A stretch of DNA of 64,000 bases. Origin: an uncultured Planctomycetaceae bacterium. Lineage in GTDB: Bacteria > Planctomycetota > Planctomycetia > Pirellulales > PALSA-1355. Position 1 is the stretch's first letter; every line of letters begins with the position of its first letter. The stretch spans positions 31,098-95,097 of the forward strand of contig CAZRCI010000015.1 in assembly GCA_964598535.1 (NCBI GenBank). Reading direction: 5' to 3'. A program made the translations under genes and the position numbers. The notes under the pieces are model-generated. The model was not told the DNA's origin. It saw nothing but the letters and a program-made list of their open reading frames with translations, and did not search any database. Below are positions 1 through 64,000 of this stretch, piece after piece.

Positions 1-938
1 TGACCAACCGCGTCGATGTCCATCTTGCCGAAGATTTTGTCGAACTGCAGCTTGTAACCCTCGACGCCTTGCAAGCAGAGCACGCAGGCATCGTGCGTGT
101 TGCCCATTTCGATCGGGTTGGCGATGGGGCCCACGGCCTGATCTTCGAGCGAGTCGGCGCGACCATCCCAAAACTGTTTGTCGCTTAGGATGCGGTTGTA
201 GCTCACCGGCGAGTTGCGACCGCCGGTTTGATCCTTGATGCCGACGCCAAACTGCGTATATCTGGCGAAGCCTTCATCCGGATCGTGGCACGAAGCACAA
301 CTGATCGAGAAGTCGGCCGAGAGCCGCGGATCGAAATAGAGTTGGCGGCCCAATTCGATCTTTGCCCGGGTCAGCGGGTTTTTGTCGATGCCCTTGATCT
401 CGGTTGCGCCCTTCGAGAGCCCGAACGGAAGCTCGAAATCGAGCGGCTCATGATTCTGAGGGTCGTCAAGCCAGGCCTTGATCTGGTCGAGCGTCACCTT
501 GTCGCCTTCACCGGGGATGCCAGCAAAGAGCTCCGCGGCGCCGAGCACGATTTTCTTGCTCGTGGCCGGCTCGGGTTGGGCCTCGGCCGGAGCGGCAGCC
601 TCGGCCGGCTTTTCTTCGGGCATGGGTTCCGGCTCAGCGGGTTCTTCCGGAGCAGGTTCCGCAGGCTTTTCGGGCTCCGAGGCCGCGGGCTCGGGCATCG
701 GAGGCGCCTCGGTCGTTTCGGCCGGCATTTCCGCGTCCGCTTTTTCCTCGTTCGCAGTCTCGTCCGCCGGGGGGGCGGTTGCTTCAATGACAACCGACTC
801 TTCTTCGACCACAGCGGCCGGTTCGGTCGAGTTCGCCACCGGCTCCGTTGGCTTTTTCGGTTGGGCACATCCGTTGGCCATCAATAAACCGGCCAGCAAC
901 AGCCCGTGTAGGCCCAGTGATGGGGAACGAAGTTTCAT
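1..938 (-). CDS. Di-haem cytochrome c peroxidase (CCP/MauG family), probable lipoprotein; 3' end cut by window edge
   Basis: Absent from the ORF track because it runs off the window. Reverse-strand ATG at 936-938 gives MKLRSPSLGLHGLLLAGLLMANGC (lipobox-like), then a Pro/Glu/Ala-rich linker. The core follows: FDPRLSADFSISCASCHDPDEGF...GGRNSPVSYN...QFWDGRADSLEDQAVGPIANPIEMG, i.e. a CXXCH haem site and the conserved CCP core. Confidence 0.8.
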   Translation of the reverse strand, partial: MKLRSPSLGLHGLLLAGLLMANGCAQPKKPTEPVANSTEPAAVVEEESVVIEATAPPADETANEEKADAEMPAETTEAPPMPEPAASEPEKPAEPAPEEPAEPEPMPEEKPAEAAAPAEAQPEPATSKKIVLGAAELFAGIPGEGDKVTLDQIKAWLDDPQNHEPLDFELPFGLSKGATEIKGIDKNPLTRAKIELGRQLYFDPRLSADFSISCASCHDPDEGFARYTQFGVGIKDQTGGRNSPVSYNRILSDKQFWDGRADSLEDQAVGPIANPIEMGNTHDACVLCLQGVEGYKLQFDKIFGKMDIDAVG

Positions 939-944
939 GATGCA

Positions 945-1709
945 TTATCTCCTGTGCTTGCCCTTTTCCGCCGCATCGACCGGCGGGGTCAATTCGGTGC
1001 TCGGCAAGAAAATCTTGTCATACAGAATCGCCGCCAACACGCCACCGGCGGCAGGCCCCACAAAATACATCCAAACATAGTTCAGATCACCGAGAGCGAC
1101 GGCCGGCCCCAGGGTGCGGGCGGGATTCATGCTCGCGCCCGTCAACGGACCGCCGAAGAGAATATCCATCGTCAGCACAAGGCCGATCGCAACGCCCGCC
1201 AGATTGCCATTGCGGCCATGAATTCCCGAGGCGAACACGGCCGACACCAGGAAGAAGGTCAAAATGCCCTCGAGCACGATAACCTTGATGGCGTTGGCCG
1301 ATTCCGACGCGTTGGCCACTCCAGGCGTCAAGGAGCCGATCGTCGCGCCGAGTCCCGAGTCTGGTCCCAAGAACCATTGCAAGGTATAAGCCGCCACGAC
1401 CGCGCCCACGCATTGGGCAATCCAATAGCTGATGGCTTTGGGGACCGAGATTCGGCCCGCGCTTAGCACGCCGAGCGTCACGGCCGGATTTACGTGGGCA
1501 CCGGAGATGCTGCCCCACGTATAGATAATGACCATGAGCGCCAGGCCATGAGCCAGGGCCACGGCTGTCAGGCCCGCACTGCCACCGTCGGCGATTGCTC
1601 CCGCACCAGCGCCAATAAAAACGAGTAGGAAAGTTCCAATGAGTTCCGCTGAAGCGGCCTTGGTATCCATTGCACGACAGTCCTCGCCGTAGGGATATTG
1701 AACGAGCAT
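945..1709 (-). CDS. Aquaporin / MIP-family channel
   Basis: Hydrophobic six-helix protein with both NPA boxes (HVNPAVTLG and SMNPARTLGP). The true start is probably the internal MDTKAASAELIGTF (ATG near 1670). Confidence 0.9.
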   Translation of the reverse strand: MLVQYPYGEDCRAMDTKAASAELIGTFLLVFIGAGAGAIADGGSAGLTAVALAHGLALMVIIYTWGSISGAHVNPAVTLGVLSAGRISVPKAISYWIAQCVGAVVAAYTLQWFLGPDSGLGATIGSLTPGVANASESANAIKVIVLEGILTFFLVSAVFASGIHGRNGNLAGVAIGLVLTMDILFGGPLTGASMNPARTLGPAVALGDLNYVWMYFVGPAAGGVLAAILYDKIFLPSTELTPPVDAAEKGKHRR

Positions 1710-1861
1710 AATTACGCTGGGGAGTTGAATATATCAATAATGATTATTGATTCAAGGGTTTACCGCGATGAAGGCGACCGGCTGGCATGGCGGGCGCCCG
1801 TGCCGCGTGTGCGGTTCCTTCAACGTGTCGTTCACAGGCGCCGCACTAGAATTGGCTTGAA

Positions 1862-3004
1862 ATGGCTGCCGCACTTCCAACTCCTCGATCCGCCTATATC
1901 CATGTGCCGTTCTGCCGACATCGTTGCGGCTATTGCAACTTCACGCTCGTCTCCGGGCGCGATGACCTGATTGCGGATTATCTGCGGGCGATTGACATCG
2001 AGCTGTCGTGGCTGGGCGCGCCGCGCGAAGTCGACACCTTGTTCTTTGGCGGCGGGACCCCCACGCACCTGCCTCTTCCGTCGCTGGAGAAACTCTTGCA
2101 GCTTACGCGGCGTTGGTTTCCGCTGGCGATTGGCGGCGAGATGAGTATCGAGGCGAATCCCGTGGATCTGACCGATGCAAAGCTCGCGTTGCTCGCCGAG
2201 TACGGGGTGAACCGCATCAGCCTGGGAGGGCAATCGTTTGACGCGGCAAAGCTCGCGACGCTCGAACGCGATCACGACGCGGCCTCGCTCGTAAAGGCGA
2301 TTCAAATGAGCCGGCGCTACATGCGGTCCGTTTCGCTGGACTTGATTTTCGGCGTGCCCGGCGAAACGCTGGACACCTGGCGGCGCGATCTTACCACGGC
2401 CATCGAGTTGCGACCGCAGCACGTATCGACCTATGGGCTAACCTTTGAGCGAGGCACGAACTACTGGAGCCGCATGCTTTCTGGTGAGCTGGCACGCCTC
2501 GACGAAGACTTGGAACGCGGCATGTACGCGCTGGCCATCGACATGCTTACCGCGGCAGGCTATCAGCACTATGAGGTTTCCAACTTCGCGCAACTGGGGC
2601 ACCATTGCCGACACAACGAAGCCTATTGGGCCGGCGATGGGTACTTTGCCGCGGGGCCCGGCGCGGCCCGCTACGTCGATGGCCGCCGAGAAATGAATCA
2701 TCGCAGCACGACGACGTATCTGAAGCGGGTGTTTGCCCAACAATCGCCAACCGCGGAGAGCGAGGCTTTGCCTCCGGAAGATCGTGCCCGAGAACTCCTG
2801 GTATTTGGCTTGCGACGCATCGCCGGCGTATGGCGGGAGGGGTTTGCCGAGCGATCAGGGTACAGCCTCGACGAGCTTATCGGGCCCCCGTTGGCGGCGA
2901 TGGTCGAGCACGGCTTGATGACCGACGACGGTCAGCGCGTGGCGCTGTCGCGAGCGGGGCTGTTCGTTTCCGACGCGATTTGGCCGCGGTTCTTGCGCCG
3001 CTGA
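1862..3004 (+). CDS. hemW: Radical SAM haem chaperone HemW / oxygen-independent coproporphyrinogen-III oxidase-like protein
   Basis: N-terminal HVPFCRHRCGYCNF (CX3CX2C radical-SAM cluster motif). At 380 aa with a HemN_C-like tail it fits HemW rather than HemN. Confidence 0.85.
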   Translation: MAAALPTPRSAYIHVPFCRHRCGYCNFTLVSGRDDLIADYLRAIDIELSWLGAPREVDTLFFGGGTPTHLPLPSLEKLLQLTRRWFPLAIGGEMSIEANPVDLTDAKLALLAEYGVNRISLGGQSFDAAKLATLERDHDAASLVKAIQMSRRYMRSVSLDLIFGVPGETLDTWRRDLTTAIELRPQHVSTYGLTFERGTNYWSRMLSGELARLDEDLERGMYALAIDMLTAAGYQHYEVSNFAQLGHHCRHNEAYWAGDGYFAAGPGAARYVDGRREMNHRSTTTYLKRVFAQQSPTAESEALPPEDRARELLVFGLRRIAGVWREGFAERSGYSLDELIGPPLAAMVEHGLMTDDGQRVALSRAGLFVSDAIWPRFLRR

Positions 3005-3021
3005 ACCGGTACGGCCCGCGG

Positions 3022-4275
3022 CTACTCACGTCGACGGTTCCAGGCATCTGGCAATTCGCGCCAGTGTTCGGTCAGCGTTTGAATCGCGTCGTCGATTGGC
3101 ACGGCTTGCCACCGCTGGCCGATCTGCCGCGCCAGGCGAAACTGCACGAGTTTTCCGAGAGCGTCCGCGATTTCGAAGTCGACCGGCTGGTCGACTTCTC
3201 GTTGTAGCCACCGCTCGATCCGTGCATCGAGTTCTTGCGCCGTTAGGCCTTCAACAGGTACGTCGTGCCAGAGGAAAAAGTATGCGAGCATGATCTCGCG
3301 ATTCTCCTGCTCGGCCGCTTCGTCGAGTAGCCTGTGAATCACGCCGGCGTTGTTATCGATATTCTGGTAATACAGGCTTTGCGTCAGGTTGAGCTGGTAT
3401 TTCTGCCGCGTGTTGAGATAGCCATATAACGAGCGCACGCCATAACCCACGGTTCCGCCAACCAGGCCAAGAAACGCCAACGTCGATCCAAACGCCACGG
3501 CCGTCGCCCAGATGACCTTGTAGATGACGATGCCGATGCCAGACAGCGTGGGCAGCGCCACGCGGGCGCGATCGAACAACGACATCTTCACTTGCGATCC
3601 TGGCAGCAGCATGTCGAGATCGAGCTTCGGAATGTCCTTGAAGAGCTTGAGATAGACGTCGTCGGTATCGAGCAGCATGGAGTATTTCTGCCCGAGACGA
3701 AGATGAAAGATGATTACCAATCGCTGGTAGATCGGCAGCTCGACAGCCTCGCTGCGCAAGCGCTTGCGCCAGGCGCGCCGATAGCGTGTGCCGATGCTGT
3801 CGCCTCGATAATAGAGCTCGAGTCGATCGAACAACGTGAAGTCCACGGTCAGGTGCAGCCCCCAGTGGCTGCGGTCTTCGAGCGCGGCATCGATCTCCGC
3901 TTCGGCCAGACGGTGGAAGTTGGCCCGCGCGAGCAACCGCCCGAATCGCTCGAACAGCAGTTCGCGCTGTAGTTCGAGTTGCTCGGCGGCAAGCGGGCGG
4001 CCGGGCTTGGTGTCGGCGTCCGGATCGAAAGGCGCGTAGGCGTCCTTGAGCTCCTCGAGGGTGACCGTTAGATGGCAGTGAACCAGCGCATGGAGCAGCC
4101 GGCAGAAGCGGCCAAATGCCGCCCGGCCGCTGGCTGACAATCCGGGCTGGCGGCATAGCGCCTGGGCAAGATCCTGCTTACGAAGCGGGATGAACGCTTC
4201 GGGAGCGGAGGCATCGTCGCCGGAGTTCGGGATGTTCGCGGGCTCGGAAGAACCGGAGTTATCCAACGTCGCCAT
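3022..4275 (-). CDS. Membrane protein of unknown function (possibly DUF3754/TMEM143-like)
   Basis: 417-aa ORF with GC3-rich codons and an acidic N-terminus. Two adjacent hydrophobic helices follow (LPTLSGIGIVIYKVIWATAVAFGSTLAFLGLVGGTVGYGV). The family name is from memory only. Confidence 0.6.
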   Translation of the reverse strand: MATLDNSGSSEPANIPNSGDDASAPEAFIPLRKQDLAQALCRQPGLSASGRAAFGRFCRLLHALVHCHLTVTLEELKDAYAPFDPDADTKPGRPLAAEQLELQRELLFERFGRLLARANFHRLAEAEIDAALEDRSHWGLHLTVDFTLFDRLELYYRGDSIGTRYRRAWRKRLRSEAVELPIYQRLVIIFHLRLGQKYSMLLDTDDVYLKLFKDIPKLDLDMLLPGSQVKMSLFDRARVALPTLSGIGIVIYKVIWATAVAFGSTLAFLGLVGGTVGYGVRSLYGYLNTRQKYQLNLTQSLYYQNIDNNAGVIHRLLDEAAEQENREIMLAYFFLWHDVPVEGLTAQELDARIERWLQREVDQPVDFEIADALGKLVQFRLARQIGQRWQAVPIDDAIQTLTEHWRELPDAWNRRRE

Positions 4276-4352
4276 CTGCCGTTCGGTCTTAAAGTCTGGG
4301 GGCTACAGCGATTGTAGCCCCCGGAGATGCGTGCCGACACCACGAAGTTTGG

Positions 4353-5225
4353 GTGCCGGGAGCGCAATTGGCTTCCGGCTTGCTTATGATGAACCTCGTG
4401 ATGCGGAGCAGATTGGATTTGCAGTCCGTGTGTCGCCTTGGCCCCCGTACGACCAGCGAGGCAACAACTCCGATGTCGTGTGATTGTGATTTTGTAGTCC
4501 CTCGTTTTCGCGGCTGGAGCCTGGCGGTTCTCGTCTTATTGTTCGTGGTTGCGGCGAGGCTATCGGCGCAAGAAGCCTTGGACGGCGACGCTCAACCGCC
4601 TGCGCCGCGCCGCTACCTGGGACGTGAAATTGCCCAGACGATGCATTACCAGGGAGCGCCCTGGCTGATGCGTGAATCGCGCGAGCGAGAAGAAGACTGC
4701 CAGACGTTGCTGGCCGCGCTGAAGATTGAGCCCGGGCAGACCGTGTGTGACATGGGGTGCGGCAACGGATTTTACACGCTGCCACTGGCTCGGCTGGTTG
4801 GCGAGCAGGGCAAGGTGTTGGCCGTCGACATTCAGCCGGAGATGCTGAGGCTGCTGCACGAACGAGCCAAGGACGAAGGCATCGCGAACATCGAACTAGT
4901 CGTGGGCGTGCAAACCGATCCGCGGCTGGAGCCGAACAGTCTCGATATGATCTTGATGGTGGACGTGTATCACGAGTTCTCGCATCCGCGACAGATGCTC
5001 GAGGCGATGCGGAAAGCGTTGAAGCCGAACGGGCGGATTGCGCTGGCCGAGTTTCGACTGGAAGATCGGAACGTGCCGATCAAGCGGCTTCACAAGATGA
5101 GCAAGAAGCAGATCCTGCGCGAGTATGAGGCAAACGGTTTCCGACTCGTGGAGGCGTTCGACAAGCTGCCCTGGCAGCATCTGATGTTTTTTGAGCGTGC
5201 GGAGGGCTTTCAGCAGGCGCCTTAA
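4353..5225 (+). CDS. Class I SAM-dependent methyltransferase with N-terminal membrane anchor/signal
   Basis: Motif I VCDMGCGNGFYTLPLA and a later ILMVDVYHEF. Hydrophobic segment WSLAVLVLLFVVAARLSA. The start may be the internal ATG at 4473 (MSCDCDF). Confidence 0.8.
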   Translation: MPGAQLASGLLMMNLVMRSRLDLQSVCRLGPRTTSEATTPMSCDCDFVVPRFRGWSLAVLVLLFVVAARLSAQEALDGDAQPPAPRRYLGREIAQTMHYQGAPWLMRESREREEDCQTLLAALKIEPGQTVCDMGCGNGFYTLPLARLVGEQGKVLAVDIQPEMLRLLHERAKDEGIANIELVVGVQTDPRLEPNSLDMILMVDVYHEFSHPRQMLEAMRKALKPNGRIALAEFRLEDRNVPIKRLHKMSKKQILREYEANGFRLVEAFDKLPWQHLMFFERAEGFQQAP

Positions 5226-5356
5226 GCTGGCAATGATTGCGTTCGTAACTCGTGTTCCCCTGGATGCTTAAAGTCGATACAGTACCGCCCGCTCGGCATG
5301 GCCTGGGAATAAGTTTACTGATTTCTGCAGAAAATATGCGGGTGTATGCAATCGAG

Positions 5357-5372
5357 TGGCGCTGAAGTTGCA
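5357..5372 (+). promoter_or_regulatory. Candidate sigma-54 (-24/-12) promoter
   Basis: TGGCGC-TGAAG-TTGCA matches TGGCAC-N5-TTGCW with one mismatch and exact spacing. It lies about 195 nt upstream of the sigma-54 activator gene on the same strand. Confidence 0.45.
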
Positions 5373-5565
5373 ACGCTTCTGGACCCTAACTAGAATGAGA
5401 TTCGTTTCAGGGAACAGACTCGCAGCTAAGTCATTGACGGGCCAAGAGTTGCTAATGAAGAGGACAGCGTTGTTGCAGTTGGTCGTTCGGGCGACAAGCT
5501 GAACAACGAATCATCGGATCGGTGTCGCGGGCAAGCGTCATTGGTCCCAAGGGTGCTGACACGAC

Positions 5566-6594
5566 ATGGCTACTAATTCGTCGATATTTCCCGGTATCGA
5601 CTCGGCTGCGCGCAGCTTAGCGCAGGCCGATTGGGTTCTCGGCCAAAATCTTGCTGTGCGCCAGATCGCACGTCATGCCGAGCGCGCCGCGCAGGCCGAT
5701 TGTACCGTTTTGGTCTCTGGTGAGACAGGCACCGGCAAAGAGTTGTGGGGCCGGCTTATTCATGAGCGCGGTCCACGTGCCGGTAAACCGTACATTCCTG
5801 TGAACTGCGCCGCGCTAACCGTATCGCTGGCGGAGAGCCAGCTTTTCGGCCACGAGAAGGGCGCGTTTACCGGCGCCGCGGGCCGTTCGCTTGGCGTCTT
5901 CCGCGCGGCCGAAGGCGGCACGGTATTTCTTGACGAAGTCGGCGAAATGCCGCTCGAGCTGCAACCCAAGTTGTTGCGCGTACTGCAACAGCGCGAAGTA
6001 ACGCCGGTGGGATCCTCGCATCCGGTGCCAATCGATGTTCAGGTCGTCGCGGCAACGAACCGCAACCTCGAAGACGAAGTGGCCGAAGGTCGCTTCCGCG
6101 AGGATTTGTATTACCGCTTGAACATGGTCGAGCTGCGCGTGCCCGCGCTGCGCGATCGGGTTGAAGATATCCCCGAGTTTGTCGAGTTCTTTTCGCGTCA
6201 ATTCGCAAAGCGTTACAATCGTCCGCTGTGGCAGCCGGACGCCGAGACGCTCAGGCGTTTTTGCGAGTTTCCATGGCCCGGTAACGTGCGTCAACTGTCG
6301 CATGTGATCGAGCAATCGTATGTGCTCGATTGTGCACCGGTCTTGCCGCATGCCGAACCGCAGCAGCGAACCGACACGGCGCTGCCCTTCATGAACCTGA
6401 CCCGGCTGCGAAATGCGGCCGTGTATCAGGCCTTGGAAACCACACGCGGGCACAAAGGCCGGGCCGCCAAGTTGCTCGGCGTGCATGCCAACACGCTCAC
6501 CCGCCTGCTAGCGCAGATGGAAACCGAGCAGCCTGGTTCCTCGACCGCTTGGCGCAAGGCCAGCAACCCGCGCCATCCGGCGAAGCCGCGCTAG
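5566..6594 (+). CDS. Sigma-54-dependent transcriptional activator (bacterial enhancer-binding protein), AAA+ plus HTH only
   Basis: Walker [15 protein letters not shown] loop ([11 protein letters not shown]), Walker B VFLDEVGE, and a C-terminal Fis-type HTH ([21 protein letters not shown]). There is no receiver or sensor domain ahead of the AAA+ core. Confidence 0.9.
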
Positions 6595-6639
6595 CGGCGC
6601 TATTTTGATCAATCGTCCTATTGATCCATCTCACCGTGA

Positions 6640-6698
6640 TTAACGCGCCTGGCTCACGGCGCTTAACGCGCTTGGCTCGCGGTGCTTAACGCACCCAG
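6640..6698. repeat. Tandem 23-bp repeat, about 2.5 copies
   Basis: TTAACGCGCCTGGCTCACGGCGC / TTAACGCGCTTGGCTCGCGGTGC / TTAACGCACCCAG, read directly. It lies between the activator gene and the DinB-family gene. Confidence 0.7.
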
Positions 6699-6941
6699 TC
6701 GTCTGGCGAACGCCCTCGGTGCGGTTCGTGGGGCAGGGACGAGTGGTTTTGCAAGCATGCGCGATGAACGTCGCCGGTGGCTTCCTCAGATTTCTTCGAG
6801 CCCGCAATCGCTATCGCCGCGTCTATTCGCGGCGGCTTGAAACGGGGCTGTCGCACTCGTAAAACAAGTGGCGTTGCGAGCACGTTGCTTCAGGATGCCC
6901 GCGCCGCGGTTGAATCGGACTCGCTGTCAGGAGCTGTTGTC

Positions 6942-7430
6942 ATGCAAAACTTGCTGCTCACGCTGTACGACTTTCAGCTCGGCTACATCAAGCAACTCGT
7001 GAAGGATCTTGAGGATGCGGATTTGAACGTCCCGCCGTTTCCGGGGGCGAATCCGCCCGTTTGGATCCTGGGGCATCTGGCGGTTTGCACGGACTACGCC
7101 GCCCGACTGTTGGGTGAACGGCCTGCTTGTCCGAAGGAATGGCATCGGCAGTTCGCGCCGGGGACGAATCCGTCGGACATCGCGCAACCTTATCCGTCGC
7201 TCGTTGAGTTGGTGACAGCTATTGAAGCCGGACATCGTCGCGTTGCCGCCGCATTGCCCAACGCGGATCAGGCAGCGCTGGATCAACCACACGCGATTGA
7301 ACTGCTGAAGCGCAGCAACCTGAAAACGAACCGGGACGTGCTCGCGCACTTGATTACCACCCATCCGTCGTTTCACGTGGCTCAGCTCTCGGCGTGCCGC
7401 CGTAAAAAGGGGCATGGCCCGGTGGTGTAG
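6942..7430 (+). CDS. DinB-family protein
   Basis: AGGAG lies shortly upstream of ATG 6942, and the longer 6777 start lacks support. VWILGHLAV and ITTHPSFHVAQL fit the His-containing four-helix-bundle DinB pattern. Confidence 0.7.
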   Translation: MQNLLLTLYDFQLGYIKQLVKDLEDADLNVPPFPGANPPVWILGHLAVCTDYAARLLGERPACPKEWHRQFAPGTNPSDIAQPYPSLVELVTAIEAGHRRVAAALPNADQAALDQPHAIELLKRSNLKTNRDVLAHLITTHPSFHVAQLSACRRKKGHGPVV

Positions 7431-7502
7431 GGCGATGCAGCGTCGAGGGTAATAGCCCGAAAATCCGCTGGGTAGCCGAAGAGGCGTGTTGATCGGGATT
7501 GG

Positions 7503-8009
7503 TCAATCTTGGGAACGTCGGCAGCCAAGTTCCGCGGGTGCGAGGAAGTATCGTAACTCGCCGGCGCCCGGGACGATCTCGGCTTGAAAGTCGATGCGTG
7601 CCACCGCGGCTTTGCGGAACGCCAGCGCGCTGGCTTGCGCCCCCATCAGAGCAGAGGCCAGGCGGTCGACATCCGGGGCGTGCCCGACCCAGGCCAGATG
7701 CTCATGAGATTGGCGGTTCGACCACGCGATGAGAGCCGCCAGATCGCTGCCCGGCTGAAGGGCCGCAAGTTCTATTAGCGCCGGAGATTGGATCAGCTTG
7801 TCGCAAAGGATTTCCGCGGTTTGGCGGCATCGCACCAGCGGGCTGGTGGCCACCATGTCGAGTTGCAGCCCTCGCGCGGCGAGCTTTTTGATCATCTTGC
7901 GAAATTGTTTGACGCCGGCGGGAGTTAACGGACGAAGCGAGTCGTCGGGATAGCGCGGATCGCCATGCTGGCCGGCGTAAGCGTGGCGGACAATATAGAC
8001 GGAAGTCAT
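7503..8009 (-). CDS. sixA: Phosphohistidine phosphatase SixA-like (histidine phosphatase superfamily)
   Basis: MTSVYIVRHAYAG (RHG-type catalytic motif) and LAWVGHAPD. About 168 aa from the internal ATG at 8009; the 8084 start adds an implausible leader. Confidence 0.7.
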   Translation of the reverse strand: MTSVYIVRHAYAGQHGDPRYPDDSLRPLTPAGVKQFRKMIKKLAARGLQLDMVATSPLVRCRQTAEILCDKLIQSPALIELAALQPGSDLAALIAWSNRQSHEHLAWVGHAPDVDRLASALMGAQASALAFRKAAVARIDFQAEIVPGAGELRYFLAPAELGCRRSQD

Positions 8010-8058
8010 GAACGTGCGCGGCCAGATGAAGGTGTCTTTGGAAACATGAAGTGGACGA

Positions 8059-9027
8059 TCAGCGATCGCGCCACAAAACGGCATTTGAGATTCCCAGATC
8101 GTGGCGAGCTCCCTCGATGGCGTTCATGAACCGGCGGGCGTCGCCAGGATAGCCAGCCGTGGGCGCGAGGTTGGGAACTCGCCCGCACCAGAAATCGTTG
8201 AATGCCCGCATGGCTAACTCGCGAAGATATTTCGAGGTCATCGACGCGAGCGCGGTCGGCAGGAACGATTCGCCGCGCATCCGAAACCGGATATCCACGC
8301 GAGCCTGCGGCGGTCCGAAGTGATAGATGCTTTCGGCCATGCCCTCGCCACGAACCTCCACCAGATGGTCGGGAAACTGGCGTTGGAGCAGCCGGCTGTA
8401 TTGATTGCGGCCTCCGTGTTTGTCGCATACGATCAGCACCGAGTCGTCGTGACAGGATTCGAGCACTTCGGCCAGCAGCGACAGCGTCGTGTGGGAGAGC
8501 AATTCTGATTTGTTGCCGAGCTCCGTCGCGCCGCGATTGAACTCGTCTGGAAAGACCGCTCGACTGCGAACGCCGAGCAGCTTTACGCCGGATCGTTCGA
8601 GACCACGCCGCGTGCGGGCGACGAGCCTGGCGACATCCTCGGCATCGGCGGCGAGCGGCAAGGAGATGGCGTAGTTCACGTGCCAGGGGACGGCATGCAA
8701 ACCGTTGGCCGCCCGAGGGTCGAGCAATCGCCAGATGTCCAGCCAATCGGCCGGGCAGCGATCGACCAGCGCAAGCGCCGCCAATACGCCGCGTTCCAGC
8801 GTTCCGATCCCCACCGCGGAATTGTAAAGCTGCTTGGAATCGGCAATGGCCCATTTGGGAGAACACGTGCCGCGGCGGGGAGCCGACTTGCAGACCACGG
8901 TGCGGAGATGACGGTAAAGATCCGTTTGCCAGTGAGCTTCGTCGACCCACCAAACGGACGCCGAGATTACCAGCGGGCCCAGATTAGGAGCATATCCGGC
9001 TTCGTCGGCGCCAATGAGATAGGGCAT
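8059..9027 (-). CDS. RNase HII-like (RNase H fold) protein, divergent
   Basis: From ATG 9027: MPYLIGADEAGYAPNLGPLVISASVWW resembles the DEAGRGP-LGP-V metal-binding motif of RNase HII/H2. The 446-aa ORF-track version overlaps the divergent gene at 9269 and is rejected. Confidence 0.5.
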   Translation of the reverse strand: MPYLIGADEAGYAPNLGPLVISASVWWVDEAHWQTDLYRHLRTVVCKSAPRRGTCSPKWAIADSKQLYNSAVGIGTLERGVLAALALVDRCPADWLDIWRLLDPRAANGLHAVPWHVNYAISLPLAADAEDVARLVARTRRGLERSGVKLLGVRSRAVFPDEFNRGATELGNKSELLSHTTLSLLAEVLESCHDDSVLIVCDKHGGRNQYSRLLQRQFPDHLVEVRGEGMAESIYHFGPPQARVDIRFRMRGESFLPTALASMTSKYLRELAMRAFNDFWCGRVPNLAPTAGYPGDARRFMNAIEGARHDLGISNAVLWRDR

Positions 9028-9268
9028 GGTTCCGTCCTTCGGGGGCGTGGGCAACGCCGCGGGGCAACGTCGCGACGTGATCCGCCAGGCAGTATACCAA
9101 TCGCTCGAGATTTCCGGCAAATCGTCGGAAAACAAACGATCCTCCCGAGCGAAATCGCCGGGGGGGAATGTCGATGGGTGGTGCGATTTTGCCGGGTGCC
9201 GACCGACCCGCGGGCGTGATAAAATACGTGGGTCTGAGACATCTTGAATTCGATCCGCGGGAGCAGGA

Positions 9269-10579
9269 ATGACTTCGTCGATTCGTATTTTGGGAACGCT
9301 GTTGGTGGTGCTGAACGCGATGGTGGCGTCTGGCGATACCATGGAACGGATCCGCCCCGAGAAGCTGCGAGCCACGCACGAGCGGATCGAAGCGCTCAAG
9401 AACCAGCGGCGCGCCGTGGCGCTGACCAGCGGTTATGACGATGTACGCACGCTGTTTCACGTGCACTCGGCGTTTTCGCACGACAGCCGTGGAACGATTG
9501 ACGAAATCGTGGCGGCGGCGAACGAGGCCGGCGTTCGCGTCATCTTGTTCAACGAACATCCGGCGGCGCACTACGACTACGTGAAGGATGGGCATCGCGG
9601 CATGAAGGACGGAGTGCTGCTGATTCCCGGGGCCGAATCAGGTGGATTCCTGGCTTACCCCAACACGAGCATTCAGGATCAAAAGACCGATTCGCCGCAA
9701 GCCTTTGCCGATTTGGTGCGTTCCACCGGGGGGCGGATATTTCTCTGCCATCTCGAAGAACGCCTGGACTGGGAGATTGCGGGCCTGACCGGATCAGAGA
9801 TTTACAACACGCACGCGGATTTCATGGAGGAGACCAAATTTCTCGCGGCAATGCGCTCGCCGCTGACGATGGTGACGTTGATGGGCGCCCTGAAACAGTA
9901 TCCGCAGGAAGTCTTCGGCGCGCTGCTTGACTATCCGGCCGATTACCTGGCGCGGTACGACCAATTGACGCAAAAATCGCGGCTGACCGGCGTTTCGGCG
10001 AACGACGCGCATCACAACCAGGCGTATCGAGCCACGATCACCGAGGATGGCAAAGTTCAGGTTGAAGACGGGCTGGGGGCCAAGGTCGCTCTGATCGATC
10101 CGGAAAAAGTTGCTCCGCTCAAGTTACTGACTAATGGGCGCAAGGAAGGCGACTTGATTTTCGATCTCGATCTCGACCCTTACGCGCGCAGCTTCAGGCA
10201 TGTGAGCACGCACCTGCTAATGCCCGAGATCGATGAAGAAAACGTTTGGCAAGCAATCGACGCCGGCCGGGCGTATGTGGCGTTCGACTGGATCGCCGAT
10301 CCGACGGGCTTTGTCTTTCAGGCCCAGGCGGGCGACAAGACCTGGCCGATTGGCAGCGAAGTCGCCCAGGAGCCCGGCTTGCGTCTGCGGTCCGAGGCGC
10401 CGCTGGACGGCCGTTTCAAGCTCGTTCGCAACGGGGAAGTCGTCGTTGACCAGCGAGGCCCGACCTTGGATGTCGGCGTCGATCAGCCAGGTGTCTATCG
10501 CGTGGAAGTCTGGCAGAGCCTGGCCGGTGAGGATCGCCCGTGGATTTTGACGAACCCGATCTACGTTCGTGGGAGCTAG
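9269..10579 (+). CDS. Secreted PHP-domain-like metal-dependent phosphoesterase
   Basis: Signal-like ILGTLLVVLNAMVASG. FHVHSAFSHDSRG and ILFNEH resemble PHP His/Asp metal ligands. Confidence 0.6.
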   Translation: MTSSIRILGTLLVVLNAMVASGDTMERIRPEKLRATHERIEALKNQRRAVALTSGYDDVRTLFHVHSAFSHDSRGTIDEIVAAANEAGVRVILFNEHPAAHYDYVKDGHRGMKDGVLLIPGAESGGFLAYPNTSIQDQKTDSPQAFADLVRSTGGRIFLCHLEERLDWEIAGLTGSEIYNTHADFMEETKFLAAMRSPLTMVTLMGALKQYPQEVFGALLDYPADYLARYDQLTQKSRLTGVSANDAHHNQAYRATITEDGKVQVEDGLGAKVALIDPEKVAPLKLLTNGRKEGDLIFDLDLDPYARSFRHVSTHLLMPEIDEENVWQAIDAGRAYVAFDWIADPTGFVFQAQAGDKTWPIGSEVAQEPGLRLRSEAPLDGRFKLVRNGEVVVDQRGPTLDVGVDQPGVYRVEVWQSLAGEDRPWILTNPIYVRGS

Positions 10580-10850
10580 CAGGCTGCTAGAGTTCCGTCA
10601 ACGTTTCATTTTCGGGTGCAGTCTTCCGGGGAGCATTTGGTTGCGCCAAACCGCTTGCGCGATTGGCGGCGTTGCGCGACAGCGGAATGAATCGGATGGA
10701 CGCTAGACCACGGCGGGATCTCCTGACTACGATACACAGACCTGCTGTTTCGGAACAGGCTTTTGGCCGCGCGTGCCTTCAAGCGGCGCAATCCTGCAAA
10801 GCACGATGGATCGAGGTACGCGGCGTGCGGACTCGACCGCGATCTGCCCG

Positions 10851-11792
10851 ATGACGACTGAACTGCAATCTCTTGTCAGCGATCTCGAGAACAACATTAC
10901 CCAGGTCGTGTTGGGAAAGTCCGAGGTTGTTCGGCTCTGCATCGTATCGCTGCTGGCGTCGGACCACGTTCTGCTGGAGGATGTGCCGGGGGTTGGCAAG
11001 ACGTTGATCGGCAAGGCCTTGTCTCGTAGCATCTCGGCCAACTTTTCGCGCATCCAGTTTACGGCCGACCTGCTTCCCAGCGACATCACAGGGGGCAATG
11101 TCTATAACCCGCAAACCGGTCAATTTACGTACACGCGCGGACCGATCTTCGGCAACATCATTCTGGCCGATGAGATCAATCGCACGCCGCCGCGCACGCA
11201 GAGCGCGCTGTTGGAGGCGATGAGCGATCGGCAGGTGACCATCGATGGCGAGACGCATGCGCTGCCGCAGCCATTTATGGTGATCGCGACCCAGAATCCC
11301 TTTGAATTCGAAGGCACCTATCCATTGCCCGAGAGTCAACTGGATCGTTTCTTGATGCGAATCGCCGTGGGCTATCCGGATCGCGAGGACGAAATTCAGG
11401 TGCTCAGCAGCCATCGGATCAGCGAACCGGTGGACAATCTGCGACACGTGCTCGACGCGCAGCAGGTCATCTCCTTGCAGCAAGCGGTTCGACAAGTGAC
11501 TGTTGACGAGAGCATTAACCGCTATTTACTGGATATTGTGGACGCCACGCGCAAGTGCGACGAGCTGCGCGTGGGGGTGAGCACTCGCGGAGCGCTTTGT
11601 CTCTATCGGGCGGCACAAGCGCTGGCCCTAGTTGAAAATCGATCGTTTGTCACCCCGGACGATGTCAAACGGTTGGCTGTGCCCGTGCTGTCACATCGCG
11701 TCATTGCCAAGGGGTACTTGCAGGGTACCCATCGCCAGGCGATGGAATCACTCATCGCGCGACTGGTCGACGAAGTGACGGTTCCCAGATAG
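10851..11792 (+). CDS. MoxR-family AAA+ ATPase
   Basis: LLEDVPGVGKTLIG (Walker A), ILADEINR (Walker B), VIATQNP. Start chosen at MTTELQSLVSDLE. Confidence 0.9.
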   Translation: MTTELQSLVSDLENNITQVVLGKSEVVRLCIVSLLASDHVLLEDVPGVGKTLIGKALSRSISANFSRIQFTADLLPSDITGGNVYNPQTGQFTYTRGPIFGNIILADEINRTPPRTQSALLEAMSDRQVTIDGETHALPQPFMVIATQNPFEFEGTYPLPESQLDRFLMRIAVGYPDREDEIQVLSSHRISEPVDNLRHVLDAQQVISLQQAVRQVTVDESINRYLLDIVDATRKCDELRVGVSTRGALCLYRAAQALALVENRSFVTPDDVKRLAVPVLSHRVIAKGYLQGTHRQAMESLIARLVDEVTVPR

Positions 11793-12056
11793 GGTCGCGG
11801 TGTCGGAGCGTACCAGAGTCCCCCAATTTTCAGGCGACCAATCGGCGACGCGGGATGGCTAAGGAGATCTGCGATACCGTGGCGAAGGCAAGCCTACTTT
11901 AGGAGGTGGCTATTTTTCCTGCGCCAGCCCCCCCGAATTTGGCGGAGTCGCCGGTGTTGCCGCAGAACCTCGGATCGGGCAACGCCAATTCGCGGTAGAA
12001 TGAGGAAACAGCCCGCGGCCCAGGCCCTTGGCATCTAACTTTTTCGTCTAACGACT

Positions 12057-13238
12057 ATGGCTCGCCCCCAACAAACTCGACTTACGCGCCTGGGGGTCTA
12101 TTACAGCATCGTGACGCTGACCGTGCTCGTGGGAGCGACAAGCCGGCAGCTCAACCTGTTGATGCTGGTCGGCTGTGTCCTGGTAGGGCCGCTGCTGATG
12201 AGCTTTCTGTATGGACGTTGGGCAATCAGCAGGGTTTCTGTCGCACGCACGTTGCCGGCCAGTTTGCATGCCGGACAGCGGCTGCGCGTGGACGTGCAGT
12301 TTTCGAATCTACACAAATGGTTCGGGCTGTGGGCGATGCGGGTGGATGACGCGATCGAGCATCAGGCGATTCATTCCAACCAGTCAGCCAGCGTCGGAGT
12401 GTTTTTTCCGTACGTGCCGCGGGACACGGCGAGGCAGGGACATTACGAAGGTGTGCTGCCGTTTCGAGGGAGTTACCGGTTCGGCCCGTTGCGCGTCTCC
12501 ACGCGTTTCCCAATGGGGTTGATGCGACATAGTCTGACCAGCGGCGCGCCCATGGAGCTGCTTGTGCACCCGAAGCTGGGGCGGTTGAGCCCGGGCTGGC
12601 TGAAGCAGATTCGAGAGCACGAGTCGGGTACGCAACGGATGCCCCGCCGAGGTCTGCTCGAGGCAGACTTTTATGGCTTGCGTGAATGGCGGCCGGGGGA
12701 CAGCCGCCGCTGGATCCATTGGCGCACGTCCGCGCGACGGGGCGGGTTGATCGTGCAACAGTTCGAGCAACGGCGCAGCCAGAACCTGGCGATTCTTGTG
12801 GATCTGTGGCAGCCTTCCCAGGCCGAGGCCCGTGATTTGGAGAACGTCGAGCGGGCAATCAGCTTCACGGCGACGTTGTTGACGGAACTGTGTCGCAAGC
12901 CCGGCGCGCAGTTGCATCTCGAAGTGGCCGCTCGCGAGCCGCTTACAAACGCGGGCGCCGGTTCTCCCGTATTTCTACGAGAGCAGATGGATGCTTTGGC
13001 GATTGTAACGCCGCACGCGGGCGCCACGTTTCCCGAGCGGCTGGGCCATGTGCTGGCACTGATTCCGGCGGCGACTCCGACGGTCATGGTGACGACGCGC
13101 GGGATCGATTGGGAGGCATTTGCGCGGGCGGCCGCGGAGCGAGAGGCGCAGCTCGACGGCCGTACCCTTTTGGAAGTTGACGTTCGCGGAGACGTGTTGC
13201 AACGTTTGTTTGAGGAAAACGCTACCGCTGCGGGATAA
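12057..13238 (+). CDS. DUF58 domain protein (MoxR partner)
   Basis: Two N-terminal TM helices. GDSRRWIHWRTSARRGGLIVQQFE is the DUF58 hallmark. It directly follows MoxR. Confidence 0.85.
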   Translation: MARPQQTRLTRLGVYYSIVTLTVLVGATSRQLNLLMLVGCVLVGPLLMSFLYGRWAISRVSVARTLPASLHAGQRLRVDVQFSNLHKWFGLWAMRVDDAIEHQAIHSNQSASVGVFFPYVPRDTARQGHYEGVLPFRGSYRFGPLRVSTRFPMGLMRHSLTSGAPMELLVHPKLGRLSPGWLKQIREHESGTQRMPRRGLLEADFYGLREWRPGDSRRWIHWRTSARRGGLIVQQFEQRRSQNLAILVDLWQPSQAEARDLENVERAISFTATLLTELCRKPGAQLHLEVAAREPLTNAGAGSPVFLREQMDALAIVTPHAGATFPERLGHVLALIPAATPTVMVTTRGIDWEAFARAAAEREAQLDGRTLLEVDVRGDVLQRLFEENATAAG

Positions 13239-13243
13239 CGTAG

Positions 13244-15571
13244 ATGACGCCGAATTTGTTGCGACCATTTGCTCATCTGGCAATCGCCTTGCAGATCGTC
13301 TTGTCCTCGCTGCTCATTGTGTGGGGCGAGGGCAGCGTGGTTCTGTTCGTCACGACCCTCGCGCTATTGGCCATCTCGGCCTATGTAACGGATTGGCGGC
13401 AATGGTTTCGCTTGAGCCAGCGAAGCGCGGATCTGCTGGCATTGGCGATGGTTACCTTCACGGCCATCGCGGCGTTTCGCACCGACCGTCAAGGGTTGTT
13501 GCTGGTCGTGGCGAATTTACAGTCGTATCTCCAATATGTGTTGTTTTTTCAGACCAAGACCGCACGCATCTATTGGCAGTTGTCACTGTTGAGCCTCGGG
13601 CAAATGGCAATCGCTTCGACGCTCCTTCCGACTCCCGCGTTTGGTATCGTGCTGGCGATCCAGTTGCTGCTGGGCATCGTGGCGTTTGCCTTGCTGTTGA
13701 TCGACGCGGAGTCCGAGGCCGTACGGCAGCCCAGCGTGGGGCCACTAACGCTGCATGGCGGCTCGGCCGAGGTGAACCCTGCGGGACGCGGCTTCACGGG
13801 GGGCGAGATTTCCTATCTGTGGAAGGGCCTGCTGCCGGGGACAGTACTGGCAGTCGTGGGAACGGTTGTCATCATCATGCCGCTCTTTTTGGCGCTCCCG
13901 AGATGGAACGTATCGATGTTCGAGTCGACCGACGCCTCGCCGATTCGCACCGTCGGGTTTACCGACAGCGTGATGCTCGGCGAGCTGGGGGGCGCGGTCA
14001 ACAACCCGGAACTCGTCATGCGAGTCACCTTTTTTCGAGGCCGCGGAGATTCGCCCATTCGCCTGGCCGGTGAACCGCTGTTTCGCGGTACGGTGTTGAC
14101 TCGCTACGAGAATCATACGTGGAGCCAGCCCGCTCCGGCGCAACCGATTCACCTTCCCGACGAGGTTCGTAGTGCGATTACTCGGCAACGCATTTCGGCC
14201 GAACCGCTCGACACGCCCGAGATTTTTCACGTTTCGCCGGCCGTGGCCGTCGACGGGCCGGACCAGCGTTTGAAGCTCAATCCGATCACGGGGCGTCTAT
14301 TTCGGGCGGAAGAATTTCAACGTCGAACTTTGGAGTTCGACATCGGCACGACGGGGATTCGCGGGGATCGGCAGCGAACGGTGTTGCCAGCGCTGCGATC
14401 TCCGCAGAACATCGCGTCGCTGTTAGGGCCATTTAACGGGCCCGGGGCGAGCGATCAGTTTCCGCGGATTTCGGCATTGGCCAGTCAAATATTGGCCGAT
14501 CAGGATATCGATCCGACGGAGACCCCGATTCAGGCCGCGCATGCGCTGTCGGATTACTTTCACAAGTCGGGCAGTTTTTTTTACTCGATCGAGCCGCAGC
14601 AGCGAGATCCTGAGCTCGATCCGCTGGAGGATTTTGCCAGCGAAAATCGCTCGGGCCATTGCGAGTATTTTGCCGGCGCGCTGGTGCTGATGCTTCGCAG
14701 CCAGGGGATTCCGGCGCAAATGGTCATCGGCTTCAAGGGCGGTGAATGGAACGACGTCGGAAAGTATTACCAGGTGCAGCAGTTGCACGCCCATGCCTGG
14801 GTTGAAGTGCTGCTGACAGGAAATCACGTGCCGCAAAACGAGTTTGCGGGAGAAGAATTGCCGACCGCGGCGTGGTTGGTGCTCGACCCGACCGAAGGAA
14901 CTCACGAGGCCACGACCACGGACAATAGTGACATCTTCGCTCAATTCCGACAATCGATCGACTATGCTCGTGTCTTGTGGATCAATTATATCGCCAGCTT
15001 GAACGCCAAACGGCAGCGTCAAGGGATCTACGAACCATTGGCCGCGGGGATCGAGGCGGGCATCGACAATCTTTTTAGCGTCGAGGCCTGGCAAGCGCGT
15101 CTGGACGTGCTTGAGCAAAGCCGCATCGGACGCTTCTGGTTCTGGTATCGCCACCATTGGTTCAGTTGGCGCGGAGGGTTGGTCGCGATAGGGTTTTGCC
15201 TGGGGGGCGCGGCAATCTTTTTCGGCGTCAAATCCGCCTGGAATGCCATCCGCCGCCGCGGCTGGTTGGGGACTCCGCCGCCGCTTGAAGCGGGGCCGGT
15301 GCTGGAGATGTACCGCCGCCTGGAATCGGTGCTGGCGCCGCTGGGGATCGTGCGGAGCCCCTCGCAAACGGCATATGAGTTTGCGCTGGCGGCTGGCGGG
15401 GAGTTGGCCGACCGGGCGGAGTATCAGCGGTTGTCGCCGCTTCCAGGCCGTATTGTCACGGCCTTTTATCGCCTGCGCTTCGGCGGCCACACCCTAGACA
15501 AGCCCGAGGCCGAGGCTGTAGAACAGGCTCTCACCGAATTGGAAGTCGTGCTCGATCGCTCGCGCAAGTGA
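13244..15571 (+). CDS. Transglutaminase-domain membrane protein (TgpA-like)
   Basis: Multi-TM N-terminus. Transglutaminase core SGHCEYFAGALVLMLRSQGIPAQMVIGF ... HAWVEV ... LDPT (Cys-His-Asp). Third gene of the MoxR operon. Confidence 0.85.
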   Translation: MTPNLLRPFAHLAIALQIVLSSLLIVWGEGSVVLFVTTLALLAISAYVTDWRQWFRLSQRSADLLALAMVTFTAIAAFRTDRQGLLLVVANLQSYLQYVLFFQTKTARIYWQLSLLSLGQMAIASTLLPTPAFGIVLAIQLLLGIVAFALLLIDAESEAVRQPSVGPLTLHGGSAEVNPAGRGFTGGEISYLWKGLLPGTVLAVVGTVVIIMPLFLALPRWNVSMFESTDASPIRTVGFTDSVMLGELGGAVNNPELVMRVTFFRGRGDSPIRLAGEPLFRGTVLTRYENHTWSQPAPAQPIHLPDEVRSAITRQRISAEPLDTPEIFHVSPAVAVDGPDQRLKLNPITGRLFRAEEFQRRTLEFDIGTTGIRGDRQRTVLPALRSPQNIASLLGPFNGPGASDQFPRISALASQILADQDIDPTETPIQAAHALSDYFHKSGSFFYSIEPQQRDPELDPLEDFASENRSGHCEYFAGALVLMLRSQGIPAQMVIGFKGGEWNDVGKYYQVQQLHAHAWVEVLLTGNHVPQNEFAGEELPTAAWLVLDPTEGTHEATTTDNSDIFAQFRQSIDYARVLWINYIASLNAKRQRQGIYEPLAAGIEAGIDNLFSVEAWQARLDVLEQSRIGRFWFWYRHHWFSWRGGLVAIGFCLGGAAIFFGVKSAWNAIRRRGWLGTPPPLEAGPVLEMYRRLESVLAPLGIVRSPSQTAYEFALAAGGELADRAEYQRLSPLPGRIVTAFYRLRFGGHTLDKPEAEAVEQALTELEVVLDRSRK

Positions 15572-15677
15572 CCATTCCCAACCCTCCCTGCCGCGAGCGA
15601 ACCGGCTGAGCTCTTACCGCGCAGCACTCTCCGCTATGGAGCTGCGCTTGCAGTGACACGAAGCTATTATTAGTGAC

Positions 15678-16715
15678 ATGAAAATTGGCCTCATCGGTTA
15701 TCAGGGCTCTGGTAAGAGCACATTTTTTCAGTGGTTGACGGGTGTGCAACCAGACCCGGCGCTGGCCCACTCGTCGCAACAGGCGATGGCGGCCGTGCCA
15801 GATGAGCGCGTTGACCCGCTATGCAAGATCTACACTCCCAAGAAAATCACGCTGGCGTCGCTCGAACTGGTGGATAGCGCCGGACTGAGCCGGACCCACG
15901 AGGGCAACGCCGCGCGGCTCGCGCAGATTCGCGAGGCCGGCTGCCTGGTGCTGGTGGTCGGTGCGTTCGAGTCGGGCGTCAACGCGATGGCCGACGTCGA
16001 CAGCTTTGCCGAAGATTTCTTGCTGGCGGATATGGAGATCGTTTCGGGGCGCGTGGAACGGCTGCGCGAAAGCACCAAGAAGCCCCGGCCGGGAAGAGAT
16101 CAGGAACTTGCGGAGCTGGCAGCGCTCGAACCGTTGTTGGCCGCCTTGGAAGCCGGCACGCCGCTTTCCGAGATCGACATGAACGAAGAACAGCTCAAAG
16201 TAACGCGATCGTTTCGGTTGTTGACCGAGAAGCCAAAGTTCGTGATTTTTAACATCGCCGACGATGCCGATCCGGCGTCGTTCCTGGCCAAGCTCGCGGC
16301 GCAAAAGCCCGATCTGCGGGCCGTGGCCGTGCCGGCCGGCTTGGAGCTCGAACTCTCGAAGATGAGCCCTGAAGATCGTGAGGCGTTTCGCGAGGAGATG
16401 GGCGTGGGCGGCTTCGATCGCGATACGCTGCTTCGCACGCTGCTCGATGTGTCGGGGCAGATGTTGTACTTCACGGCCGGCGAAAAGGAAGTTCGCACGT
16501 GGATGCTTCGCAAAGGCGGCACTGCGCTCGAAGCGGCGGCGAACATTCACACCGATCTTGCCCGGGGATTCATTCGGGCGGAAGTGATGAAATGTGCCGA
16601 TCTGGTCCGTCTGGGAAGCGAGCGCGAAATCAAGGCCGCGGGCCTGGTCCGGCAGGAACCCAAGGACTACGTCATCCAGGATGGCGATATCCTTAATATT
16701 CGCTTCAGCGTCTAA
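15678..16715 (+). CDS. ychF: YchF-family GTPase/ATPase
   Basis: P-loop GYQGSGKSTFF. C-terminal TGS-like end IHTDLARGFIRAEV ... KDYVIQDGDILNIRFSV matches the YchF C-terminus. Confidence 0.8.
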   Translation: MKIGLIGYQGSGKSTFFQWLTGVQPDPALAHSSQQAMAAVPDERVDPLCKIYTPKKITLASLELVDSAGLSRTHEGNAARLAQIREAGCLVLVVGAFESGVNAMADVDSFAEDFLLADMEIVSGRVERLRESTKKPRPGRDQELAELAALEPLLAALEAGTPLSEIDMNEEQLKVTRSFRLLTEKPKFVIFNIADDADPASFLAKLAAQKPDLRAVAVPAGLELELSKMSPEDREAFREEMGVGGFDRDTLLRTLLDVSGQMLYFTAGEKEVRTWMLRKGGTALEAAANIHTDLARGFIRAEVMKCADLVRLGSEREIKAAGLVRQEPKDYVIQDGDILNIRFSV

Positions 16716-16920
16716 CGCTTAGGCTTGGGAGGGGCGCGCGGCCCGCACCGAACCGCGGCTGGCGGAGCGTCGTCCGAGCAGCGGTGATCGCCGCCGTTGG
16801 CAGAAAGCACCGCCGGTTGCGAGGCGGCCCATTGCTTGCCCCCATCGAACTGGCAATACTGAGCGCAGGCGGACTTCGGAAAATTGCTACGACGACCGGG
16901 CTCCTGCGAAAGGCGAATGC

Positions 16921-17955
16921 GTGAGCGCTGAAACTCCGGCGGAATCCGTCCCGCGACTGACATTTCCTCCTTTGATCACCGTCCAACAGCACATTCTTAG
17001 CGAGCAACGCCGATTCAGCGGCGCCTCGGGTGAGTTTTCGTGGCTGCTGTCGGGAGTGACGCTGGCTACCAAGCTGATCGAGGCCAAAGTCCGCCGGGCG
17101 GGCCTCTCGGATATTCTGGGGGTCCAGGGCGACGTGAACGTCCAGGGCGAGATCCAGCAGAAGCTCGACGTGTATGCCAACGACATGCTGTTGCATGCGC
17201 TTCGTGTGCGCGAGAGCGTGGCGGTGATGGCGTCAGAGGAAAACGAGCACCCGATCCTGGCGGGCGGATCTCCGAACGCGAAGTATATCGTGGTGTTCGA
17301 CCCGCTGGATGGCTCGTCGAATATCGACGTGAATGTCAGCGTCGGCACCACGTTTTCGATTCTCAAGCGGACCGGGCCGCTAGACAGCAGGGCCACGGTC
17401 GATGAGGTATTGCAACCCGGCAGCCAACAGATCGCGGCAGGCTATGTCCTGTATGGCTCGTCGACCATGCTGGTTTATACGGCAGGCAACGGCGTGCATG
17501 GTTTCACGCTCGATCCAGCGGTCGGCGCCTATGTGCTCTCGCACCCGGATATCAAGATTCCCGAATCGGGCCCCTATTATTCGATGAACGAGGCGCACCT
17601 GGATCGCACGCCGGCGCCCTATCAGCGTTATGTGGCGGGGCTGCGAAGTGGCGAGTTTGGACACCGGTACGCGTCGCGTTATATTGGCTCGATGGTGTCG
17701 GACTTCCACCGGACGCTGCTCAAGGGCGGTGTGTTTTTGTACCCCCCGAATACCGAACGGCCGCAGGGGAAATTGCGGCTGTTGTATGAAGCCAACCCGA
17801 TTGCTTTCATCGCCGAGCATGCAGGCGGCCAAGCCAGCAACGGCCGCCTGCGTATTCTCGACATCAAGCCCGGCAGCATTCACGAACGAACTCCGCTCGT
17901 GGTGGGAGGTCCGGCGGAAATGCAAGCCTTTGAACGTATTATGGCCGAGGCTTGA
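16921..17955 (+). CDS. fbp: Fructose-1,6-bisphosphatase class 1
   Basis: GEFSWLLSGV, VMASEENE, FDPLDGSSNIDVNVSVGT (metal site), GKLRLLYEANPIAFIAEHAGG. GTG start. Confidence 0.9.
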   Translation: MSAETPAESVPRLTFPPLITVQQHILSEQRRFSGASGEFSWLLSGVTLATKLIEAKVRRAGLSDILGVQGDVNVQGEIQQKLDVYANDMLLHALRVRESVAVMASEENEHPILAGGSPNAKYIVVFDPLDGSSNIDVNVSVGTTFSILKRTGPLDSRATVDEVLQPGSQQIAAGYVLYGSSTMLVYTAGNGVHGFTLDPAVGAYVLSHPDIKIPESGPYYSMNEAHLDRTPAPYQRYVAGLRSGEFGHRYASRYIGSMVSDFHRTLLKGGVFLYPPNTERPQGKLRLLYEANPIAFIAEHAGGQASNGRLRILDIKPGSIHERTPLVVGGPAEMQAFERIMAEA

Positions 17956-17982
17956 ACGCGATTTAAACCCCGCGGACGAAAC

Positions 17983-18147
17983 GGTGGTGTCCTAAGAGTG
18001 TGTTGCTGGAAGGGAATGCCTGTGTGGCACGCTCAGAGCGCAGCGTGGGCGTGCTGAAGTTGACTCGGAAAATCATGGTCATTCGAGCACGCCCTTCGTT
18101 CCTCAGGGCCGTGCCACCTCCGGCAACACATTTTTAGGACACTACCT
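17983..18147. mobile_element. MITE-like non-autonomous element, copy 1 (165 bp)
   Basis: Ends GGTGGTGTCCTAAGAGTGTGTTGC ... GCAACACATTTTTAGGACACTACC form about 26-bp imperfect terminal inverted repeats. It is flanked by direct ACGAAAC (17976-17982 and 18148-18154). The interior is near-identical to the copy at 28284-28488. Confidence 0.75.
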
Positions 18148-18319
18148 ACGAAACCCACAGCCTATTGCGGGGTTTATAATGGTGCGCTATGGACTAACGC
18201 CTGTAAAACAGGGGGGGCGAGCTGATACTTGCGGCGGCATGCAAGCATCAGAAGAGCTGGCCTTTCCCCTCTGGGGACATGCAAGTTAACGACTTACCGC
18301 AGACTGAATTGGAGATGTC

Positions 18320-18901
18320 ATGAGCCGCAATAATAAGACCGTGCTCGCGCTGTTGGCGGTGGCGGGTCTCGCCGCCGTGGCCTATGCGCTTCTGCCTGCG
18401 GGGCCCGATCCCGATTTGGTCAAGGTGCAGCAGTTGCAAGAGAAACTTTTCGATCCCAACGCCAAGCTTTCGGACGACGAGCGGCGCGAAGGGTTTCGCG
18501 AGCTGCGAACCGCTTCGGAAAACCTGACCGACGACCAGCGAACGCAGGTTTTTCGCGAGAATCCCATGGCGCGGCGAATGCGACAGTCGGTGGTCGAATA
18601 CTTCGACCTGCCTGAGGATAAACGCGTGGCGTTGCTCGACAAGCATATCGATGAGATGGAAAAGTTTCGGAAGCAGGCCGAGAAAAGGAGAGCGGAACGC
18701 CGTGAAAAAGGGGATGGACCTCCGCCGAATTGGGGTAACCGCGACGGCGCTGGCGGCGATCCCAACGCGATGCGCAAGCGGATGCTCGACAATACGTCGC
18801 CGACCGAGCGGGCCATGTTCGGCGAGTATTTCAAACAACTGGGAGAACGTCGCCAGCAGCGCGGTCTGCCGCCGATGGGCGGACCCTTTGGTCAGCGATA
18901 G
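18320..18901 (+). CDS. Secreted/periplasmic charged protein of unknown function
   Basis: Signal anchor TVLALLAVAGLAAVAYALL. Highly charged helical sequence with one LTxxQ-type motif (NLTDDQRTQVF) as seen in CpxP/Spy-type proteins; this resemblance is weak. Confidence 0.55.
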   Translation: MSRNNKTVLALLAVAGLAAVAYALLPAGPDPDLVKVQQLQEKLFDPNAKLSDDERREGFRELRTASENLTDDQRTQVFRENPMARRMRQSVVEYFDLPEDKRVALLDKHIDEMEKFRKQAEKRRAERREKGDGPPPNWGNRDGAGGDPNAMRKRMLDNTSPTERAMFGEYFKQLGERRQQRGLPPMGGPFGQR

Positions 18902-18952
18902 CCGGAACCGAGGAGGGGCTGCAAGAAAGGCTTGGACTCTTCAACGAGCCCG

Positions 18953-20389
18953 CTAGGCCAGCCATTCTGGAATGACTCGGCCGTGAACGTCGGTCAGACG
19001 AAAATCGCGACCGGCGTAGCGGTATGTCAGGCGGGTGTGATCCAGCCCCAGACAGTGCAGGATCGTCGCGTGCAGATCGTGCACGTGAACCTTATTGTCC
19101 ACGGCGGCGAATCCGAAGTCGTCGGTTGCGCCGTAGACTTGTCCGCCGCGAATGCCGCCGCCGGCAAGCCACATCGTAAACCCATAGTGGTTGAGATCGC
19201 GGCCGCTCAGATTTGGCAATTCGGCAACCGGCGTTCGGCCGAATTCACCACCCCACAGCACGAGCGTGCTGTCGAGCATGCCGCGCTGTTTGAGATCGGC
19301 CAGAAACGCGGCGATCGGACCGTCCCAATCACCCGCCAGCTTGCGATGCTCGGCCTCGATATTGTCGTGGTTGTCCCAGGGCTGTCCGGCGCCGCTCCAC
19401 ACCTGAATGAAGCGAACGCCGCGTTCGAGCAGCCGGCGCGTGATCAGAAGCTGACGACCTTGCAGCCCCTCGCCATAGCTCTCGCGAATATGCCGAGGCT
19501 CGCGCGTGATGTCAAACGCGTCGGCCGCTTCGCTCTGCATGCGGTAGGCCAGTTCGAACGACTCGATGCGAGACTCCAGGCGAGCGTCGGCGGCGTGGCC
19601 GGCGGCGTGCTTGCGATTCAGCCGCTGCACGAGATCGAGTTGCCGCCGTTGCTCGTCGAGCGAGAGCGCATCGTTGCGGATGTTTTCGACCAGCTTGTCG
19701 ATCTCGGTGTGCTGCGTGTCGATGTGCGTGCCCTGGTACGCGCCGGGAAGAAACGCGGCGCGCCAGTTCTGCGTGGCCACGACGGGATATCCGCCCGGGC
19801 AAAGGGCAATGAATCCCGGCAGGTTCTGATTCTCCGCCCCCAGGCCGTAGGTGATCCAGGAGCCCATGCTGGGGCGCGGCAACCGGCCGTCGCCGCAATT
19901 CATGAGGAGCAGCGAGGGCTCGTGATTCGGCACATCGGCGGTCATGGAACGAACGATGCACAGATCATCGATGTGCGCGGCCGTTTTGGCAAACAACTCG
20001 CTCACTTCGATGCCGCTTTCGCCGTAGCGCGCGAACTTGAACGGCGAGCGCATGGCGGCTCCGGTCTTGCGCTCCGTGCGGAGGCTGCCGGGCAGCGGTT
20101 GACCGTGGTGCTTGTCGAGCGCCGGTTTAGGGTCGAAGGTATCGACCTGCGAGGGGCCGCCGTTCATGAACAGGTGAACCACGCGGTGGGCCTTGGCTTC
20201 AAAATGCGGCGGGCGCAGCGCCAAGGCGCTCGTCGTCGCGGCCTGGGCTCCTTGTGCGAAAAGGCCATCGGCAGCCGTGATGCCAGCCAGGCCGAGCAGC
20301 CCCATGCCGAGGCCGCTGCGCGTAAGCATCTCGCGGCGGGTGATGTGGGACTCAAACGATGCCCTGGATCGATCGTCGCTCATCGTCAT
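18953..20389 (-). CDS. DUF1501 domain protein (sulfatase-fold, Tat-type signal)
   Basis: SRREMLTRSGLGMGLLGLAG twin-arginine-like leader and GGEFGRTP near the C-terminal third. ATG at 20389 overlaps the stop of the upstream PSD gene (TGATG). Confidence 0.9.
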   Translation of the reverse strand: MTMSDDRSRASFESHITRREMLTRSGLGMGLLGLAGITAADGLFAQGAQAATTSALALRPPHFEAKAHRVVHLFMNGGPSQVDTFDPKPALDKHHGQPLPGSLRTERKTGAAMRSPFKFARYGESGIEVSELFAKTAAHIDDLCIVRSMTADVPNHEPSLLLMNCGDGRLPRPSMGSWITYGLGAENQNLPGFIALCPGGYPVVATQNWRAAFLPGAYQGTHIDTQHTEIDKLVENIRNDALSLDEQRRQLDLVQRLNRKHAAGHAADARLESRIESFELAYRMQSEAADAFDITREPRHIRESYGEGLQGRQLLITRRLLERGVRFIQVWSGAGQPWDNHDNIEAEHRKLAGDWDGPIAAFLADLKQRGMLDSTLVLWGGEFGRTPVAELPNLSGRDLNHYGFTMWLAGGGIRGGQVYGATDDFGFAAVDNKVHVHDLHATILHCLGLDHTRLTYRYAGRDFRLTDVHGRVIPEWLA

Positions 20390-23166
20390 CAATCAATGAA
20401 TAAGAACTCGTTGGTTGTGAGCACGGCCTGGCTAAGCTGCTGCCAGGCATTCTCGCCCCCGGCGCGCACGAATTCCGTCGCCCAGGCGAATTCCTCGGCG
20501 TCGGGCATGCGCCCCAGGGTCGCGCGAAATAAGTTTTCGACTTTTTGCCGCGGATCGTTCGAACTTGCCATGTCCGGGCGGTTCCAGAAACGATGTGCCG
20601 ACTCGCGGACCAAGGGGTGATTCATAAAGAACAAGGCCTGTTGCGGAACCGTGGTTTGCGAGCGTTCGGGGCTCGTGGCGTCCGGATGTGGAAAGTCGAA
20701 CGTGCGATACAGGCCCGGCAGATTGAGCCGATCGATGCGGCCGTAAATCGTGCGTCGCGCAGCCGACGTGGCGGCTACGTCGGCCAGGGGCGGACCGCCG
20801 ATCTGGCGGTCGAGCCCGCCGCTCACCGCGAGCAGGCTGTCGCGCATCGTTTCGAAGTCCAGCCGGCGGCGATTCATGCGCCAATAGAGCTGATTCTCCG
20901 GATCCACTCGGCGTGCTTCTTCACGATCAGCGCTCGCTTGCAAGTACGCGGCCGAGAGCACGATCTGGCGGTGCAGCCACTTGATACTCCAGCCGTTTTG
21001 CACGAATCCGGCAGCAAGGGCATCGAGCAGCTCGGGATGCGTGGGCGGATCGCTGCGCAGGCCAAAGTCGCTGGGCGTCGCCACCAGCGGCGTGCCAAAA
21101 TGGGCAAGCCAAACACGATTCACCAGTACGCGCGCCGTGAGCGGATTGTTTCGATCGGCGATCTTCTGGGCAAGTTCCAATCGGTCATTCTCGCGCGCGA
21201 ACGGGGCGGAAACCTCGTCGTCGAACACGCGCAGGAAACGCCGCGGAACCTGGACTCCCAAATTGGTAGGGTTCCCGCGGACAAAGACGCGTTGCTCGAC
21301 CGGTTGCGGAAGCTCTTGCAGGACCATTGCTCGAGGTGGCGCGGCGGCGCCTTCGGCCCGCCACTTTTCGACGGCGGTCAGTAGTTCGTTGCGCTCGCCC
21401 TGCGATTTGCGGTCGGGCAAGAGCTCCAGCACGCCGATCTGTTCGCGGGTCAGCGCGGCCGGAGCGTCGGGATGCGTGAACACGGCCTGGAGCGCCGCCA
21501 GTTCGCTGCCGGCCGGCGCTGGCGGCAGATTTGCCGCCCCGAGAAGCAGTTCGGCATACGTGCGCGCGACATCGTGCTGGCTGGCGAGCGGTTTGCCAAG
21601 AAACGCTCCGACGACGAGCGCGTTGAGCGGTTGAGCGGACGTTTGCTCACGGAACAATGATTCGAGGGCTGCCGGGGCCTGCGCTGAGAACTGATCCTCG
21701 GAAATCGATCCGAGGGCTTGCCAGATTGCCCAGACCGGGTCGTGCTTGCGTGCCATGCGCTCCAGATAAAGCTGATAGCGGAGAACCATCGTGGGGTTCA
21801 GGTCGTCCGGCTCGGCGAGCAGCATGAAATCTTGCGTGGGCGGCTTGCCACGCTGAGCGTGGCCGGCGAGCAGGTATTCGGCCACCCGGGTGCGTGCGCC
21901 GGCGACCAGTTCGGCATGCTTGCGCGTTAGATACTCATCGAGCTTCTGTTCCCGATCGGCCAACTCCTGGGCGAAGGCCGCATAGGCTTCGGTTTGCGGC
22001 GGTTCTTCGAACAACGGCGGAACCACCGGTTCGGTTGAACTGGCCAGGATACCGTAGAGCGAATAGTAGTCGCCCGTGGGGATCGGGTCGAATTTGTGGT
22101 CGTGGCACCGCGCGCACGATACGGTGAGTCCCAGCAGGCCCCGGGTGATGACGTCGATGCGATCGTCGATCACGTCATGCTGGTTGTTCATGAACCGGCT
22201 GCCGAGCGTGAGGAAACCCATCGCCGTGAGCGGCCGGCGGTCGTTCTCGAGCGGCAGCAGGTCGGCGGCGAGCTGTTCGACGATGAACCGGTCGTAGGGC
22301 AAGTCCTGATTGAAGGCGCGGATTACGTAGTCGCGATAGGTGTAGGCCCAGGGAAAATTGGCGTCTTGAAACAGCACATAGCCCTTGGTGTCGGCGTACC
22401 GGGCCACGTCGAGCCAGTGCCGTGCCCAGCGTTCGCCATAGTGCGGCGAAGCGAGTAATCGCTCGACCGCGCGCGACACGGCCTCTGGGGCCGCGTCGTT
22501 GACGAAGGTTTCAATCGCATCGGGCTCGGGCGGCAATCCGACCAGATCGAACGACAACCGGCGGAGCAGCGTGCGACGATCGGCCGGCGGCGAAGGCGCA
22601 AGGCCGTGTTGTTCAAGTTTCGCAAGCACGAACCAATCGACGTCCGTTCGCGGCCAGGCGGCATCGTTTACCGCGGGCCGGGGCGGGGCGACGACCGGCT
22701 GGAGCGACCAGTGCGTGCGCCGCGCTTCGGCGATGCGTTCGGTCTCGGCGAGGTTCTTCGCATTGGCGAGCGTTTCGGCCGTGGCTTCAGGCCAGGGAAG
22801 GCCGCGCTCGACCCATTCGACCAGGCTGGCGATCTCACCGTCGCTAAGCCGTTTTCCGTCAGGAGGCATCTCGGGCCCCTCGTACCGCACGGCGGCGATG
22901 AGCACGCTTTCGTCAGCCTTGCCCGGCACAGCGGCCGGCCCGCTATGGCCCCCTTGAAGCAGCGCCTCGCGCGAGGTGAGCTTGAGCCCGCCCATCGGCT
23001 CGTCCAGGTCGCCGTGGCAGTCGCCACAGTGACGCAGGAGGAGCGGGCGAATACGGCGCTCGAAGAAGTCGGCGTCTTCCTGGCTGGCGGGCGAACCGGC
23101 AAAACCAAGCCGCGCGCAAGCGCCCACCGCAAGCAAGATGAACACCGGTATCAGCCAACGCCGCAT
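20389..23166 (-). CDS. PSCyt1/DUF1549/DUF1553 (PSD1-type) protein
   Basis: Signal peptide, then CGDCHG planctomycete cytochrome c motif, then LGLTVSCARCHDHKFDPIPTGDYYSLYG hallmark. It has the classic pairing with the downstream DUF1501 gene. Confidence 0.9.
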   Translation of the reverse strand: MRRWLIPVFILLAVGACARLGFAGSPASQEDADFFERRIRPLLLRHCGDCHGDLDEPMGGLKLTSREALLQGGHSGPAAVPGKADESVLIAAVRYEGPEMPPDGKRLSDGEIASLVEWVERGLPWPEATAETLANAKNLAETERIAEARRTHWSLQPVVAPPRPAVNDAAWPRTDVDWFVLAKLEQHGLAPSPPADRRTLLRRLSFDLVGLPPEPDAIETFVNDAAPEAVSRAVERLLASPHYGERWARHWLDVARYADTKGYVLFQDANFPWAYTYRDYVIRAFNQDLPYDRFIVEQLAADLLPLENDRRPLTAMGFLTLGSRFMNNQHDVIDDRIDVITRGLLGLTVSCARCHDHKFDPIPTGDYYSLYGILASSTEPVVPPLFEEPPQTEAYAAFAQELADREQKLDEYLTRKHAELVAGARTRVAEYLLAGHAQRGKPPTQDFMLLAEPDDLNPTMVLRYQLYLERMARKHDPVWAIWQALGSISEDQFSAQAPAALESLFREQTSAQPLNALVVGAFLGKPLASQHDVARTYAELLLGAANLPPAPAGSELAALQAVFTHPDAPAALTREQIGVLELLPDRKSQGERNELLTAVEKWRAEGAAAPPRAMVLQELPQPVEQRVFVRGNPTNLGVQVPRRFLRVFDDEVSAPFARENDRLELAQKIADRNNPLTARVLVNRVWLAHFGTPLVATPSDFGLRSDPPTHPELLDALAAGFVQNGWSIKWLHRQIVLSAAYLQASADREEARRVDPENQLYWRMNRRRLDFETMRDSLLAVSGGLDRQIGGPPLADVAATSAARRTIYGRIDRLNLPGLYRTFDFPHPDATSPERSQTTVPQQALFFMNHPLVRESAHRFWNRPDMASSNDPRQKVENLFRATLGRMPDAEEFAWATEFVRAGGENAWQQLSQAVLTTNEFLFID

Positions 23167-23179
23167 CGCAGGGGACTCG

Positions 23180-24070
23180 CTAGGTGAAGGGCTGGTCTTT
23201 CAGCGGCCGCTGATTCCAGGGAATCGGCATCGTGGGCGGCTTGCGATGCCGGTCGCGCCGCTGGTCGATGGGCCGGTCCTTGAACCAGGTGATGAAACGG
23301 CCGAGTTGCTTGACGGCTTCCTCGTACACCTCGCGGCCTTTTTCGGGCGTGGCCAGTTCCGGTTCTCCCAGCACGCCGGTCTCGCTGTAGCTGCTCGTCC
23401 AGGAGACGACGGTCGCCGGTCCGGCGGCGAACAGATCGACCCACATGAACGGACTGTCTTCAAGATTGAAGCTGATGTCGCCGTTCTTGATCTTGTCGGT
23501 GCGAACATTGTCGCCGTCGAGGTACATATAGAGCGAAGTTTCCAGCTCGCAGGCGTGTGCGCAGCCGCCGGGAAACTTGCTCTGCCGCCAGCGGGGGAAG
23601 AACTCCTTGTCCACGTTGAGCAAGTGCCACCAACCGATGCAGACGCATTCGGCGTCGGTCTCGAGGTTGGCCCGGCGAGCGACCAGGTCGAGATTCGGCA
23701 TGTTCGAGCCGTGGCCGTTGAGCAGAATGATCTTTTTGAATCCGTGGTACGCAAGCGATTTGGCGATGTCGAGCACATGGTGCTGAAAGTGCTCGAAGTC
23801 GTTGTTGATCGTGCCAGGAAAATCCATCACGTGCCCCGTGTAGCCATACGCCACGATGGGAAGCACCTTCACCTTGTCCGGCATCTGCTGGCCCACGCCG
23901 CGGGCGATTCCGCCGGGGCATACCAGGTCGACGTCGAGCGGCAGGTGCGGTCCATGCTGCTCAACGGCGCCACAAGGAACGATGCACACCTGGCGGGCGT
24001 CGACCGCATCCTCGATCTCGGGCCAGGTCAATTTCTCATAGCGATATTCGGTTTGAGCGCGGTTGCTCAC
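23180..24070 (-). CDS. Creatininase-family amidohydrolase
   Basis: GAVEQHGPHLPLDVD, LLNGHGSN, GGCAHACELETS. Probable GTG start at 24070 preceded by AAGGA; the ORF-track start is at 24118. Confidence 0.8.
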   Translation of the reverse strand: MSNRAQTEYRYEKLTWPEIEDAVDARQVCIVPCGAVEQHGPHLPLDVDLVCPGGIARGVGQQMPDKVKVLPIVAYGYTGHVMDFPGTINNDFEHFQHHVLDIAKSLAYHGFKKIILLNGHGSNMPNLDLVARRANLETDAECVCIGWWHLLNVDKEFFPRWRQSKFPGGCAHACELETSLYMYLDGDNVRTDKIKNGDISFNLEDSPFMWVDLFAAGPATVVSWTSSYSETGVLGEPELATPEKGREVYEEAVKQLGRFITWFKDRPIDQRRDRHRKPPTMPIPWNQRPLKDQPFT

Positions 24071-24185
24071 GGCGGGTCCTTTTTGCGCTGACGGCGAAGG
24101 TAAGTAAAGCGGGCACACGAGCCTTGCGCGGCAAGGTGCGGCGGGCTACTATGAGTATCTTGTCCCAGGGCCTGGAGTTCAACTG

Positions 24186-25304
24186 ATGAAGATTGCCGCC
24201 GTTCGCACGATTGCTTTGAGGGGAGTGACCGAGGACCACGGTTGGCCCGGCGGAACCGACCCCAACGTGCAATACAACACGCTGGTGGAGGTTGTCAGCG
24301 ACGAGGGAATAACCGGGCTGGGAAGCTGCTACACGACGCGACCGCTGGTCGAGGGGGCGCTGGAGCTGCTCAAGCCGATGTTAATCGGCCAATCGGCCCT
24401 GGAACCAGAACGCGTTAGCGAAACGATGCGGCAGAGCATGTTCTGGCTGGGAAGAGGGGGCTCGGTCGAACACGCGATCAGCGGCCTCGATATCGCGCTC
24501 TGGGACCTGTTTGGCAAGGCTTTAGGACAACCGGTTTCACGACTATTGGGCGGAAACTACCGCACGAGCATCAAACCGTATGCCTCGATGCTTTTTGAAG
24601 ATCCGCCGCTGTTGGCCGAAAAGCTCGAAGAGCAGCTCGCCCGCGGCTTTCGCGCAATCAAGCTGGGCTGGCGCCCGTTTGGACGCGTCAACCGGACATT
24701 CGATGAGATCCTGGTTAGCACTGCGCGAGAGACTGTGGGCGACGACGTGGAGCTGATGGTCGATGCCGGCGGCAGCGAGCAGTTTTGGCCGCATGGCATC
24801 AACTGGGCGCGCGAGACCGCGCGGATGCTCGGCGATTATGGGATCACTTGGTTTGAAGAGGCGCTGACGCCAGACGACGTGGACGGCTTCGCCGCGCTCC
24901 GGGAGTCGTCGCCGGTATTGGTGGCGACGGGCGAGGTGCTCACGCGCCGGCAGAGTTTCCAGCCGTTCATCACGCGGCGGGCAGTCGACATCATTCAGCC
25001 CGATCTGACCAAGTGTGGCGGCTTGAGCGAAGGGCGGCGGTTGGCCTGGCTGGCGGCCGACCACGGCGTGCTGCTGGTGCCTCATGGTTGGAACACCGCG
25101 GTGGGCGTCGCGGCAGACCTGGCCCTGTCGGCGGCGATGCCCGTCGCGCGCTGGGTCGAGTATCAAACGGGCGTGCCGTATATCGAAGACCTGACGCTGC
25201 CGCGGTTCGAAATCGATGACGAAGGCTATCTGAAGATTCCGACCGGGCCGGGGCTGGGGATCGAGCTCAATCCGGATGCGCTCGGCAAGTTCGCCGTGCG
25301 GTAG
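24186..25304 (+). CDS. Enolase-superfamily enzyme (mandelate racemase / muconate lactonizing family)
   Basis: N-terminal capping domain plus barrel motifs ELMVDAGG, ITWFEEAL, DIIQPDLTKCGGLSEG, VPHGW. Confidence 0.85.
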   Translation: MKIAAVRTIALRGVTEDHGWPGGTDPNVQYNTLVEVVSDEGITGLGSCYTTRPLVEGALELLKPMLIGQSALEPERVSETMRQSMFWLGRGGSVEHAISGLDIALWDLFGKALGQPVSRLLGGNYRTSIKPYASMLFEDPPLLAEKLEEQLARGFRAIKLGWRPFGRVNRTFDEILVSTARETVGDDVELMVDAGGSEQFWPHGINWARETARMLGDYGITWFEEALTPDDVDGFAALRESSPVLVATGEVLTRRQSFQPFITRRAVDIIQPDLTKCGGLSEGRRLAWLAADHGVLLVPHGWNTAVGVAADLALSAAMPVARWVEYQTGVPYIEDLTLPRFEIDDEGYLKIPTGPGLGIELNPDALGKFAVR

Positions 25305-25317
25305 GCTTGCACGCCGA

Positions 25318-28233
25318 CTACACCGTCGCCGAGCCAGAGAGCAAGGGACGCAGGAACTGGCCCGTCGCGTTGTCTTCGATCGCGGCGATTTCCTCGGGCG
25401 TGCCGGTGGCGATGATCCGTCCTCCGCCGGCACCGCCCCCCGGGCCGAGGTCGATGATCCAATCGGCTCGCTTGGCAACGTCGAGATTATGTTCGATTAC
25501 CAGCACGGTGTTCCCCAGCGAGGCGAGCCGATCGAGCACGCTGAGCAGCTTCTTGATGTCGTCGAAGTGCAAGCCGGTCGTAGGTTCGTCGAGAATGTAC
25601 ATCGTGTTGCCGGTATCGACCCGGGCCAGCTCGGCGGCGAGCTTGACGCGTTGGGCCTCGCCGCCGGAAAGCGTGGTGGACGACTGGCCCAGGCTCAGGT
25701 AGCCGAGCCCCACGTCCTGCAAGCTGGCAAGCTGGCGAACGATTTGCGGAAAGTTCTCGAAGAACTGGAGCGCGTCGTCGACCTGCATCTTGAGAACGTC
25801 GGCGATCGACATGCCGCGATAACGGATTTCGAGCGTCTGGCGATTGAAGCGAGCGCCGTCGCACTCGGGACAAGGAACCGTCAGGTCGGGCAGGAAGTTC
25901 ATCTCGATGCGGCGAATGCCCTGTCCTTGGCATTCCTCGCAGCGTCCGCCTTTGACATTGAAGCTGAAGCGGCTGTGCTTGTAACCGCGAAGCTTGGCCT
26001 CGCGCGTGCCGGCGAAGACGCGGCGGATGTCGTCGAACATGCCGGAGTACGTGGCCGGGTTACTACGCGGCGTGCGGCCGATCGGAGATTGATCGACCTC
26101 GATCAGCTTATCCAGCAGGCTCGCGCCGCGCAGACTGCGGAACGGTCCCGGCTTCGGCCCTTCGCCAGTGAGCCTGCGTCGCAGCGCGCGTGCCAGGGTC
26201 TCGTTGATCAAGGAACTTTTGCCCGAGCCGCTGACGCCGGTGACGCATACCAGTGCGGAAAGCGGAATGCTGACGTCCACGTCCTTGAGATTGTTGATCG
26301 TGGCCCCTTCGAGCACGAGCGAACGCGTCTTGGCGATTTTGCGGCGCGACTCGGGAACTTCGATCGCTAAGTTACCACTCAGATAACGGCCCGTCACGGA
26401 CGCGGGGTTGGCCGAAACTTGGAGCGGCGTGCCCTGGGCCACGACAAGGCCGCCATGCACGCCGGCGCCGGGGCCCATGTCGACCAGATAGTCGGCCTGC
26501 CGCATGATGGCTTCGTCGTGCTCGACAACGAGCACCGTGTTGCCTTGTTGCTGCAAACCGCGCAGCGCGTCGATCAGCCGCTGATTGTCGCGTTGATGCA
26601 AGCCGATCGACGGCTCGTCGAGCACGTAACACACGCCCACCAGTCCGGAGCCGATGCCCGTCGCCAACCGCACGCGCTGCAGCTCGCCACCGCTGAGCGT
26701 ATCGGCCGGCCGATCGAGCGAAAGGTAATCGACGCCGACATTGTTGAGAAACGCCAGCCGCGCGCCGATTTCGCGCACGATGGGTTCGGCAATCGGCTGC
26801 TCGCGCGGGCCGAACGTGAGCGCGGCGATCCACTGTGCGGCATCGGCGACGTTCAGGGCTGTGAACTCGTGGATCGCCAGGCCGTGGAACTTGCAAGCGC
26901 GGGCTTCGGGGCGCAGCCTCGCGCCGTGACACTCCAGGCAGGTGACCACGCCGCGCAGGGCTTCGAGCTTCAAGCGTTCGGCCGGCTGGAGCGAAGTGGC
27001 GTATTGATGTTCAAGTAGCGTCAACACGCCTGGAAACTTGCGCCCGTCGCCATGCAATAACTGCTCGCGCTGGCGGAGCTTCAACTCGGTGAGCGGCGTC
27101 GTCCACGCGATGCCCGTTGCCTCGAGCCACGGCCTGAGCAGCGACTTGAACTTTCGCTCGCGCGCGGGGCTAGCGCCTTTCCAGGCGACAATCGCTCCCT
27201 GGGCAAGCGACAAGCTGTCGTCCGGCAAAATCAATTCGGGATCGAATTGCACGCGCGAGCCGAGCCCCTCACATGTCGGGCATGCGCCGTAGGGGCTATT
27301 GAAGCTGAACGTGCGCGGCTCCAACTCCTCGAAGCTTGTTTTGCAATGCGGGCAGGCATAAAGCGTGCTGAGCAGCCGTTCCTGCCACGCCGTGGTGTCG
27401 GGCTTACCGCTCGCGTCCACGGCCGATGGGTCGAGATATACGGCGACCACGGCGCCTTCGCCCTGGGCAATCGCCAAGCGGGTCGATTCGGCCAGCCGCG
27501 ACTCGACGCCTTCGCGCACGATGACACGATCGACCACCGCGTCGATGCTGTGATTTTTGCGCGGAGCGAGTTCTCCCACCTGATCGATGTCAAGAATCTC
27601 GCCGTCGACGCGCACCCGAACAAAACCCGCTTTGCGAATCGCTTCCAGGACGTCCTTGTGCCCGCCCTTTCGGCCGCGAACGAAGGGGGCCATGATCATG
27701 AGCTTCGTACCGGCGGGAAGCGAGCGGAGATCTTCAATGATCTGCTCGGGCGACTGCTGGTGAATTGTCGCGCCGCAGGCGGGGCAGGCCGGGTGGCCAA
27801 GCCGCGCGTATAGCAGGCGCAGATAGTCGTAAATCTCGGTGACCGTGGCCACCGTGCTGCGCGGGTTCTGGCTGCCTGCTCGCTGGTCGATCGAAATGGT
27901 CGGTTCGAGACCTTCGATCAGATCAACGTCTGGACGTTCGAGCTGATGCAGGAACTGGCGCGCATAGACCGAGAGGCTTTCAATGTATTGCCGTTGCCCT
28001 TCGGCAAAGATCGTGTCGAATGCCAAGGAACTCTTGCCCGATCCGCTGGGACCGGTGATCACGATCAATTGGTCGCGCGGGAGCGCGAGATCGATATTCT
28101 TCAGATTGTGGACCCGGGCGCCGCGAACGCGAATTGCCTCGGAGTCGCCGGAGGGCAGGGGCCCAGTCGGTGCCGCTTCAACGGTCGCAGAATTCATTGC
28201 TCGCCCAGGCGCCGATTTATGGTAACAGGCCAA
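25318..28233 (-). CDS. uvrA: Excinuclease ABC subunit A
   Basis: Two ABC modules (GPSGSGKSSLAF and GVSGSGKSSLI), zinc-finger CXXC pairs, and signature LSGGEAQRVKLA. 971 aa; the start may be the MNSATVEA codon. Confidence 0.95.
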   Translation of the reverse strand: MACYHKSAPGRAMNSATVEAAPTGPLPSGDSEAIRVRGARVHNLKNIDLALPRDQLIVITGPSGSGKSSLAFDTIFAEGQRQYIESLSVYARQFLHQLERPDVDLIEGLEPTISIDQRAGSQNPRSTVATVTEIYDYLRLLYARLGHPACPACGATIHQQSPEQIIEDLRSLPAGTKLMIMAPFVRGRKGGHKDVLEAIRKAGFVRVRVDGEILDIDQVGELAPRKNHSIDAVVDRVIVREGVESRLAESTRLAIAQGEGAVVAVYLDPSAVDASGKPDTTAWQERLLSTLYACPHCKTSFEELEPRTFSFNSPYGACPTCEGLGSRVQFDPELILPDDSLSLAQGAIVAWKGASPARERKFKSLLRPWLEATGIAWTTPLTELKLRQREQLLHGDGRKFPGVLTLLEHQYATSLQPAERLKLEALRGVVTCLECHGARLRPEARACKFHGLAIHEFTALNVADAAQWIAALTFGPREQPIAEPIVREIGARLAFLNNVGVDYLSLDRPADTLSGGELQRVRLATGIGSGLVGVCYVLDEPSIGLHQRDNQRLIDALRGLQQQGNTVLVVEHDEAIMRQADYLVDMGPGAGVHGGLVVAQGTPLQVSANPASVTGRYLSGNLAIEVPESRRKIAKTRSLVLEGATINNLKDVDVSIPLSALVCVTGVSGSGKSSLINETLARALRRRLTGEGPKPGPFRSLRGASLLDKLIEVDQSPIGRTPRSNPATYSGMFDDIRRVFAGTREAKLRGYKHSRFSFNVKGGRCEECQGQGIRRIEMNFLPDLTVPCPECDGARFNRQTLEIRYRGMSIADVLKMQVDDALQFFENFPQIVRQLASLQDVGLGYLSLGQSSTTLSGGEAQRVKLAAELARVDTGNTMYILDEPTTGLHFDDIKKLLSVLDRLASLGNTVLVIEHNLDVAKRADWIIDLGPGGGAGGGRIIATGTPEEIAAIEDNATGQFLRPLLSGSATV

Positions 28234-28283
28234 CCTGTAAGCGTATCATCGCGACGGTTCCAAGGCAAAACGTAACGCCGCGG

Positions 28284-28488
28284 GGTGGTGTCCTAAGAGT
28301 GCGTTGCTGGAAGGAAATGCCTGTGTGGCACGCTCAGAGCGCAGCGTGGGCGTGCTGAAGTTGACTCGGAAAATCATGGTCATTCGAGCACGCCCTTCGT
28401 TCCTCAGGGCCGTGCCACCCCCGTTCGAGCACGCCCTTCGTTCCTCAGGGCCGTGCCACCCCCGGCAACACACTCTTAGGACACTACC
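28284..28488. mobile_element. MITE-like element, copy 2 (205 bp, with internal 41-bp tandem duplication)
   Basis: Same TIRs as copy 1. It is flanked by direct CGCCGCGG (28276-28283 and 28489-28496). The internal unit TTCGAGCACGCCCTTCGTTCCTCAGGGCCGTGCCACCCCCG occurs twice (28383-28423, 28424-28464). Confidence 0.75.
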
Positions 28489-28514
28489 CGCCGCGGCACT
28501 ACCCGCCGCGGTCG

Positions 28515-28754
28515 TTGTACGTCGATCGGGACAGCATTTATGAGCCGACGCGAGCGGCCACGGTGGACAACGAGCTCACAGAAACGGGGGCTTTGCCGCA
28601 GTTTGGCCGGGCGCTGCGGGAGCTGGACATGGGGCTGATCTTTGGCTTGCTGATTTTGGCTTACCGTCCGCCGACCTTGTTTCGCTCCGGTCGCTGCACT
28701 CGGCAAGGCTGGCGGAAAGAAAAACACAATCACCCACCCTTGTCTACGCCCTAA
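28515..28754 (+). pseudogene. Remnant of a DDE/rve-type transposase (ISNCY/IS1202-like from memory)
   Basis: The translation YVDRDSIYEP...LPQFGRALRELDMGLIF resembles the region around the third catalytic residue of rve-type transposases. No N-terminal part is present and the downstream sequence loses similarity. It sits next to the MITE copy and tRNA-Arg. Confidence 0.45.
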
Positions 28755-28945
28755 CCCAAGGGGACATTACTCTATACTCTCTTGGGTTTGAAATGAGGGG
28801 CATTTCTATTGAGCAGCGACGGGCTTGAGAGTCTTTCTTGCGTCCGCGTTTTCCCCTACGATAGTCTAGGGTTTTGAGGGTTCGGAAATTGCCAAGCGTC
28901 AGCACACCTCAAAAAAATTTCGAAATCCCAGGAAATATTACATTC

Positions 28946-29018
<73 letters not shown>

Positions 29019-29079
29019 TTCGATCGGCGGCGGCGGTCGCTTGTACCATATCCAAAAATCATCCGTGCGGCTTGATCCC

Positions 29080-29514
29080 ATGCTTTGCCCGCAGTGTCGT
29101 CAGCCCCTGGTGATTGTCGAGTATCGCGAGATCGAACTTGACGCGTGTCCCGACTGTCACGGTCTGTGGTTCGACGCTCAGGAGCTACGGCAAATGTACG
29201 AACTTGCCGGAGCGGGAACCGCTTACCAGGCGCTCGATGAACAACTCGCTCGCTTTCCGCACGCAGCACCACGCCGCCACTGCCCTCGCTGCCATGGACA
29301 TTTGGATCCGGTTCGAGCGCCGTCGGCCAAAGATGACCTCATCCTTGACGAATGCCCTCATGAACATGGCATTTGGTTCGACGCGGGCGAGCTCGATGCC
29401 CTATTACGGGCATCCTTAGGCAGCGAGCAATCGATCGAGGAGGTTCGCTGCTATTTGGGGGCATTCATGGCACCTGCGCGCGGCGTCAGCCAAGACGACA
29501 ATTTCGACACCTGA
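29080..29514 (+). CDS. Double zinc-ribbon protein (zf-TFIIB-like)
   Basis: Two modules: CPQCRQPL...CPDCHGLWFDAQEL and CPRCHGHL...CPHEHGIWFDAGELD. ATG at 29080. Confidence 0.7.
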   Translation: MLCPQCRQPLVIVEYREIELDACPDCHGLWFDAQELRQMYELAGAGTAYQALDEQLARFPHAAPRRHCPRCHGHLDPVRAPSAKDDLILDECPHEHGIWFDAGELDALLRASLGSEQSIEEVRCYLGAFMAPARGVSQDDNFDT

Positions 29515-29536
29515 CAACGAATCGGGAGACAATGCA

Positions 29537-30103
29537 ATGTTCGGAGCTTCCGCACTGGCAATTGGCGTGGCCGTCGTGGTCTTGTTGCTGATCGCCATTT
29601 ACTTCGTCTCCATCTACAACAACCTGGTGCGGCAACGCAACGAGACCCGTAATGCCTGGTCGCAAATCGATGTGCAACTCCGTCGCCGGCACGATCTGAT
29701 TCCAAACCTTGTCGAATCGGTAAAAGGCTATGCGACGCATGAAAAATCGACCCTCGACGCGGTGATCCAAGCCCGCAATCAGGCTCTCGCGGCGAAAGGC
29801 CCCGCGGCCAGCGGCGAAGCTGAAGGGCTGCTGGGCGCCGCGCTGGGCAAGCTATTCGCGCTGGCCGAGGCTTATCCCGATCTCAAGGCCAACCAGAACT
29901 TTCTCGCCTTGCAGGAAGAATTGGCCAGTACGGAAAACAAGATCGGCTTCGCGCGCCAGTATTACAATGACGCGGCCACGCGGTACAACAATGCTCGCGA
30001 GGTGTTTCCCGCGAATCTTATCAGCGGTGGCTTCGAACCGGCCGAACTTTTTGAAATTACCGTCGCCGCGCAGCGCGAAGCGCCTCAGGTAAAGCTGAGC
30101 TGA
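29537..30103 (+). CDS. lemA: LemA-family protein
   Basis: N-terminal TM helix then YNNLVRQRNETRNAWSQIDVQLRRRHDLIPNLVESVKGYATHE, the LemA signature. Confidence 0.9.
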   Translation: MFGASALAIGVAVVVLLLIAIYFVSIYNNLVRQRNETRNAWSQIDVQLRRRHDLIPNLVESVKGYATHEKSTLDAVIQARNQALAAKGPAASGEAEGLLGAALGKLFALAEAYPDLKANQNFLALQEELASTENKIGFARQYYNDAATRYNNAREVFPANLISGGFEPAELFEITVAAQREAPQVKLS

Positions 30104-30144
30104 GCGGCACATAGAGCCTGAATGGGACGAATGGATAGCCTGCC

Positions 30145-31380
30145 GTGCTTGAGCAGATCGAAAGCAATCGCCGCCGGAGCGCTCTGATCGTCGCGGGGAT
30201 GGGCGTACTACTCGTAGCCGTCGGCCTTGCGCTGGGGATGTTCCTGACAAACGACGAAGGTGGCGCCATTCTCGGCGGTACCGCGGCCCTCGGGTTGTGG
30301 GCGGCAATGTGGTTGTTCGCTCGATTCCAGGGCGACAATGCATTGTTGCAAATGGCCGGCGCCCGTGAGATCCAAAAGCACGATCACCCGCAACTTTTCA
30401 ATATCGTTGAAGAGATGGCAATCGCCGCCGGTCTGCCGCGTCCGCCGCGGGTGTTCATCGTCGACGATCCTGCGCCGAACGCCTTTGCCGTGGGGCGCGA
30501 TCCAACCAAAGCGGCGGTGGCCGTCACGATTGGGCTGATGCAGCTCCTGAGCCGCGACGAGTTGCAAGGCGTTGTCGCGCACGAAATCGCGCACATCAAG
30601 AATCGCGACGTCGCCCTGATGACGACGGCCGGCATCATGTTGGGGGCGATCGTGCTCCTGGCGGACATTGGCACGCGAGCCATGTGGTGGGGTGGTGGAG
30701 CGCGGCGTTCGCGCGATGACAACAATCAAGGCGGCGGCCAGGCAATTCTGGCCTTGGTGGCGATCGTCCTGCTGGTCCTCTCCCCCATTCTCGCACAACT
30801 CATTTACTTCGCGCTCTCTCGGCGGCGCGAGTATCTGGCCGACGCTTCTGGCGCGGTATTCACACGCTGGCCCGAGGGACTGGCCTCGGCACTCGAAAAG
30901 CTTAGTGCTTCGTACGTGCCCCAGGCGGATCAAAGTCGAGTCACAGCGCCCATGTATATCGTACAACCTCTGGCGCCGGGTGGCCGTCGCGGCCTGACGA
31001 GCGCATTCAATACGCATCCACCGCTCGACGAACGGATTCGCATCTTGCGCGCCATGGGCAAGTCGGCCGACTTTGCATCTTACGATCAAGCCTATCAGCA
31101 AGTTGCCGGCGGCCATGTGATCGGACGGCGCACGCTGGCCGGGTCGCATTCTGCCGCGGCTTACGTTCCGCCGCCCGTGATGGCCGAGGTAGTTCCGGCG
31201 GATGCAACGGCACGGCTTCGCGAAGCGTCGGATGCCTATCTGTCCGGAGCCGGGTACGTTCGGCTGCGATGCTCCACCTGCCAGGCACTTTTGAAAATTC
31301 CGCCCGCGAGGCAAGGTCGCTTAAACCACTGCCCGCGCTGCGGCGGGTCGCTGCCGGCCTCGCATCGCGAAGCCGGCTAA
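30145..31380 (+). CDS. M48-family (HtpX-like) zinc metalloprotease with C-terminal zinc ribbon
   Basis: HEIAHIKNRD (HExxH), four TM helices, and C-terminal CSTCQALLKIP...CPRCGGSL. Confidence 0.85.
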   Translation: MLEQIESNRRRSALIVAGMGVLLVAVGLALGMFLTNDEGGAILGGTAALGLWAAMWLFARFQGDNALLQMAGAREIQKHDHPQLFNIVEEMAIAAGLPRPPRVFIVDDPAPNAFAVGRDPTKAAVAVTIGLMQLLSRDELQGVVAHEIAHIKNRDVALMTTAGIMLGAIVLLADIGTRAMWWGGGARRSRDDNNQGGGQAILALVAIVLLVLSPILAQLIYFALSRRREYLADASGAVFTRWPEGLASALEKLSASYVPQADQSRVTAPMYIVQPLAPGGRRGLTSAFNTHPPLDERIRILRAMGKSADFASYDQAYQQVAGGHVIGRRTLAGSHSAAAYVPPPVMAEVVPADATARLREASDAYLSGAGYVRLRCSTCQALLKIPPARQGRLNHCPRCGGSLPASHREAG

Positions 31381-31659
31381 TTGCACCTGCTCCGCCCTCA
31401 GAGAGAACGCGGCAGCGTCTGACGAGTTCGTCTCGATCGGTTCGCCTTTTAGACAAACTATTTCGACGAGTGGGCGTAAGCCGTTCGCCAATCGTCACAA
31501 CCGGCATCACCAGCCACTCGTAGATGGGCCGCTCCCCGCTCGGCATTGCACCCACTTGCGGCAATTGGTCGAACGTCATAAGTAGCACGTCGCCCGATCG
31601 CCGTGAGGGCCTGCGCTCTGAACGATCGGTGGCACCCAACACTTATCAGGAATGCGACA

Positions 31660-32067
31660 ATGACGCGGCAGATGTGGCATGAAATCGCATTTGCGATCGG
31701 AGTTGCGATGGTCTGTAGCGTTGAAGCGCGCGCGATTGAAACGACCTACGGTGAAGACCCTGTGCCGAACTCACGGTGTTACGATGGCTTTCTCGACCTG
31801 GGTTATGGCATTGATCCGATTCCAGCCAAGTCACTGTCGGTCCGCTGGCAGGAGTGGCGAGCCAGCCACGGCCTGCCGCCGACGACCGGCCTATTCAAAC
31901 GGCAGGTCGGACAAAGCCGATTTCAAAATTCCCCACGAACGGCGGAACCCTTGCCGCCGGTCATCTCCACGCCAGACGCTTCGCTGCCATACGAACCTCG
32001 AAGTTCGTTTCGTTCTGGCACTGGCCCCCTGAAACCGGTGCAAGCCACGTCGCAACGACGACGCTAG
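31660..32067 (+). CDS. Hypothetical secreted protein
   Basis: ATG 31660 gives MTRQMWHEIAFAIGVAMVCSVEARA (signal-like). There are no recognisable motifs and the coding call is weak. Confidence 0.35.
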   Translation: MTRQMWHEIAFAIGVAMVCSVEARAIETTYGEDPVPNSRCYDGFLDLGYGIDPIPAKSLSVRWQEWRASHGLPPTTGLFKRQVGQSRFQNSPRTAEPLPPVISTPDASLPYEPRSSFRSGTGPLKPVQATSQRRR

Positions 32068-32274
32068 CAATCGCGTGGCGAAATTGGTCGGGCAGACGGC
32101 TCATTTTCCAACGAAGGTCGTGGCTTGTCACCACGCGACGGCTGCCGCGTTTTAAAGATCCCGGCGTGGTTTGGCGCGTCGGATGGCCCCACATCCGGAT
32201 TGTTGGATTGCATGTTCTCTGGCCCTGCTGACGCGTAGAATTAGCGAGCACCACCCTCTCGCGAGTCGAACGCC

Positions 32275-35200
32275 GTGGCCACCTTAGTCAAGTCGCTTAG
32301 CCAAAGCCAACTCGCCCGCATCGAACGCCGGACCCAACAACTTGGACGGCAGTTGTTCGCACGTTCGCGCGCCGACCAGCCCTCGATACTTGATCGCCGT
32401 TGGTGGGACGACCGCATCATGTCCTGGGCGATGCAGGACGAGTCGGTCAAAGTGCAGATGTTTCGCTTCATCGACGTGCTGCCCATGCTTGCCTCGGGCG
32501 ATGACGTTACTCGCCATCTGCACGAATATTTCTACGAGGTTCGGCAGTATCTGCCTTCGGCCGTTCGACTGGGGCTCGCTGTCGCGCAGCCCGGGACGAT
32601 CGCCGGTCGCGCCTTGGCGATGGCCGCGCGACGCAATGCGTTGAGTCACGCCCGGCGGTTCATCGCTGGAACGAACGAAACCGAGGTCCTTGCCGCGGCC
32701 AAACGAGAGCGCCGTAGCGGACGTGCATTTACGCTCGATGTACTGGGAGAAGCCGTGACCAGCGAGCGCGAAGCCGAGAGCTACCTTCGGACCTACCTGG
32801 AACTGATTCGCGGGATCGCTCCGATCGTCAACGCCTGGCCCGAAATTCCGTCGATCGATCGCGCCGCGGGCCGCGAGCTTCCCCGAGTCAACGTATCGGT
32901 CAAGCTCTCCGCGCTCGACAGCCAGTTCGACCCCATCGATCCGTCTGGTTCGGCCAGCCGTGCCGGGGCGCGGTTACGCACGCTACTGAGAACCGCTCGC
33001 GAAGCGCGCGCCTTTGTCAACGTTGACATGGAGTCGTATAAGACCAAAGACCTCACGCTTTCGATCTTCCAGCAAATCTTACTGGAAGATGAGTTTCGCG
33101 AGACGAGCGACGTTGGCATTGTTATTCAGTGCTACCTAAAAGACTCGCGCCAGGATCTGATCGCGCTGGCCGATTGGGCACGCCTGCGCGGCGCTCCCAT
33201 TTGGGTCCGACTGGTGAAGGGCGCCTATTGGGACTACGAAACGGTCTCTGCCATCGCTGCCGGCTGGCCGGTGCCGGTGTTTGAACGCAAGTGGGAAACG
33301 GACGCCAACTACGAAGCGCTTACCCGCGAGTCGCTCTTGCGCCGCGACTGCCTGCATACGGCGCTCGGCAGCCATAATCTGCGGTCGCTGGCTCATGGAA
33401 TTGCGGTGGCCGAGGAGCTGGGAGTGGGCAGCGAAGCCCTCGAACTTCAGATGCTCTACGGAATGGCCGACGCTCAGCAACAAGCCTTCGTCGAAGCGGG
33501 GCAGCGACTGCGAATCTATATGCCTTACGGCGAACTAATTCCGGGAATGGCGTATCTCGTGCGGCGGCTGCTGGAAAACACCTCAAACGAATCCTTCCTG
33601 CGGGCGAGTTTCTCGGAAGACATCTCGGCGGAGACCCTGCTGATGAATCCCCTCGACAAGACACGCTCTGGCGGTTCCTTCGACGGCGAGCAAGCGTCTT
33701 CTGGGCGTCCCCAGACGGCAAGTTCCTTTGCGCCGGTCTACCAGAACGAGCCGCTCGCCGATTTTAGTCTGTCCGAAGCGCGCGACGCGATGCAATCGGC
33801 AATCGCCGAAGTCGAGTCGCAACTTGGCGGAGAGTTTCCGTTGGTGATCGATCACGAACGAATCTACACCGGCCGGTGGATCGAATCTGTTTGCCCAGCC
33901 CACAAGCGCCTGGTAGCAGGTCGCGCGGCCGCCGCTGGCCCCCATGAAGCCGAGGCCGCGGTGCGCGCGGCGGCGCGAGCCTTGCCGGAGTGGTCCGCCA
34001 GCGGCCCGGAAACGCGAGCGGCCCGCCTCCGCGCCGTGGCCAAGATCATGCGCCGGCGCCGCTTCGAGCTCGCGGCCTGGCAAGTATTCGAATGCGCCAA
34101 GCCGTGGCGCGAAGCGGACGCGGATGTCTGCGAAGCAATCGACTTCTGCGAATACTACGCGGCAAGCGCGATCGAACTTCAGTCGCCCCGAGGCGCGGAT
34201 GTTCCCGGCGAGGAAAATCGGTTCGAGTATCTGCCACGCGGTGTCACGGCCGTGATTGCTCCGTGGAACTTTCCCCTCGCAATCCTCACGGGTATGACAA
34301 CTGCGGCGCTCGCGACCGGAAACACCGTGGTCATGAAACCGGCCGAATCGTCGAGCGTGATGGCCGCCAAGCTGATGGAGATGTTCCTCGAAGCCGAACT
34401 GCCGCCGGGCACGGTCAACTATCTGCCGGGGCAAGGCGAAGAGATCGGCCCCGTCCTGGTGGACCATCCGCTCGTGGCAACGATCGCGTTCACCGGCTCT
34501 CGCGGCGTGGGGCTGGCAATCAACGCGCGGGCCGCCGCGGTCTCGGCCACCGGCAAGCTCAAGCTCGTAAAACACGTGATCGCCGAGATGGGAGGCAAGA
34601 ACGCCATCATTGTCGATGTGGACGCCGATCTCGATGAAGCCGTGCTCGGGGTCATGAAAAGCGCCTTTGGCTACCAGGGGCAAAAATGCTCCGCTTGTTC
34701 GCGAGTCATCGTGCTCGACGCGGTCTACGACACGTTTGTCCAGCGGCTGATCGAAGCCACGCGCAGCCTGCAGATCGGACCGGCAGAAGATCCGGCGTCG
34801 AGCCTCTCAGCGGTCATCGATGCCGAGGCGTTTGAACGGATCAACCGCTACATTGCCGGGGGACGGAAAACCGCGCGCGAAGCACTCGCCGGCAACGTGG
34901 ATTCGCTCTCAGACGAGGGCTACTACATTGGGCCGCACATCTTCACCGACATTGCGCCCCACGATCCACTCGCCCAGGAAGAGATCTTCGGACCGGTGCT
35001 CGCGGTGCTAAGGGCAGCCGACCTGGACGAAGCGATTCGGATCTTCAACGGCACCGACTACGCGCTCACGGGCGGCATGTTCTCGCGCAGTCCGGAACAC
35101 TTCGCTCGCGCCCGGCGCGAGCTGATCGCCGGCAACCTCTACCTGAATCGTGGAATCACGGGGGCTCTCGTCGGTCGACAACCGTTTGGTGGTTTCCGTC

Positions 35201-35316
35201 TATCAGGCATCGGCACCAAAGCCGGTGGTCCGGACTATCTGCTGCAATTCGTTGTCCCCAGGACGATCACCGAAAACACGATGCGCCGCGGTTTCGCGCC
35301 TCAATCAAGCGAGTGA
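32275..35316 (+). CDS. putA: Bifunctional proline dehydrogenase / L-glutamate gamma-semialdehyde dehydrogenase
   Basis: The N-terminal half has PRODH barrel motifs (QCYLKDS, VRLVKGAYWDYE). The C-terminal half has ALDH motifs (FTGSRGVG, EMGGKNAIIVD, catalytic GYQGQKCSACSR). Confidence 0.9.
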   Translation: MATLVKSLSQSQLARIERRTQQLGRQLFARSRADQPSILDRRWWDDRIMSWAMQDESVKVQMFRFIDVLPMLASGDDVTRHLHEYFYEVRQYLPSAVRLGLAVAQPGTIAGRALAMAARRNALSHARRFIAGTNETEVLAAAKRERRSGRAFTLDVLGEAVTSEREAESYLRTYLELIRGIAPIVNAWPEIPSIDRAAGRELPRVNVSVKLSALDSQFDPIDPSGSASRAGARLRTLLRTAREARAFVNVDMESYKTKDLTLSIFQQILLEDEFRETSDVGIVIQCYLKDSRQDLIALADWARLRGAPIWVRLVKGAYWDYETVSAIAAGWPVPVFERKWETDANYEALTRESLLRRDCLHTALGSHNLRSLAHGIAVAEELGVGSEALELQMLYGMADAQQQAFVEAGQRLRIYMPYGELIPGMAYLVRRLLENTSNESFLRASFSEDISAETLLMNPLDKTRSGGSFDGEQASSGRPQTASSFAPVYQNEPLADFSLSEARDAMQSAIAEVESQLGGEFPLVIDHERIYTGRWIESVCPAHKRLVAGRAAAAGPHEAEAAVRAAARALPEWSASGPETRAARLRAVAKIMRRRRFELAAWQVFECAKPWREADADVCEAIDFCEYYAASAIELQSPRGADVPGEENRFEYLPRGVTAVIAPWNFPLAILTGMTTAALATGNTVVMKPAESSSVMAAKLMEMFLEAELPPGTVNYLPGQGEEIGPVLVDHPLVATIAFTGSRGVGLAINARAAAVSATGKLKLVKHVIAEMGGKNAIIVDVDADLDEAVLGVMKSAFGYQGQKCSACSRVIVLDAVYDTFVQRLIEATRSLQIGPAEDPASSLSAVIDAEAFERINRYIAGGRKTAREALAGNVDSLSDEGYYIGPHIFTDIAPHDPLAQEEIFGPVLAVLRAADLDEAIRIFNGTDYALTGGMFSRSPEHFARARRELIAGNLYLNRGITGALVGRQPFGGFRLSGIGTKAGGPDYLLQFVVPRTITENTMRRGFAPQSSE

Positions 35317-35389
35317 GCCACGACGGGAACCCTGGTATTGCTGACGTACCCGAACCGGCCCCGAGTGGATCGTTCAAGCGATCCGGCGA

Positions 35390-36139
35390 ATGAGAGTGGC
35401 AACGTCCGGACAGTTCTTCGCAACCTTTGAGAGCACTAAATTAAATATGGATCGCCAGAAGATTCGTTGGAGGCCGGTCGTTCGAAGCCGTGCCGCGTGG
35501 TCCACATTCGCTGTCGCGGCCGTGTTGGCCTGCCTGGCGCTGCTGCGGTGGCGGCAAAACTCGTGGGGAGCGACGATTTGGCTCGTATCGTTCCTCATGA
35601 TGCTCGCCGTCCGCACACCGCACTCGATTCGCAATCGACAAAATGTCATCGTGGCGGCGCGCAGAGATCTCGCCGAAAAGCTTCTGCTGGGGACCATGTT
35701 CTTGACGATGATGGTGCTCCCGCTGCTCAGGGTCGGAACTGGCATGCTCAACTGGGCGGACTATCCGCTATCCGACACTCTGACGGCGATCGCGGCAGCC
35801 CTCCAACTTCCAGCCTTGTATATGTTCTGGCGTGCTCATGCGGACCTGGGGCGCAACTGGAGTCCCGGGCTCGAGGTTCGCGAAGACCACGGGCTGGTAT
35901 GTCGCGGAGTATATGCCCGGATTCGCCACCCGATGTATGCGGCGATCTGGCTCTTCGTGCTCACGCAGCCACTACTGATTCACAATTGGCTCGCGGGCGT
36001 ACTCGTCATTCCCGCGTTTGCCACGATGTGGATCTTGCGCGTGCCGCGCGAGGAAGCGATGATGCGGCAGGCGTTCGGCGCGGCGTATGATGAATATTGC
36101 CGTCGCACGGGGCGATTGCTGCCGAAGTTCGGACACTGA
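35390..36139 (+). CDS. ICMT/PEMT-family membrane methyltransferase
   Basis: Multi-TM protein with GVYARIRHPMYAAIWLFVL (RHPMY motif). Alternative start at ATG 35447. Confidence 0.75.
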   Translation: MRVATSGQFFATFESTKLNMDRQKIRWRPVVRSRAAWSTFAVAAVLACLALLRWRQNSWGATIWLVSFLMMLAVRTPHSIRNRQNVIVAARRDLAEKLLLGTMFLTMMVLPLLRVGTGMLNWADYPLSDTLTAIAAALQLPALYMFWRAHADLGRNWSPGLEVREDHGLVCRGVYARIRHPMYAAIWLFVLTQPLLIHNWLAGVLVIPAFATMWILRVPREEAMMRQAFGAAYDEYCRRTGRLLPKFGH

Positions 36140-36196
36140 CTGGCTGGCATGCTCTGCTGAACAGGAGCCGTCGTGACCTTTTTCAAGAGCCACTCG

Positions 36197-37615
36197 CTAG
36201 AACAGCCCGGCGAGCGGCGTGCCCTCGGCCAGCAGGCTGTAAGGGCGTCCTTCGCGGTCGGTCGCATCGAGATCGTGAATTCCCATGGCATGATAGACCG
36301 TCTTCGTCACATGGGCGGGCGTAACCGGCTTCTCAGCCGGGTACTCGCCGCGCCGATCGCTCGAGCCATAGACCTGCCCGCCGCGAATGCCGCCACCCGC
36401 CAGAATGTCGGTAAGGCAATGCGTCCAGTGATCTCGGCCGGAGCCTCCTTGGCCGCCAGATCGCGGATCGCCAATCTTGGGAGTGCGTCCCATCTCGCTG
36501 GTGACCAGGAGCAGCGTCTGGTCGAGCAAGTCGCGGTTGGCGAGATCCTCGATCAATGCCGAAAAGGCGCGATCGAACATCGGCAGGAGGTCGTCCTTCA
36601 AACAATTGAAATTGTTGCCGTGCGTGTCCCAACCACCGGCGCTTGCGCACTTATTTGCCAGCCGTTGCTCATCTTCCTTCCAGAAAACGGTGATGAACGG
36701 CACCTCTGCCTCGACGAGCCGCCGTGCGAGCAACAGGCTCATTCCGTTTACGTTTGGACCATATCGTTCGCGCAGCGCCTCGGGTTCTTGCGATACGTCG
36801 AAAGCCGTGGCGGTCGCCGAGGACGACAGTAAGTCGAAAGCACGCTTCTGTTGTTGCGTCCAACTAAGGATGCTCTCGTCGGCTTCAAACTGGCGTCGCG
36901 CGACGTCGATCGCACTCAACAGTTCGCGGCGCGAGCTGACTCGCTGACCACTCATTCCTTGCTGGAGTTCGAGCGCCGGCGCCGAGAACTTGAGCGGCTG
37001 GTCGAGGCTTCCTTCGAGATACAACGGATCGTGCTCCACACCCAACCGGGCGGCAAATTGCCCCGGTCGAGTGTAGGGCGCCTTGCTCGGCTTGTGCGGC
37101 AGCGTGATGGCGTTCACTAGCGCCGGATGAGGCGGCCGCTTGGCCGCGACGACCGTGCCCATGAACGGCCAGTCGTCCGCGTACGGCGTGCGATCGTTCC
37201 CGAGCGACAGAAATGTCTGATCGGCCGGATGACCGGTCAGATTGTAATAGTAACCCGCATGATGATCGTTCGTGTTGACTGAAGCTCCAACCGAGCGAAC
37301 CAGCGCCAGGTGGTGCGCCTGCTTGGCCAACAGCGGGAGATGTTCACAAAGTTGAATCTCGGGCGCCGTGGTGCTGATCGGTTGGAACGGCCCGCGATAC
37401 TCGAGCGGCGCGTCTGGCTTCATGTCCCAAGTGTCGATGTGCGACGCCCCGCCACACAAGAAGAACAGAATCGTGCTTTTAGCCTTGCCGCCGCGGCTGG
37501 CGCTGGCCGGCGCCGACGTCACGGCCTGGACCGGTTTGCCAAACCGCATTCCGGCAAAGCCAACGGTCGATGCGACCAGAAACGCACGGCGCGAAGTCGC
37601 GGGAACGTGGTGCAT
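36197..37615 (-). CDS. DUF1501 domain protein (orphan, no adjacent PSD partner)
   Basis: From ATG 37615: MHHVPATSRRAFLVASTVGFAG Tat-like leader, then TSEMGRTPKIG. The 614-aa ORF-track version adds a non-coding-looking N-terminal extension. Confidence 0.85.
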   Translation of the reverse strand: MHHVPATSRRAFLVASTVGFAGMRFGKPVQAVTSAPASASRGGKAKSTILFFLCGGASHIDTWDMKPDAPLEYRGPFQPISTTAPEIQLCEHLPLLAKQAHHLALVRSVGASVNTNDHHAGYYYNLTGHPADQTFLSLGNDRTPYADDWPFMGTVVAAKRPPHPALVNAITLPHKPSKAPYTRPGQFAARLGVEHDPLYLEGSLDQPLKFSAPALELQQGMSGQRVSSRRELLSAIDVARRQFEADESILSWTQQQKRAFDLLSSSATATAFDVSQEPEALRERYGPNVNGMSLLLARRLVEAEVPFITVFWKEDEQRLANKCASAGGWDTHGNNFNCLKDDLLPMFDRAFSALIEDLANRDLLDQTLLLVTSEMGRTPKIGDPRSGGQGGSGRDHWTHCLTDILAGGGIRGGQVYGSSDRRGEYPAEKPVTPAHVTKTVYHAMGIHDLDATDREGRPYSLLAEGTPLAGLF

Positions 37616-37710
37616 ATCGGTTGAGTTTCCCCAAATGGCGAGACCATACAACAGGGCTGGATAACACCGGGAGGCGCGATCGACACACGCGATGGTACCA
37701 ACGGAAGGGG

Positions 37711-37857
37711 TTATTCGCCGCTTTTCTTGGTGGATTTTTTCTTCGGTGCGGTCGCCGCGGCGGCTGCGCGATCCTGAGCCTCCCACATCGTGCGCAGATT
37801 CTTTACGTGCCGCTTCACTTTCCGACGACGATTCTCTCCTGAACGATTTGCGCCCAT
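37711..37857 (-). CDS. Candidate 48-aa highly basic small protein (below ORF-track cutoff)
   Basis: Hand translation: MGANRSGENRRRKVKRHVKNLRTMWEAQDRAAAAATAPKKKSTKKSGE-stop. AGGAG lies about 10 nt upstream of the ATG. It sits 95 nt upstream of the DUF1501 gene on the same strand. Confidence 0.3.
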   Translation of the reverse strand: MGANRSGENRRRKVKRHVKNLRTMWEAQDRAAAAATAPKKKSTKKSGE

Positions 37858-38217
37858 TCGCTGCAAACTCCTGATCCATCTGTAGTTGGTTTAGCCCCGC
37901 ACGCCTTCGTGGCCCACGGTAGCGGCCCTGAGTATAGCGAATTGCCGGCCCGGCACCCCAGGTGGGCCTGCGGATCTGGCAACAGGCCGAACTTTCGCCC
38001 CTCCCGGCGTGTCTCTCAGGCCAGGTGGCCGAACGTGCCAAACCCGGTTCCTCACAGAGATTTAGCTTCGACGGAGGAGCGGCGTTTAGACCCGCATCTC
38101 GGCGGTGAATTGCTTGTCCCCAGGCCGTGGGTGAGGTATCTTAATTTGTTTGCCCTAAATGGGTTCCTGCTGGGGCAGGCCCTCCAAGTCTCGTTAACTT
38201 TCCTTTCTCCGGAGTGA

Positions 38218-39996
38218 TTGATCGTGGCTACTACGACTCCCAAGCGCGCCGCCGCGGCCCTGCAATCAGGTGCCGATATCCTTGTCGAATGCCTTGTGCG
38301 GCACGGCGTCGAGGTCGTATTCGCCTACCCTGGCGGCGCCAGTATGCCGCTTCACCAATCGCTCACGGCGTACAAAGACCGCATTCGCACGATCCTACCC
38401 CGGCATGAGCAAGGCGGCGGCTTCGCGGCCCAGGGCTATGCCCGCACCACGGGCAAGCCCGGCGTGTGCATGGCCACCAGCGGCCCGGGCGCGACGAACC
38501 TTGTCACATGCATTGCCGACGCCAAGCTCGACAGCATCCCTCTGGTCGCAATTACCGGTCAGGTGAAGACGGCCGTCATTGGTTCCGATGCGTTCCAGGA
38601 AACGCCGATCGTCGAAGTCTGCCGCGGTATTACCAAGCATCACTACTTGATTACCGACATCAATGACCTCACGCGCATCATGCGCGAGGCGTTTCATATT
38701 GCCACCACCGGCCGCCCTGGCCCGGTGTTGATCGACATTCCCAAGGACGTGCAGCAGGCTCAGATCATTCCCGACTACGACGCCCCCATGAACCTGCCGG
38801 GGTATCATGCCGAAGACCACAAGGCGCGCCCCGAGCAGATTGCCCAGGTGGCGGCCGCGATTAAGCGCTCCAAGCGTCCCGTGATTTACGCCGGTGGCGG
38901 TGTCGTGATGGGCAACGCCAGCGGCGAGCTCCGCGAACTGGCCAGCAAGACTAAGATTCCCGTCACGATGACACTGATGGGGCTGGGCGCCTTCCCGGGC
39001 GATCACCCGATGTCGCTCGATATGCTCGGCATGCATGGCAGCGTGTACTCGAACTACGCCGTCGACCAGGCCGATCTGCTGTTGGCCTTCGGCGTGCGGT
39101 TCGATGACCGCGTGACGGGCAAGGTCTCTGAATTCGCCAAACACGGCAAGATCGTACACATCGACGTCGATCCGTCGGAGCTGAATAAGAACAAAGAAGC
39201 CCACATCCCGATCATCAGTGACATCAAATACGCGCTGGGCGAACTGAACAAAATCGTCGAAGCGCCCGAGGATCTTTCGGCCTGGCACCAACAAATCGCC
39301 GAGTGGAAGCAAGCTTATCCGTTTGGTCTGGGAGAATGCACGGGCGAAACGATTACCTCGCAGTATGCGATTCACAAACTGTGGGAGCTTACCAAGGATC
39401 GCGATACGATCGTCACCGTAGGCGTGGGACAGCATCAGATGTGGGGCGCCCAGCACTACCGCCTTCGCGAACCGCGTACCTGGTGTTCGAGCTCCGGCCT
39501 GGGCACGATGGGCTTCGGTCTTCCCGCGGCCATGGGCGCCAAGGTCGCGCATCCGGAGAGCCTCGTCGTCGACATCGACGGCGACGGCAGCTTCCAGATG
39601 AATATCCAGGAGCTGGGAACCTGCTTCTGCGAGAAGATTCCCGTCAAGGTGCTGTTGCTCAACAACCAGCACCTGGGCATGGTCGTGCAGTGGGAAGATC
39701 GCTTCCACGAGGGCAATCGGGCGCATACGTACCTCGGCCCGATCGACAATCCGGAGGCCATTGGCCAGGGCTCGCCCGACAAGCCAGCCGCCCGCTTCCC
39801 CGATTTTGTTGCCATCGCCAAAGGCTATGGCGCTGGCGCCCGCTATGTGCGTGAGAAGTCACAGCTCGAGGATGCCCTGCGAGAGATGATCGAGTATCCC
39901 GGCCCGTTCGTGCTCGATGTGGAGGTTCCTTATCAGGAGCATGTGCTCCCGATGATCCCTGCCGGCATGACGGTGAAGGATCTGATTCGGGAGTAA
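38218..39996 (+). CDS. ilvB: Acetolactate synthase (acetohydroxyacid synthase) large subunit
   Basis: [35 protein letters not shown]...DGDGSFQMN thiamine-diphosphate motif. Likely GTG start at 38224 after GGAG. Confidence 0.93.
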
Positions 39997-40016
39997 CCCC
40001 CCCCTGTAGCCGCCTG

Positions 40017-40112
40017 TTGAGAATAGGCCATCGCGGTTTATTTCAACCAGCGCCAAGCGTGCGGGAGTCAAACTCCGCGCGGCTCGCAAAAATAACGACT
40101 TACGCCGTTATG
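40017..40112 (+). repeat. Three-hairpin structured repeat, copy 1 (REP-like element / candidate ncRNA or terminator module)
   Basis: TTGAGAATAGGCCATCGCGGTTTATTTCAACC...GCCAAG-[hairpin]-CGGCTCGCAAAAATAACGACTTACGCCGTTAT. It is alignable over its length to 49401-49497, with paired changes in the stems. Confidence 0.7.
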
Positions 40113-40289
40113 AAGCCGTACGTGGTGGGTCGCTGCCCCGCTGCCCAGACCGTCTGGTCGCGCGGCTTCTGCGAAATTTCTCTGGGAATTCGCCGTCCTG
40201 GCGCTACGAAATCGGGGCGAGCGAGCGCCCGTACTTCATGGAGCGTTTCCGCGGCATGGCGGCCTTCGCCCGCCAGTCTTTCCAAATTT

Positions 40290-40318
40290 TTGCCACAATG
40301 TGCGAAAATCTGGAGAAT
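40290..40318 (+). promoter_or_regulatory. Possible sigma-70-type promoter for the secreted-protein cassette
   Basis: TTGCCA, 17 nt, GAGAAT, preceded by an A/T-rich stretch. It lies about 200 nt upstream of GTG 40514. This is pattern matching only. Confidence 0.25.
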
Positions 40319-40513
40319 GTGTGTCCGTTTTTCGTGTAGCTTTCGCCTTGTAAGGTAAAGGCGACCTAAGCCAGGCTGCCCGGTCCGTTATCGAATCGCC
40401 GGTGCGTAGGCACGCTCGAGCGCGGACTGTTCAGCCAGGCAAGGGCGCGGGTCAAGTTGCCGTGCGCGGCTTTTGTAGATGTGGCTTTGTACTTCAAGAT
40501 AAGGAAACTCGCC

Positions 40514-41347
40514 GTGAAATGGCAGGTTGTGACAATAGCATTGACGTTGGTCTCGGTAGTCGCAGCGGAGGCACACGCGCAGCGGCGTGCCCCCGCTCCC
40601 CCGAGTGGTGGATTCAACCTGGCGCCGCCAAACTCCTCGGGCTCCCAAAACAACCGAGGATTCAACCTGGGGCCGAACTCGTCGGGAACTACCAATCAAG
40701 GGTTGTTCGGGACCGGCAATCCCAATCAAGGGTTGTTCGGGCCGGGGGTACAAGGACGTCCGAACTATAGGTCACCGAACATGTCGGGCACCTCTAATTT
40801 TGGCGGCTTTACGGCTCCACAGCCTCCGGCGTTCCAGTTACCCCAGTTCAACTTTCAGCCGCAACCGAACAACAATTCGTTCTGGGGCAACAACAACAGC
40901 AACAACAATAGCTGGGGCAACAGCAATTCGAACTCGTGGCGAAACAACAATCGCAACAATTGGAATGACGATTACGAGTACAATCGTCCCCAGCGCAACT
41001 ACACGCGTTCGCAACCGCAGTATTACGACAATGGCGGTTCCACGACGCAATGGTCCGCGCCACCTCCTCCGAAGGTCTACAGCCAGCGGCCGATTCGCAT
41101 CATCTGCACGGCCGACGGCTTTGCCCAGTGCAGCTATGCCTTGCTGAACGCCTCGGGAAAGACGTACGAATACACGATGACTGGCGGCGATCGGCAAAAT
41201 CTTAAGGAAACTACGGACTGGCGGATTCGCTACAACCAAGGCAACGACCGCGGCTACAAGACCTACTCGCTCAAGGGCGGCAAGGTCTATGAACTACGGC
41301 AATCGCACGACGGAACGTGGTCCTTCTATACCGTCGGCGAGTTGTAA
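40514..41347 (+). CDS. Secreted low-complexity (N/G/Q/S-rich) protein with conserved about 85-aa C-terminal domain, paralogue A
   Basis: GTG 40514 after AAGGA gives VKWQVVTIALTLVSVVAAEAHA (signal). The middle is repetitive (GFNL x2, NQGLFG x2, WGNNNSNNNSWGNSNSNSW). The C-terminus RIICTADGFAQCSYALLNASGKTYEYTMTGGDRQNLKETTDWRIRYNQGNDRGYKTYSLKGGKVYELRQSHDGTWSFYTVGEL is shared with the next gene. Confidence 0.7.
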   Translation: MKWQVVTIALTLVSVVAAEAHAQRRAPAPPSGGFNLAPPNSSGSQNNRGFNLGPNSSGTTNQGLFGTGNPNQGLFGPGVQGRPNYRSPNMSGTSNFGGFTAPQPPAFQLPQFNFQPQPNNNSFWGNNNSNNNSWGNSNSNSWRNNNRNNWNDDYEYNRPQRNYTRSQPQYYDNGGSTTQWSAPPPPKVYSQRPIRIICTADGFAQCSYALLNASGKTYEYTMTGGDRQNLKETTDWRIRYNQGNDRGYKTYSLKGGKVYELRQSHDGTWSFYTVGEL

Positions 41348-41481
41348 AGCACGCCAAGCAACGATTGCCCGTTTCAGGAACGCTATTCGTGGACGGGTGT
41401 TGCATGTGAATGGTTTTGCGTTGCAGTTTGTTCGTCCAGTCGGTTTTCATGGCTCCGTAGCTGAAGGAAGGGAGACCTCTC

Positions 41482-42123
41482 GTGAGATGGTTGGCTATGA
41501 CGCTGATGTTGGCGATCGTCTTGGCGATGGCAAGCGAAACGTATGCGGCGCCCGCGGCGCCGGAAAGGTCGGACGACGTGGCGCCGGCACCCGCGCCGGA
41601 AGCGCCGAACTCGTCTGGTTTCAATAACTCGAGTTCGTTTAGCTCGGATGCCTTTGATCCGTCCGGATCGTTTCCGTCTGCCTCGCCACCGCCGCCCGAC
41701 GTCGTTGTTCCACGGCACTCTCAGCCGCGGTCCAACAATGGCGCGAACTGGGGTAAGAATCGAGTTCGAAATAATTACGACTACGATCAGCCCCAGGACA
41801 CGTATCAGCGTCCGCAGTCGCGTTCCTATGGTCTCGGGCCGCAACCAGCGCATAGCCAGCAGCATGGCATTCGTATTATCTGCCCTTCCGACTGTGTTGA
41901 ACGCTGCCGCTACACGCTACTGAATGCGTCCGGCAAGGCGTTTGATTACGCGATTTCCGGAGGCGAATATCAGAACCTGAAGGGCCCCGCGAGCTGGCGG
42001 ATCCGTTACGACCAGGGTAACAACCGCGGCTACAGGACCTACTCGCTGAAGAATGGCGCAGTCTACGAATTGAAACAGTCTGGCGACGGTTCCTGGGTGT
42101 TCCGTACCGTCGGCGAGTTGTGA
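41482..42123 (+). CDS. Secreted protein with the same C-terminal domain, paralogue B
   Basis: GTG 41482 after GGAAGGGAG gives MRWLAMTLMLAIVLAMASETYA (signal). C-terminus: RIICPSDCVERCRYTLLNASGKAFDYAISGGEYQNLKGPASWRIRYDQGNNRGYRTYSLKNGAVYELKQSGDGSWVFRTVGEL. Confidence 0.75.
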   Translation: MRWLAMTLMLAIVLAMASETYAAPAAPERSDDVAPAPAPEAPNSSGFNNSSSFSSDAFDPSGSFPSASPPPPDVVVPRHSQPRSNNGANWGKNRVRNNYDYDQPQDTYQRPQSRSYGLGPQPAHSQQHGIRIICPSDCVERCRYTLLNASGKAFDYAISGGEYQNLKGPASWRIRYDQGNNRGYRTYSLKNGAVYELKQSGDGSWVFRTVGEL

Positions 42124-42201
42124 TGAATGCGGTGGCATCGTTGTGAGCCCGCATTCAAGTCTAGTATTTTTGATCGTCCCACGAACTTCGAGGTACCACG
42201 C

Positions 42202-42633
42202 ATGAAGCCATCGCATATCGTGTTTGCATTGCTTTTGCTCTGCAGCACGGGCAGTTTCACGGCCGCCCAGAATTATGGTCCCCGGCAGTATTACTCCGGC
42301 TGGAACAGTCACCCGTCGCACGGGTACCACTATCGCCACCTGTACTACAAGCCTCGGCCCGACTATGTCGGCTACAGGCACCACTACTGCATCTACTACC
42401 CCAGCCGCCCGAAGCACGTGTACTTCTACAATCCGTACAAGAAGTCGTACTGGGGTCGTTGCAGCATAGATCATGGCGGCAAGTACTCCTTGTTGGCCGA
42501 AGGAGATCGCCGATCGTCGCTCCAGGACATTCCTGAATCGGCCTTTCCCGAGCCGACCGCGCCACCGGCGCTTCCGGGCGTTGAAGACAGCGTTCCTTTG
42601 GATCTGCCGCCGGACGATCTGCCGGTACGTTAG
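42202..42633 (+). CDS. Small secreted Tyr/His/Pro-rich protein
   Basis: ATG 42202 gives MKPSHIVFALLLLCSTGSFTAAQ (signal), then YYSGWNSHPSHGYHYRHLYYKPRPDYVGYRHHYCIYYPSRPKHVYFYNPYKKSYWGRC. Confidence 0.6.
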   Translation: MKPSHIVFALLLLCSTGSFTAAQNYGPRQYYSGWNSHPSHGYHYRHLYYKPRPDYVGYRHHYCIYYPSRPKHVYFYNPYKKSYWGRCSIDHGGKYSLLAEGDRRSSLQDIPESAFPEPTAPPALPGVEDSVPLDLPPDDLPVR

Positions 42634-42648
42634 TCGTAGCCTATTCTG

Positions 42649-42692
42649 CTCGTGTGTTTCGGCAAACGTGCCGAAACACACGAGCGGTTTTT
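42649..42692 (+). terminator. Rho-independent terminator
   Basis: Perfect 16-bp stem CTCGTGTGTTTCGGCA / TGCCGAAACACACGAG with loop AACG, followed by CGGTTTTT. It begins 16 nt after the stop of the Tyr-rich gene. Confidence 0.75.
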
Positions 42693-42861
42693 CACCCCCT
42701 GTCTGCCCGATGTTTTACCGCTCAACTCCCACTGGATGCCGGTTTTCGGCATCTGGCGAAATAGCTGTACGGGAGAGGCCGGTCAAGAAGCGCAGAGGGG
42801 CGTTGTGTGCCACCGCAACCAGCGATTAAAAAAACGCAGCGCCGAAAGCGAGAAGATTGCC

Positions 42862-44610
42862 GTGAGAAAAGCGACCCTGATGATGCTGCGGAACGCGTTG
42901 CGACGATCGATCGTGCTGGTCGCGATCTTGCCCGGGGTGGCGGCCGCTGACGAGGAATCGCAGCAACTCGCTCGCGAGGCGACCGCGCTGCTGAAGGCTC
43001 GCTGTTACACTTGCCACGGCGAGACCTTCAATGGCAACGCCCAGTTCAATGTCCTGGATTCTCCGGCGCTCCTTGAGCACCAGTATGTCCTGCCCGACGA
43101 CGTAGAGAATTCGCCTGTCTGGCAGCGAGTAGCCGGTAACGAGATGCCGCCCGAGGATTCGGGGGTCGCGCCGTTGACGGATGATGAACGTGTTCTGTTG
43201 AAACGTTGGATCGCGGCCGGCGCCCCGCAAGTTCAACGCGAGCGGCGCAACTTCAAGGCCTACTCAACTTTGATCGATGCGGTCTATACCGACCTTGAGC
43301 GGGCCGATGCCGAGGATCGCGTGTACTTGCGTTATTTCTCCCTCGCGCATCTGAGCAACAACTACCAGGAAGTCACTGATTTCGACCTTCGGCTCTATCG
43401 GGCGGCTTTCAGCAAGGCCATCAACAGCCTGAGCGTCGTCGATGAAGTCTATGTGCCCACGTTCGTGGATGACGAGCAGACCATTTTTCGCGTGGACATT
43501 CGTCGTCTCGGGTGGACTTCGAAACAGTGGTCGCATCTGCTCGATTCCTATCCGTTCGGCATTCACTTTCACCATGCCGACGATTCGCAACTAGCCAATC
43601 GCGATCGGCAAATCGATGATTGGTCAGGGACCCCCACTTGCTGGATTCGAGCAGACTGGTTCATCAACAGCGCACTGCGCCCGCCGTTGTACGAACAACT
43701 GCTGAATATTCCCGATACGCTGGACCGTCTCGAAACGCATTTAAACGTGGATGCGGTCCGCAATTTCCGCGAGGACCGTCTGGCTCGAGCCGGCTTTGCC
43801 ACCTCGGGCGTGTCGAATGGCAATCGGCTCGTCGAGCGACACTCGTCGCGCGACGGCTACTACTGGAAGAGTTACGATTTCACCGGCAGGACCACCGACG
43901 GCAACCTCTTTCGTTTCCCGCTGGGGCCGAAGTTTGCCGAGAACGAATTCGCCAACCTCGCATTCCAGCACGATGGCGGCGAAATGATCTTCAGTCTGCC
44001 AAATGGCTTGCAAGCGTACATGCTCTGTGACGCCTCGGGCAAGCGGATCGACAAGGGGCCGATCGAGGTCGTGCGCGATACGAAGGAAATTGGCGGTACG
44101 CCAGAAGTTATTAACGGTCTTTCCTGCATCCATTGCCACCGGCACGGGATGATCGACTTTCGAGACTCGGTTCGCGACGGGGCAGGCGTCTTCGACGCGG
44201 CGCGCCGCAAAGTCCACCGTCTCTATCCGGAACCCGCGGCGATGTCTGAACTGGTCGCCAAGGATCGCGTCAAGTTCATGGCCGCCTTGAGTGAAGCAAT
44301 CGGGCCTTTCTTGCAAGTCGGAGACGATCGGACAAAACCCATCGAAGAATTTGCCGAGCCGGTCGGAGCGATCGCCAGGTTCTACCAGCGCGACCTGACC
44401 CTGGCGGCCGTCGCCTGTGAAATGGGATTTGAAAATCCCGAAGTTCTACGCGAGCTGATCCAGCACAATCGCGAACTCGTACGGCTAGGGCTGGGGCCGC
44501 TGGTTGGCGGCCAAACCATCAAACGCGCGGCTTGGGATAGTAACGCGGCCTTCGTGTCACCATTTCAAGAGGCGATGCGCGCTTTGGGCAAAGCCACGCC
44601 CGTTAACTAG
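42862..44610 (+). CDS. Secreted protein with N-terminal planctomycete cytochrome c (PSCyt1-like) domain and a second CXXCH motif
   Basis: Start at GTG 42862 or ATG 42880 (MMLRNALRRSIVLVAILPGVAAA signal). CYTCHGE near the N-terminus with NEMPP, and a second LSCIHCHRHGMIDF about 400 aa later. The rest is unrecognised. Confidence 0.7.
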   Translation: MRKATLMMLRNALRRSIVLVAILPGVAAADEESQQLAREATALLKARCYTCHGETFNGNAQFNVLDSPALLEHQYVLPDDVENSPVWQRVAGNEMPPEDSGVAPLTDDERVLLKRWIAAGAPQVQRERRNFKAYSTLIDAVYTDLERADAEDRVYLRYFSLAHLSNNYQEVTDFDLRLYRAAFSKAINSLSVVDEVYVPTFVDDEQTIFRVDIRRLGWTSKQWSHLLDSYPFGIHFHHADDSQLANRDRQIDDWSGTPTCWIRADWFINSALRPPLYEQLLNIPDTLDRLETHLNVDAVRNFREDRLARAGFATSGVSNGNRLVERHSSRDGYYWKSYDFTGRTTDGNLFRFPLGPKFAENEFANLAFQHDGGEMIFSLPNGLQAYMLCDASGKRIDKGPIEVVRDTKEIGGTPEVINGLSCIHCHRHGMIDFRDSVRDGAGVFDAARRKVHRLYPEPAAMSELVAKDRVKFMAALSEAIGPFLQVGDDRTKPIEEFAEPVGAIARFYQRDLTLAAVACEMGFENPEVLRELIQHNRELVRLGLGPLVGGQTIKRAAWDSNAAFVSPFQEAMRALGKATPVN

Positions 44611-44669
44611 TGCTCTGTCAACGCTAAATTTTGGAGTTGAAACTGATTGGCAGAGCACTAGGTATTTGA

Positions 44670-44805
44670 TTGCCGCCGAACCACTTACGTGTTCGGCGGT
44701 CGTGCTCTCGCGAAAAGTAAACCCGAAAACCAAGCATCGGAAATAATCCGTAAAGTATCGAGCCATTGCATACCGCCGAATCATTTACGTACCCGGCGGG
44801 CGTGC
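44670..44805 (+). repeat. Two copies of a 36-nt hairpin motif, 100 bp apart
   Basis: TTGCCGCCGAACCACTTACGTGTTCGGCGGTCGTGC (44670-44705) and ATACCGCCGAATCATTTACGTACCCGGCGGGCGTGC (44770-44805). Each has CCGCCG...CGGCGG arms around a (C/T)TTACGT loop. Confidence 0.6.
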
Positions 44806-44890
44806 CGTTTCAAAAACTCAATTCTCTGGCGCGGCGCAGCACGCAGGTCTGGGATGGCCGCGCTTATTTGTTGGGAGAGGCAGGATATCT

Positions 44891-45997
44891 ATGGATCGGC
44901 GGTTGAACTGGCGACATCTATTTGCGTGGGCATGCCTAGCGCTGAGCGTTATTGGGCAGATGGCCTCGGTCGAAGCCGCAACGCTCGACGAATCCGTGCA
45001 AGGAGCGGCGCAGAAGATTGCGTCTTATCTTCGCTCGAAAGGCGAGAAAAGCCTCTCGATCGGGCAATTCACCGGGCCGCCTCAACTCGGAGCCACTTCG
45101 GGCCCCAGTATTGCCCAGCTTTTCAACGATCATCTGGGCAAGCATGAGATCCTTGTCGAACGCCGTTCGAACGTCGGCCTTCAGGGAGCCTTCGTGCTGG
45201 TCGATGCCCCCGACGAAGGCGTCGCGGTCCGGCTCAATTGCAGCCTGGTCGATCGCACGGGCGAAGTGCTTACCGACTTTGTCCTCAACGCCGATACGGT
45301 CGACCGCCAAGAGGACGTGGCCACGTTGCTGGGAACAACGGCGCACCTCTTTTCTGAAGACCGCCTTGACGACCGAAATCGCGATTTCAAAAAGCGAGTG
45401 TTCTCTCCGGAACTGGCTGTCGACGGCGCGCGGGCACGAGCCGATCGACAAAGCCCTTATGCCATTGAGATCGCGGTGGAACACCGGCCCGTGCCGGTCG
45501 AGATTCATGATGGCCAAGGTTTTGTACGCCTCGGGCGAGGAGACCTCTACACGGTGCGGCTGTACAACGACAGCGACCTGGAGGCCGCCGTGCGATTGTC
45601 GATCGATGGATTGAACGTCTTTACCTTTAGTGAAATTCGCGACCCGACTTCGGGCAAGCCGAAGTATGCGGTCTATATCATTCCTCCGCATAGCCATGTC
45701 GAGCTTCGAGGCTGGCACCGAACCAATGAATCGGTCGATTCGTTTTTAGTGACCGATTACGCGGGAAGCGCCGCGGCAACGATCAAACACCAGGAAAAGA
45801 TCGGCTCGATCACGGCCATCTTCTCGGCCGCCTGGCCCAAGGGCGGGCGTCCGCCCGAAGACGAAAACCTGACGGCGCGATCCGCCTCGGGCGGCAACGC
45901 CACGGGCTTCGGGCCGCCAATCAAGCAAGTGGCGCACGAGGTCGAGCGAGAAGTCGGTCGCATGCGGGCGGCGATCACGATTCGGTATGATAAATAA
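44891..45997 (+). CDS. Secreted two-domain protein of unknown function, upstream partner of the WD40-caspase gene
   Basis: Signal WRHLFAWACLALSVIGQMASVEA. There is an N-terminal alpha/beta-looking region. The C-terminal half is beta-rich (YAIEIAVEHRPVPVEIHDGQGFVRLGRGDLYTVRLYNDSDLEAAVRLSIDGLNVF...YIIPPHSHVELRGW) and reminiscent of DUF4384-type domains that accompany caspases; that link is from memory and unverified. Confidence 0.65.
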   Translation: MDRRLNWRHLFAWACLALSVIGQMASVEAATLDESVQGAAQKIASYLRSKGEKSLSIGQFTGPPQLGATSGPSIAQLFNDHLGKHEILVERRSNVGLQGAFVLVDAPDEGVAVRLNCSLVDRTGEVLTDFVLNADTVDRQEDVATLLGTTAHLFSEDRLDDRNRDFKKRVFSPELAVDGARARADRQSPYAIEIAVEHRPVPVEIHDGQGFVRLGRGDLYTVRLYNDSDLEAAVRLSIDGLNVFTFSEIRDPTSGKPKYAVYIIPPHSHVELRGWHRTNESVDSFLVTDYAGSAAATIKHQEKIGSITAIFSAAWPKGGRPPEDENLTARSASGGNATGFGPPIKQVAHEVEREVGRMRAAITIRYDK

Positions 45998-46120
45998 GAA
46001 ATAAGAATTCGACCCCGCTGCGGTTCCAGCAATTCACTGATGTCCCGCTGGTGTTCGGCCCTTCAATGTTCGACAACGTCGCGGGCAAGGGGGGACGACG
46101 GCGGAAAGGAGAGCGAAGTT

Positions 46121-49100
46121 ATGTGCGGCAGTGCAACCATCCTGGTGGCGGCAGTTCTCGTCTTGCAACCATTGACAAGCCCGCCCGGCGATGCCACGCC
46201 AGCTACTAGCGCGGGCAAACGCGCCGACTTCGTGCGCCACGAACCAGAATTGACGCTCGATACCGGGGGGCTACTGAGCGAGGTATGCGACCTGGCTTTC
46301 AGCCCCGATGGACGATCCCTGGCGGTAGCCGGAGATAAACTCGTTCGGATCTACGATGTCGACTCCGGAGCGTTGATCACCACCTTGCGCGGCGATCGTT
46401 CCCGCTCCAGCTACGGAAGCGTCAATTCCGTCGCATATTCTCCAGACGGGAAGCATCTGCTTGTAGGGATCTTCGATTATCATCCGCGCGGCTCGATTCG
46501 GGTCTACCGCACGGACCAGTACGACCGCATCGAGCGACTCTTGCCCGGGCATACTTCGCCGTGCACTTTTCTGCGTTTCAACCGGGACGGGAAGTACCTG
46601 GCATCGTCCGATTCCGATGGCGAAATATGCATCTGGGATTGGCCAGCGCAAAAGATCATACGTCGGATCGCTCCCCGAAATCCCGATAAGCCGATCATCG
46701 ATACGCTAGAGTTCGCTGATCGAGGCCCTTCGCTGATCTCGATCGAATATGATTTGCCGCACGTTTATCGGGTTCCCGACGGTGCGGAAATCGCTCCCGG
46801 TCCGGAAATGAATCCGCTGGTCCTCGGCTGGATGTTCGACGTGATAAGCAATCGGGCCAAGTGGCCAGTCGCACTAACCAACAACAATTCGCCCCGCGTC
46901 TACGACTTCCAATTAGAAAATCGTGTTTGGGCGGCGGCTGGCGTGGGAACTTCTGGCGGGGCGAATAAATATTGGATTGGGCTGTGGAAAGCCCGCCCAA
47001 TGGCACAAGACGCCCCTCCGAATCCGGCCGCGGCGGTCTACGACAAACACAATTGGCGTGTACGCAAGATCGCGATCTCACCACGGCGAGACCTCGTCGC
47101 ATCGGGCGACGTATTCGGCGAAGTACATCTATGGGAGGCCGCGACCGGACGCCAGCAGCGCGTCATCAAGAGCTTGGGACGCTCCATCTACAATGCGGCA
47201 ATCGATCCTCAGATGACGCGAATCGCATTTGGCACCAAACCGGATCATGCAAACTGGGGATTCAACCGGTACGGACGTCCGACGCAGATCATTGATTTGC
47301 GACAACGAACCATTCGCGGGATCGACGATACGGTCGACCTCATCGACGAAACACAGCGGATCGGCGATCTCGAGGTTTCGGTGCAGCCCCCGCATGGCTC
47401 AAATCAGAGCTATCATCTGCTCAAAAATCGTGGCGGCCGTCCCGCCGGACGCTATCGCCTCCCGAGCGGCCGCCATCCCGCGGTATTCACGCTGTTATCG
47501 CAACCATCGTTGGGTGTCGCGGAACCGGTACTGTTTGGCGACGATCAAGGCCTCCTGGCCATGTGGGACACGGCCGGCGACGAGATGAGACGCTACTACC
47601 ACGGGCACAATGGAATGATCACCTCGCTCAGCCCTGCTCCTAATGGCAAGCTGTTCGTCACGGGATCGACGGATCGCACGATCCGCATTTGGAGCCTTGT
47701 CAATTATCAGCCGACGGGCATCTTTGATTTCAAATATGAGAACTCCGCGGTAATTCAAGTTCCGCCTGGTTCTTCATCAGCACGCGCCGGCGTGCGCATT
47801 GGTGATCGAATAAAGTCTTTCGACGGCCACTCGTTGCAAGATGTTTATGAGATGATGATGACCAACCACTTCGACTACCGCCCGGGCCAGGTCGCGAAAA
47901 CCGTCATGCAGCGCGGCGATAAGACATACTCCTATCAGATGGAGCTCAAGGAAGGCTTTCAGTACGTCGAGCCCTTGCTGAATATCTTTGTCAGCGACGA
48001 CGGATCTTGGATCATATGGACGCCGCAGGGCTATTACGATTGCAGCCCGGGCGCCGACCGGCTCATCGGCTGGCACGTGAATCAGGGGCCCGACAAGCCG
48101 GCCCAATACTTCCGCGCGGAGCAATTCAAGCGGCAATTGTACCGCCCCGACATTATCAACGCACTGCTCGAGTCCGGCGACTTCGACGAGGCCGTTACCG
48201 CGGCCGATCAGAAGTACCCCCAACGCGGCACGGCCGTCGACTTGACTAAGCCCGAGGCGCTTGAAAAGATCGCCCCTCCGGTGGTGACTATGGGCGCGCA
48301 CGAACAAGAGGGAGACGACCTGCGAGTTACCTTGAACGTCGAGGTGCGGTCCACCAACTCGCAAGGAATCTCGAAGGTCACCTTACTGCACAATGGCGTG
48401 CCGGCACGCACCTTCGTTCCCGGCTCTGACGAGCAACAGTTGTACAAGCTGGCGCACCGTTGCCGGTTGTTGCCCGGGCGCAACGAATTTACTTTCATCG
48501 CCGCAAATTCTCACGCCACCTCCAAGGCCGAAGACGCCCAGTTGGTGCTAACGGCGCCGGCGAGCGATCAACAAGGCCGGGTCTATCTTCTGGCAATCGG
48601 TGTTTCAAACTATCAGAACAACGGGCAGGGAATTGACAACCTTCAGTTCGCGGCCACCGATGCGCAAGCCTTTATATCAACCGTGGAAAAACACCGCGCC
48701 GGCAAACTCTACGCGGACATCCAAATCAAGGCGTTGATCAACGAAGACGCCACGCGCGAGAATGTGCTGGGGGGACTCCAGTGGTTGACCGAGAACGTGG
48801 CCGCTGGCGACTCGGTGATCATCTTTGCCGCATGTCACGGCCTCGTCGAGCGTGACAGCTTCTACTTGGCGACGCACGATGTCGACCCCGCCCGCTTGCG
48901 GTCTACCGGAGTGTCGTGGCGTGAGCTTACGGGCGTGCTTCACGAAGAACTTCCAGCTTGTCGCCGAATCGTATTCTTGGACGCGTGCCACAGCGCCGGC
49001 GTTGTCGGCACGGACACCCGCAGCCCGCTACACGATCTGGCGGCGCCCGAGCTGGGCACCGTGTTTTTCGCATCGTGTACCTTGCAGCAGAAGAGCTTCG

Positions 49101-49327
49101 AGAGCAATGAATGGGGACACGGCGCGTTTACCAAGGCGATCCTCGATACGGCCAGCGATCCGGCAGCAGATTTTGCTCCCCGCACAGGCGACGGACTGCT
49201 CAGCACGCTTGAGCTCGAGTCCGGTGTCAGCGAGAGCGTTCGGGTTCTGACACGCGACCAGCAGCACCCCGTGGTTTTCGTTCCGGCCAACGTGGGCCGC
49301 TTCAACGTCTTGGAACTGATCCGCTGA
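46121..49327 (+). CDS. Signal-peptide WD40-repeat / PDZ / caspase-like (peptidase C14) multidomain protein
   Basis: AAGGAG precedes ATG 46121 (MCGSATILVAAVLVLQPL). WD40 blades: LAFSPDGRSLAVAG, VAYSPDGKHLLVG, GKYLASSDSDGEICIWDW, VASGDVFGEVHLWE, FVTGSTDRTIRIWSL. PDZ-like region: ARAGVRIGDRIKSFDGHSL. C-terminal caspase fold with the His/Cys dyad (VIIFAACHGL and IVFLDACHSAG). Confidence 0.85.
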   Translation: MCGSATILVAAVLVLQPLTSPPGDATPATSAGKRADFVRHEPELTLDTGGLLSEVCDLAFSPDGRSLAVAGDKLVRIYDVDSGALITTLRGDRSRSSYGSVNSVAYSPDGKHLLVGIFDYHPRGSIRVYRTDQYDRIERLLPGHTSPCTFLRFNRDGKYLASSDSDGEICIWDWPAQKIIRRIAPRNPDKPIIDTLEFADRGPSLISIEYDLPHVYRVPDGAEIAPGPEMNPLVLGWMFDVISNRAKWPVALTNNNSPRVYDFQLENRVWAAAGVGTSGGANKYWIGLWKARPMAQDAPPNPAAAVYDKHNWRVRKIAISPRRDLVASGDVFGEVHLWEAATGRQQRVIKSLGRSIYNAAIDPQMTRIAFGTKPDHANWGFNRYGRPTQIIDLRQRTIRGIDDTVDLIDETQRIGDLEVSVQPPHGSNQSYHLLKNRGGRPAGRYRLPSGRHPAVFTLLSQPSLGVAEPVLFGDDQGLLAMWDTAGDEMRRYYHGHNGMITSLSPAPNGKLFVTGSTDRTIRIWSLVNYQPTGIFDFKYENSAVIQVPPGSSSARAGVRIGDRIKSFDGHSLQDVYEMMMTNHFDYRPGQVAKTVMQRGDKTYSYQMELKEGFQYVEPLLNIFVSDDGSWIIWTPQGYYDCSPGADRLIGWHVNQGPDKPAQYFRAEQFKRQLYRPDIINALLESGDFDEAVTAADQKYPQRGTAVDLTKPEALEKIAPPVVTMGAHEQEGDDLRVTLNVEVRSTNSQGISKVTLLHNGVPARTFVPGSDEQQLYKLAHRCRLLPGRNEFTFIAANSHATSKAEDAQLVLTAPASDQQGRVYLLAIGVSNYQNNGQGIDNLQFAATDAQAFISTVEKHRAGKLYADIQIKALINEDATRENVLGGLQWLTENVAAGDSVIIFAACHGLVERDSFYLATHDVDPARLRSTGVSWRELTGVLHEELPACRRIVFLDACHSAGVVGTDTRSPLHDLAAPELGTVFFASCTLQQKSFESNEWGHGAFTKAILDTASDPAADFAPRTGDGLLSTLELESGVSESVRVLTRDQQHPVVFVPANVGRFNVLELIR

Positions 49328-49400
49328 ACCATACCGAGGTCCGCGGACGAGGGGGAGTGACGTCTCTGCCTGGGGCTTGGGTGGCTGGTCTATCCGTCCG

Positions 49401-49497
49401 TTGAAATAAGCCATCGCGGCTTATTCCAACCTCTGCCAAGTACGAGGCCAGGGGCTTCGTACGGCTCACAAAATAGCGACTTATGCCCGCTATTTTG
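49401..49497 (+). repeat. Three-hairpin structured repeat, copy 2
   Basis: TTGAAATAAGCCATCGCGGCTTATTCCAACC...GCCAAG-GTACGAGGCCAGGGGCTTCGTAC-GGCTCACAAAATAGCGACTTATGCCCGCTATTTT. Hairpins: AATAAGCC/GGCTTATT, GTACGAGGCC/GGCTTCGTAC, AAAATAGCG/CGCTATTTT. It lies between convergent genes. Confidence 0.7.
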
Positions 49498-49533
49498 CGA
49501 TTACGCAGTCCGTCGAATACTTCAACCGGTCGG

Positions 49534-50406
49534 CTATCCTTCAAAAGGCTCCATATGCACGAGCACGTCTCGCACCGAGGGGACCGCTGCCCGGATAGCG
49601 CCTTTCACCTTGCCACTCATTATGTGCGCATCGTGAAGCGAAAGCACGGGATCGGCTTGCACGTGCAAATCGACCATGAGTTCAGTGCCGAAGCGCCGCA
49701 CGCGCAACTTCTCCGTCGCCAGAACTCCCTCAACACTTCGAGCCGCGCCATCGATCTGCGCTAGGATCGGCGGCTCGGGCATCCGATCCATCAAGTCGTT
49801 TACCGCGACCCGCAAGAATCGACCGCCATTGATTGCGATAATCCCTGCGGCGGCAATCGCGGCCCAATCGTCGGCCGCCGCCCACCGCTCACCGCCCCAA
49901 ATGGCCAACGCGATACCGATGAACGCGGCGGCCGAAGTAACCGCATCGCTGCGGTGATGCCAGGCATCGGCCATCACAACGTTGCTGTCCGCCTCGTGTC
50001 CGACGGCCAGCACTTTGCGAAACAACACTTCTTTGATCGCGATGACCCCTGCTAGCACATAGAGCGTAAAGGTCGCCGGCAGGTGGTGCGGGGTCATCAA
50101 CTCGCGGATCGCCGCGATCACGATGCCGATCGCGGCGCCCAGCAACATCAAAGCGACGGCGGCCGTGGCCAACGCTTCGGCCTTTCCATGTCCATAGGGA
50201 TGGGATTCGTCGGCCGGCTGTGCCGAGACATGCAAACCGCCCCACACGATCAGCGAAGCAAAGATGTCGGTCGACGATTCGACCGCATCGGCGACCAGAG
50301 CATAAGAATGCCCCACGATTCCGGTAACCAGCTTGATCACCACCAGCGCAGCATTGACCACAAGCCCCCACTGCGCCGCTCGAATGCCAGAGGTTAGTCG
50401 TTTCAC
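49534..50406 (-). CDS. Cation diffusion facilitator (CDF) family metal efflux transporter
   Basis: Six TM helices, SYALVADAVESSTDIFASL and HHRSDAVTS metal-site motifs, and a C-terminal cytoplasmic domain. Confidence 0.9.
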   Translation of the reverse strand: MKRLTSGIRAAQWGLVVNAALVVIKLVTGIVGHSYALVADAVESSTDIFASLIVWGGLHVSAQPADESHPYGHGKAEALATAAVALMLLGAAIGIVIAAIRELMTPHHLPATFTLYVLAGVIAIKEVLFRKVLAVGHEADSNVVMADAWHHRSDAVTSAAAFIGIALAIWGGERWAAADDWAAIAAAGIIAINGGRFLRVAVNDLMDRMPEPPILAQIDGAARSVEGVLATEKLRVRRFGTELMVDLHVQADPVLSLHDAHIMSGKVKGAIRAAVPSVRDVLVHMEPFEG

Positions 50407-50821
50407 GCCAATAGTTTAGCAAGGCCTGCGATAACGCCACAGGTAGCGCGGTACGCGGATCTGGCGCCGGTGGAAATCGCCTGGCAACGAACGGACCCTT
50501 CAAAGCCAGCCGCCTGCATGACGAAAATCGAAAATCACGGTTCAGCGCACTCGAACTATCCTACTTCCCAGAATTTCTGGCGCAATGGTTAAGACCGCCA
50601 CCGCGCCGCACGGAACTTCGTAGAGTCTTCTTCAGCCGCGCCAACTCGGCGGCCGATGTAAGCTCTGCCACTCATGGAAGAGTCTGAGGATTGGGCAATT
50701 CGTCCGCACCCCGTACCAGGTGCGCTGTCGATAAATTCCACCCGCCTTCCCTCGGAGAAGCGACGGGCGACGTCAAGGAAGCGACGCAGAACAACCTGGA
50801 CCTTCCTCTTGACGCCAACTC

Positions 50822-52393
50822 GTGAATAAACAAATCCCCAACTACTTGCGGCTAGTGACCGATACTAGCTTGCAGCCCGTCGCCAAACGCGACGAAGACC
50901 TGGTCGTCCTCGAACGAGCGTGCCTGGCGTTCGTGCAAGCGACCGGCTGGCAACTCGATTTTGTTCGTGACGACAACACCGCCGCACCAACGAACCTGAT
51001 GTGGTCCGCCCCGGTTGATCCGGGCGTTGGAGCCTCTCCCGGACACATCAGGCTCTTTACGAGTGCCGAACATTCGGTTGCAATTCCGCTTGAGCAGGCC
51101 ACGCCGCTCGCACAATCGATCGGCGATCTGTGGGGCGAGTTGCTCGCCACGCGACATGCCGTTCGGCAACGCGAGGCCGAACTAGCCACGGGCGTTCCGC
51201 TCGTTCTGCGCGACGACGATGAACGAGCCCCCAGTCTTGCGCAGCGTTTCGAGTCGGTGCTGAAAGGCGGCGCCGAAGCCATCGGCTGCCAGGCTGCCGC
51301 GCTGTATCTTCTTGATGCGGCGACAACCGAACTCAAAATGCGTTCTAGTTGGGGGCTGCCGCGCCGCCGCCTGCTTGAACCGGCACGTCCGCTCCGGCCC
51401 GCGCTGGCCGATCTCGAGGCTCTCCTGGGGCATGCCGTGGTAATGAACGAACCTGCCCTTTTCGACTATTGGAAAGTCCCCGAAACGGGATTCCGTTCTG
51501 CGGTTTGCGTGCCCGTATCGAGCCCCTCCATGCCGCTCGGAACCCTCTGGATTTACAGCGATCGGGTTCGCGACTTTAGCGACGCCGAAACAAACATCGC
51601 CGAAGTGGTCGCAGGTCGCTTGGCTTCGGAACTCGAGCGTGAGACGCTTGTCGAAGAGGCCATCGCCACGCGTGACAATTCACGCCAAGCGCGGCGTGAA
51701 GCGCGCGAACAGACATGTCCGCTGCCATCCGTGCCGCCCACGATCGAAGGTTGGGAAATCGCCGCTCAGGCCGTGGGCAGCAGTTGTCCCGCCGGCATGT
51801 TTTACGATTGGCTAAGTGCCGCGGACGGCAGTCTGACCGTGGTGGCTGGCGACGCGGGAGTGGCCGGCGAAAAAGGGGCCTTGGCGGCGAACTTGTTGCG
51901 TGGCGCGGTGCGCGGCATCTGCACGCAGCGCCCCGCGGCAGGGGAGCTTGTCTCGCGACTGAACGAGGTACTATGGTCGTGTAGCCCTGGCGAGACGGTC
52001 GCAGGACTGCTGTGTGCCGTCATCGCCCCTGGCCTCGGCGTCCTCGAGTTATGCACCGCGGGACCGATGCGCGTGCTGGCCATTAGCGATGCACATCGCG
52101 TGCTTGAGGGCCCTTCGCCCCCGCTTGGCAGACAAAGCGATCTCCGGCTTGCCTCCCATCATGCGCCATTGCTCGTCGCGGAGCTCGTCGTAGGATATTC
52201 CACGTCGATCATTGATGCCGAGGGCGATGAATCGCTGCTTGCGGCGTTTGACCAACGCCTGGCATTGGCGCTGGAGCCCTATGCCGATCGTCCGCTTGCC
52301 CACCTGGTGCAAATCGCAACAGCCGTCATCACCGAAGTTTGCTCACCCGGCAATCGCGAAGGGATTGTGATTTTCGCCCGTCGCCGCCGGTAA
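50822..52393 (+). CDS. GAF-domain PP2C/SpoIIE-family protein phosphatase
   Basis: The central region looks like GAF. The C-terminal part MFYDWLSAADGSLTVVAGDAGVAGEKGALAANLLRGAVR is typical of the SpoIIE/PP2C core. GTG start. Confidence 0.75.
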   Translation: MNKQIPNYLRLVTDTSLQPVAKRDEDLVVLERACLAFVQATGWQLDFVRDDNTAAPTNLMWSAPVDPGVGASPGHIRLFTSAEHSVAIPLEQATPLAQSIGDLWGELLATRHAVRQREAELATGVPLVLRDDDERAPSLAQRFESVLKGGAEAIGCQAAALYLLDAATTELKMRSSWGLPRRRLLEPARPLRPALADLEALLGHAVVMNEPALFDYWKVPETGFRSAVCVPVSSPSMPLGTLWIYSDRVRDFSDAETNIAEVVAGRLASELERETLVEEAIATRDNSRQARREAREQTCPLPSVPPTIEGWEIAAQAVGSSCPAGMFYDWLSAADGSLTVVAGDAGVAGEKGALAANLLRGAVRGICTQRPAAGELVSRLNEVLWSCSPGETVAGLLCAVIAPGLGVLELCTAGPMRVLAISDAHRVLEGPSPPLGRQSDLRLASHHAPLLVAELVVGYSTSIIDAEGDESLLAAFDQRLALALEPYADRPLAHLVQIATAVITEVCSPGNREGIVIFARRRR

Positions 52394-52548
52394 CTTGGAG
52401 AGCGGAGCGATTAGGGGCCATTCAGCGATTTTTCCGCGGAAATCGGGCGTTCAGCAAGATCCCCTCGGGCGAACGTAAGTTCGTCTCTCATCACGGCTTG
52501 ACGCCTGCCTTAAATGCCGTAGACTTCGAGGTTAGCCAATCTATTTAC

Positions 52549-52623
<75 letters not shown>

Positions 52624-52632
<9 letters not shown>

Positions 52633-52805
52633 CTGACCTAAGAGGACGCCCGGGATCGGCAAAAGCGCTTTCGCCTAAGTTCGGCGCTCGATCCCGCGCC
52701 AACTCATGCGCCGTCGTCCGGAGCGTGTCAACTCCGGACGGCGGCTTTTAAAAATTTCCGCCCTGATTCAAGAGGACGCCCGGGATCGGCAAAAGCGCTT
52801 TCGCC
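52624..52805 (+). repeat. Duplicated att-like direct repeat (tRNA-Leu 3' end plus 36-bp identical core)
   Basis: AAGAGGACGCCCGGGATCGGCAAAAGCGCTTTCGCC is identical at 52640-52675 and 52770-52805. Upstream of each copy lies TTTCCCGCACTGACCT (the real tRNA 3' end) versus the degenerate TTTCCGCCCTGATTC. A further 21-bp piece, CGCTTTCGCCTAAGTTCGGCG (52666-52686), recurs at 53110-53130. Confidence 0.7.
52710..52749 (+). terminator. Rho-independent terminator between the two att-like repeats
   Basis: 14-bp stem GCCGTCGTCCGGAG / CTCCGGACGGCGGC (one G-T pair), loop CGTGTCAA, then TTTTAAAAATTT. Confidence 0.6.
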
Positions 52806-52924
52806 AGCCGAAGCGCGCCGCTGGCTGCTGCAACAACTCCACGACGCCGCCGAAATCCCGGACGATCTCAAGCCGCTCGCGGACGGACTCACCGTCTGAC
52901 GATTGTTCTTTTCCCGCCACTGGC

Positions 52925-52953
52925 TTGACATTGTTTTCGCCGGGTGGCATATT
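52925..52953 (+). promoter_or_regulatory. Possible extended -10 promoter upstream of the integrase
   Basis: TTGACA, 17 nt, CATATT, with TG one base upstream of the -10. This is pattern matching only. It lies about 440 nt upstream of integrase ATG 53396. Confidence 0.3.
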
Positions 52954-53395
52954 CTCGACCGTGGCGCTGGCCTCGCGGTCAGCGCCAGAACTTAGGCGAG
53001 TCTCCTACACGCTCTCTACGGTTTGACACCCGTGGAAGCCTCTCGCGTCCTCCGTCGAGGACCAAGGGTCGCGTGGAACAGCTCGCCGCTTGGTGAGTTT
53101 CGTTCCGGTCGCTTTCGCCTAAGTTCGGCGGCAAGCGGCCCTGGCTCCTTAACTGGGCATCTCGTCCGAGCGCCGCCGCGCACACACGCGGCAGCGCTCC
53201 TGGGATTTGCTCCGTAGCGCGCACGCCCGTGCGCCTGCGGAGCGTCCCGAGGTGCCCGGACGGATCGGGACACTATGCACGCGCTGTCGGATCATGCGCA
53301 CGGCACGGATGGTTTTTTGTCATTCGCGCGCGGCGCGTTCTGTGGGATGCGATTGAGGAGGCCGGCGCTCGCCCCGCGCAGTCACGAGGTGATCC

Positions 53396-54310
53396 ATGAT
53401 CTGCCGACCCATCGACACGCTTTCCTCGCTGCTCACCGACTATCTTCGCAACCACCCCATCAAGCCCGACAGCGCCGAGCAACTCGAAATCACCTGCCGG
53501 CTCTTCGGACGGTGGCACCTGGAAGCATTCAAAATCCCCTTCCTGCTCGATGCGCTGAACGAGCAGCTTTTGACGGCGTTCCTCAACGACCTGCGCCAAA
53601 CGCGGCAAGCGAAAACCTGCAATCGCAAGCGGGGCGACCTGCTCGCGCTCTGGCGGCACGCCAAACGCCGTGGCCTGCTGCCAGCGCCCGACGTCGCCGA
53701 AGTGGTGCATTTCCCGGAACCGAAGCGCCGGCCCGACGCCTATCGGCTCGAAGAGCTCGCGCGGCGGCTCGACGCGATCGAACGCTATGTTCCCCGTCGG
53801 CGGCGGCAACAGAAGTGGGACCAGCGCCACGACCGAGCCTTGACGCTGGTGCTGTACGACACGGCCTATCGCCTGACGGCGTGTCTCGAGCTGCGCAAGC
53901 AAAACATTACCCCCGAGGGGGCCGTCGTGGCGCTGGCCACGACGCAAAAAACCAACAGCGACGAAGCCAAGTGGCTGGGCCCCGATACGCTGCGAGCGAT
54001 CCAGGCGATTCTGGACTCGGACGACGATCGGATTTTTCCGTGGTCCGCCAGCAAGGAAGCGTTCTGGCGGCGCTGGAAGGCGATCAACCGGCTCGCGGGA
54101 TTGCCCACGACACGTCGCGACGGACCGCAAAAGATGCGGCGGACCAGCGTGAGCTGGCTCGAATCGCGAAGACCGGGGTCCGCGCAGCATCACCTACAGC
54201 ACAGCTCACCCACCCTGGCGGTCAAGCACTACATCGATCCGACGATCGCCTACCCCTATCGAGCGCCCGACGTGCTGCCCCGAATCGCGCCGCCCAATTC
54301 CGGGGAGTGA
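53396..54310 (+). CDS. Tyrosine recombinase / phage-type integrase
   Basis: N-terminal SAM-like core-binding region. The catalytic part has YDTAYRLTACLEL (Arg), KMRRTSVSWL (H/K-x-x-R) and HSSPTLAVKHYIDP (His ... Tyr). GAGG RBS precedes the start. Confidence 0.85.
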   Translation: MICRPIDTLSSLLTDYLRNHPIKPDSAEQLEITCRLFGRWHLEAFKIPFLLDALNEQLLTAFLNDLRQTRQAKTCNRKRGDLLALWRHAKRRGLLPAPDVAEVVHFPEPKRRPDAYRLEELARRLDAIERYVPRRRRQQKWDQRHDRALTLVLYDTAYRLTACLELRKQNITPEGAVVALATTQKTNSDEAKWLGPDTLRAIQAILDSDDDRIFPWSASKEAFWRRWKAINRLAGLPTTRRDGPQKMRRTSVSWLESRRPGSAQHHLQHSSPTLAVKHYIDPTIAYPYRAPDVLPRIAPPNSGE

Positions 54311-54313
54311 ACC

Positions 54314-54937
54314 ATGATCGATGAACCACTGATTGCGATCGAGGTGCGCGCCGAGGATGCGCGGGCGCTGCTCGCGTGGCTCAAGGGGGCCCTCGCGCTC
54401 TATCGCGACGCGCCCGCCGAAAAACGGAGTCCGCACTGGTCGGCCGCGGTGCCCGCCATGCGGCGCATCGTCGCGACCCTCGAGCGCGGACCGCGCAGCG
54501 CCAGCCTCCAGGCTGCCGCCGAGCTCGCGCTCGCGTACCTCACGAACGTCAACGCGGCCGAACGCCACGACGTCGTCGCCACGCTGTGCGGAGCCCTACG
54601 CGATGCCGGCGGAGACGCCGACCTGCTCGACGGCATCGAGGACGCCGCCGCCAAACAAGCGTTCGCGGCAGCCTCGCCGCGCGTCGCCATCGAACTGGAA
54701 ACGGAGACGGCGGCCTTCCTCGCCGCCGTGCTGCCGCGCATCCAGCACAGCGCGGACGAAGCGTATGCCGAAGCCGAGGACGAACGGGAGAAGGCCTGGG
54801 CGCGGAGGCTCGCCGCCAGCATCCAGGCCGCGTCGAGCGCCCTCCAGTGGGCGCTGCAGGCGAGCACCAAGGAAGGAGGGCCGGCTCGGGAGGGAGCCGC
54901 GGACGAGCCGGGGCCGGGAGGGCCACCAGGAGCGTAG
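54314..54937 (+). CDS. Hypothetical Ala-rich helical protein
   Basis: ATG lies 3 nt after the integrase stop, behind GGGGAG. No motif was recognised. Confidence 0.5.
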   Translation: MIDEPLIAIEVRAEDARALLAWLKGALALYRDAPAEKRSPHWSAAVPAMRRIVATLERGPRSASLQAAAELALAYLTNVNAAERHDVVATLCGALRDAGGDADLLDGIEDAAAKQAFAAASPRVAIELETETAAFLAAVLPRIQHSADEAYAEAEDEREKAWARRLAASIQAASSALQWALQASTKEGGPAREGAADEPGPGGPPGA

Positions 54938-55026
54938 GCCGGAGGGCGCGCCGCGAGGGAGTCGACGGCGCGCCCTCCGTTGGGTGTGCGTTGTTTTGCG
55001 TCCAGCATCAGCCAGGAGAAAAAGCA

Positions 55027-55725
55027 ATGAAAGACCTCAAGGAAATCATCGAACGTTCCGTCGACGAGATCGTCGACGAAGGATCGCTTGAGCAGGCGAT
55101 CAAGGAACGCATTCGCAAGACGCTCGCCAGCGTCTACGAGGAGGAGCTCGGCAAGTACAGCGACTTCGGCAAGTCGCTGACCGCCGCGGTGAAAAAGTCG
55201 ATCGGGCTCAACGGCGAGCTCGAGCTACCAAGCTACAACGACGCGGTGCTGGAGATCGTGCGATCGCTCGTCGCCGGCCAGACGCACGCGATCGTGCAGC
55301 AGCAGGTCGCTGGGCAACTCGAGGAGCTGCTCCAGCCGCCGCCGGCCAAGATCCTGTTCAGCGAGCTCGTGGCGCGGTACGTAGCCTACTGCCACGAAGA
55401 GGCGAAGTACGGCTGCCGCTGCGACGATCACGGCCAGGTGACCGTACACGTCGTGGATAACGAAGGCGGCTATTGCCGTATCCACCTGGACGAAGAGCCC
55501 AATAAATCGCGTAGCGAGTGCCGCCTGTCGATCGCCGTAAACAACCGAGGAGAGGTCTTCGCGATCAATGATCTCTACATGGGAAAAGCCACAGCGCTGT
55601 TCGGCTGGAACGTGCGCGGCTTCGCGAAGTCGGTGTTCGACATGCGGGTCGCGGGCACGATCCTCGAATTCGATCGCGACGTGGCGGACCTCGATCTGAC
55701 GTACCGCCTGGGCGACGACGATTAG
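55027..55725 (+). CDS. Hypothetical protein (232 aa)
   Basis: ATG 55027 gives MKDLKEIIERSVDEIVDEGSLEQAIKERIRK. This is the only protein-like part of the 449-aa ORF 54376-55725, whose N-terminal part is Arg/Ala/Pro junk overlapping the previous gene. Confidence 0.6.
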   Translation: MKDLKEIIERSVDEIVDEGSLEQAIKERIRKTLASVYEEELGKYSDFGKSLTAAVKKSIGLNGELELPSYNDAVLEIVRSLVAGQTHAIVQQQVAGQLEELLQPPPAKILFSELVARYVAYCHEEAKYGCRCDDHGQVTVHVVDNEGGYCRIHLDEEPNKSRSECRLSIAVNNRGEVFAINDLYMGKATALFGWNVRGFAKSVFDMRVAGTILEFDRDVADLDLTYRLGDDD

Positions 55726-55776
55726 GAGGCGCGCCTGGTTTTTTACGGACTGACTTTTAACGCAAAGGAGAAACTC

Positions 55777-56025
55777 GTGCACGATGCGAAGAATCGGGAA
55801 CTGAAAGTGGGTGACGTGGTGTTGGTGCCGGCCAAGATCGTCAGCGTCGCGCCGGGCGAGTACTGCACGCTCGACGTCGTCACGATCGGCGTGATGCCGG
55901 GCAACGGGGAGCCGAACCGGATCAACGCATTGAACACCAAACAAGTCTATCGAGCGAACGAAAGCGACCTGCCGCTCGCGTCGATCGACTCCGAAGAACG
56001 CGAGGGCAAGGCGTTCCTTGTGTAG
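55777..56025 (+). CDS. Hypothetical small protein (82 aa)
   Basis: GTG start 6 nt after AAAGGAG. The composition is globular-looking (KVGDVVLVPAKIVSVAPGEYCTLDVVTIGV). Confidence 0.5.
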   Translation: MHDAKNRELKVGDVVLVPAKIVSVAPGEYCTLDVVTIGVMPGNGEPNRINALNTKQVYRANESDLPLASIDSEEREGKAFLV

Positions 56026-56077
56026 CGCATGTTTGGCGGGCCGCTTGCTTCGAAAACCAGCAGGCCTTCCCGCCCCG

Positions 56078-56145
56078 AGTCGTGTAGCACAACGGTAGTG
56101 CGCCGGGGATATCCGGCGGTGCGGGTTCGATTCCCGTCACGACTC
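56078..56145 (+). ncRNA. tRNA-like sequence with aberrant anticodon arm (degenerate or unusual element-borne tRNA)
   Basis: Acceptor AGTCGTG/CACGACT, D arm GCAC-AACGGTA-GTGC and T arm GCGGG-TTCGATT-CCCGT are all canonical. The anticodon arm GCCGG-GGATAT-CCGGC has only a 6-nt loop, the variable region is 3 nt, and the total length is 68 nt. Confidence 0.45.
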
Positions 56146-56203
56146 TTACAGCGATCCCGCGCGAGGCGGGAGGGAGAGAGTGTATCGCTCATGGTGAGGC
56201 ACG

Positions 56204-57535
56204 ATGCCACAACCACAAAAACAACCTGATCCGCAGGCCCTAAAGCGGCTGCTGACTGAGTATGTCACGATCAGTGGGCGTAAGCTCGGAGCGGCCTCGC
56301 GCGAAACGCTGGAATGGTTGGTGCGCGAAGCGGGCTTTCGGCGCACGTTCGTGCGATTAAGTGGAAACGAGTTCCGGATCGATCCGAGCAGCATGACAAC
56401 CAGACTGAGGCGACTCGAGGCTGATGGTGCGCTCGTGATCTACAGGATACATGCCGGTCGGCTGGGAGGCGCAGAAGTTCGCGTGCGAGATCTGTTCGCC
56501 ATCCATGCCTATCGGCAGGCTGAGCGCGATCGCGACAAGTGGCTGCTGCAGTTCAGCGCTGACGACGACGAACCGCCAGCCACGATTACTCTCTCCGGCG
56601 TTCGAAATTCCGGCGCGTTGCGCGAAAACTCCGGCGCTTCGGCGGCAAGAGTCCGGAATTTGTTTGGCGACCAACCCCTCGACAGCGAGGAATCTCCGGA
56701 CTTTTCCAGGCAAGAGTCCGGAATTTCCTCGCGTAAATTCCGGCGCGTTGCGCGAAAACTCCGGCGCGTTGGCGGCAAGAGTCCGGAATTTCCTCGCGTA
56801 AATTCCGGCGCGTTGCGCGAAAACTCCGGCGCTTCAGCGGCAAGAGTCCGGAATTTCTCCGAGACCGGAGCGCCCCCAGAACTCGAAGCCAAGCTGCGCG
56901 AAACCCTGACTGCCAACCAGCTCGAAAGCTGGCTGCTTCCCAGTCGCTTCGTCGTCACAGAGGCCAACACACAAGTCTTTCTGTTTTCAGCTTTTGCGAT
57001 CGATCTGGTACGTAAAAACATCGGTCGCCAGATGCACGCCGCAACGCGTGACGCCGGCCTGCCGCCGCTCGAATTTTGCGTCGATGGGACGCTCCGGGCA
57101 TGGTTTGAAAACGACCAAAATTCCGGCGCTTCGGCGGCAAGAGTCCGGAATTTCCCGGTTAATGAATTAATATTTAATCAAACGCGCGCGGCGCGCCGCG
57201 GCGACTTCGGAGAACATCCGCTGCTACGGGCCGCGGAGTCGCTGTACGACGCGGTGGGCCTGGACTGGCCATTCCGCTGGTTCGCCATTCAGGCCATCAC
57301 ACTGCTCGACGCAGGCGCAATCCAGCGTGCCGACATCGAGCAGCGGATCGCGGATCCCGCGCGCCGCGCCAAGCTGCTCCCGCACGGGATCCGCGAACTG
57401 GCTGGCGAGCACTGGCGCGAGCTGCCGGCATTCCGCCGCCATCTGTCCGATCACTACGGCATTGCGTGGCAAGAGCACTTCGCCGCCAATCGCGCGCCGC
57501 GAGCCAATCACCCACGGAAGGGCAGCACTCGATGA
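56204..57535 (+). CDS. Replication-initiator-like protein containing the iteron array (lambda O-like arrangement)
   Basis: 443-aa ORF. The N-terminus looks like a winged helix (TLEWLVREAGFRRTFVRLSGNEF...LEADGALVIYRI). The middle is encoded by DNA repeats. The stop overlaps the next ATG (ATGA). The functional call is inferred from the repeat architecture, not from homology. Confidence 0.5.
   Translation: MPQPQKQPDPQALKRLLTEYVTISGRKLGAASRETLEWLVREAGFRRTFVRLSGNEFRIDPSSMTTRLRRLEADGALVIYRIHAGRLGGAEVRVRDLFAIHAYRQAERDRDKWLLQFSADDDEPPATITLSGVRNSGALRENSGASAARVRNLFGDQPLDSEESPDFSRQESGISSRKFRRVARKLRRVGGKSPEFPRVNSGALRENSGASAARVRNFSETGAPPELEAKLRETLTANQLESWLLPSRFVVTEANTQVFLFSAFAIDLVRKNIGRQMHAATRDAGLPPLEFCVDGTLRAWFENDQNSGASAARVRNFPVNELIFNQTRAARRGDFGEHPLLRAAESLYDAVGLDWPFRWFAIQAITLLDAGAIQRADIEQRIADPARRAKLLPHGIRELAGEHWRELPAFRRHLSDHYGIAWQEHFAANRAPRANHPRKGSTR
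56605..57155 (+). repeat. Iteron-like array: three full 57-bp units plus two partial units
   Basis: The unit AAATTCCGGCGCGTTGCGCGAAAACTCCGGCGCTTCGGCGGCAAGAGTCCGGAATTT occurs at 56605-56661, 56735-56791 and 56800-56856. There is a half unit at 56709-56734 and a unit with a 21-bp internal deletion at about 57117-57155. The unit ends are inverted (AAATTCCGG ... CCGGAATTT). Confidence 0.8.
57159..57182 (+). other. AT-rich tract next to the iterons (candidate DNA-unwinding element)
   Basis: TTAATGAATTAATATTTAATCAAA contains only 2 G/C in 24 nt, inside a very GC-rich gene and 4 nt after the last iteron. Confidence 0.55.
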
Positions 57536-58137
57536 GCTATTGGATTCCCACGTTCACCGGCAAGCTGATCGACGTTCGGAACCCCGATCCTGCGCTGATC
57601 GATCCGGTCGATATCGCCGTCTCGCTCGCGCGCAAGCCGCGGTGGAACGGCCACACGCAGCAGGCCCTCACCGTCGCCGAGCACTCGCTGAGCGGGAGCT
57701 ACGACTTTCCAGATCCCCGGCAGGCGTTCCAGTTCCTGCTGCACGACGCGCAGGAGGCGTACGTCGGCGACGTGTCGCGCCCGCTCAAGCTGCTGCTCGG
57801 CGACGTCTGGCGCACGATCGAGGATCGGTTCACGCAGGCCGTGGCCCTGCGGTTCGGCCTGGACGCGGCCCGTGGCTGGGAGCAGGTGAGCGTGATCGAC
57901 GACGTCCTGCTCGCCCGGGAACGCCGCGATCTGATACACCCCAGCGCCGCGCACGACGCGCGGTGGGCCTGGCATCGCGCGTCCGACGCCGTGCCGTGCG
58001 TCGCGCCGCAGAAACCCCGCCTCGTGATCCGCGCCTTCCTCGAACGGTTCGAGGAGCTCTCCGGCGAGCGCGTGGATTGGTCGCTACTGCCGCCGCCCCG
58101 TTCGCTCTGGCGGCGGTTCTTACCACCCGGGAGGTGA
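57532..58137 (+). CDS. HD-domain phosphohydrolase
   Basis: MSYWIPTFTGKLIDV...LTVAEHSL...FLLHDAQEAYVGDVSRPLK (H...HD...D pattern). The ATG overlaps the previous stop. Confidence 0.7.
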   Translation: MSYWIPTFTGKLIDVRNPDPALIDPVDIAVSLARKPRWNGHTQQALTVAEHSLSGSYDFPDPRQAFQFLLHDAQEAYVGDVSRPLKLLLGDVWRTIEDRFTQAVALRFGLDAARGWEQVSVIDDVLLARERRDLIHPSAAHDARWAWHRASDAVPCVAPQKPRLVIRAFLERFEELSGERVDWSLLPPPRSLWRRFLPPGR

Positions 58138-58143
58138 CGACTG

Positions 58144-58386
58144 ATGCGGTGCCCCGAATGCCTGATCGATATCGACGCCGTGCGCGTGTACGTGTCGGCG
58201 CTCGTGCCGCGGACGCTCCGCGACCAACTGCGCGAAGAGGCGGCGCGGTCTGGCGTGTCGCTCCGCCAGGTGATCGTCACCAAGCTCGCCGCGCCGCTCG
58301 GCGCGAAAGGCGTCTGCCAGACGTGCGCCGAGCTCGCCCGCCGACGGCAACGCGAATTCGGCGAGACTCTTCCGCCGCGCGAATAA
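58144..58386 (+). CDS. Small protein, possible ribbon-helix-helix DNA-binding fold plus CxxC pairs
   Basis: MRCPEC...VSALVPRTLRDQLREEAARSGVSLRQVIVTKL (strand-helix-helix pattern)...CQTC. Confidence 0.45.
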   Translation: MRCPECLIDIDAVRVYVSALVPRTLRDQLREEAARSGVSLRQVIVTKLAAPLGAKGVCQTCAELARRRQREFGETLPPRE

Positions 58387-58425
58387 CTTTTTCCCGTTTC
58401 AACCTCGAGCACAAGGAGATGCATC

Positions 58426-58770
58426 ATGGCGGTGGCCGAAAAATCGAAACGCAAGCGCAAGGCCGCGGAGAGCGAGAGCACGCTGATCCTGGCCGACATG
58501 ATCGCCGGGTATTGCCGCGCGAGGCAGCAGTCTTGGCAGGGCGCCGTCGGCACCGACTGCGTGTGCACGCTGGAGGATGGGCTCGAGCTCAGCATCGACG
58601 GTCGGCGGGGCGTGGTGCCCTGGTCGTGGCTCGGCGCGGCCCTCAGCCTGACGGGCGCCAAGCTGCCCGAGGAAATCAAGCGGCTTCCCGGAGCGAAAGC
58701 CGCTCCGAAGAAGAACGCCCCAGGAAACGCGTCGGCGCGGAAGCCGGCGAAGGCGAAGAAGAAATCGTAA
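58426..58770 (+). CDS. Hypothetical protein with Lys-rich N- and C-terminal tails
   Basis: AAGGAG lies 7 nt upstream. KSKRKRKAAE at the N-terminus and KKNAPGNASARKPAKAKKKS at the C-terminus. Confidence 0.5.
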   Translation: MAVAEKSKRKRKAAESESTLILADMIAGYCRARQQSWQGAVGTDCVCTLEDGLELSIDGRRGVVPWSWLGAALSLTGAKLPEEIKRLPGAKAAPKKNAPGNASARKPAKAKKKS

Positions 58771-58812
58771 CACAGAGGCTCAAAGCCGCAGCGCGGCGGA
58801 AAGGACGAAGTT

Positions 58813-59046
58813 GTGCAGCTCAAGCCACTGACCAGGCTGTTGCTGGACGGCGCGGCCAAGACGAGAAGCTGGCCTTCGGCAGCACGTTCCAAGTTGGCCG
58901 GCGAGGCCAGATCGCTGCGCTCGCAGCTCGCCCAGCAACGATGGAAAGGCGAACCGTACGGTGTGGCGCGAGAGGCCTTCCGTCTTCGTCGCGCGGCGGA
59001 AGAGTCGCGCCGAAGTCACGCGCTGCTCGCGGTGTTTTCCCGATGA
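58813..59046 (+). CDS. Hypothetical small protein
   Basis: GTG start. Its stop overlaps the ATG of the AP2 gene (ATGA), which suggests coupling. The composition is only weakly protein-like. Confidence 0.35.
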   Translation: MQLKPLTRLLLDGAAKTRSWPSAARSKLAGEARSLRSQLAQQRWKGEPYGVAREAFRLRRAAEESRRSHALLAVFSR

Positions 59047-59312
59047 CGGTCCCAGCGCAGAAATCGGATTGGTCGGCATGGTGCCATCAGCGTGGCCGCA
59101 CCTCTAAGCGATCCGTCACCGCCTCGCGTTACCGCGGCGTGTGGTGGGATCGGGCGAGACGACGTTGGCGCGTGGAGATCTGCAAAGACGGCCAGCGTTA
59201 CCGCGGTAAGTATCGGTTCGAGATCCAGGCGGCGCTCGCCTACGACCGGTTGGCGCGAGAGCTGTATGGCGAGTTCGCCGTATTGAATTTCCCACTGACC
59301 ACTGCCCACTAA
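59043..59312 (+). CDS. Stand-alone AP2/ERF-type DNA-binding domain protein
   Basis: SRYRGVWWDRARRRWRVEICKDGQRYRGKYRFEIQAALAYDRLARELYGEFAVLNFP matches the AP2 pattern (YRGV...W.A.I...R..LG.F....AA.AYD.AA....G..A..NF). This is the last 89 codons of the 661-aa shadow ORF 57327-59312. Confidence 0.7.
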   Translation: MTVPAQKSDWSAWCHQRGRTSKRSVTASRYRGVWWDRARRRWRVEICKDGQRYRGKYRFEIQAALAYDRLARELYGEFAVLNFPLTTAH

Positions 59313-59345
59313 TCACTAACCACTACCAGCACGGAGGGACGAACG

Positions 59346-59561
59346 ATGGTCCAACTACCGATCGCCGGCGCACGCGGGAACCTGGTGCTTGCCCGGCACG
59401 ACGGCCAACGGGTGTTGCTCAGCGGAGGCATCACGATCGAGCTGGTGCGCTCGAAGACCGGCATCGCCTGGCTGCAAGTACAAGCGCCCTCAGGCGTGGC
59501 GATCTGGCGCGAGGAAATCGCCCCGCGCGAATTCGTCGACCGGCATCGGAGCGCCGCATGA
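59346..59561 (+). CDS. csrA: CsrA/RsmA-like RNA-binding regulator encoded on the element
   Basis: NLVLARHDGQRVLLSGGITIELVRSKTGIAWLQVQAPSGVAIWREEI aligns without gaps to E. coli CsrA [47 protein letters not shown]. The L-x-L-x-R-x-x-G, V-x-AP and REEI positions are conserved. GGAGGG RBS. Confidence 0.6.
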   Translation: MVQLPIAGARGNLVLARHDGQRVLLSGGITIELVRSKTGIAWLQVQAPSGVAIWREEIAPREFVDRHRSAA

Positions 59562-59932
59562 AACCGGACGGGGCGACGTCAGCCCCCCCCCCGAATCGAC
59601 CTCGATGGGCAGCTTCTGATGCCGTGGGCCCACGTGCGCTGCCAGGGCTGCGGCCGGCTGCTGACGAGTACCTCGAGCCAGAAACGACAAATGGGGCGGA
59701 CCTGCTGGCGGCGCAGCCAGCGGGAAGAACCCACCAAGGAAAACCAGGGATGAGCTGCAATCACCCCCACGAAAAGTGGCGCGATGCGATCGACCCGGAT
59801 CGACCGTTCTTCGTGCGCACCGTGTGCGCCTGCGGAAAATTCCTGGGGTATCGCGACCTCGAACAAACCGGCGAAGTCTCGCCGGCCAAGCCGCCCCGTA
59901 ACCCTCGAGCGCGCCGCGCGGCCGGCGCGTAA
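59558..59932 (+). CDS. Hypothetical protein with C-terminal Cys/His cluster; start uncertain
   Basis: ATG 59558 overlaps the CsrA-like stop (ATGA). Alternative ATG 59750 lies after AAGGA and gives MSCNHPHEKW...VCACGKFLGY. A C10 homopolymer at 59583-59592 lies in the long version. Confidence 0.4.
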   Translation: MKPDGATSAPPPNRPRWAASDAVGPRALPGLRPAADEYLEPETTNGADLLAAQPAGRTHQGKPGMSCNHPHEKWRDAIDPDRPFFVRTVCACGKFLGYRDLEQTGEVSPAKPPRNPRARRAAGA

Positions 59933-59955
59933 ACAAAACGAAAGGAGATCTGACC

Positions 59956-60231
59956 ATGGCGGACACGACCGAACCAGGCTTGCGTTTGCAGCAACGGCTC
60001 AACGAGCTCTGGCAGGCAATGATGAACGAGCTGCCGCCCGAATCACGCGCGAAGTGCGCTTGGACCTGGTGCGGCGCCTTGCTGAGCCAGGCCGTTCTGA
60101 TCGCCGCCTACATGCACGGCGCGGAAGCAGACCTGGAGGCGATGAGACCGGCGCTCGAGGACGTGGCCGAGGCCCTGAGCCAGCACTTTCCCACGCCGCG
60201 TGCGACGATCAAGGAGGTTCCGCATGCGTGA
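59956..60231 (+). CDS. Hypothetical helical protein (91 aa)
   Basis: AAAGGAG RBS; no motif recognised. Confidence 0.45.
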   Translation: MADTTEPGLRLQQRLNELWQAMMNELPPESRAKCAWTWCGALLSQAVLIAAYMHGAEADLEAMRPALEDVAEALSQHFPTPRATIKEVPHA

Positions 60232-60742
60232 AGAAAATTCCCAGGCCTGCCCGGTTGTGGGTTGCAATCGCTGCAAGCGCTCGGTACCGATGTGCCGCCA
60301 GCACTGGATGGCGCTGGCCGGCACGCAACGCCGGCTGCTCCTCGAGCTCGAGGAGTGCGACCCGGTGGCCTGCGGCGTGGCGGTGTTGCTGTTGGCCGAG
60401 GCCATCGGCGACGAAGCGCCCCCGTGGGCCGGCAGGAACGAGACACGACGAGTCGACCGGCGGGAGCGCGTAAAACGCATGCAAGCGGCACAACGAGCCA
60501 CGTGTCAGAGGATGCGCCGACACGCCCGCGGGCGCGACGAATATGCTCCGCGGACCGCCGCGTGGCGCGAGGAGCTGGAGCGGATCGTCCGGCTGCTGCG
60601 GGAAAAGTACTCGGCGCTGGAGGTGGCGCTGGCGATGGTGCGCGGCGGACACGGCACGGACGGCTATTGCCCGTTCCTGGTCAGCGCGGGGCTCGACCTC
60701 GACGACCAGCGCGCCGAGGCGCCGGCCCTCGCCGGCACGTAA
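60224..60742 (+). CDS. Cys-motif paralogue 1 (172 aa)
   Basis: AAGGAGG lies 6 nt upstream of ATG 60224. N-terminal CPVVGCNRCKRSVPMCRQHWMALAGTQRRLL. C-terminal YSALEVALAMVRGGHGTDGYCPFLVSAGLDLDDQRA is shared with the next gene. Confidence 0.55.
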   Translation: MREENSQACPVVGCNRCKRSVPMCRQHWMALAGTQRRLLLELEECDPVACGVAVLLLAEAIGDEAPPWAGRNETRRVDRRERVKRMQAAQRATCQRMRRHARGRDEYAPRTAAWREELERIVRLLREKYSALEVALAMVRGGHGTDGYCPFLVSAGLDLDDQRAEAPALAGT

Positions 60743-60758
60743 ACGAGGGAAACGCGGC

Positions 60759-61262
60759 ATGACGCCGATGGAATTTTGCGCGGGGCTGAGCTGCTCCAAC
60801 TGGTTGCGCGATGGGCGAACGCTGCCCTTGTGCCGGCGCTGCTGGCAGCGCCTCGCCCCCGGCCCGCGCGCGCAAATCCGTGCGCTCTCCGGGGCCGGCG
60901 AGCACCTGGCGGCACGCACCCTCGCCGCGCTCGTCGCCGAGCTGCCGGCGCGCACGCTCTGCGCGGATGCTCTCGAGCTCAATCGGACGTGGATCACCGT
61001 GCGGGCCAACGTCGCGGAGGCGCTCGAGCGAGAGGCCCGCGACTATCAGGCTGCCGTCGAACCCTGGCGCGTGCTGCTCGCAGATCTGTTCCGGTCGATC
61101 GCGGGCGCCGCGGCCTGGGGACGCTGGTCGCACGTCGAGCTCGCCTGCGCGATGGTTCGCACGCGCAGCGGGGTCGACGGATACAACCCTTACCTGCTGG
61201 CGGCCGCCGTCGACCTCGACGAGCAAACCGCGGCGAACGCTCACGCCGGGGCCGTACCATGA
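60759..61262 (+). CDS. Cys-motif paralogue 2 (167 aa)
   Basis: N-terminal CAGLSCSNWLRDGRTLPLCRRCWQRLAPGPRAQI. C-terminal WSHVELACAMVRTRSGVDGYNPYLLAAAVDLDEQTA. Confidence 0.55.
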   Translation: MTPMEFCAGLSCSNWLRDGRTLPLCRRCWQRLAPGPRAQIRALSGAGEHLAARTLAALVAELPARTLCADALELNRTWITVRANVAEALEREARDYQAAVEPWRVLLADLFRSIAGAAAWGRWSHVELACAMVRTRSGVDGYNPYLLAAAVDLDEQTAANAHAGAVP

Positions 61263-61510
61263 CGCCCGTGGCTTGCCCCCGCCCCGACAAGATCGGTTAT
61301 CCCACGCACGCCATGGCCGCGCGGGCGCTCGGCGTGCTGCGCGGCAGGAAGGGGTTTGGCGTGGCGGAAATCTATCGCTGCGACTGCGGCCTCTGGCACC
61401 TGGGGCGCAGTGGCCCGGGCGTCGGCGGCAAGTCGCGCCGCCGCAAGCGCACGCAACGGCGGCGTCTCAAACGGTCCTTGTGGTGGGGGAAAGGTGATGC
61501 CAGCCAATGA
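61259..61510 (+). CDS. Hypothetical small protein with basic tail
   Basis: ATGA overlap with the previous gene. MTPVACPRPDKIGYPTHAMAARAL...YRCDCGLWHLG then KSRRRKRTQRRRLKR. Confidence 0.45.
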   Translation: MTPVACPRPDKIGYPTHAMAARALGVLRGRKGFGVAEIYRCDCGLWHLGRSGPGVGGKSRRRKRTQRRRLKRSLWWGKGDASQ

Positions 61511-61790
61511 ATGCGCGGCCACGATGTGCGGGCGCGGAATCCACCGTGCCCGCCTGATGTGCAAGCCGCATTGGTACCAGGTGCCCAGGCACTTGCGCGC
61601 GGCGATCCGGCGGCTGTACGACGCCGAAGTGGCTCCGTTCATCGCGCGGCTCAAGAAGCTGATGGACGACGCGGCCGCCGGCTGCCCGCTCGAAACGTGC
61701 GAGATCGTGATCGCGGTGACGAGCGACCGCTCGGCGCACAATGACCGCCGGATCGCGGCGGCGCTCGACCTCTCCGAGGTCCAGCGATGA
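61497..61790 (+). CDS. Cys-motif paralogue 3 (short form, 97 aa)
   Basis: CAATMCGRGIHRARLMCKPHWYQVPRHLRAAIRRLY has the same C-x2-4-C ... C-x2-(H/C)-W ... R-x-x-(I/L) N-terminal pattern as 60224 and 60759. Confidence 0.5.
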   Translation: MPANECAATMCGRGIHRARLMCKPHWYQVPRHLRAAIRRLYDAEVAPFIARLKKLMDDAAAGCPLETCEIVIAVTSDRSAHNDRRIAAALDLSEVQR

Positions 61791-62473
61791 CCGCGCCGCC
61801 CGAGGACGTCGAGACGCTCATCCGCGGCGGGCAGGCCTGGGCCAGGGCGCTCGCGCGGCAATTGTATCGCCGCTGGACGCCCGGCGCCGTGCAGCTCGAC
61901 GACCTCGAAAGCGCGGCGCTCGACGGACTGTGGCGCGCCGCCCGGCGATACGACGGCTGCCGGCCGTTCCGAACCTACGCCCAGCACCACGTCCGCGGCG
62001 CGCTGCTCGACTGCCTGCGCGGGGCCGATCCGCTCAGCCGCCAGCAGCGCGCCGCGGCCAAGGCGGCCGAAGCCCAGTGCGCGGAGTTGGCCCATCGTCT
62101 CGCGCGGCCGCCGACCGACGAGGAACTGGCCGAGGCGGCGGGGATCTCGCCGGCCGAATTGGCCGCGTTGCGGATCGCGCGGCCCCTCAGCCTCGACGCG
62201 CCCATCGCCGAGCGCGAGGACGGCCGCGCGATCCGCCTGCTCGAGCAGCTCGCGTCGCGCCAGCCAGGCGACGACGAGCGCGAACGGTTCGAGCGTCTGA
62301 CGCGCGGGCTGCCGGCGCGCACGCGGTCGCTACTCTGGATGTACTACTACGAAGGCCAGTCGATGGGGGCCATCGCCGCGCAATTCGGGGTGACGCTGAG
62401 CCGGGGCAGTCAGATTCACCGCCAGGCGCTGGACTGGCTGCGCCGCACCGCGCCCGAGATCCGGCTTGACTGA
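61787..62473 (+). CDS. Sigma-70-family RNA polymerase sigma factor (group 3/FliA-like size)
   Basis: Region 2: DDLESAALDGLWRAARRYD...FRTYAQHHVRGALLDCLR. Region 4.2 HTH: QSMGAIAAQFGVTLSRGSQIHRQALDWLR. ATGA overlap with the upstream gene. Confidence 0.85.
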   Translation: MTAPPEDVETLIRGGQAWARALARQLYRRWTPGAVQLDDLESAALDGLWRAARRYDGCRPFRTYAQHHVRGALLDCLRGADPLSRQQRAAAKAAEAQCAELAHRLARPPTDEELAEAAGISPAELAALRIARPLSLDAPIAEREDGRAIRLLEQLASRQPGDDERERFERLTRGLPARTRSLLWMYYYEGQSMGAIAAQFGVTLSRGSQIHRQALDWLRRTAPEIRLD

Positions 62474-62533
62474 TTGGCGCGTGCGGGCTACCGGCATGGA
62501 TCGTGCCCTTTGACGCCTCGCCGGGAGTCCGCC

Positions 62534-63181
62534 GTGTCTGCTACGCATTCCCTCACGCTCTATCGCACGGCGCGGCCCACGATCCGCAACGGCGACGTGC
62601 TGCTGCTGCGCAATCCGTCGAGCCCCATCGCCGTGCTCGGCCGCGGGCTCTACAGCCACGCGTCGGTCGCCTTCTGGCACGGCGCCCTGCACTCGCAAGA
62701 ACGCGTGCTGATGCTCGCGGAGTTTCGCGAGCTCGTCGGCGGCCGCATCGTCACGCTCAGCAGCCAGGTCCGCCGCTACCCGGGCCGCCTCGACGTATTT
62801 CGGCCGAAATGCACGCCGCACCTGGCGAGCTTCGCGGCGGAAATCATGGTGCGCCAGGCGGGGCACGCCTACGGCTGGGGGTCGATCGTGGCCTGCGGCG
62901 CGCTGCACGCGCCCGGCGTGCGCTGGGCCGCCCGCCGCTGGTGGAACGCGGCCGATACGCGCCTGAGCGGCTGGAGCGACTGCAAGCACTGTTCCCAGGC
63001 CGTCACCTGGGCCTACCGCAAGGCGGCCCGCACGGCGCGGAGCAACTTCGAGCTCGCTCCCGGGCTGGCGGACTGGGCCGTCGAGCCGACGCACCTCGAG
63101 CACTCGGCCGGCCTCGAGCGCGTCGTCACGGGGCTCGCGCACGAACTGCCCGAAGACGTGCTTCCCTTTTCTTCCGTCTGA
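62534..63181 (+). CDS. Possible YiiX-like permuted papain-fold peptidase/amidase
   Basis: GTG 62534 after GGGAG. NGDVLLLRN...YSHASVAFW (His region precedes) ... CSQAVTWAYRKA (Cys region follows), which is the permuted order seen in the YiiX/YaeF family. Recalled, not searched. Confidence 0.4.
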   Translation: MSATHSLTLYRTARPTIRNGDVLLLRNPSSPIAVLGRGLYSHASVAFWHGALHSQERVLMLAEFRELVGGRIVTLSSQVRRYPGRLDVFRPKCTPHLASFAAEIMVRQAGHAYGWGSIVACGALHAPGVRWAARRWWNAADTRLSGWSDCKHCSQAVTWAYRKAARTARSNFELAPGLADWAVEPTHLEHSAGLERVVTGLAHELPEDVLPFSSV

Positions 63182-63191
63182 CGAGGCCCAC

Positions 63192-64000
63192 ATGCACCTG
63201 GTACGATCCTTCGCGCTGGCGCTGCTCGTGGTGATTCCCGCGCATGGGCAGCTCGAGCCGATTCCGCCGCGGCCCGCCAGCCACGCCACGTCGCCCGTAT
63301 GCCGCGTGATCGCGGTCGCGGGCCACCATCGCTACCTGGGCAGCGGCACGCTCGTCGGCGAGACGACCGTCGTCACGAACTGGCACGTGGTGACGCCGCA
63401 GCCGGGAGAGCCGCCGGTCACGCACGTCGAGGTGCATTTCCCGGGCGGCTTCGCCAGCCTCGCGCGGATCGAGTGCGTCGACGCCGAATGGGACCTGGCG
63501 GCGCTCACCGTCGCCCGGCCACCCGTCGCGCCCGTGGCGATCGCCCTCGAGCCGCCCGCGCCGGGCGAGGTGCTCACGCTGGTGGGCTTCGGCCCGGACG
63601 GCGTGCTCCGCCAGCAGTCTGGCGAGCTGGTGCGCTACGAAGCGCCCAGCTCCAGCCCCGGGGTCCGCGAAATCGTCACCTGCCGCGCCGTCGCGCGCAA
63701 CGGCGATTCGGGCGGGCCGATCTTCGACCCGCGCGGCTGCCTGGCCGGCGTGCAATTCGGGACGGCCGACGGGCTGACCAGCGGCGCGCATTGCGGCCGC
63801 TTGCGCCAGTTTCTTGGCCGCTGCCTCGGCTGGCGTCCCGCGCCGCCCCGCGCGCAGGCCTTGCCGCCCGCGCCGTCGCCCGAATTGCAACGGCACGACA
63901 AGCTGCTCGCCGAGCGCGACGCGCTGGAACGCCGCCTGGCCGATGCCGAGGCGTTGGCCCCGCAGCTTTCCGCCGCGCGGCAGCAGCTCGAAGCGTGCGG
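63192..64000 (+). CDS. Secreted trypsin-like (S1/chymotrypsin fold) serine protease with coiled-coil tail, 3' end beyond the window
   Basis: Absent from the ORF track because there is no stop in the window. Hand translation: MHLVRSFALALLVVIPAHG (signal), TNWHV (His), WDLAAL (Asp), NGDSGGPIF (Ser), then LAERDALERRLADAEALAPQLSAARQQLE. Confidence 0.75.
   Translation, partial: MHLVRSFALALLVVIPAHGQLEPIPPRPASHATSPVCRVIAVAGHHRYLGSGTLVGETTVVTNWHVVTPQPGEPPVTHVEVHFPGGFASLARIECVDAEWDLAALTVARPPVAPVAIALEPPAPGEVLTLVGFGPDGVLRQQSGELVRYEAPSSSPGVREIVTCRAVARNGDSGGPIFDPRGCLAGVQFGTADGLTSGAHCGRLRQFLGRCLGWRPAPPRAQALPPAPSPELQRHDKLLAERDALERRLADAEALAPQLSAARQQLEAC

Follow-up and report, generated by a model that had tools for sequence, protein, structure and literature searches.

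MITE copies and a module of predicted secreted proteins around a caspase-type protease overlap downstream of ilvB in an uncultured planctomycete

In a 64,000-nt stretch of DNA from an uncultured Planctomycetaceae bacterium (the window), six genes (g1 to g6) lie between ilvB and a gene for a CDF cation-efflux transporter, and two similar hairpin-forming elements (copies A and B) flank them. An initial annotation read this arrangement as a bracketed cassette acquired or exchanged as a unit, which raises the question of whether the elements and the genes belong together. The pair of elements and the gene module are two unrelated things that overlap, and independent MITE insertions combined with a conserved secreted-protein module in a variable slot very probably explain the whole.

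The repeated element and its origin

Copies A and B lie on the plus strand near the coordinates at which they were first noted, share 80-83% identity, and are the sole matches to the covariance model within the window. A 22-nt core motif has two exact matches in the window, against 0.01 expected. Hairpin folding of each copy gave z = -2.5 for copy A and about -6 to -7 (-6.2) for copy B. The pair described initially is thus real, but its dimensions have to be revised: the family unit is 149-150 nt rather than 96 nt, with a 4-nt duplication on either side, and the copies begin 9 nt 3' of the ilvB stop and 62 nt 3' of the g6 stop, instead of 20 and 73 nt.

Copy A (40006 to ~40140, +, 111 bits with the covariance model) is 3'-truncated. 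It carries GTAG at 40006-40009, the expected position of the 4-bp duplication, followed by the 5' terminal repeat CCGCCTGTTGAG at 40010-40021 and hairpins P1-P3. Its alignment with a complete copy holds at 40007-40140 only, because the 3' terminal hairpin and repeat have been lost. The spacer upstream of g1 (40141-40513) is non-coding and contains one weak sigma-70-like candidate (40290-40318), which is a consensus match only and no evidence of function. Copy B (49390-49537, +, 117.5 bits with the same model) is complete, with a private duplication CTAT/CTAT (49390-49393 and 49534-49537), the 5' repeat CCGTCCGTTGAA at 49394-49405, hairpins P1-P3 and a 3' terminal hairpin at 49506-49533; hairpin P4, present in most family copies, is absent. 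Copy B ends with the stop codon of the CDF gene, whose TAG is the CTA of the right-hand duplication. At the closest relative locus, L211, the CDF gene ends with TGA at the equivalent codon and has no MITE.

Some 88 copies of the family turned up on 86 loci, namely the window, two Pirellulales MAGs and 83 metagenome contigs found with a strict 24-position core pattern. A covariance-model screen of the window, both MAGs and 80 of the 83 contigs gave 89 matches and confirmed essentially all of the screened contigs. The copies are dispersed singly across loci with unrelated neighbours, and no gene family recurs beside them among the flanking ORFs. The element is thus a generic dispersed repeat, an outcome that the initial annotation had named as refuting its reading. 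Its ends are sharp, with terminal inverted repeats CAGCCYGTTGAA/TTCAACRGGCTG, and the target duplication is 4 bp long with the consensus CTAG (NTAN, mostly CTAG or CTAA). The outer 4-mers were identical direct repeats in 23 of 58 copies (13 of these non-palindromic, none inverted), whereas 2000 shuffles averaged 3.6 such copies and never exceeded 10. Copies tend toward gene ends because a stop codon is often part of the NTAN target; at 13 of 34 gene-3'-end flanks, the duplication included the neighbour's stop.

A 1.67-kb element with MITE-type ends, found at a single locus (L171), is the parent IS. The MITE corresponds to IS positions 5-23 plus 1532-1672 at 79% identity, and the 421-aa ORF of the IS matches DDE_Tnp_1 and the NCBIfam IS4-family model NF033592 (201.8 bits, cut-off 115), an assignment based on one autonomous copy. 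Judged by these sequence matches, the structured element is a MITE, a non-autonomous ~150-nt derivative of an IS4-family transposase IS. It retains the IS ends and a ~140-nt hairpin-rich region upstream of the transposase gene but lacks the ~1.5 kb that holds the transposase, and the parent enzyme presumably moves it in trans. Literature searches by keyword, not by sequence, returned no match to this MITE family.

The internal hairpins covary strongly: 90% of cells were paired, against 43% when the partners were slid, and two-sided pair changes numbered 21, against 10.7 in shuffles. Such covariation, the folding of copy B and the lack of any Rfam family accounting for the element would also suit a functional structured RNA rather than just a transposon relic. 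It might be a small RNA, might stabilise or terminate transcripts from their 3' UTR, or might regulate in cis, and its positions 3' of ilvB and g6 would then mean that it acts on the transcripts of these genes. That the element is primarily such an RNA is improbable, given that no gene family is conserved on either side of it, that neighbour orientation is mixed (14/14 upstream, 6/20 downstream), and that the element ends in terminal repeats, duplicates its target and has a parent with a transposase. A search for an intrinsic-terminator signature at copy B found none. Furthermore, the wobble counts (A.C 148, G.U 34) favour folding of the opposite, transposase-sense strand, a preference that is easier to reconcile with an IS leader than with a 3' UTR of the host. 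The covariation nevertheless counts against a plain MITE reading, since neutral decay of MITE copies would not yield it; it may reflect selection in the leader of the parent IS.

A variable slot between ilvB and the CDF gene

The conserved left flank of the block is ilvB (38218-39996, +), the large subunit of acetolactate synthase, identified as before and now by matches to the N, M and C domains of Pfam TPP_enzyme; identity to ilvB of L211, L212 and L213 ranges from 88 to 93% (93% for L211). The conserved right flank is the CDF transporter gene (49534-50406, -; Pfam Cation_efflux and ZT_dimer), which shares 88% identity with that of L211, followed by a gene for a GAF/SpoIIE (PP2C-type) phosphatase (50822-52393, +) common to L211 and L212. 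The gene order is DUF1501, ilvB, TPR-CHAT, CDF and SpoIIE/GAF in L211, ilvB and SpoIIE/GAF in L212, and ilvB and TAL in L213. The interval is therefore variable among close relatives, and the block is an insertion or replacement relative to them, as the initial annotation proposed for the site after ilvB. The slot content of these relatives differs without any MITE being present, and the mobile cassette part of that proposal is not supported.

Several features fit a MITE-flanked composite, in which copies A and B would be the ends of a 9.5-kb unit moved whole to the ilvB 3' site by the cognate transposase. The copies have the same orientation and exactly delimit the segment in which the window departs from L211, the GC content is slightly lower within the block (57-60%) than outside (61-63%), and the parent transposase belongs to the IS4 family, which includes the composite-forming IS10 and IS50. 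This origin is nevertheless very unlikely, and the private duplication of copy B already disfavours it. No duplication surrounds the whole unit, as the outer 4-mers differ (GTAG and CTAT); together with the private duplication, this implies that A and B were not brought in together as the two ends of a composite. The 3' end of copy A is lost, and MITE pairs also bracket unrelated genes at L093 and L124. The covariance model found no MITE in L205 to L213, which include six of the eight other module loci. In relatives the gene families thus keep one another's company where ilvB is not a neighbour and, at the six loci searched, where the repeats are absent, which likewise counts against the cassette.

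An integron-like or other site-specific cassette, with the elements as recombination sites, has in its favour only that direct repeats surround a set of genes on one strand. Its probability is negligible, because the neighbours of the block include no integrase or recombinase, the element copies are dispersed singly, and the element, with its several hairpins, terminal inverted repeats and 4-bp duplication, is unlike a single imperfect attC hairpin. Under independent MITE insertion, copies A and B would represent two separate events, of which B is intact with its own duplication and A has decayed. Independent insertions would account for the placement at both edges only if gene ends were strongly preferred targets; such a preference was shown, yet the edge placement of A and B remains a coincidence.

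The six genes and their occurrence in other planctomycetes

All six genes are on the plus strand and encode hydrophobic, signal-peptide-like N-termini (by inspection), which agrees with the earlier description, as do the characters of the individual products. The predicted secreted protein g1 (40514-41347) contains an N/Q/G/S-rich low-complexity region and a conserved C-terminal domain of ~85 aa with two Cys, and its homologues adjoin g5 or g6 in L205, L207, L214 and L215. The tandem paralogue g2 (41482-42123) is 46% identical to g1 over the C-terminal region (BLASTP E = 6e-44) and belongs to a small family (50 of 1.84 billion cluster representatives). The product of g3 (42202-42633) is a small Tyr/His-rich protein, predicted to be secreted, with a homologue upstream of g4 in L205.

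The g4 gene (42877-44610) encodes a predicted secreted di-haem protein, in which a PSCyt1 domain (31 bits, cut-off 22) precedes a ~450-aa domain. Both CXXCH motifs of g4 (C43/C46/H47 and C417/C420/H421) are invariant across 61 homologues, and a counterpart of the entire protein makes up the extracytoplasmic portion of homologous transmembrane Ser/Thr kinases and of an FHA protein. The g5 product (44891-45997), also predicted to be secreted and with 69 homologues found, has an N-terminal alpha/beta domain and a C-terminal beta-sandwich. The AF2 models of g4 (pLDDT 92.7) and g5 (pLDDT 88.5) had no match in the PDB, as a fold for g4 and at E < 1e-3 for g5. The g6 product (46121-49327, alternative start 46040) is a predicted secreted protease of the orthocaspase type, with Pfam matches to WD40, PDZ_2/PDZ_6 and Peptidase_C14 and the motifs ACHG and DACHS at the usual His and Cys positions (by inspection); clear signal peptides are present in the L208 and L209 homologues. 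An NCBIfam search of the six proteins yielded nothing above threshold and PADLOC detected no system in the block, so that the products still have no function beyond their domain labels.

Besides the window, three loci (L207, L214 and L215) have the order g4-g5-g6 and then one or two g1-like genes, and five have partial sets; none of the eight adjoins ilvB. L205 contains g3-g4-g5-g1-like without a caspase nearby, L206 contains g4-g5 with several caspases and one g5 paralogue, and L208 and L209 contain g5-g6. A caspase gene adjoins g5 in the window and in L206, L207, L208, L209, L214 and L215, and lies 2 kb away in L210. Furthermore, at least 17 pairs of g4 and g5 matches had equal longest-contig sizes, and one pair had adjacent locus tags. 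This recurrence supports the view, drawn from sequence comparison, that the six genes form a coherent module, conserved in planctomycetes and so far undescribed, which is operon-like and groups predicted secreted proteins around a caspase-type protease. The core would be g4, g5 and g6, with the g1/g2-type and g3-type small proteins as accessories. The earlier suggestion of an undescribed extracytoplasmic, protease-centred module is thereby borne out, with its function inferred only.

Possible function and comparison with known systems

The predicted signal peptides on all components indicate that the module is extracytoplasmic. It is possible, though tentative, that it acts as a periplasmic proteolytic sensing or processing system. 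Through its WD40 propeller and PDZ domain, g6 would recognise its secreted partners (g5, the disordered g1-g3 proteins or both) and then cleave them. The input would come from g4, which would use haem to sense a redox state or a ligand; in homologues, the same domain makes up the outer portion of membrane Ser/Thr kinases.

It is unlikely that the module is a linked protease-effector conflict system for phage defence or programmed cell death, in which the WD40-caspase would respond to an invader by cleaving g5 and so set free a toxic effector. This reading draws on published systems that pair cleavage-activated effectors with caspase-like proteases carrying beta-transducin (WD40) or FGE sensor domains (PMC12642450, PMC7159879), and on the caspase genes next to g5 at most loci, the extra paralogues in L206 and L209 (caspase-FGE-sulfatase and caspase-Sel1), a TIR-kinase near the L210 locus and the TPR-CHAT protein as alternative cargo in the L211 slot. 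The caspase domain of g6 also matches the NCBIfam 'caspase, EACC1-associated type' model, but weakly and under the cut-off (76.5 against 140). In contrast to the cytoplasmic action of described systems, the module is predicted to be extracytoplasmic; it contains no STAND or other NTPase, its haem protein partner is foreign to such systems, and PADLOC gave no system match.

The MITE family resembles IS-derived bacterial MITEs such as Correia/NEMIS of Neisseria, which are likewise short, non-coding, multi-copy, hairpin-rich and intergenic, often at gene ends, with terminal inverted repeats, a fixed-length duplication and a longer relative that has the same ends and a transposase. It differs in the 4-bp (NTAN) duplication despite an IS4-family parent transposase, in the compensatory hairpin changes between lineages, and in the frequent rebuilding of a neighbour's stop codon from the duplication. 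Longer duplications than 4 bp are usual for IS4-family elements. IS4-family composites (Tn5, Tn10) and MITE-flanked segments similarly have two same-orientation copies around a multi-gene block, but the ends of composites have no private duplications and one duplication surrounds the whole unit, whereas here copy B has its own, the outer 4-mers differ, and the cargo occurs elsewhere without the ends.

Fusion of Peptidase_C14 to WD40 repeats is a known bacterial architecture (PMC5756287, PMC7475262). Like prokaryotic orthocaspases and metacaspase-like proteins, g6 joins to WD40 repeats a Peptidase_C14 domain that exceeds the Pfam cut-off and contains the His and Cys motifs; its signal peptide, the PDZ domain between propeller and protease, and the genetic tie to a di-haem protein and the g5 family set it apart, and no member with this combination is known to have been studied. 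Linked protease-effector modules (caspase-like proteases with EACC1, Pepco, MBL or hydrolase effectors) also place a repeat-sensor caspase beside a small, uncharacterised conserved partner, and by analogy the logic of neighbour cleavage may be common to both. In the present module, the components are predicted to be secreted and include haem-protein and low-complexity partners, g5 matches none of the known effector families and no PADLOC model, and g6 scores below the threshold of the EACC1-type caspase model. Finally, g4 begins with the PSCyt1 haem c domain typical of the abundant secreted proteins of planctomycetes with the PSCyt1-PSCyt2-PSD1 (DUF1549-DUF1553) architecture, whereas its remainder is a different ~450-aa domain with the second invariant CXXCH and no Pfam model, which in homologues is fused across a membrane helix to Ser/Thr kinase or FHA domains.

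The repeat pair and its MITE family

Two copies of one structured element bracket the six-gene block between ilvB and the CDF transporter gene (copy A, 40006 to about 40140; copy B, 49390-49537), and a pairwise alignment showed 80-83% identity between 40011-40112 and 49395-49500. Two exact occurrences of their 22-nt core, GCCATCGCGGNTTATTNCAACC, were counted in the 64 kb, where 0.01 was expected, and a covariance model built from copies A and B and run with filters off detected no third copy in the window. Folding yielded three hairpins in each copy, as the initial annotation had described; the middle hairpin was of different sequence in the two copies, with its pairing kept. Rfam gave no match at its gathering score, nor at the permissive limit of E <= 10. 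The pair that the annotation had recognized therefore exists, but the borders assigned to it do not hold, and the unit is longer than was first seen.

In an extended family alignment, the conserved unit ended sharply at both sides and had the layout 5' CTAG-CAGCCCGTTGAA-[P1]-[P2]-[P3]-[P4]-GCAGCCCGTTGAA-loop-TTCAACGGGCTG-CTAG 3', in which P1 to P4 are hairpins. The body was 140-150 nt long (modes 149 and 150), and terminal inverted repeats, CAGCCYGTTGAA and TTCAACRGGCTG, were present at both ends in 58 copies when up to three mismatches were tolerated. The outer 4-mers are a direct duplication and not an extension of the inverted repeat, because 13 identical non-palindromic pairs and no reverse-complement pair were found (CTAA/CTAA, CTAT/CTAT, ATAG/ATAG, ATAA/ATAA, TTAG/TTAG, and CTTG/CTTG); shuffled 4-mers averaged 3.6 such pairs with a maximum of 10, and none of 2000 shuffles reached 13. 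ORFs that cross the element are artefacts, recurring between copies only because the element does, and it has no coding capacity.

A strict core pattern matched 83 metagenome contigs, 80 of which were screened with the covariance model and essentially all confirmed. Over the window, two MAGs, and these 80 contigs, the model gave 89 matches, several contigs having two copies. Among the listed matches of a looser core pattern (20 specified bases, two gaps), the Pirellulales MAG contigs L093 and L096 carried the genuine element, the other listed matches being chance matches in GC-rich genomes; in one of the two MAGs, a pair of copies separated by 770 nt flanks an unrelated cNMP-binding gene. Clustering of all flanking ORFs revealed no recurrent neighbour family, the large clusters consisting of ORFs that cross the element, which excludes a cis-regulator of one particular gene. 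A riboswitch or cis-regulatory leader was likewise rejected, since no constant downstream gene family lies in a fixed orientation. The possibility that the element is a generic dispersed repeat, which the initial annotation had named as a threat to its own reading, was thus borne out by the 83 metagenome and two MAG contigs with their unrelated flanks.

[quoted passage not shown] Nothing specific was found in the literature on planctomycete MITEs. In L144, an IS701-like insertion sequence (104-1512) with terminal repeats GTATTACTYCGTTA and CTAG flanks has inserted precisely at the CTAG end of one MITE copy; the ends of the MITE serve in turn as targets for a different IS that seeks CTAG. This IS701-like element was rejected as the MITE parent because of its differing terminal repeats; it was merely inserted at the CTAG end.

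The autonomous relative was found as a single copy, a 1.67-kb element in contig L171 (622-2293) with the same ends as the MITE. The MITE aligned to the first ~19 nt and the last 141 nt of this element with 79% identity, and thus corresponds to the IS minus about 1.5 kb. The part absent from the MITE encodes a 421-aa DDE transposase that scored 201.8 bits against the NCBIfam IS4-family model NF033592 (cut-off 115) and 50 bits against Pfam DDE_Tnp_1 (cut-off 23); a tblastn search with it over the window and all compared loci matched L171 alone. Two 38-nt inverted repeats inside the element border the deletion, whose scar is hairpin P1. The L171 element is therefore likely to be the autonomous parent of the MITE. 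IS4-family elements typically generate duplications of 8-13 bp (ISfinder descriptions), and 4-bp duplications are typical of IS5 and IS701. The MITE duplication of 4 bp is unlike the typical IS4 length, although the transposase passes the IS4-family model, and the subgroup assignment of the IS is accordingly provisional. An apparently undescribed MITE family, together with its likely parent IS, is hereby defined in Pirellulales.

The hairpin-rich region of the parent IS is located upstream of its transposase gene and on the opposite strand from that folded in the initial annotation. Non-Watson-Crick pairs in the family alignment were A.C (148) far more often than G.U (34), which corresponds to G.U wobbles on the transposase-sense strand. 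Paired positions made up 90%, against 43% when partners were slid, and in 21 pairs both partners had changed, compared with 10.7 in shuffles, these counts not being phylogenetically independent. The hairpin region of the family appears to evolve under structural constraint, and the strong covariation would be most readily accounted for by selection that acted on the leader of the IS and was inherited by the MITEs.

Other repeats occurred in the window. A second, unrelated MITE-like pair (17981-18146 and 28282-28488, 10.3 kb apart) shared 98% identity across 140 nt and had the terminal inverted repeats GGTGGTGTCCTAAGAGTGTGTTGC / GGCAACACA...TTAGGACACTACC; its copy at 28282-28488 contained an internal 41-nt duplication and lies just upstream of a tRNA (28946-29018). 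A 65-nt tandem array of 3.9 copies (56605-56857), with a partial copy at 57097-57153, was located downstream of another tRNA (56078-56145); a CRISPR array was ruled out here, as the units are nearly identical. A 51-nt direct repeat was also present (52625-52675 and 52755-52805, 90% identical); its first copy and the 3' end of a tRNA (52549-52632) overlap, and the repeat resembles the tRNA-end duplications that integrating elements leave behind.

Insertion at stop codons and the interval after ilvB

The preferred targets of the MITE (CTAG, CTAA, CTAT, and TTAG) hold stop codons on one or both strands. Of the 34 instances in which the 3' end of a gene points toward the element, 13 have the stop codon within the 4-bp duplication. 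Copy B belongs to these: it is flanked by CTAT on each side, and the CDF gene takes its TAG stop from the right-hand CTA. In L211, the closest relative, the CDF gene has TGA at the same codon and the element is absent. Copy A starts 9 nt past the ilvB stop and retains the 5' repeat and P1-P3, its similarity to the family ending near 40140 with loss of the 3' terminal hairpin; no element was found after ilvB in L211 or in L212, another contig with an ilvB homologue. The window and L211 thus display a presence/absence polymorphism of the MITE at orthologous sites. The final codons of the CDF gene, GAA CCx TTT GAA (window 49540-49551, minus strand; L211 17757-17775), resemble TTCAACGGGCTG and adjoin the insertion point, a likeness to the MITE terminal repeat that could be due to chance or target preference.

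The initial annotation regarded the two copies as the borders of a cassette that was acquired or exchanged as a unit. A composite transposon with copies A and B as its ends would fit their position right at the two ends of the segment in which the window and L211 differ, an arrangement that we attribute to insertion at gene ends. However, copy B is flanked by its own private CTAT/CTAT duplication, the outer 4-mers are unlike (GTAG left of A, CTAT right of B) and share no common duplication, and copy A is defective. Moreover, MITE pairs also surround unrelated genes in L093 and L124, and the cargo families recur in eight other loci, with the element absent from all six that were searched with the covariance model (L205-L210). 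A composite transposon is thus highly improbable. At the ilvB locus of relatives, which the annotation had proposed for comparison, L211 and L212 lacked the element after ilvB, and another gene filled the L211 slot. Insertion of the cassette into a single MITE was rejected as well, as the 62 nt before copy B bear no resemblance to the missing 3' half of A. The elements, inserted at gene ends, may nevertheless have contributed to rearrangement. In these genomes, repeat pairs that flank a block of genes may be no more than MITEs that land on stop codons, and such brackets need to be checked for terminal repeats and private duplications before they are called cassette borders.

In the window, ilvB lies upstream of the block, and the CDF transporter gene (minus strand) and a GAF/SpoIIE phosphatase gene lie downstream. 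The ilvB homologues of L211, L212, and L213 shared 88-93% identity and had differing contexts: DUF1501, ilvB, a TPR-CHAT gene (1849 aa), CDF, and SpoIIE/GAF in L211; ilvB directly followed by SpoIIE/GAF, then an integrase and IS21 in L212; and ilvB followed by transaldolase in L213. The interval past ilvB is therefore a variable region, and the window block is one of several alternative contents. L211 12157-17706 is orthologous to window 40000-49530, and the single TPR-CHAT protein fills the slot, so both alternative cargos encode caspase-fold proteases. GC content inside the block was 3-4 points below that of the flanks. The nearest homologues of g4 (the predicted di-haem protein) and g5 (a two-domain protein) had 57-63% identity, and no recent donor is thus visible.

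A gene module around a predicted secreted caspase-type protease

The gene content given in the initial annotation was recovered: six plus-strand ORFs (g1-g6) with hydrophobic N-termini, paralogy of g1 and g2, a second CXXCH motif in g4, and the WD40, PDZ, and Peptidase_C14 domains of g6. The gene families also co-occur elsewhere. In L207, L214, and L215, g4, g5, and g6 are followed by one or two g1/g2-like genes (tblastn and context), whereas other loci contained partial sets. By the same methods, L205 contained g3-like, g4, g5, and g1-like genes and no caspase. Gene context revealed g4, g5, a small ORF, a caspase, a g5 paralogue, a caspase-Sel1, and a caspase-FGE-sulfatase in L206; g5 and g6 in L208 and L209, the latter with further caspase paralogues upstream; and g5 with a caspase 2 kb off in L210. 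There were 69 homologues of g5, the named ones being from planctomycete assemblies, and at least 17 pairs of g4 and g5 hits had a longest contig of equal size, one pair having adjacent locus tags.

None of the module loci (L205-L210, L214, and L215) lies next to ilvB, and the covariance model detected no MITE in L205-L213. This recurrence without the MITE indicates that the module is real and conserved, with a flexible gene order, and independent of the repeats. The loci at L206 14754-15860 and L209 2687-9515 are expanded, with a g5 paralogue (L206) and several caspase fusions (caspase-Sel1, caspase-FGE-sulfatase), which suggests a diversifying family of caspase/g5 pairs. Of the initial interpretation, the coherent module and the variable slot stand, whereas the repeats as cassette borders do not.

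The gene module is an undescribed variant assembled from known domain types. The g1/g2 family is rare (50 representatives among 1.84 billion cluster representatives), and both g1 and g2 consist of a signal peptide, a disordered stretch rich in N/Q/S/Y, and a small two-Cys domain. Permissive Pfam searches (E <= 10) returned no informative hit for g1, g2, g3 (the Tyr/His-rich protein), or g5. The AF2 model of g5 (pLDDT 88.5) has an N-terminal alpha/beta domain and a C-terminal beta-sandwich; in Foldseek searches against the PDB no hit reached E < 1e-3, and there was only weak domain-level likeness of the N-terminal domain to LptE/PelC and of the C-terminal domain to generic beta-sandwiches.

The PSCyt1 haem c domain of g4 scored 31 bits in Pfam (cut-off 22) and is accompanied by the second CXXCH; both motifs, the first being C43/C46/H47, are invariant across 61 homologues, and the family is large, with more than 800 hits. 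These motifs predict that g4 is a di-haem protein. Its AF2 model (pLDDT 92.7) had no Foldseek match in the PDB with E < 1e-3, and nothing specific was found in the literature on PSCyt1. In the homologues P0296 and P0299, the entire g4 sequence lies C-terminal to a Ser/Thr kinase domain and a membrane helix, and in P0281 it lies C-terminal to an FHA domain and a membrane helix. Fused in this way beyond the membrane helix, g4 behaves as an extracytoplasmic input domain. Many JGI records name stand-alone g4 homologues "serine/threonine-protein kinase", and their precomputed Pfam domains include no kinase.

The protease of the module, g6, combines WD40 repeats, a PDZ domain, and Peptidase_C14 (PF00656, 39.1 bits, gathering score 21.4), and its homologues have clear signal peptides. 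By eye, the candidate catalytic His and Cys of g6 lie in AACHG and LDACHSAG, at the places of (S)GHG and D(A/S)CHSG in the family. No PDB entry was retrieved in a sequence search with the caspase domain. For g1-g6, no NCBIfam model scored above its cut-off and PADLOC assigned no system; together with the Foldseek results for g4 and g5, this agrees with the earlier view that the six proteins have no function past domain labels. Five conserved protein families, grouped around a secreted protease of the caspase type, are thus delimited, two of which have confident models and no relatives of solved structure.

A putative extracytoplasmic pathway and its nearest relatives

The module would constitute a periplasmic proteolytic sensing or processing system, in which the propeller and PDZ domain of g6 may select secreted partners that g6 then cleaves. 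The constant partner of g6, g5, would be a substrate or regulator, the disordered g1-g3 are candidate substrates, and g4 might link the system to a redox or ligand signal. We tentatively propose, as a possible rather than a probable reading, that g4-g5-g6, with g1/g2 and g3, form an undescribed extracytoplasmic caspase pathway of Planctomycetota, in which a di-haem sensor controls the cleavage of dedicated secreted partners. The reuse of the g4 domain on the outside of Ser/Thr kinases offers a starting point for work on how caspases function outside the cytoplasm and how haem is used for sensing in Planctomycetota.

Among described systems, the cytoplasmic protease-effector defence modules (PMC12642450, PMC7159879) come nearest in their logic. 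Compared with the EACC1-associated caspase defence modules, g6 scored 76.5 bits against the NCBIfam subfamily, below the cut-off of 140, and PADLOC identified no known effector near it. Unlike the cytoplasmic modules, to which they do not belong by these tests, the present proteins are predicted from their N-termini to be exported. If the proposed pathway is true, it would represent a periplasmic counterpart of the cytoplasmic protease-effector systems, with a sensor domain in g4 that doubles as the outer input of Ser/Thr kinases.

Follow-up and report, generated by a model that had tools for sequence, protein, structure and literature searches.

Two copies of a hairpin-rich repeat in the window

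The window, the whole 64,000-nt stretch analyzed here (C15:31098-95097 in assembly numbering), is part of a 5.4-Mb Pirellulales genome of 96 contigs and 61.5% G+C. Two plus-strand ORFs in it, an acetolactate-synthase-like ORF at 38218-39996 and an ORF at 46040-49327, are each followed directly by a copy of a repeat rich in hairpins (Table 1). Copy 1 retains the left end, hairpins 1-3 and the linkers and lacks hairpins 4 and 5 and the right terminal inverted repeat (TIR). The full-length nhmmer profile aligns its model positions 2-100 with C15:71104-71208 (window 40007-40111), the covariance-model score is 60.9 bits, and no family sequence was seen in the flank 3' of 40112. Its left end, although degenerate, corresponds to the target tetranucleotide and left TIR, CAGCCTGTTGAAAAAT, of subfamilies B and D. 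Copy 2 is near-complete. Hairpin 4 is deleted (an alignment gap) and the inverted repeats are degenerate. In the covariance model, window 49390-49536 reaches 91.8 bits along model positions 1-158 (nhmmer: C15:80487-80626, model positions 1-151). The same tetranucleotide, CTAT, stands at both of its ends, from which it follows that copy 2 was inserted as a single unit. Bases 49534-49536 of the right-hand tetranucleotide form the TAG stop of a minus-strand ORF (49534-50406).

Table 1. Features of the two repeat copies, in window positions (TIR stands for terminal inverted repeat and TSD for target duplication)
Feature	Position	Strand	Basis
Copy 1, MITE without its 3' side (model ~1-100 of 158)	40004-40112	+	nhmmer, covariance model
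Copy 1, degenerate left end, CTGTAG then CCGCCTGTTGAGAATAGG	40004-40027	+	comparison with family members
Copy 1, hairpin 1, TTGAGAATAGGCC / ATCGC / GGTTTATTTCAA	40017-40046	+	RNAfold; two G·T pairs
Copy 1, hairpin 2, core GGAGT-CAA-ACTCC plus flanking G/C pairs	40059-40080	+	RNAfold
Copy 1, hairpin 3, ATAACG ... CGTTAT; A-T at the family's A·C site	40092-40111	+	
Copy 2, near-complete MITE with both 4-bp TSDs	49390-49537	+	covariance model, nhmmer
Copy 2, left TSD, CTAT	49390-49393	+	direct, non-palindromic repeat of right TSD
Copy 2, left TIR, CCGTCCGTTGAAATAAG	49394-49410	+	alignment
Copy 2, hairpin 1, GTTGAAATAAGCC / ATCGC / GGCTTATTCCAAC	49400-49430	+	RNAfold
Copy 2, hairpin 2, GTACGAGGCC-AGG-GGCTTCGTAC	49440-49462	+	RNAfold
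Copy 2, hairpin 3, CAAAATAGCG ... CGCTATTTTG; G-C at the family's A·C site	49469-49497	+	RNAfold
Copy 2, right TIR, degenerate, ATACTTCAACCGGTCGG	49517-49533	+	alignment
Copy 2, right TSD, CTAT	49534-49537	+	read from sequence

A preliminary description of the locus presented these copies as a family of two with three hairpins each. All hairpin and linker strings quoted there are found at their places, including the hairpin 1 arms AATAGGCC/GGTTTATT in copy 1 and AATAAGCC/GGCTTATT in copy 2, and the two copies do align over ~100 nt. This likeness is far above chance, because the unit recurs at ~126-147 loci of the genome; the family is therefore not one of two copies. The extents given were also too short, copy 1 starting at ~40004 and copy 2 running from 49390 to 49537.

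A genome-wide family of ~158-bp elements

BLAST of copy 2 against its own genome returned dozens of matches. An iterated nhmmer profile of the 100-nt unit, whose consensus contains three stems of 12, 9, and 12 bp, gave 132 matches at ~126 non-overlapping loci, ~76 of them full length for that unit. When the flanks of the copies were printed, conserved sequence continued on both sides, and realignment with 120-nt flanks produced a consensus of ~158 bp (CTAGCAGGCTGCTGAAAAAGTCCGTCGTGACC...GGGATCGCATCCCTGCGATCCTAGCAGGCCGCTGAATTTTTCAGCAGCCTGCTAG). A full-length profile of 158 nt then matched 147 non-overlapping loci, with at least 140 of the 158 positions covered at 58 of them. Several copies sit at contig ends, and the repeat accounts for some of the contig breaks in the assembly.

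The intact element consists of a 4-bp target duplication, a left TIR, hairpins 2, 3, and 4, hairpin 5, and the second target duplication. Its TIRs are 16-20 bp long (CAGGCTGCTGAAAAAG), and the left one doubles as the 5' arm of hairpin 1. The ends of the consensus are the inverted repeats CTAGCAGGCTGCTGAAAAA / TTTTTCAGCAGCCTGCTAG, with the TIRs CAGGCTGCTGAAAAA(G) / (C)TTTTTCAGCAGCCTG. Both ends were found with at most five mismatches in 25 of 65 copies, which are mostly 155-165 bp long, with two at 140-141 bp. There are thus five hairpins in the element, and the three described earlier are its left and central ~100 nt. The middle hairpins of the two window copies, which had been called completely different, are both diverged forms of the family's hairpin 2, GTGCGGAGC-TAA-GCTCCGCAC. 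Hairpin 4 reads GGGATCGC-ATCCCT-GCGATCC, and the long hairpin 5 arises where an internal TIR copy faces the right TIR.

Target duplications were read from a covariance-model alignment of 87 copies (85 from other genomes and the two of the window). The terminal tetranucleotide is YTAR-like, with CTAG the commonest and CTAA, CTAT, and similar sequences also present. CTAG stands at both ends of 13 copies but, being a palindrome, is uninformative as to duplication or inverted repetition. Among non-palindromic tetranucleotides, 15 matches between the ends are direct (CTAA ×9, CTAC ×3, CTAT ×2, TTAT ×1) and only one is inverted, which identifies a 4-bp duplication of a YTAR-like target. Such a duplication is habitual in the IS5 subgroup, according to ISfinder descriptions.

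The family has no coding capacity and carries no transposase remnant; the ORFs that overlap it are only the spurious ones of a high-GC genome. The ~158-bp consensus lies within the 50-1000 bp size range of MITEs. Taken together, the two window copies are very probably old, partly decayed members of a non-coding MITE family moved by an IS5-type transposase. The youngest subfamilies in this genome are A (n = 11, 93.4% identity) and B (n = 8, 89.6%). There is no sign of current activity, because even the youngest subfamily, with members such as C21:60662-60819 and C18:33505-33662, has already diverged by ~6.6%.

Distribution among genomes

A search of one-genome-per-species contigs with a conserved 19-mer gave more than 110 loci, almost all in Pirellulales/Planctomycetia metagenome-assembled genomes, from which the host itself follows to be a Pirellulales planctomycete. 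BLAST found full-length copies in 15 of 31 close relatives. Across the order, the covariance model detected the element in 40 of 201 genomes, belonging to 29 of 118 genera and at least 12 families, at one to well over a hundred candidates per genome. Within the genus the distribution is patchy, with many copies in one species and a single weak copy in two. A phylum-wide sample of 301 genomes held the element in three: the genome of the window, one other of the same order, and a weak case outside it. The consensus had no blastn match in a plasmid collection.

We found no published account of this family in the literature on MITEs of Planctomycetes. As far as could be found, then, it is a MITE family not described before, and it is widespread in one planctomycete order. 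In many Pirellulales genomes, annotation can now assign ~150 loci per genome to one MITE family.

IS5-family partners with matching ends

A search for 19-mers resembling the TIR away from the MITEs identified, on contig C67, two of them in inverted orientation at a distance of 1.34 kb. The pair delimits an IS (C67:14657-15998) with the ends CTAGTAGGGTGCGGAAAAAC / GTTTTTCCGCACCCTGCTAG and an ORF of 339 aa. This ORF scores 188.6 bits with the IS5-family model NF033581 (cut-off 140) and also matches Pfam DUF772 and DDE_Tnp_1. The repeats of this IS differ from the MITE TIR by one or two bases, and the right TIR of the youngest MITE subfamily, CAGGCTGCGGAAAAAC, is a single base away from them. The transposase ends ~42 aa earlier than its intact homologues, and this only matching IS in the genome is probably defective, judging by the predicted protein.

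Homologues of the C67 transposase occur in 16 of the 201 genomes of the order. The two closest, from genomes G079 and G157, share 74% and 57% protein identity with it; both are intact, with 381-383 aa, and lie in ISs of ~1.38 kb that carry AGGCTGCTGAAAAA exactly at both ends. One of these partner ISs reads CTAG|CAGGCTGCTGAAAAAC at both ends and the other TTAA|CAGGCTGCTGAAAAAG/C. The subterminal 50 nt of the C67 IS, by the transposase-proximal repeat, align to MITE positions ~84-132 with a score of 42, as compared to 21.6±4.1 in shuffles, none of 500 of which reached 42. This alignment suggests that the MITE interior is partly derived from an IS end.

These observations fit a mechanism in which the DDE transposase of a matching IS5-family IS would recognize both MITE TIRs in trans and insert the element at YTAR sites, duplicating 4 bp. 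Presence of the transposase (16/201) and of the MITE (40/201) are not correlated across the order, the two overlapping in 3 genomes where 3.2 are expected. Metagenome-assembled genomes often lose IS copies. The missing co-occurrence may reflect long-lived orphan MITEs, loss of ISs from metagenome-assembled genomes, or both.

Empty sites were sought in two ways. Genes of three congeners can be aligned, at 76-85% identity, while their spacers cannot, and no orthologous site was resolved; the joined flanks of 35 complete copies, compared with their own genome, gave no paralogous empty site. Because no empty site was found, the case for mobility rests on the TIRs, the target duplications, and the distribution. 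The MITE and the intact IS5-family partners together provide a defined transposase-substrate pair for planctomycete genetic tools.

Compensatory changes in the stems

The preliminary description had made its reading depend on covariation among further copies. We built a model of five named hairpins (158 positions, 55 pairs) and used the covariance-model alignment of the 87 copies instead of a MAFFT alignment, because indels misalign hairpin 1. Run on the MAFFT output as it stood, RNAalifold found no more than hairpin 2, some of hairpin 4, and the pairing of TIR with TIR. Covariation in the model-based alignment is well above both shuffles and slid controls. Changes on both sides are seen for 39 of the 55 pairs, where shuffles give 18.7±2.2 and slid controls no more than 27; 88.5% of cells are paired (82.0% in shuffles), doubly changed cells number 272 (73.5 in shuffles), and the covariation score is 0.179 (0.073 in shuffles, at most 0.057 in slid controls). 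None of 500 shuffles reaches any of these values. An alignment fitted to the model favors the structure, and the margin over the slid controls is nonetheless large.

Individual hairpins contribute differently. The two MITE ends vary in concert from subfamily to subfamily. Since hairpins 1 and 5 consist of TIR sequence, their covariation may simply be that of transposase sites evolving together. Hairpins 2 and 4 do not draw on the TIRs and covary as well (CG<->GC in 25 copies, GC<->AU/CG in 31, and UA<->CG/GC in 21). Hairpin 3 is hardly variable and contains conserved mismatches.

Within subfamilies A and B the picture is another one. Private changes in the stems are one-sided in 41 cases and compensated in one, which places the compensation in the lineages that founded subfamilies and not in inserted copies. 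Rates within subfamilies are 0.028-0.030 per site per copy in stems and 0.038-0.102 at unpaired sites. We infer that the internal hairpins would be under selection in the propagating lineage, for transposition competence or for the tolerability of new insertions, and that single copies would drift neutrally after insertion. DDE transposases are not known to require internal hairpins. For covariation-based searches for structured RNAs, the implication is that the subfamilies of a mobile element can also yield compensatory changes.

Strand preference and the hairpin 3 mismatch

In the preliminary description, the two G·U pairs in hairpin 1 of copy 1 on the plus strand were taken to mean that the element is read as plus-strand RNA. 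The wobble pairs are there, on that strand; the conclusion drawn from them is not upheld, since it is the opposite strand that folds better. Of 70 copies in this genome, 56 give a more stable RNA fold as the reverse complement (-43.2 vs -37.6 kcal/mol, p = 2e-9), and so do 72 of 79 copies of other genomes (-77.1 vs -68.9 kcal/mol, p = 8e-14). The G·U pairs of copy 1 are thus a peculiarity of one decayed copy. Stem mismatches in plus orientation agree with the stability estimates, with 241 A·C vs 104 G·T in this genome, a difference partly inflated by the misalignment of hairpin 1, and 251 vs 123 across genomes. Removal of high-frequency positions leaves 100 A·C vs 71 G·T. The strand bias is concentrated in a few inherited positions, chiefly a pair of neighboring A·C sites in hairpin 3.

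An A·C site in hairpin 3 also bears on a claimed base-pair exchange. The hairpin 3 arms ATAACG/CGTTAT in copy 1 and ATAGCG/CGCTAT in copy 2 were correctly reported, but they are not the true covariation that they had been held to be. Most members of the family have A·C at this site (59 of 76 copies in this genome, 54 of 87 across genomes), and by comparison with these, the A-T of copy 1 and the G-C of copy 2 each lie a single transition from A·C and are separate repairs of that ancestral mismatch.

Placement relative to genes and the question of an RNA function

Gene contexts were assigned with our own crude gene calls, made with a codon-usage log-odds score (3663 genes, 82% of the genome). 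Almost all elements are intergenic: they lie between convergent genes in 36 cases, in tandem contexts in sense (27) or antisense (31) orientation, between divergent genes in 18 cases, and inside a called gene in eight. Spacers of at least 100 bp are 15% convergent and 28% divergent, and the convergent excess over this baseline indicates enrichment at the 3' ends of genes, with no preference in orientation.

Target choice offers an explanation. YTAR occurs at 1.6 per kb in coding and 6.5 per kb in non-coding sequence, i.e., it is fourfold rarer in coding sequence. In a genome of 61.5% G+C, YTAR sites are sparse within genes and often coincide with TAG/TAA stops; many copies lie directly after genes because YTAR sites are often stop codons. 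Among the 94 elements that have a complete end, 19 carry a terminal tetranucleotide whose TAR is exactly a neighboring gene's stop codon. Compared with 15.6% of non-coding YTAR sites, these 19 of 94 show no targeting of stop codons beyond the YTAR expectation (p = 0.14). A target preference can thus put elements after genes, in a position that mimics a 3'-UTR signal.

Signals of transcription were looked for in both window copies. No terminator-like or promoter-like consensus was found inside either of them, and an intrinsic terminator, with a G+C-rich stem and a T-run, was considered and rejected on the same ground. The only two terminator-like matches lie downstream of copy 1, at 40158-40174. 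Terminators are poorly known in the planctomycete phylum. Rfam 15 at gathering score yielded three tRNAs and nothing else over the whole window, and no match at E <= 10 over 39950-40200.

With these data, we can weigh the reading in which the repeat is a family of functional structured RNAs, either small RNAs or cis-acting 3'-UTR elements, encoded on the plus strand of the window and selected for their fold at each locus. The compensatory changes, the position of both window copies just 3' of plus-strand ORFs, the G·U pairing of copy 1 hairpin 1 on the plus strand only, and the somewhat slower change of stems than of unpaired sites within subfamilies would all be expected of such RNAs. Against this stand the ~147 loci with TIRs, target duplications, and matching IS5-family ISs; the balance of sense and antisense copies in tandem contexts; the greater stability of the opposite strand; the one-sided decay of stems within subfamilies; the YTAR targets at stop codons, which explain the position after ORFs; the lack of internal terminator-like or promoter-like sites in the window copies; and the empty Rfam result. 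We regard this reading as very unlikely. Of the corresponding claim in the preliminary description, two parts hold, namely that the repeat is not a simple duplication and that its stem potential has been kept by compensatory change; its third part, a functional RNA on the plus strand, is not supported. The repeat is an ordinary kind of selfish element rather than a dedicated regulatory RNA.

A milder variant has the MITE co-opted across Pirellulales as a structured transcript module, acting in processing, in stability, or as a read-through barrier at gene ends. We consider this unlikely. If it were true, the fixed 158-nt layout of five hairpins and the conserved A·C mismatches, which are G·U on the other strand, would indicate a function at the level of RNA or of single strands, in one orientation.

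Other modes of mobility

Hairpins and an extragenic location would also suit a REP/REPIN-type palindrome, moved in single-stranded form by a RAYT, which is a hairpin-recognizing Y1 transposase of IS200/IS605-like type. The genome has four genes for Y1_Tnp (PF01797) proteins, and one strand's hairpins are favored by the conserved A·C mismatches, as would be expected of strand-specific recognition. None of the four genes, however, lies within 4 kb of any element, and the element has 4-bp direct target duplications, which the Y1 (IS200/IS605-type) mechanism is not known to make. Its ends are moreover identical to those of DDE-type IS5-family ISs. REP families are known from Planctomycetes, but the 158-bp consensus lacks the short GTAG/CGTC-tagged palindromes that define REPs (PMC3733652). 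A REP/RAYT origin is therefore highly improbable.

That the two window copies are direct repeats which bracket, and once mobilized, a 9.4-kb block in the manner of a composite transposon is barely credible: they do lie in the same orientation at the block's borders (40.0-49.5 kb), and the five ORFs of the block have no homologue in a congener's ~6-kb interval between the same flanking genes, which shows that the region is variable, but copy 2 has a CTAT/CTAT duplication of its own, copy 1 lacks a right end and has a left flank, CTGTAG, unlike the right duplication of copy 2, a neighbor within 10 kb is expected ~40% of the time with ~147 loci in 5.4 Mb, and both copies fall among the family's old and diverged members.

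Comparison with known mobile elements

The reading we favor, mobilization in trans by an IS5-type transposase, can be compared first with IS5 itself. IS5 of E. coli and its subgroup duplicate a 4-bp YTAR target (CTAG, CTAA) and have TIRs of ~16 bp with a GGTGCG-like core, and the transposase of the subgroup combines DUF772 and DDE_Tnp_1 domains. The repeat of the C67 IS, AGGGTGCGGAAAAAC, has the same GGTGCG-like core. The MITE differs from IS5 in having no coding capacity and an interior unrelated to it.

For REPs, single-strand movement by a Y1 transposase is presumed, and target duplications are not known. Like the present element, the sequences of the REP/REPIN-RAYT system are extragenic palindromes, often located after genes, that form imperfect hairpins; REPs, however, are tagged palindromes of 20-40 bp (PMC3733652), whereas the element described here is a 158-bp composite with the TIRs of a DDE-type IS and 4-bp duplications.

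Stable stem-loops predicted for transcripts and trans-mobilization by ISs are textbook features of MITEs (PMC10969869). Correia/NEMIS, ERIC, RUP, and the Coxiella QMITE share with the present element a length of 100-200 bp, TIRs, an intergenic location, stable predicted stem-loops, and presumed trans-mobilization by ISs (PMC10969869), and differ from it in the IS families that are their partners and in their target duplications. Experiments have demonstrated that some of them affect transcripts, whereas the present element is known from its sequence.

Close parallels are MITEs with TIRs matching IS5-family ISs, which are established in Porphyromonas gingivalis and Neisseria (PMC4596501). In BrickBuilt, MITE293, and MITE700 of P. 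gingivalis and in the Neisseria ATR with ISNme1, as here, the TIRs are identical to those of IS5-family ISs or within one base of them (PMC4596501). Those elements and ours have in common that they are non-coding, occur in many intergenic copies, are flanked by target duplications, and retain no transposase remnant. The present element is set apart by its sequence and phylum (Planctomycetota, Pirellulales), by a very uniform length of ~158 bp across the families of an order, by a regular 4-bp YTAR duplication where the duplications of BrickBuilt are irregular (PMC4596501), and by its five internal hairpins with compensatory changes. It is a MITE family of the ordinary IS5-derived kind whose hairpin architecture is unusually well kept.

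Stop codons at the insertion target

The MITE, a ~158-bp non-coding IS5-derived element, duplicates a 4-bp YTAR target on insertion. In 19 of 94 elements genome-wide, the stop codon of a neighboring gene is exactly the TAR of this duplication, and one such instance lies in the window at 49534-49536. Stop codons make up 15.6% of non-coding YTAR sites, and the observed 19/94 agrees with that background rate. Target choice alone therefore places elements directly after genes.

Mismatches in hairpin 3

Hairpin 3 of the MITE carries two neighboring A·C mismatches (model positions ~84/97 and the adjacent pair in the 158-position covariance model) that are kept in most copies and in many genomes. On the opposite strand these would read as G·U or G·T. 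At these positions it is mismatches rather than pairs that are conserved.

Genomic surroundings of the copies

The two old MITE copies of the window sit at the borders of a variable region (40000-49540), a ~9.5-kb block that lies between ilvB and the ORF at 49534-50406. The congener genome G003 has an unrelated ~6-kb block in its place, and the five window ORFs of the ~9.5-kb block gave zero tblastn matches in this corresponding G003 block. Rfam matches in the 64-kb window were limited to three tRNA genes. The model of the MITE family has no match at window 17983-18147 or 28284-28488. None of the four Y1_Tnp (IS200/RAYT-like) domain genes of the genome adjoins a MITE copy (0/4).

Several contigs of this genome (C-numbers) start or finish within a MITE copy, for example at C19:1-143, C38:5-121, C22:1-123, and C17:2-71, which suggests that the repeat caused the assembly breaks. 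A full-length copy scoring 121 bits was also observed at locus L083 (PLCO01000001.1), a 2.9-kb contig labeled as an Acidobacteriaceae MAG and assigned to another phylum; this contig is most likely a mis-binned planctomycete fragment.

Coordinates of the hairpin 3 mismatch sites, tRNA genes, and transposase-related features
Feature	Location	Remark
Site of the family's hairpin 3 mismatch, copy 1	window 40095/40108	
Site of the family's hairpin 3 mismatch, copy 2	window 49476/49490	
tRNA gene	window 28946-29018	Rfam
tRNA gene	window 52549-52632	Rfam
tRNA gene	window 56078-56145	Rfam
Y1_Tnp gene	C12:27623-27955	
Y1_Tnp gene	C6:191049-191393	
Y1_Tnp gene	C89:2507-2794	
Y1_Tnp gene	C2:125982-126203	
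IS5-family insertion sequence, 1.34 kb	C67:14657-15998 (locus L145 658-1999)	CTAG at flanks

An IS5-family insertion sequence in the genome

The IS5-family insertion sequence on C67 is the sole copy of that element in the genome. Its transposase is 339 aa long and ends ~42 aa before its intact homologues (381-383 aa); the absent C-terminus is still recognizable in a different frame. This element is probably a frameshifted, defective copy.

Follow-up and report, generated by a model that had tools for sequence, protein, structure and literature searches.

The vegetative replication origin of a temperate-phage-like element is likely to sit within the element's own initiator gene and to be of the iteron type. 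The gene lies in a 64-kb window of DNA (the whole stretch that was analysed), in which an integrase adjoins tRNA-Leu and the neighbouring genes match PHROG phage families; the element integrated beside this tRNA-Leu is temperate-phage-like and probably that of a planctomycete. The data are best read as a lambda-like layout with a new protein family and a split iteron array. We also lean toward the wider proposition that the gene represents an undescribed family of phage initiators, characterized by a winged helix combined with a DnaA-I module, a split intragenic origin, and lineage-specific palindromes. No description of this initiator family was found in the literature searched, and its members come so far from planctomycete-type MAGs and metagenomes.

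Table 1. Coordinates in the window of the candidate initiator gene, its protein domains, the repeat units and the adjoining features
Feature	Position	Strand	Remarks
Candidate replication-initiator gene	56204..57535	+	443 aa; in the ORF list; gene-like codon-position GC
MarR/PadR-like winged-helix domain, presumed iteron binder	56204..56548	+	aa 1-115
Disordered linker 1, carries the proximal repeat block	56549..56839	+	aa 116-212; pLDDT <50
Unit 1	56626..56661	.	AAACTCCGG-N18-CCGGAATTT; extra half-site AAATTCCGG at 56605-56613
Unit 2	56691..56726	.	Left arm degenerate, AATCTCCGG; third reading frame
Unit 3	56756..56791	.	Extra half-site 56735-56743; frame-shifted copy
Unit 4	56821..56856	.	Extra half-site 56800-56808; end = aa 218
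DnaA-domain-I-like middle domain	56846..57103	+	aa 215-300; pLDDT ~91-98
Unit 5 (distal)	57118..57153	.	297 bp after unit 4; 35/36 identity to unit 1
AT-rich tract, presumed DNA-unwinding element	57159..57182	.	TTAATGAATTAATATTTAATCAAA; 2 G/C in 24
Conserved helical C-terminal domain	57206..57493	+	aa 335-430; pLDDT ~77-96
HD-type deoxyribonucleoside 5'-monophosphate phosphatase gene	57532..58137	+	phrog_318, E 1.1e-45

Repeats and an AT-rich tract confined to one gene

A repeat search of the window detected a repeat family of 57 nt at 56605, 56735, and 56800 (96-100% identical), with partial copies at 56670-56726 and 57097-57153 and spacings of 65, 65, 65, and 297 nt. An earlier note on this DNA had described a 57-bp unit in three full and two partial copies; these are indeed present, but the natural unit is one of 36 bp, AAAYTCCGG-N18-CCGGAATTT, in five copies. 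All of them lie inside the ORF 56204-57535, the single 443-codon frame to which that note had correctly assigned everything. The 36-bp units are dyad-symmetric, with 9-bp inverted ends, and four of them stand in tandem with a 65-bp period, the fifth being located farther along the gene (Table 1). An extra left-type half-site occurs 21 bp upstream of three units (at 56605, 56735, and 56800), and it is this half-site together with the 36-bp core that makes up the 57-bp unit. The supposedly partial copy at 56691 is actually a whole 36-bp unit whose left arm has degenerated.

The 18-mer GGCAAGAGTCCGGAATTT is found in five exact copies (at 56644, 56709, 56774, 56839, and 57136), against a mean of 0.04 in shuffled sequences, none of which reached five in 100 shuffles; AAATTCCGGCGC, with at most one mismatch, is seen 7 times where 1.19 occurrences are expected. 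Neither pattern recurs elsewhere in the 64-kb window, and dispersed palindromic repeats (REP, MITE-like) were rejected on the grounds that the window copies are gene-confined across all 64 kb. The AT-rich tract begins 6 bp past the last 36-bp unit. The earlier note had placed a 24-nt tract with 2 G/C directly after the repeats, and it was right to do so: this is the sole 24-mer so AT-rich in the window, and the gene around it has a GC content of 60-67%. An alignment by eye gives the tract a core, TTAATGAATTAAT, that is common to the window and to one related locus, L001. The repeats and the AT tract together are far beyond chance and are confined to the initiator gene.

Counted from the ORF start and taken modulo 3, the five units are offset by 2, 1, 0, 2, and 2, so that the unit DNA is translated in all three frames; the iteron sequence is stop-free in all three forward frames. 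A frame shift between copies had been reported before, with the quoted peptides NSGALRENSGASAARVRNF and KFRRVARKLRRVGGKSPEF, which are exactly right. The shift is real, but it involves three frames rather than two; the "phase 1" label then used is only a difference in naming. The further contention that selection acts on the DNA isn't established by the frame-shift argument alone, but it is proved by the comparative data presented below.

Other signals in the region were sought as well. No TTWTNCACA site exists in the window, so an origin driven by DnaA boxes was rejected; this lack of a DnaA-box consensus was also counted against the origin reading. Promoter and terminator signals within the initiator gene were likewise rejected, since nothing rose above the shuffles.

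Architecture of the encoded protein and its genomic setting

From two sequences AF2 gave a model of low quality (mean pLDDT 44.7), which was replaced by one built with a 16-sequence alignment (mean 73.8), in which the initiator consists of three folded domains and two disordered linkers. The repeats and the AT tract lie in the DNA for aa 116-218 and 305-327, matching the low-pLDDT (<50) segments between the confident domains (aa 116-212 and 308-330); linker 1 is unconserved across the family alignment, and unit 5 together with the AT tract corresponds to aa 305-327, the tract falling in linker 2.

The N-terminal domain (aa 1-115) is modelled with a pLDDT of ~90-95, and its Foldseek matches are MarR, AbfR, the CodY C-terminal domain, the DnaD N-terminal domain, and RTP, with probabilities of 0.9-0.97 and, the whole protein being the query, E-values of only 0.05-0.2. 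Both the confident MarR-like model and these matches bear out the earlier description of the N-terminus as winged-helix-like. Weak Pfam matches to MarR, MarR_2, HTH_IclR, or HTH_28 were obtained for one or two of the 16 members (E 3e-4 to 1e-2), and Pfam MarR had no match in the window protein. The window protein and the relative closest to it both begin with MPQPQ.

The middle domain is, as judged from profile and structural-model comparisons, homologous to DnaA domain I, which in DnaA mediates self-interaction and the loading of the DnaB helicase; here it is presumed to be a helicase-recruitment or oligomerisation module. The predicted fold is alpha-alpha-beta-beta-alpha-beta (KH-like, pLDDT >90), with helices at 225-234, 237-244, and 263-283 and strands at 248-251, 256-260, and 289-293. 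The family profile matched the DnaA N-terminal domains 2e0g_A (E 1.6e-5), 4tps_B (E 0.0016), and 8btg_A (E 0.023) in the PDB, and Pfam DnaA_N (PF11638) was matched by 7 of the 16 members, the best with an E of 3.7e-6. Foldseek aligned the middle domain to 4tps with a probability of 1.00 (TM 0.62-0.65, rmsd 2.5-3.2), and its list also holds 2e0g and the DciA structure 8a3v_D. The C-terminal domain (aa 335-430) has motifs conserved across the family alignment, and no structural match to it was found.

The window protein alone matched no Pfam family at E-values up to 1, DnaA_N included, and no PHROG family; its position below all Pfam thresholds was counted against the origin reading. Besides the start Met, only Gly and Trp are invariant in the 16-sequence alignment, and hence the alignment shows no obvious conserved motif for catalysis or nucleotide binding; on this inspection by eye a rolling-circle Rep or an ATPase initiator was rejected. 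The best viral structural matches in BFVD are annotated "putative replicon initiation protein," "DnaA N-terminal domain containing protein," or as replisome organisers. Membership of a non-replicative family, which the earlier note had named as contrary to its interpretation, is thus not what was found: there is homology to DnaA domain I, and the viral matches are annotated replication initiators.

The HD phosphatase gene, the start of which overlaps the initiator stop (ATGA), is context and lies outside the origin; it also follows the initiator in the related loci L008 and L011. The genes of the relatives are situated downstream of integrases and upstream of ParB-like, methylase, and SNF2 genes, the setting of an early or DNA-metabolism region. 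In the window, the ORFs scanned over the 6.5 kb downstream of the gene included none recognisable as a helicase, loader, or primase, and this too was counted against the origin reading.

The order of N-terminal winged helix, oligomerisation-type region, and C-terminal domain would also suit a small-terminase-like DNA-recognition protein, the repeats then being its packaging (pac) site. Several phages have their pac site within the small-terminase gene, and that of phage P1 comprises two blocks of hexamer repeats; the split intragenic blocks described here recall such sites. We nonetheless give this explanation scarcely any credence, for a large terminase gene adjoins this gene neither in the window nor in any of the relatives, and no terminase family of Pfam or PHROG was matched by the window protein, its neighbours, or the called genes around the relatives. 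Furthermore, the gene belongs to the integrase-proximal early region, the homology of the middle domain is with DnaA domain I, and the best viral structural matches are to replication proteins rather than terminases.

Lineage-specific palindromes in the relatives

A word-indexed protein search yielded one close homologue, and a profile search added 17 further proteins, of which 14 are nearly full-length. The protein layout is common to 16 near-full-length distant relatives. When the word-indexed search was repeated with the family profile, it returned three proteins only; a scan with the two-sequence alignment gave no match in metagenome or viral contigs, a genome scan gave nothing beyond the contig already known, and tblastn found no match among 50,697 phage records and 72,556 plasmids.

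Ten related loci, each of up to 21 kb, were examined at the DNA level, and each has its own 33-39-bp palindrome. In nine of them, one to three proximal copies follow the N-terminal domain and one copy follows the middle domain (the window has four proximal copies), with a proximal-to-distal distance of 270-350 bp; in the exception, L004, the distal copy alone is seen. Within a genome the distal copy matches the proximal ones; between genomes the copies differ, and since the repeat sequence differs from locus to locus, so does the peptide. The distal copy of L008 is frame-shifted. The loci L001 (whose palindrome is GAATGCGAGGGTT-N10-AACCCTCGCATTC) and L005 share a palindrome core and differ by a compensated change in the arms, GCGAGGG/CCCTCGC versus GCGGGGG/CCCCCGC. 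Outside the gene no repeat copies occur in any related locus, apart from one chance match of an 11-mer in L011. Homologues that keep the peptide and lose the DNA repeats, the other pattern that had been put forward as contrary to an embedded origin, are the reverse of what is seen, as nine of the ten loci keep DNA repeats at both positions. The interpretation of an embedded origin has therefore survived both of the refutation tests that were run, and it is supported.

An AT-rich or A-rich tract comes after the distal copy in every case. In 9 of the 10 relatives, a ~35-bp palindrome and an (AACC)n or (CAAA)n tract are also kept after the distal unit; among ~110 pair cells of this family-conserved palindrome there is a single G-T, almost all the others being strict Watson-Crick pairs. 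The window copy has neither element, a fact that was counted against the origin reading, and the window origin may be a variant or a crippled one.

These comparisons bear on the notion that the repeats have no function at the DNA level, being either neutral tandem duplications in disordered linkers or mRNA hairpins that tune translation or stability. The repeats do fall in disordered, unconstrained segments of the protein, their copies are as nearly identical as after a recent duplication, and the 36-bp units fold into stable hairpins (z-scores -2.7 to -5.7). Neutral duplication, however, does not predict a matched distal copy 270-350 bp away in nine of ten loci and in the window, with sequences that are lineage-specific. 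All of them keep the dyad symmetry. The near-strict Watson-Crick pairing fits the symmetry of a duplex better than that of an RNA, and an AT tract so extreme within such a GC-rich gene is left unexplained. We regard a lack of DNA-level function as very unlikely.

It is also unlikely, if somewhat less remote, that a different protein, perhaps a ParB-like one or the product of a small upstream HTH gene, binds the units as centromere-like or other sites for partition, copy-number control, or autoregulation and not for initiation. Palindromes of 33-39 bp in arrays resemble many centromere sites. In 3 of the 10 relatives a ParB_N/HTH_ParB gene (583-699 aa) is present 0.3-1.2 kb downstream, the product of which could bind the palindromes, and this was counted against the origin reading; several relatives have small DUF1580, HTH_17, or MarR-like genes upstream. 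The similar N-terminal domains of P0001 and P0002, with their unrelated repeats, also favour a different binder. Nevertheless, no ParB-like or ParB_N protein was detected among the ORFs scanned downstream in the window (6.5 kb) or in L001 (4.8 kb). The repeats are always within one gene, where they flank the DnaA-I-coding segment, the AT-rich or A-rich tract always past the distal copy is the anatomy of an origin, and domains of a replicative type are present in the protein.

Between the window protein and the relative nearest to it, the N-terminal domains are ~75% identical, yet the repeats are unrelated, an observation that was itself counted against the origin reading. Of the 10 window-specific substitutions in this domain, which are few sites, about 5 map to what are presumably its recognition helix and wing (28% of its residues). 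Because similar domains face unrelated repeats, and only about half of the substitutions are in the helix and wing, the N-terminal domain is only presumed to be the reader of the repeats.

A proposed mechanism and its relation to known origins

If the origin is embedded in its initiator gene as we propose, dimers of the MarR-like winged helix would bind the symmetric units, and the proteins at the proximal block and at the distal unit would make contact, looping or wrapping the intervening ~270 bp in a manner akin to the lambda O-some. The stress of this looping could melt the adjacent AT-rich tract, after which the DnaA-domain-I-like domain would bring in the replicative helicase of the host, by itself or by way of DciA. 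In DnaA, domain I recruits the replicative helicase at oriC. Because the gene's transcription and translation would run across the origin, stop codons must be kept out of the iteron sequence. In the family as a whole, a split iteron array (n proximal units and one distal) would bracket the DnaA-I-coding DNA in two linker-coding segments, and concerted evolution at the two positions would have given every lineage a 33-39-bp palindrome of its own. In most members a covarying hairpin of ~35 bp, with (AACC)n tracts on either side, would serve in addition for unwinding or priming; the window element would have substituted a bare AT tract for it.

An origin inside an initiator gene is classical, and the principle is thus not new. 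Should the proposal be true, what would be added is an unannotated initiator family, unnamed in any source and with no whole-protein model in Pfam or PHROG, in which a DnaA-domain-I module takes the place of a lambda-P-type partner. It would have a conserved split iteron array in the DNA of its disordered linkers, with a DNA-level and a protein-level code in one sequence. The ten lineages, each with a different iteron, would constitute a natural series for the co-evolution of iteron-initiator specificity under a protein-coding constraint. For the Planctomycetota, which have few genetic tools and for which replicative vectors are scarce, it would also offer a compact candidate minimal replicon of ~1.4 kb.

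The lambda origin, with its iterons and AT-rich tract, lies in the middle of gene O (PMC7466680). The iteron spacings in the lambda sequence that we examined are 20, 24, and 23 bp, and iterons read in more than one frame are accordingly not new. The likeness to lambda, which the earlier note had invoked, holds for the layout and not for homology. It is one of anatomy only: the origin is placed centrally within the initiator gene, where a linker between domains is encoded, and several dyad-symmetric iterons in different frames are followed by an AT-rich tract. Homology to lambda O was rejected, since hhalign of the family profile against it gave a probability of 0.09%, the window protein did not match Pfam Phage_rep_O, and there was no PHROG match. 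The units here are of 36 bp against 18-19 bp in lambda, the array is split, four plus one, around ~260 bp coding for a folded domain, the window protein has a DnaA-domain-I module, and the next gene encodes the HD phosphatase and not a lambda-P-like loader.

With DnaA domain I and the KH-like domain of DciA (8a3v) the family shares the fold of its middle domain and, for the DnaA N-terminal domains, a homology at the profile level. In contrast to DnaA, the window protein has neither the AAA+ ATPase domain nor domain IV, there are no DnaA boxes, and DNA recognition would be via the MarR-like winged helix. The best structural matches, over ~300 aligned columns, are phage proteins with a helix-turn-helix and DnaA_N, or "replisome organisers," among them A0A0K2CNV5, the putative replicon initiation protein of Brevibacillus phage SecTim467, and A0A6J5SN45 of an uncultured Caudovirales (Foldseek E 2e-6 and 5e-5, probability 1.00). 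These apparently have the same domain order at an identity of 13-15%, and their annotations are themselves predictions. Other origins inside initiator genes are SPP1 oriL in gene 38 and those in TP901-1 rep, N15 repA, and P1 repL; there too the initiator binds repeats within its own coding sequence, and the families are unrelated. The initiators of iteron plasmids (RepA/pi/TrfA) likewise combine a winged helix with iterons and an AT-rich unwinding element, the iterons usually being direct repeats outside the gene. Pfam Rep_3 and RPA had no match in the window protein. The Reps of planctomycete plasmids belong to the RPA family, PF10134 (bioRxiv 10.1101/2024.01.22.576637).

The repeats and their genomic setting

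The candidate replication-initiator gene is, as the earlier note claimed, an ORF of 443 codons, and both peptides quoted there match its translation exactly. The 57-bp repeat described as three full and two partial copies was likewise recovered by the repeat finder, with a family at 56605, 56735 and 56800 (96-100% identity) and partial copies at 56670-56726 and 57097-57153, successive copies being spaced by 65, 65, 65 and 297 nt. The natural repeat unit, of which the ORF holds five copies, is 36 bp long (AAAYTCCGG-N18-CCGGAATTT); the 57-bp unit adds to this core a further half-site of the left type, 21 bp upstream, which three of the five have. The right arm, GGCAAGAGTCCGGAATTT, occurs exactly five times against a shuffle mean of 0.04 (none of 100 shuffles reached five), and the left arm, with at most one mismatch, seven times against 1.19 expected; neither was found elsewhere in the 64 kb outside the ORF. 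Relative to the ORF start, the units begin at offsets 2, 1, 0, 2 and 2 (modulo 3), so that all three frames are used to translate the same DNA; several frames had been proposed correctly, but their number had been given as two. The reported tract with 2 G/C in 24 nt is the most AT-rich 24-mer of the whole window, and the element that contains it has about 67% GC. Just two further tracts in the window are very AT-rich, each with at most 3 G/C in 24 nt. There are no DnaA boxes in the window, and promoter and terminator scans inside the initiator gene gave nothing above chance.

Judging by the tRNA-Leu, the integrase and the phage-family neighbours, the ORF belongs to the early region, on the integrase side, of a prophage-like element. 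This element continues past the window end and differs in composition from its surroundings: GC climbs to 0.70-0.74 at 60000-64000, whereas the host-like sequence up to 52.5 kb has 0.57-0.62. A 51-nt direct repeat and a 21-nt repeat, both upstream of the integrase gene, resemble att-type scars or remnants of tandem integration. The phosphatase gene, whose start overlaps the initiator stop codon (ATGA), also follows the initiator in two related loci, L008 and L011 (43-47% identity). For the tRNA gene that precedes the initiator, ARAGORN gives a 6-nt anticodon loop and a two-base "anticodon".

Coordinates of features in the window and in the related loci
Feature	Locus	Position	Strand	Remarks
AT-rich tract	window	1723-1755
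AT-rich tract	window	45980-46013
tRNA-Leu	window	52549-52633
51-nt direct repeat	window	52625-52675; 52755-52805		90% identical; first copy overlaps tRNA-Leu 3' end
21-nt repeat	window	52666-52686; 53110-53130		exact
Tyrosine-recombinase gene	window	53396-54310		Pfam Phage_integrase; downstream of tRNA-Leu
Gene with phage family match	window	55012-55725		phrog_2600
tRNA gene	window	56078-56145	+	58 nt upstream of initiator ORF; Rfam tRNA score 53.3 bits
Initiator ORF	window	56204-57535	+	443 aa
36-bp unit 1	window	56626-56661
36-bp unit 2	window	56691-56726
36-bp unit 3	window	56756-56791
36-bp unit 4	window	56821-56856
36-bp unit 5 (distal)	window	57118-57153
24-nt AT tract	window	57159-57182
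HD-type deoxyribonucleoside 5'-monophosphate (dNMP) phosphatase gene	window	57532-58137	+	phrog_318, E 1e-45
Sigma-70-family gene	window	61787-62473	+	regions 2, 3 and 4
YaeF/YiiX-type peptidase C92 match	window	62474-63181		weak; adjoins sigma-70-family gene
Second palindrome	L001	2597-2631
Second palindrome	L004	10703-10741
Second palindrome	L007	7297-7331
Second palindrome	L008	1063-1099
Second palindrome	L009	about 2548-2580
Second palindrome	L010	about 2153-2187
Second palindrome	L011	10825-10859
Second palindrome	L012	6987-7025
Second palindrome	L013	5701-5733
ParB_N + HTH_ParB protein gene	L007	8004-10103
ParB_N + HTH_ParB protein gene	L008	2706-4457
ParB_N + HTH_ParB protein gene	L011	12221-14071

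Palindromes in the related loci

A word-indexed protein search yielded a single homologue (P0002, 45% identity), located in a Pirellulales MAG, and an exhaustive profile search added 17 proteins, of which 14 are nearly full-length (about 350-440 aa); from this family a 16-sequence alignment was built. No source consulted gives a name to the members looked up, and among the 50,697 phage and 72,556 plasmid records searched tblastn found no match. Ten related loci (L001, L004, L005 and L007-L013) were compared as DNA. In three of them (L007, L008 and L011) a large ParB-like gene lies shortly downstream of the initiator and is followed by a CsrA-like gene, with Acb2/Tad1-like anti-defence genes near it in L007 and L011; the scanned ORFs of the window and of L001 included no ParB-like gene.

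Each related locus carries a palindrome of 33-39 bp with a sequence of its own, for example GAATGCGAGGGTT-N10-AACCCTCGCATTC in L001, AAAGCGGGGGTT-N10-AACCCCCGCTTT in L005, GGCAAACTCTCC-N9-GGAGAGTTTGCC in L009 and ATTCTTCGGTGCAGCCG/CGGCTGCACCGAAGAAT in L010. In the window and in nine of the ten relatives, proximal copies just after the N-terminal domain are joined by one distal copy 270-350 bp beyond them, after the middle domain: four plus one in the window, three plus one in L001 and L011, two plus one in L005, L007, L008, L009 and L012, and one plus one in L010 and L013, L004 having the distal copy only. The distal copy matches the proximal copies inside one genome, whereas palindromes of different genomes are unrelated, except that L001 and L005 have a common core with a compensated change in both arms. 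Barring one 11-mer chance match in L011, no locus has palindrome copies outside the initiator gene. The distal copy of L008 lies in another frame than its proximal copies, and across the family alignment the encoded peptide is not conserved. As a refutation, the earlier note had envisaged homologues that lose the DNA repeats and keep the peptide repeats; the relatives present the opposite, in favour of the note. On this sequence comparison, the palindromes are a DNA element in concerted evolution.

Nine of the ten relatives have a second palindrome after the distal unit, conserved family-wide, with arms of 14-17 bp, as in TTGGTTAGAAGCTCT-tct-AGAGCTTCTAACCAA, and with (AACC)4-5 or (CAAA)n tracts on its flanks. 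Positions 4-12 and 15 pair in all nine loci and positions 13-14 in eight, with clear compensatory changes, single positions showing as many as four Watson-Crick pair types; the palindrome lies in coding sequence and accounts for the conserved peptide LVRSSSRASNQPTNQP. The window gene has kept the AT tract alone; it seems to have lost the palindrome and flanking tracts through an in-frame deletion of 39 nt compared with L001. The window may have a variant or weakened origin.

Protein domains and the proposed origin

AlphaFold2, run with the 16-sequence alignment, predicts with confidence three domains, at aa 1-115, 215-300 and 335-430, and two low-confidence segments; the DNA for one of these, aa 116-212, holds the proximal units, and that for the other, aa 308-330, the distal unit and AT tract. 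The proposed N-terminal winged helix is borne out by the model as a MarR/PadR-like fold (Foldseek probabilities 0.9-0.97), with the DnaD N-terminal domain and RTP among its matches. This domain is about 75% identical in the window protein and P0002 though their repeats are unrelated, and the presumed recognition helix and wing are only weakly enriched in window-specific substitutions; the repeats may therefore be read by this domain, by another one or by a different protein. The fold of the middle domain, alpha-alpha-beta-beta-alpha-beta, is that of DnaA domain I (4tps, Foldseek probability 1.00, TM 0.62-0.65; DciA also among the matches). Matches of the family profile reach E 1.6e-5 for 2e0g, the E. 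coli DnaA N-terminal domain, and E 0.0016 for 4tps from B. subtilis, and Pfam DnaA_N is matched by 7 of 16 members (best E 3.7e-6). By their annotation, the best entries in a viral structure library are a "putative replicon initiation protein" (E 2e-6) and, at E 5e-5, a "DnaA N-terminal domain containing protein", with "Replisome organizer" entries further down. The DnaA-I-like domain, winged helix and viral matches thus give the protein a replication-type architecture, and not the non-replicative family membership that the earlier note had named as a refutation.

The original observation is thereby confirmed and sharpened, and a replication origin inside the gene for its own initiator is the best explanation, and a probable one, of the sequence, comparative and structure-prediction evidence. 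Winged-helix dimers would bind the symmetric units, the proximal block would make contact with the distal unit and so loop the approximately 270 bp between them, the adjacent AT tract would melt, and the DnaA-I-like domain would recruit the host helicase, directly or through DciA, a step that knowledge of DnaA domain I backs by analogy only. The repeats might instead be binding sites for another protein, acting in partition or regulation, but this is improbable given a distal copy that matches in the window and in nine related loci, the dyad symmetry of the units, the AT tract and the domains of replication type. The same four features speak against neutral duplications or mRNA hairpins, which we consider rather less probable still, and against a pac site in a small-terminase-like gene, which is very unlikely.

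Comparison with phage lambda

An origin inside its own initiator gene is already known in kind; the novelty lies in the protein family, in the way the iterons are split and, among the relatives, in the accompanying palindrome with its tetranucleotide tract. The lambda origin has been placed in the middle of gene O (PMC7466680). Read directly, this gene contains four dyad-symmetric iterons of 18-20 bp, whose spacings of 20, 24 and 23 bp mean that they too are read in different frames, followed by an A-rich tract. (In the lambda record used, 38500-40400, every CDS, genes O and P included, is labelled "cII (antitermination;119)", which looks like an annotation-parsing artefact.) The window layout is the same in kind; however, its units are of 36 bp, its array is split around DNA coding for a folded domain, its protein has a DnaA-I module unlike lambda O, and the next gene encodes a phosphatase rather than a P-like loader. 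Between the proteins no kinship was detectable, either by hhalign against lambda O (probability 0.09%) or as a Pfam Phage_rep_O match. The proposed lambda O/ori-lambda layout therefore holds for the anatomy: the element resembles that system in layout and is not a member of its family.
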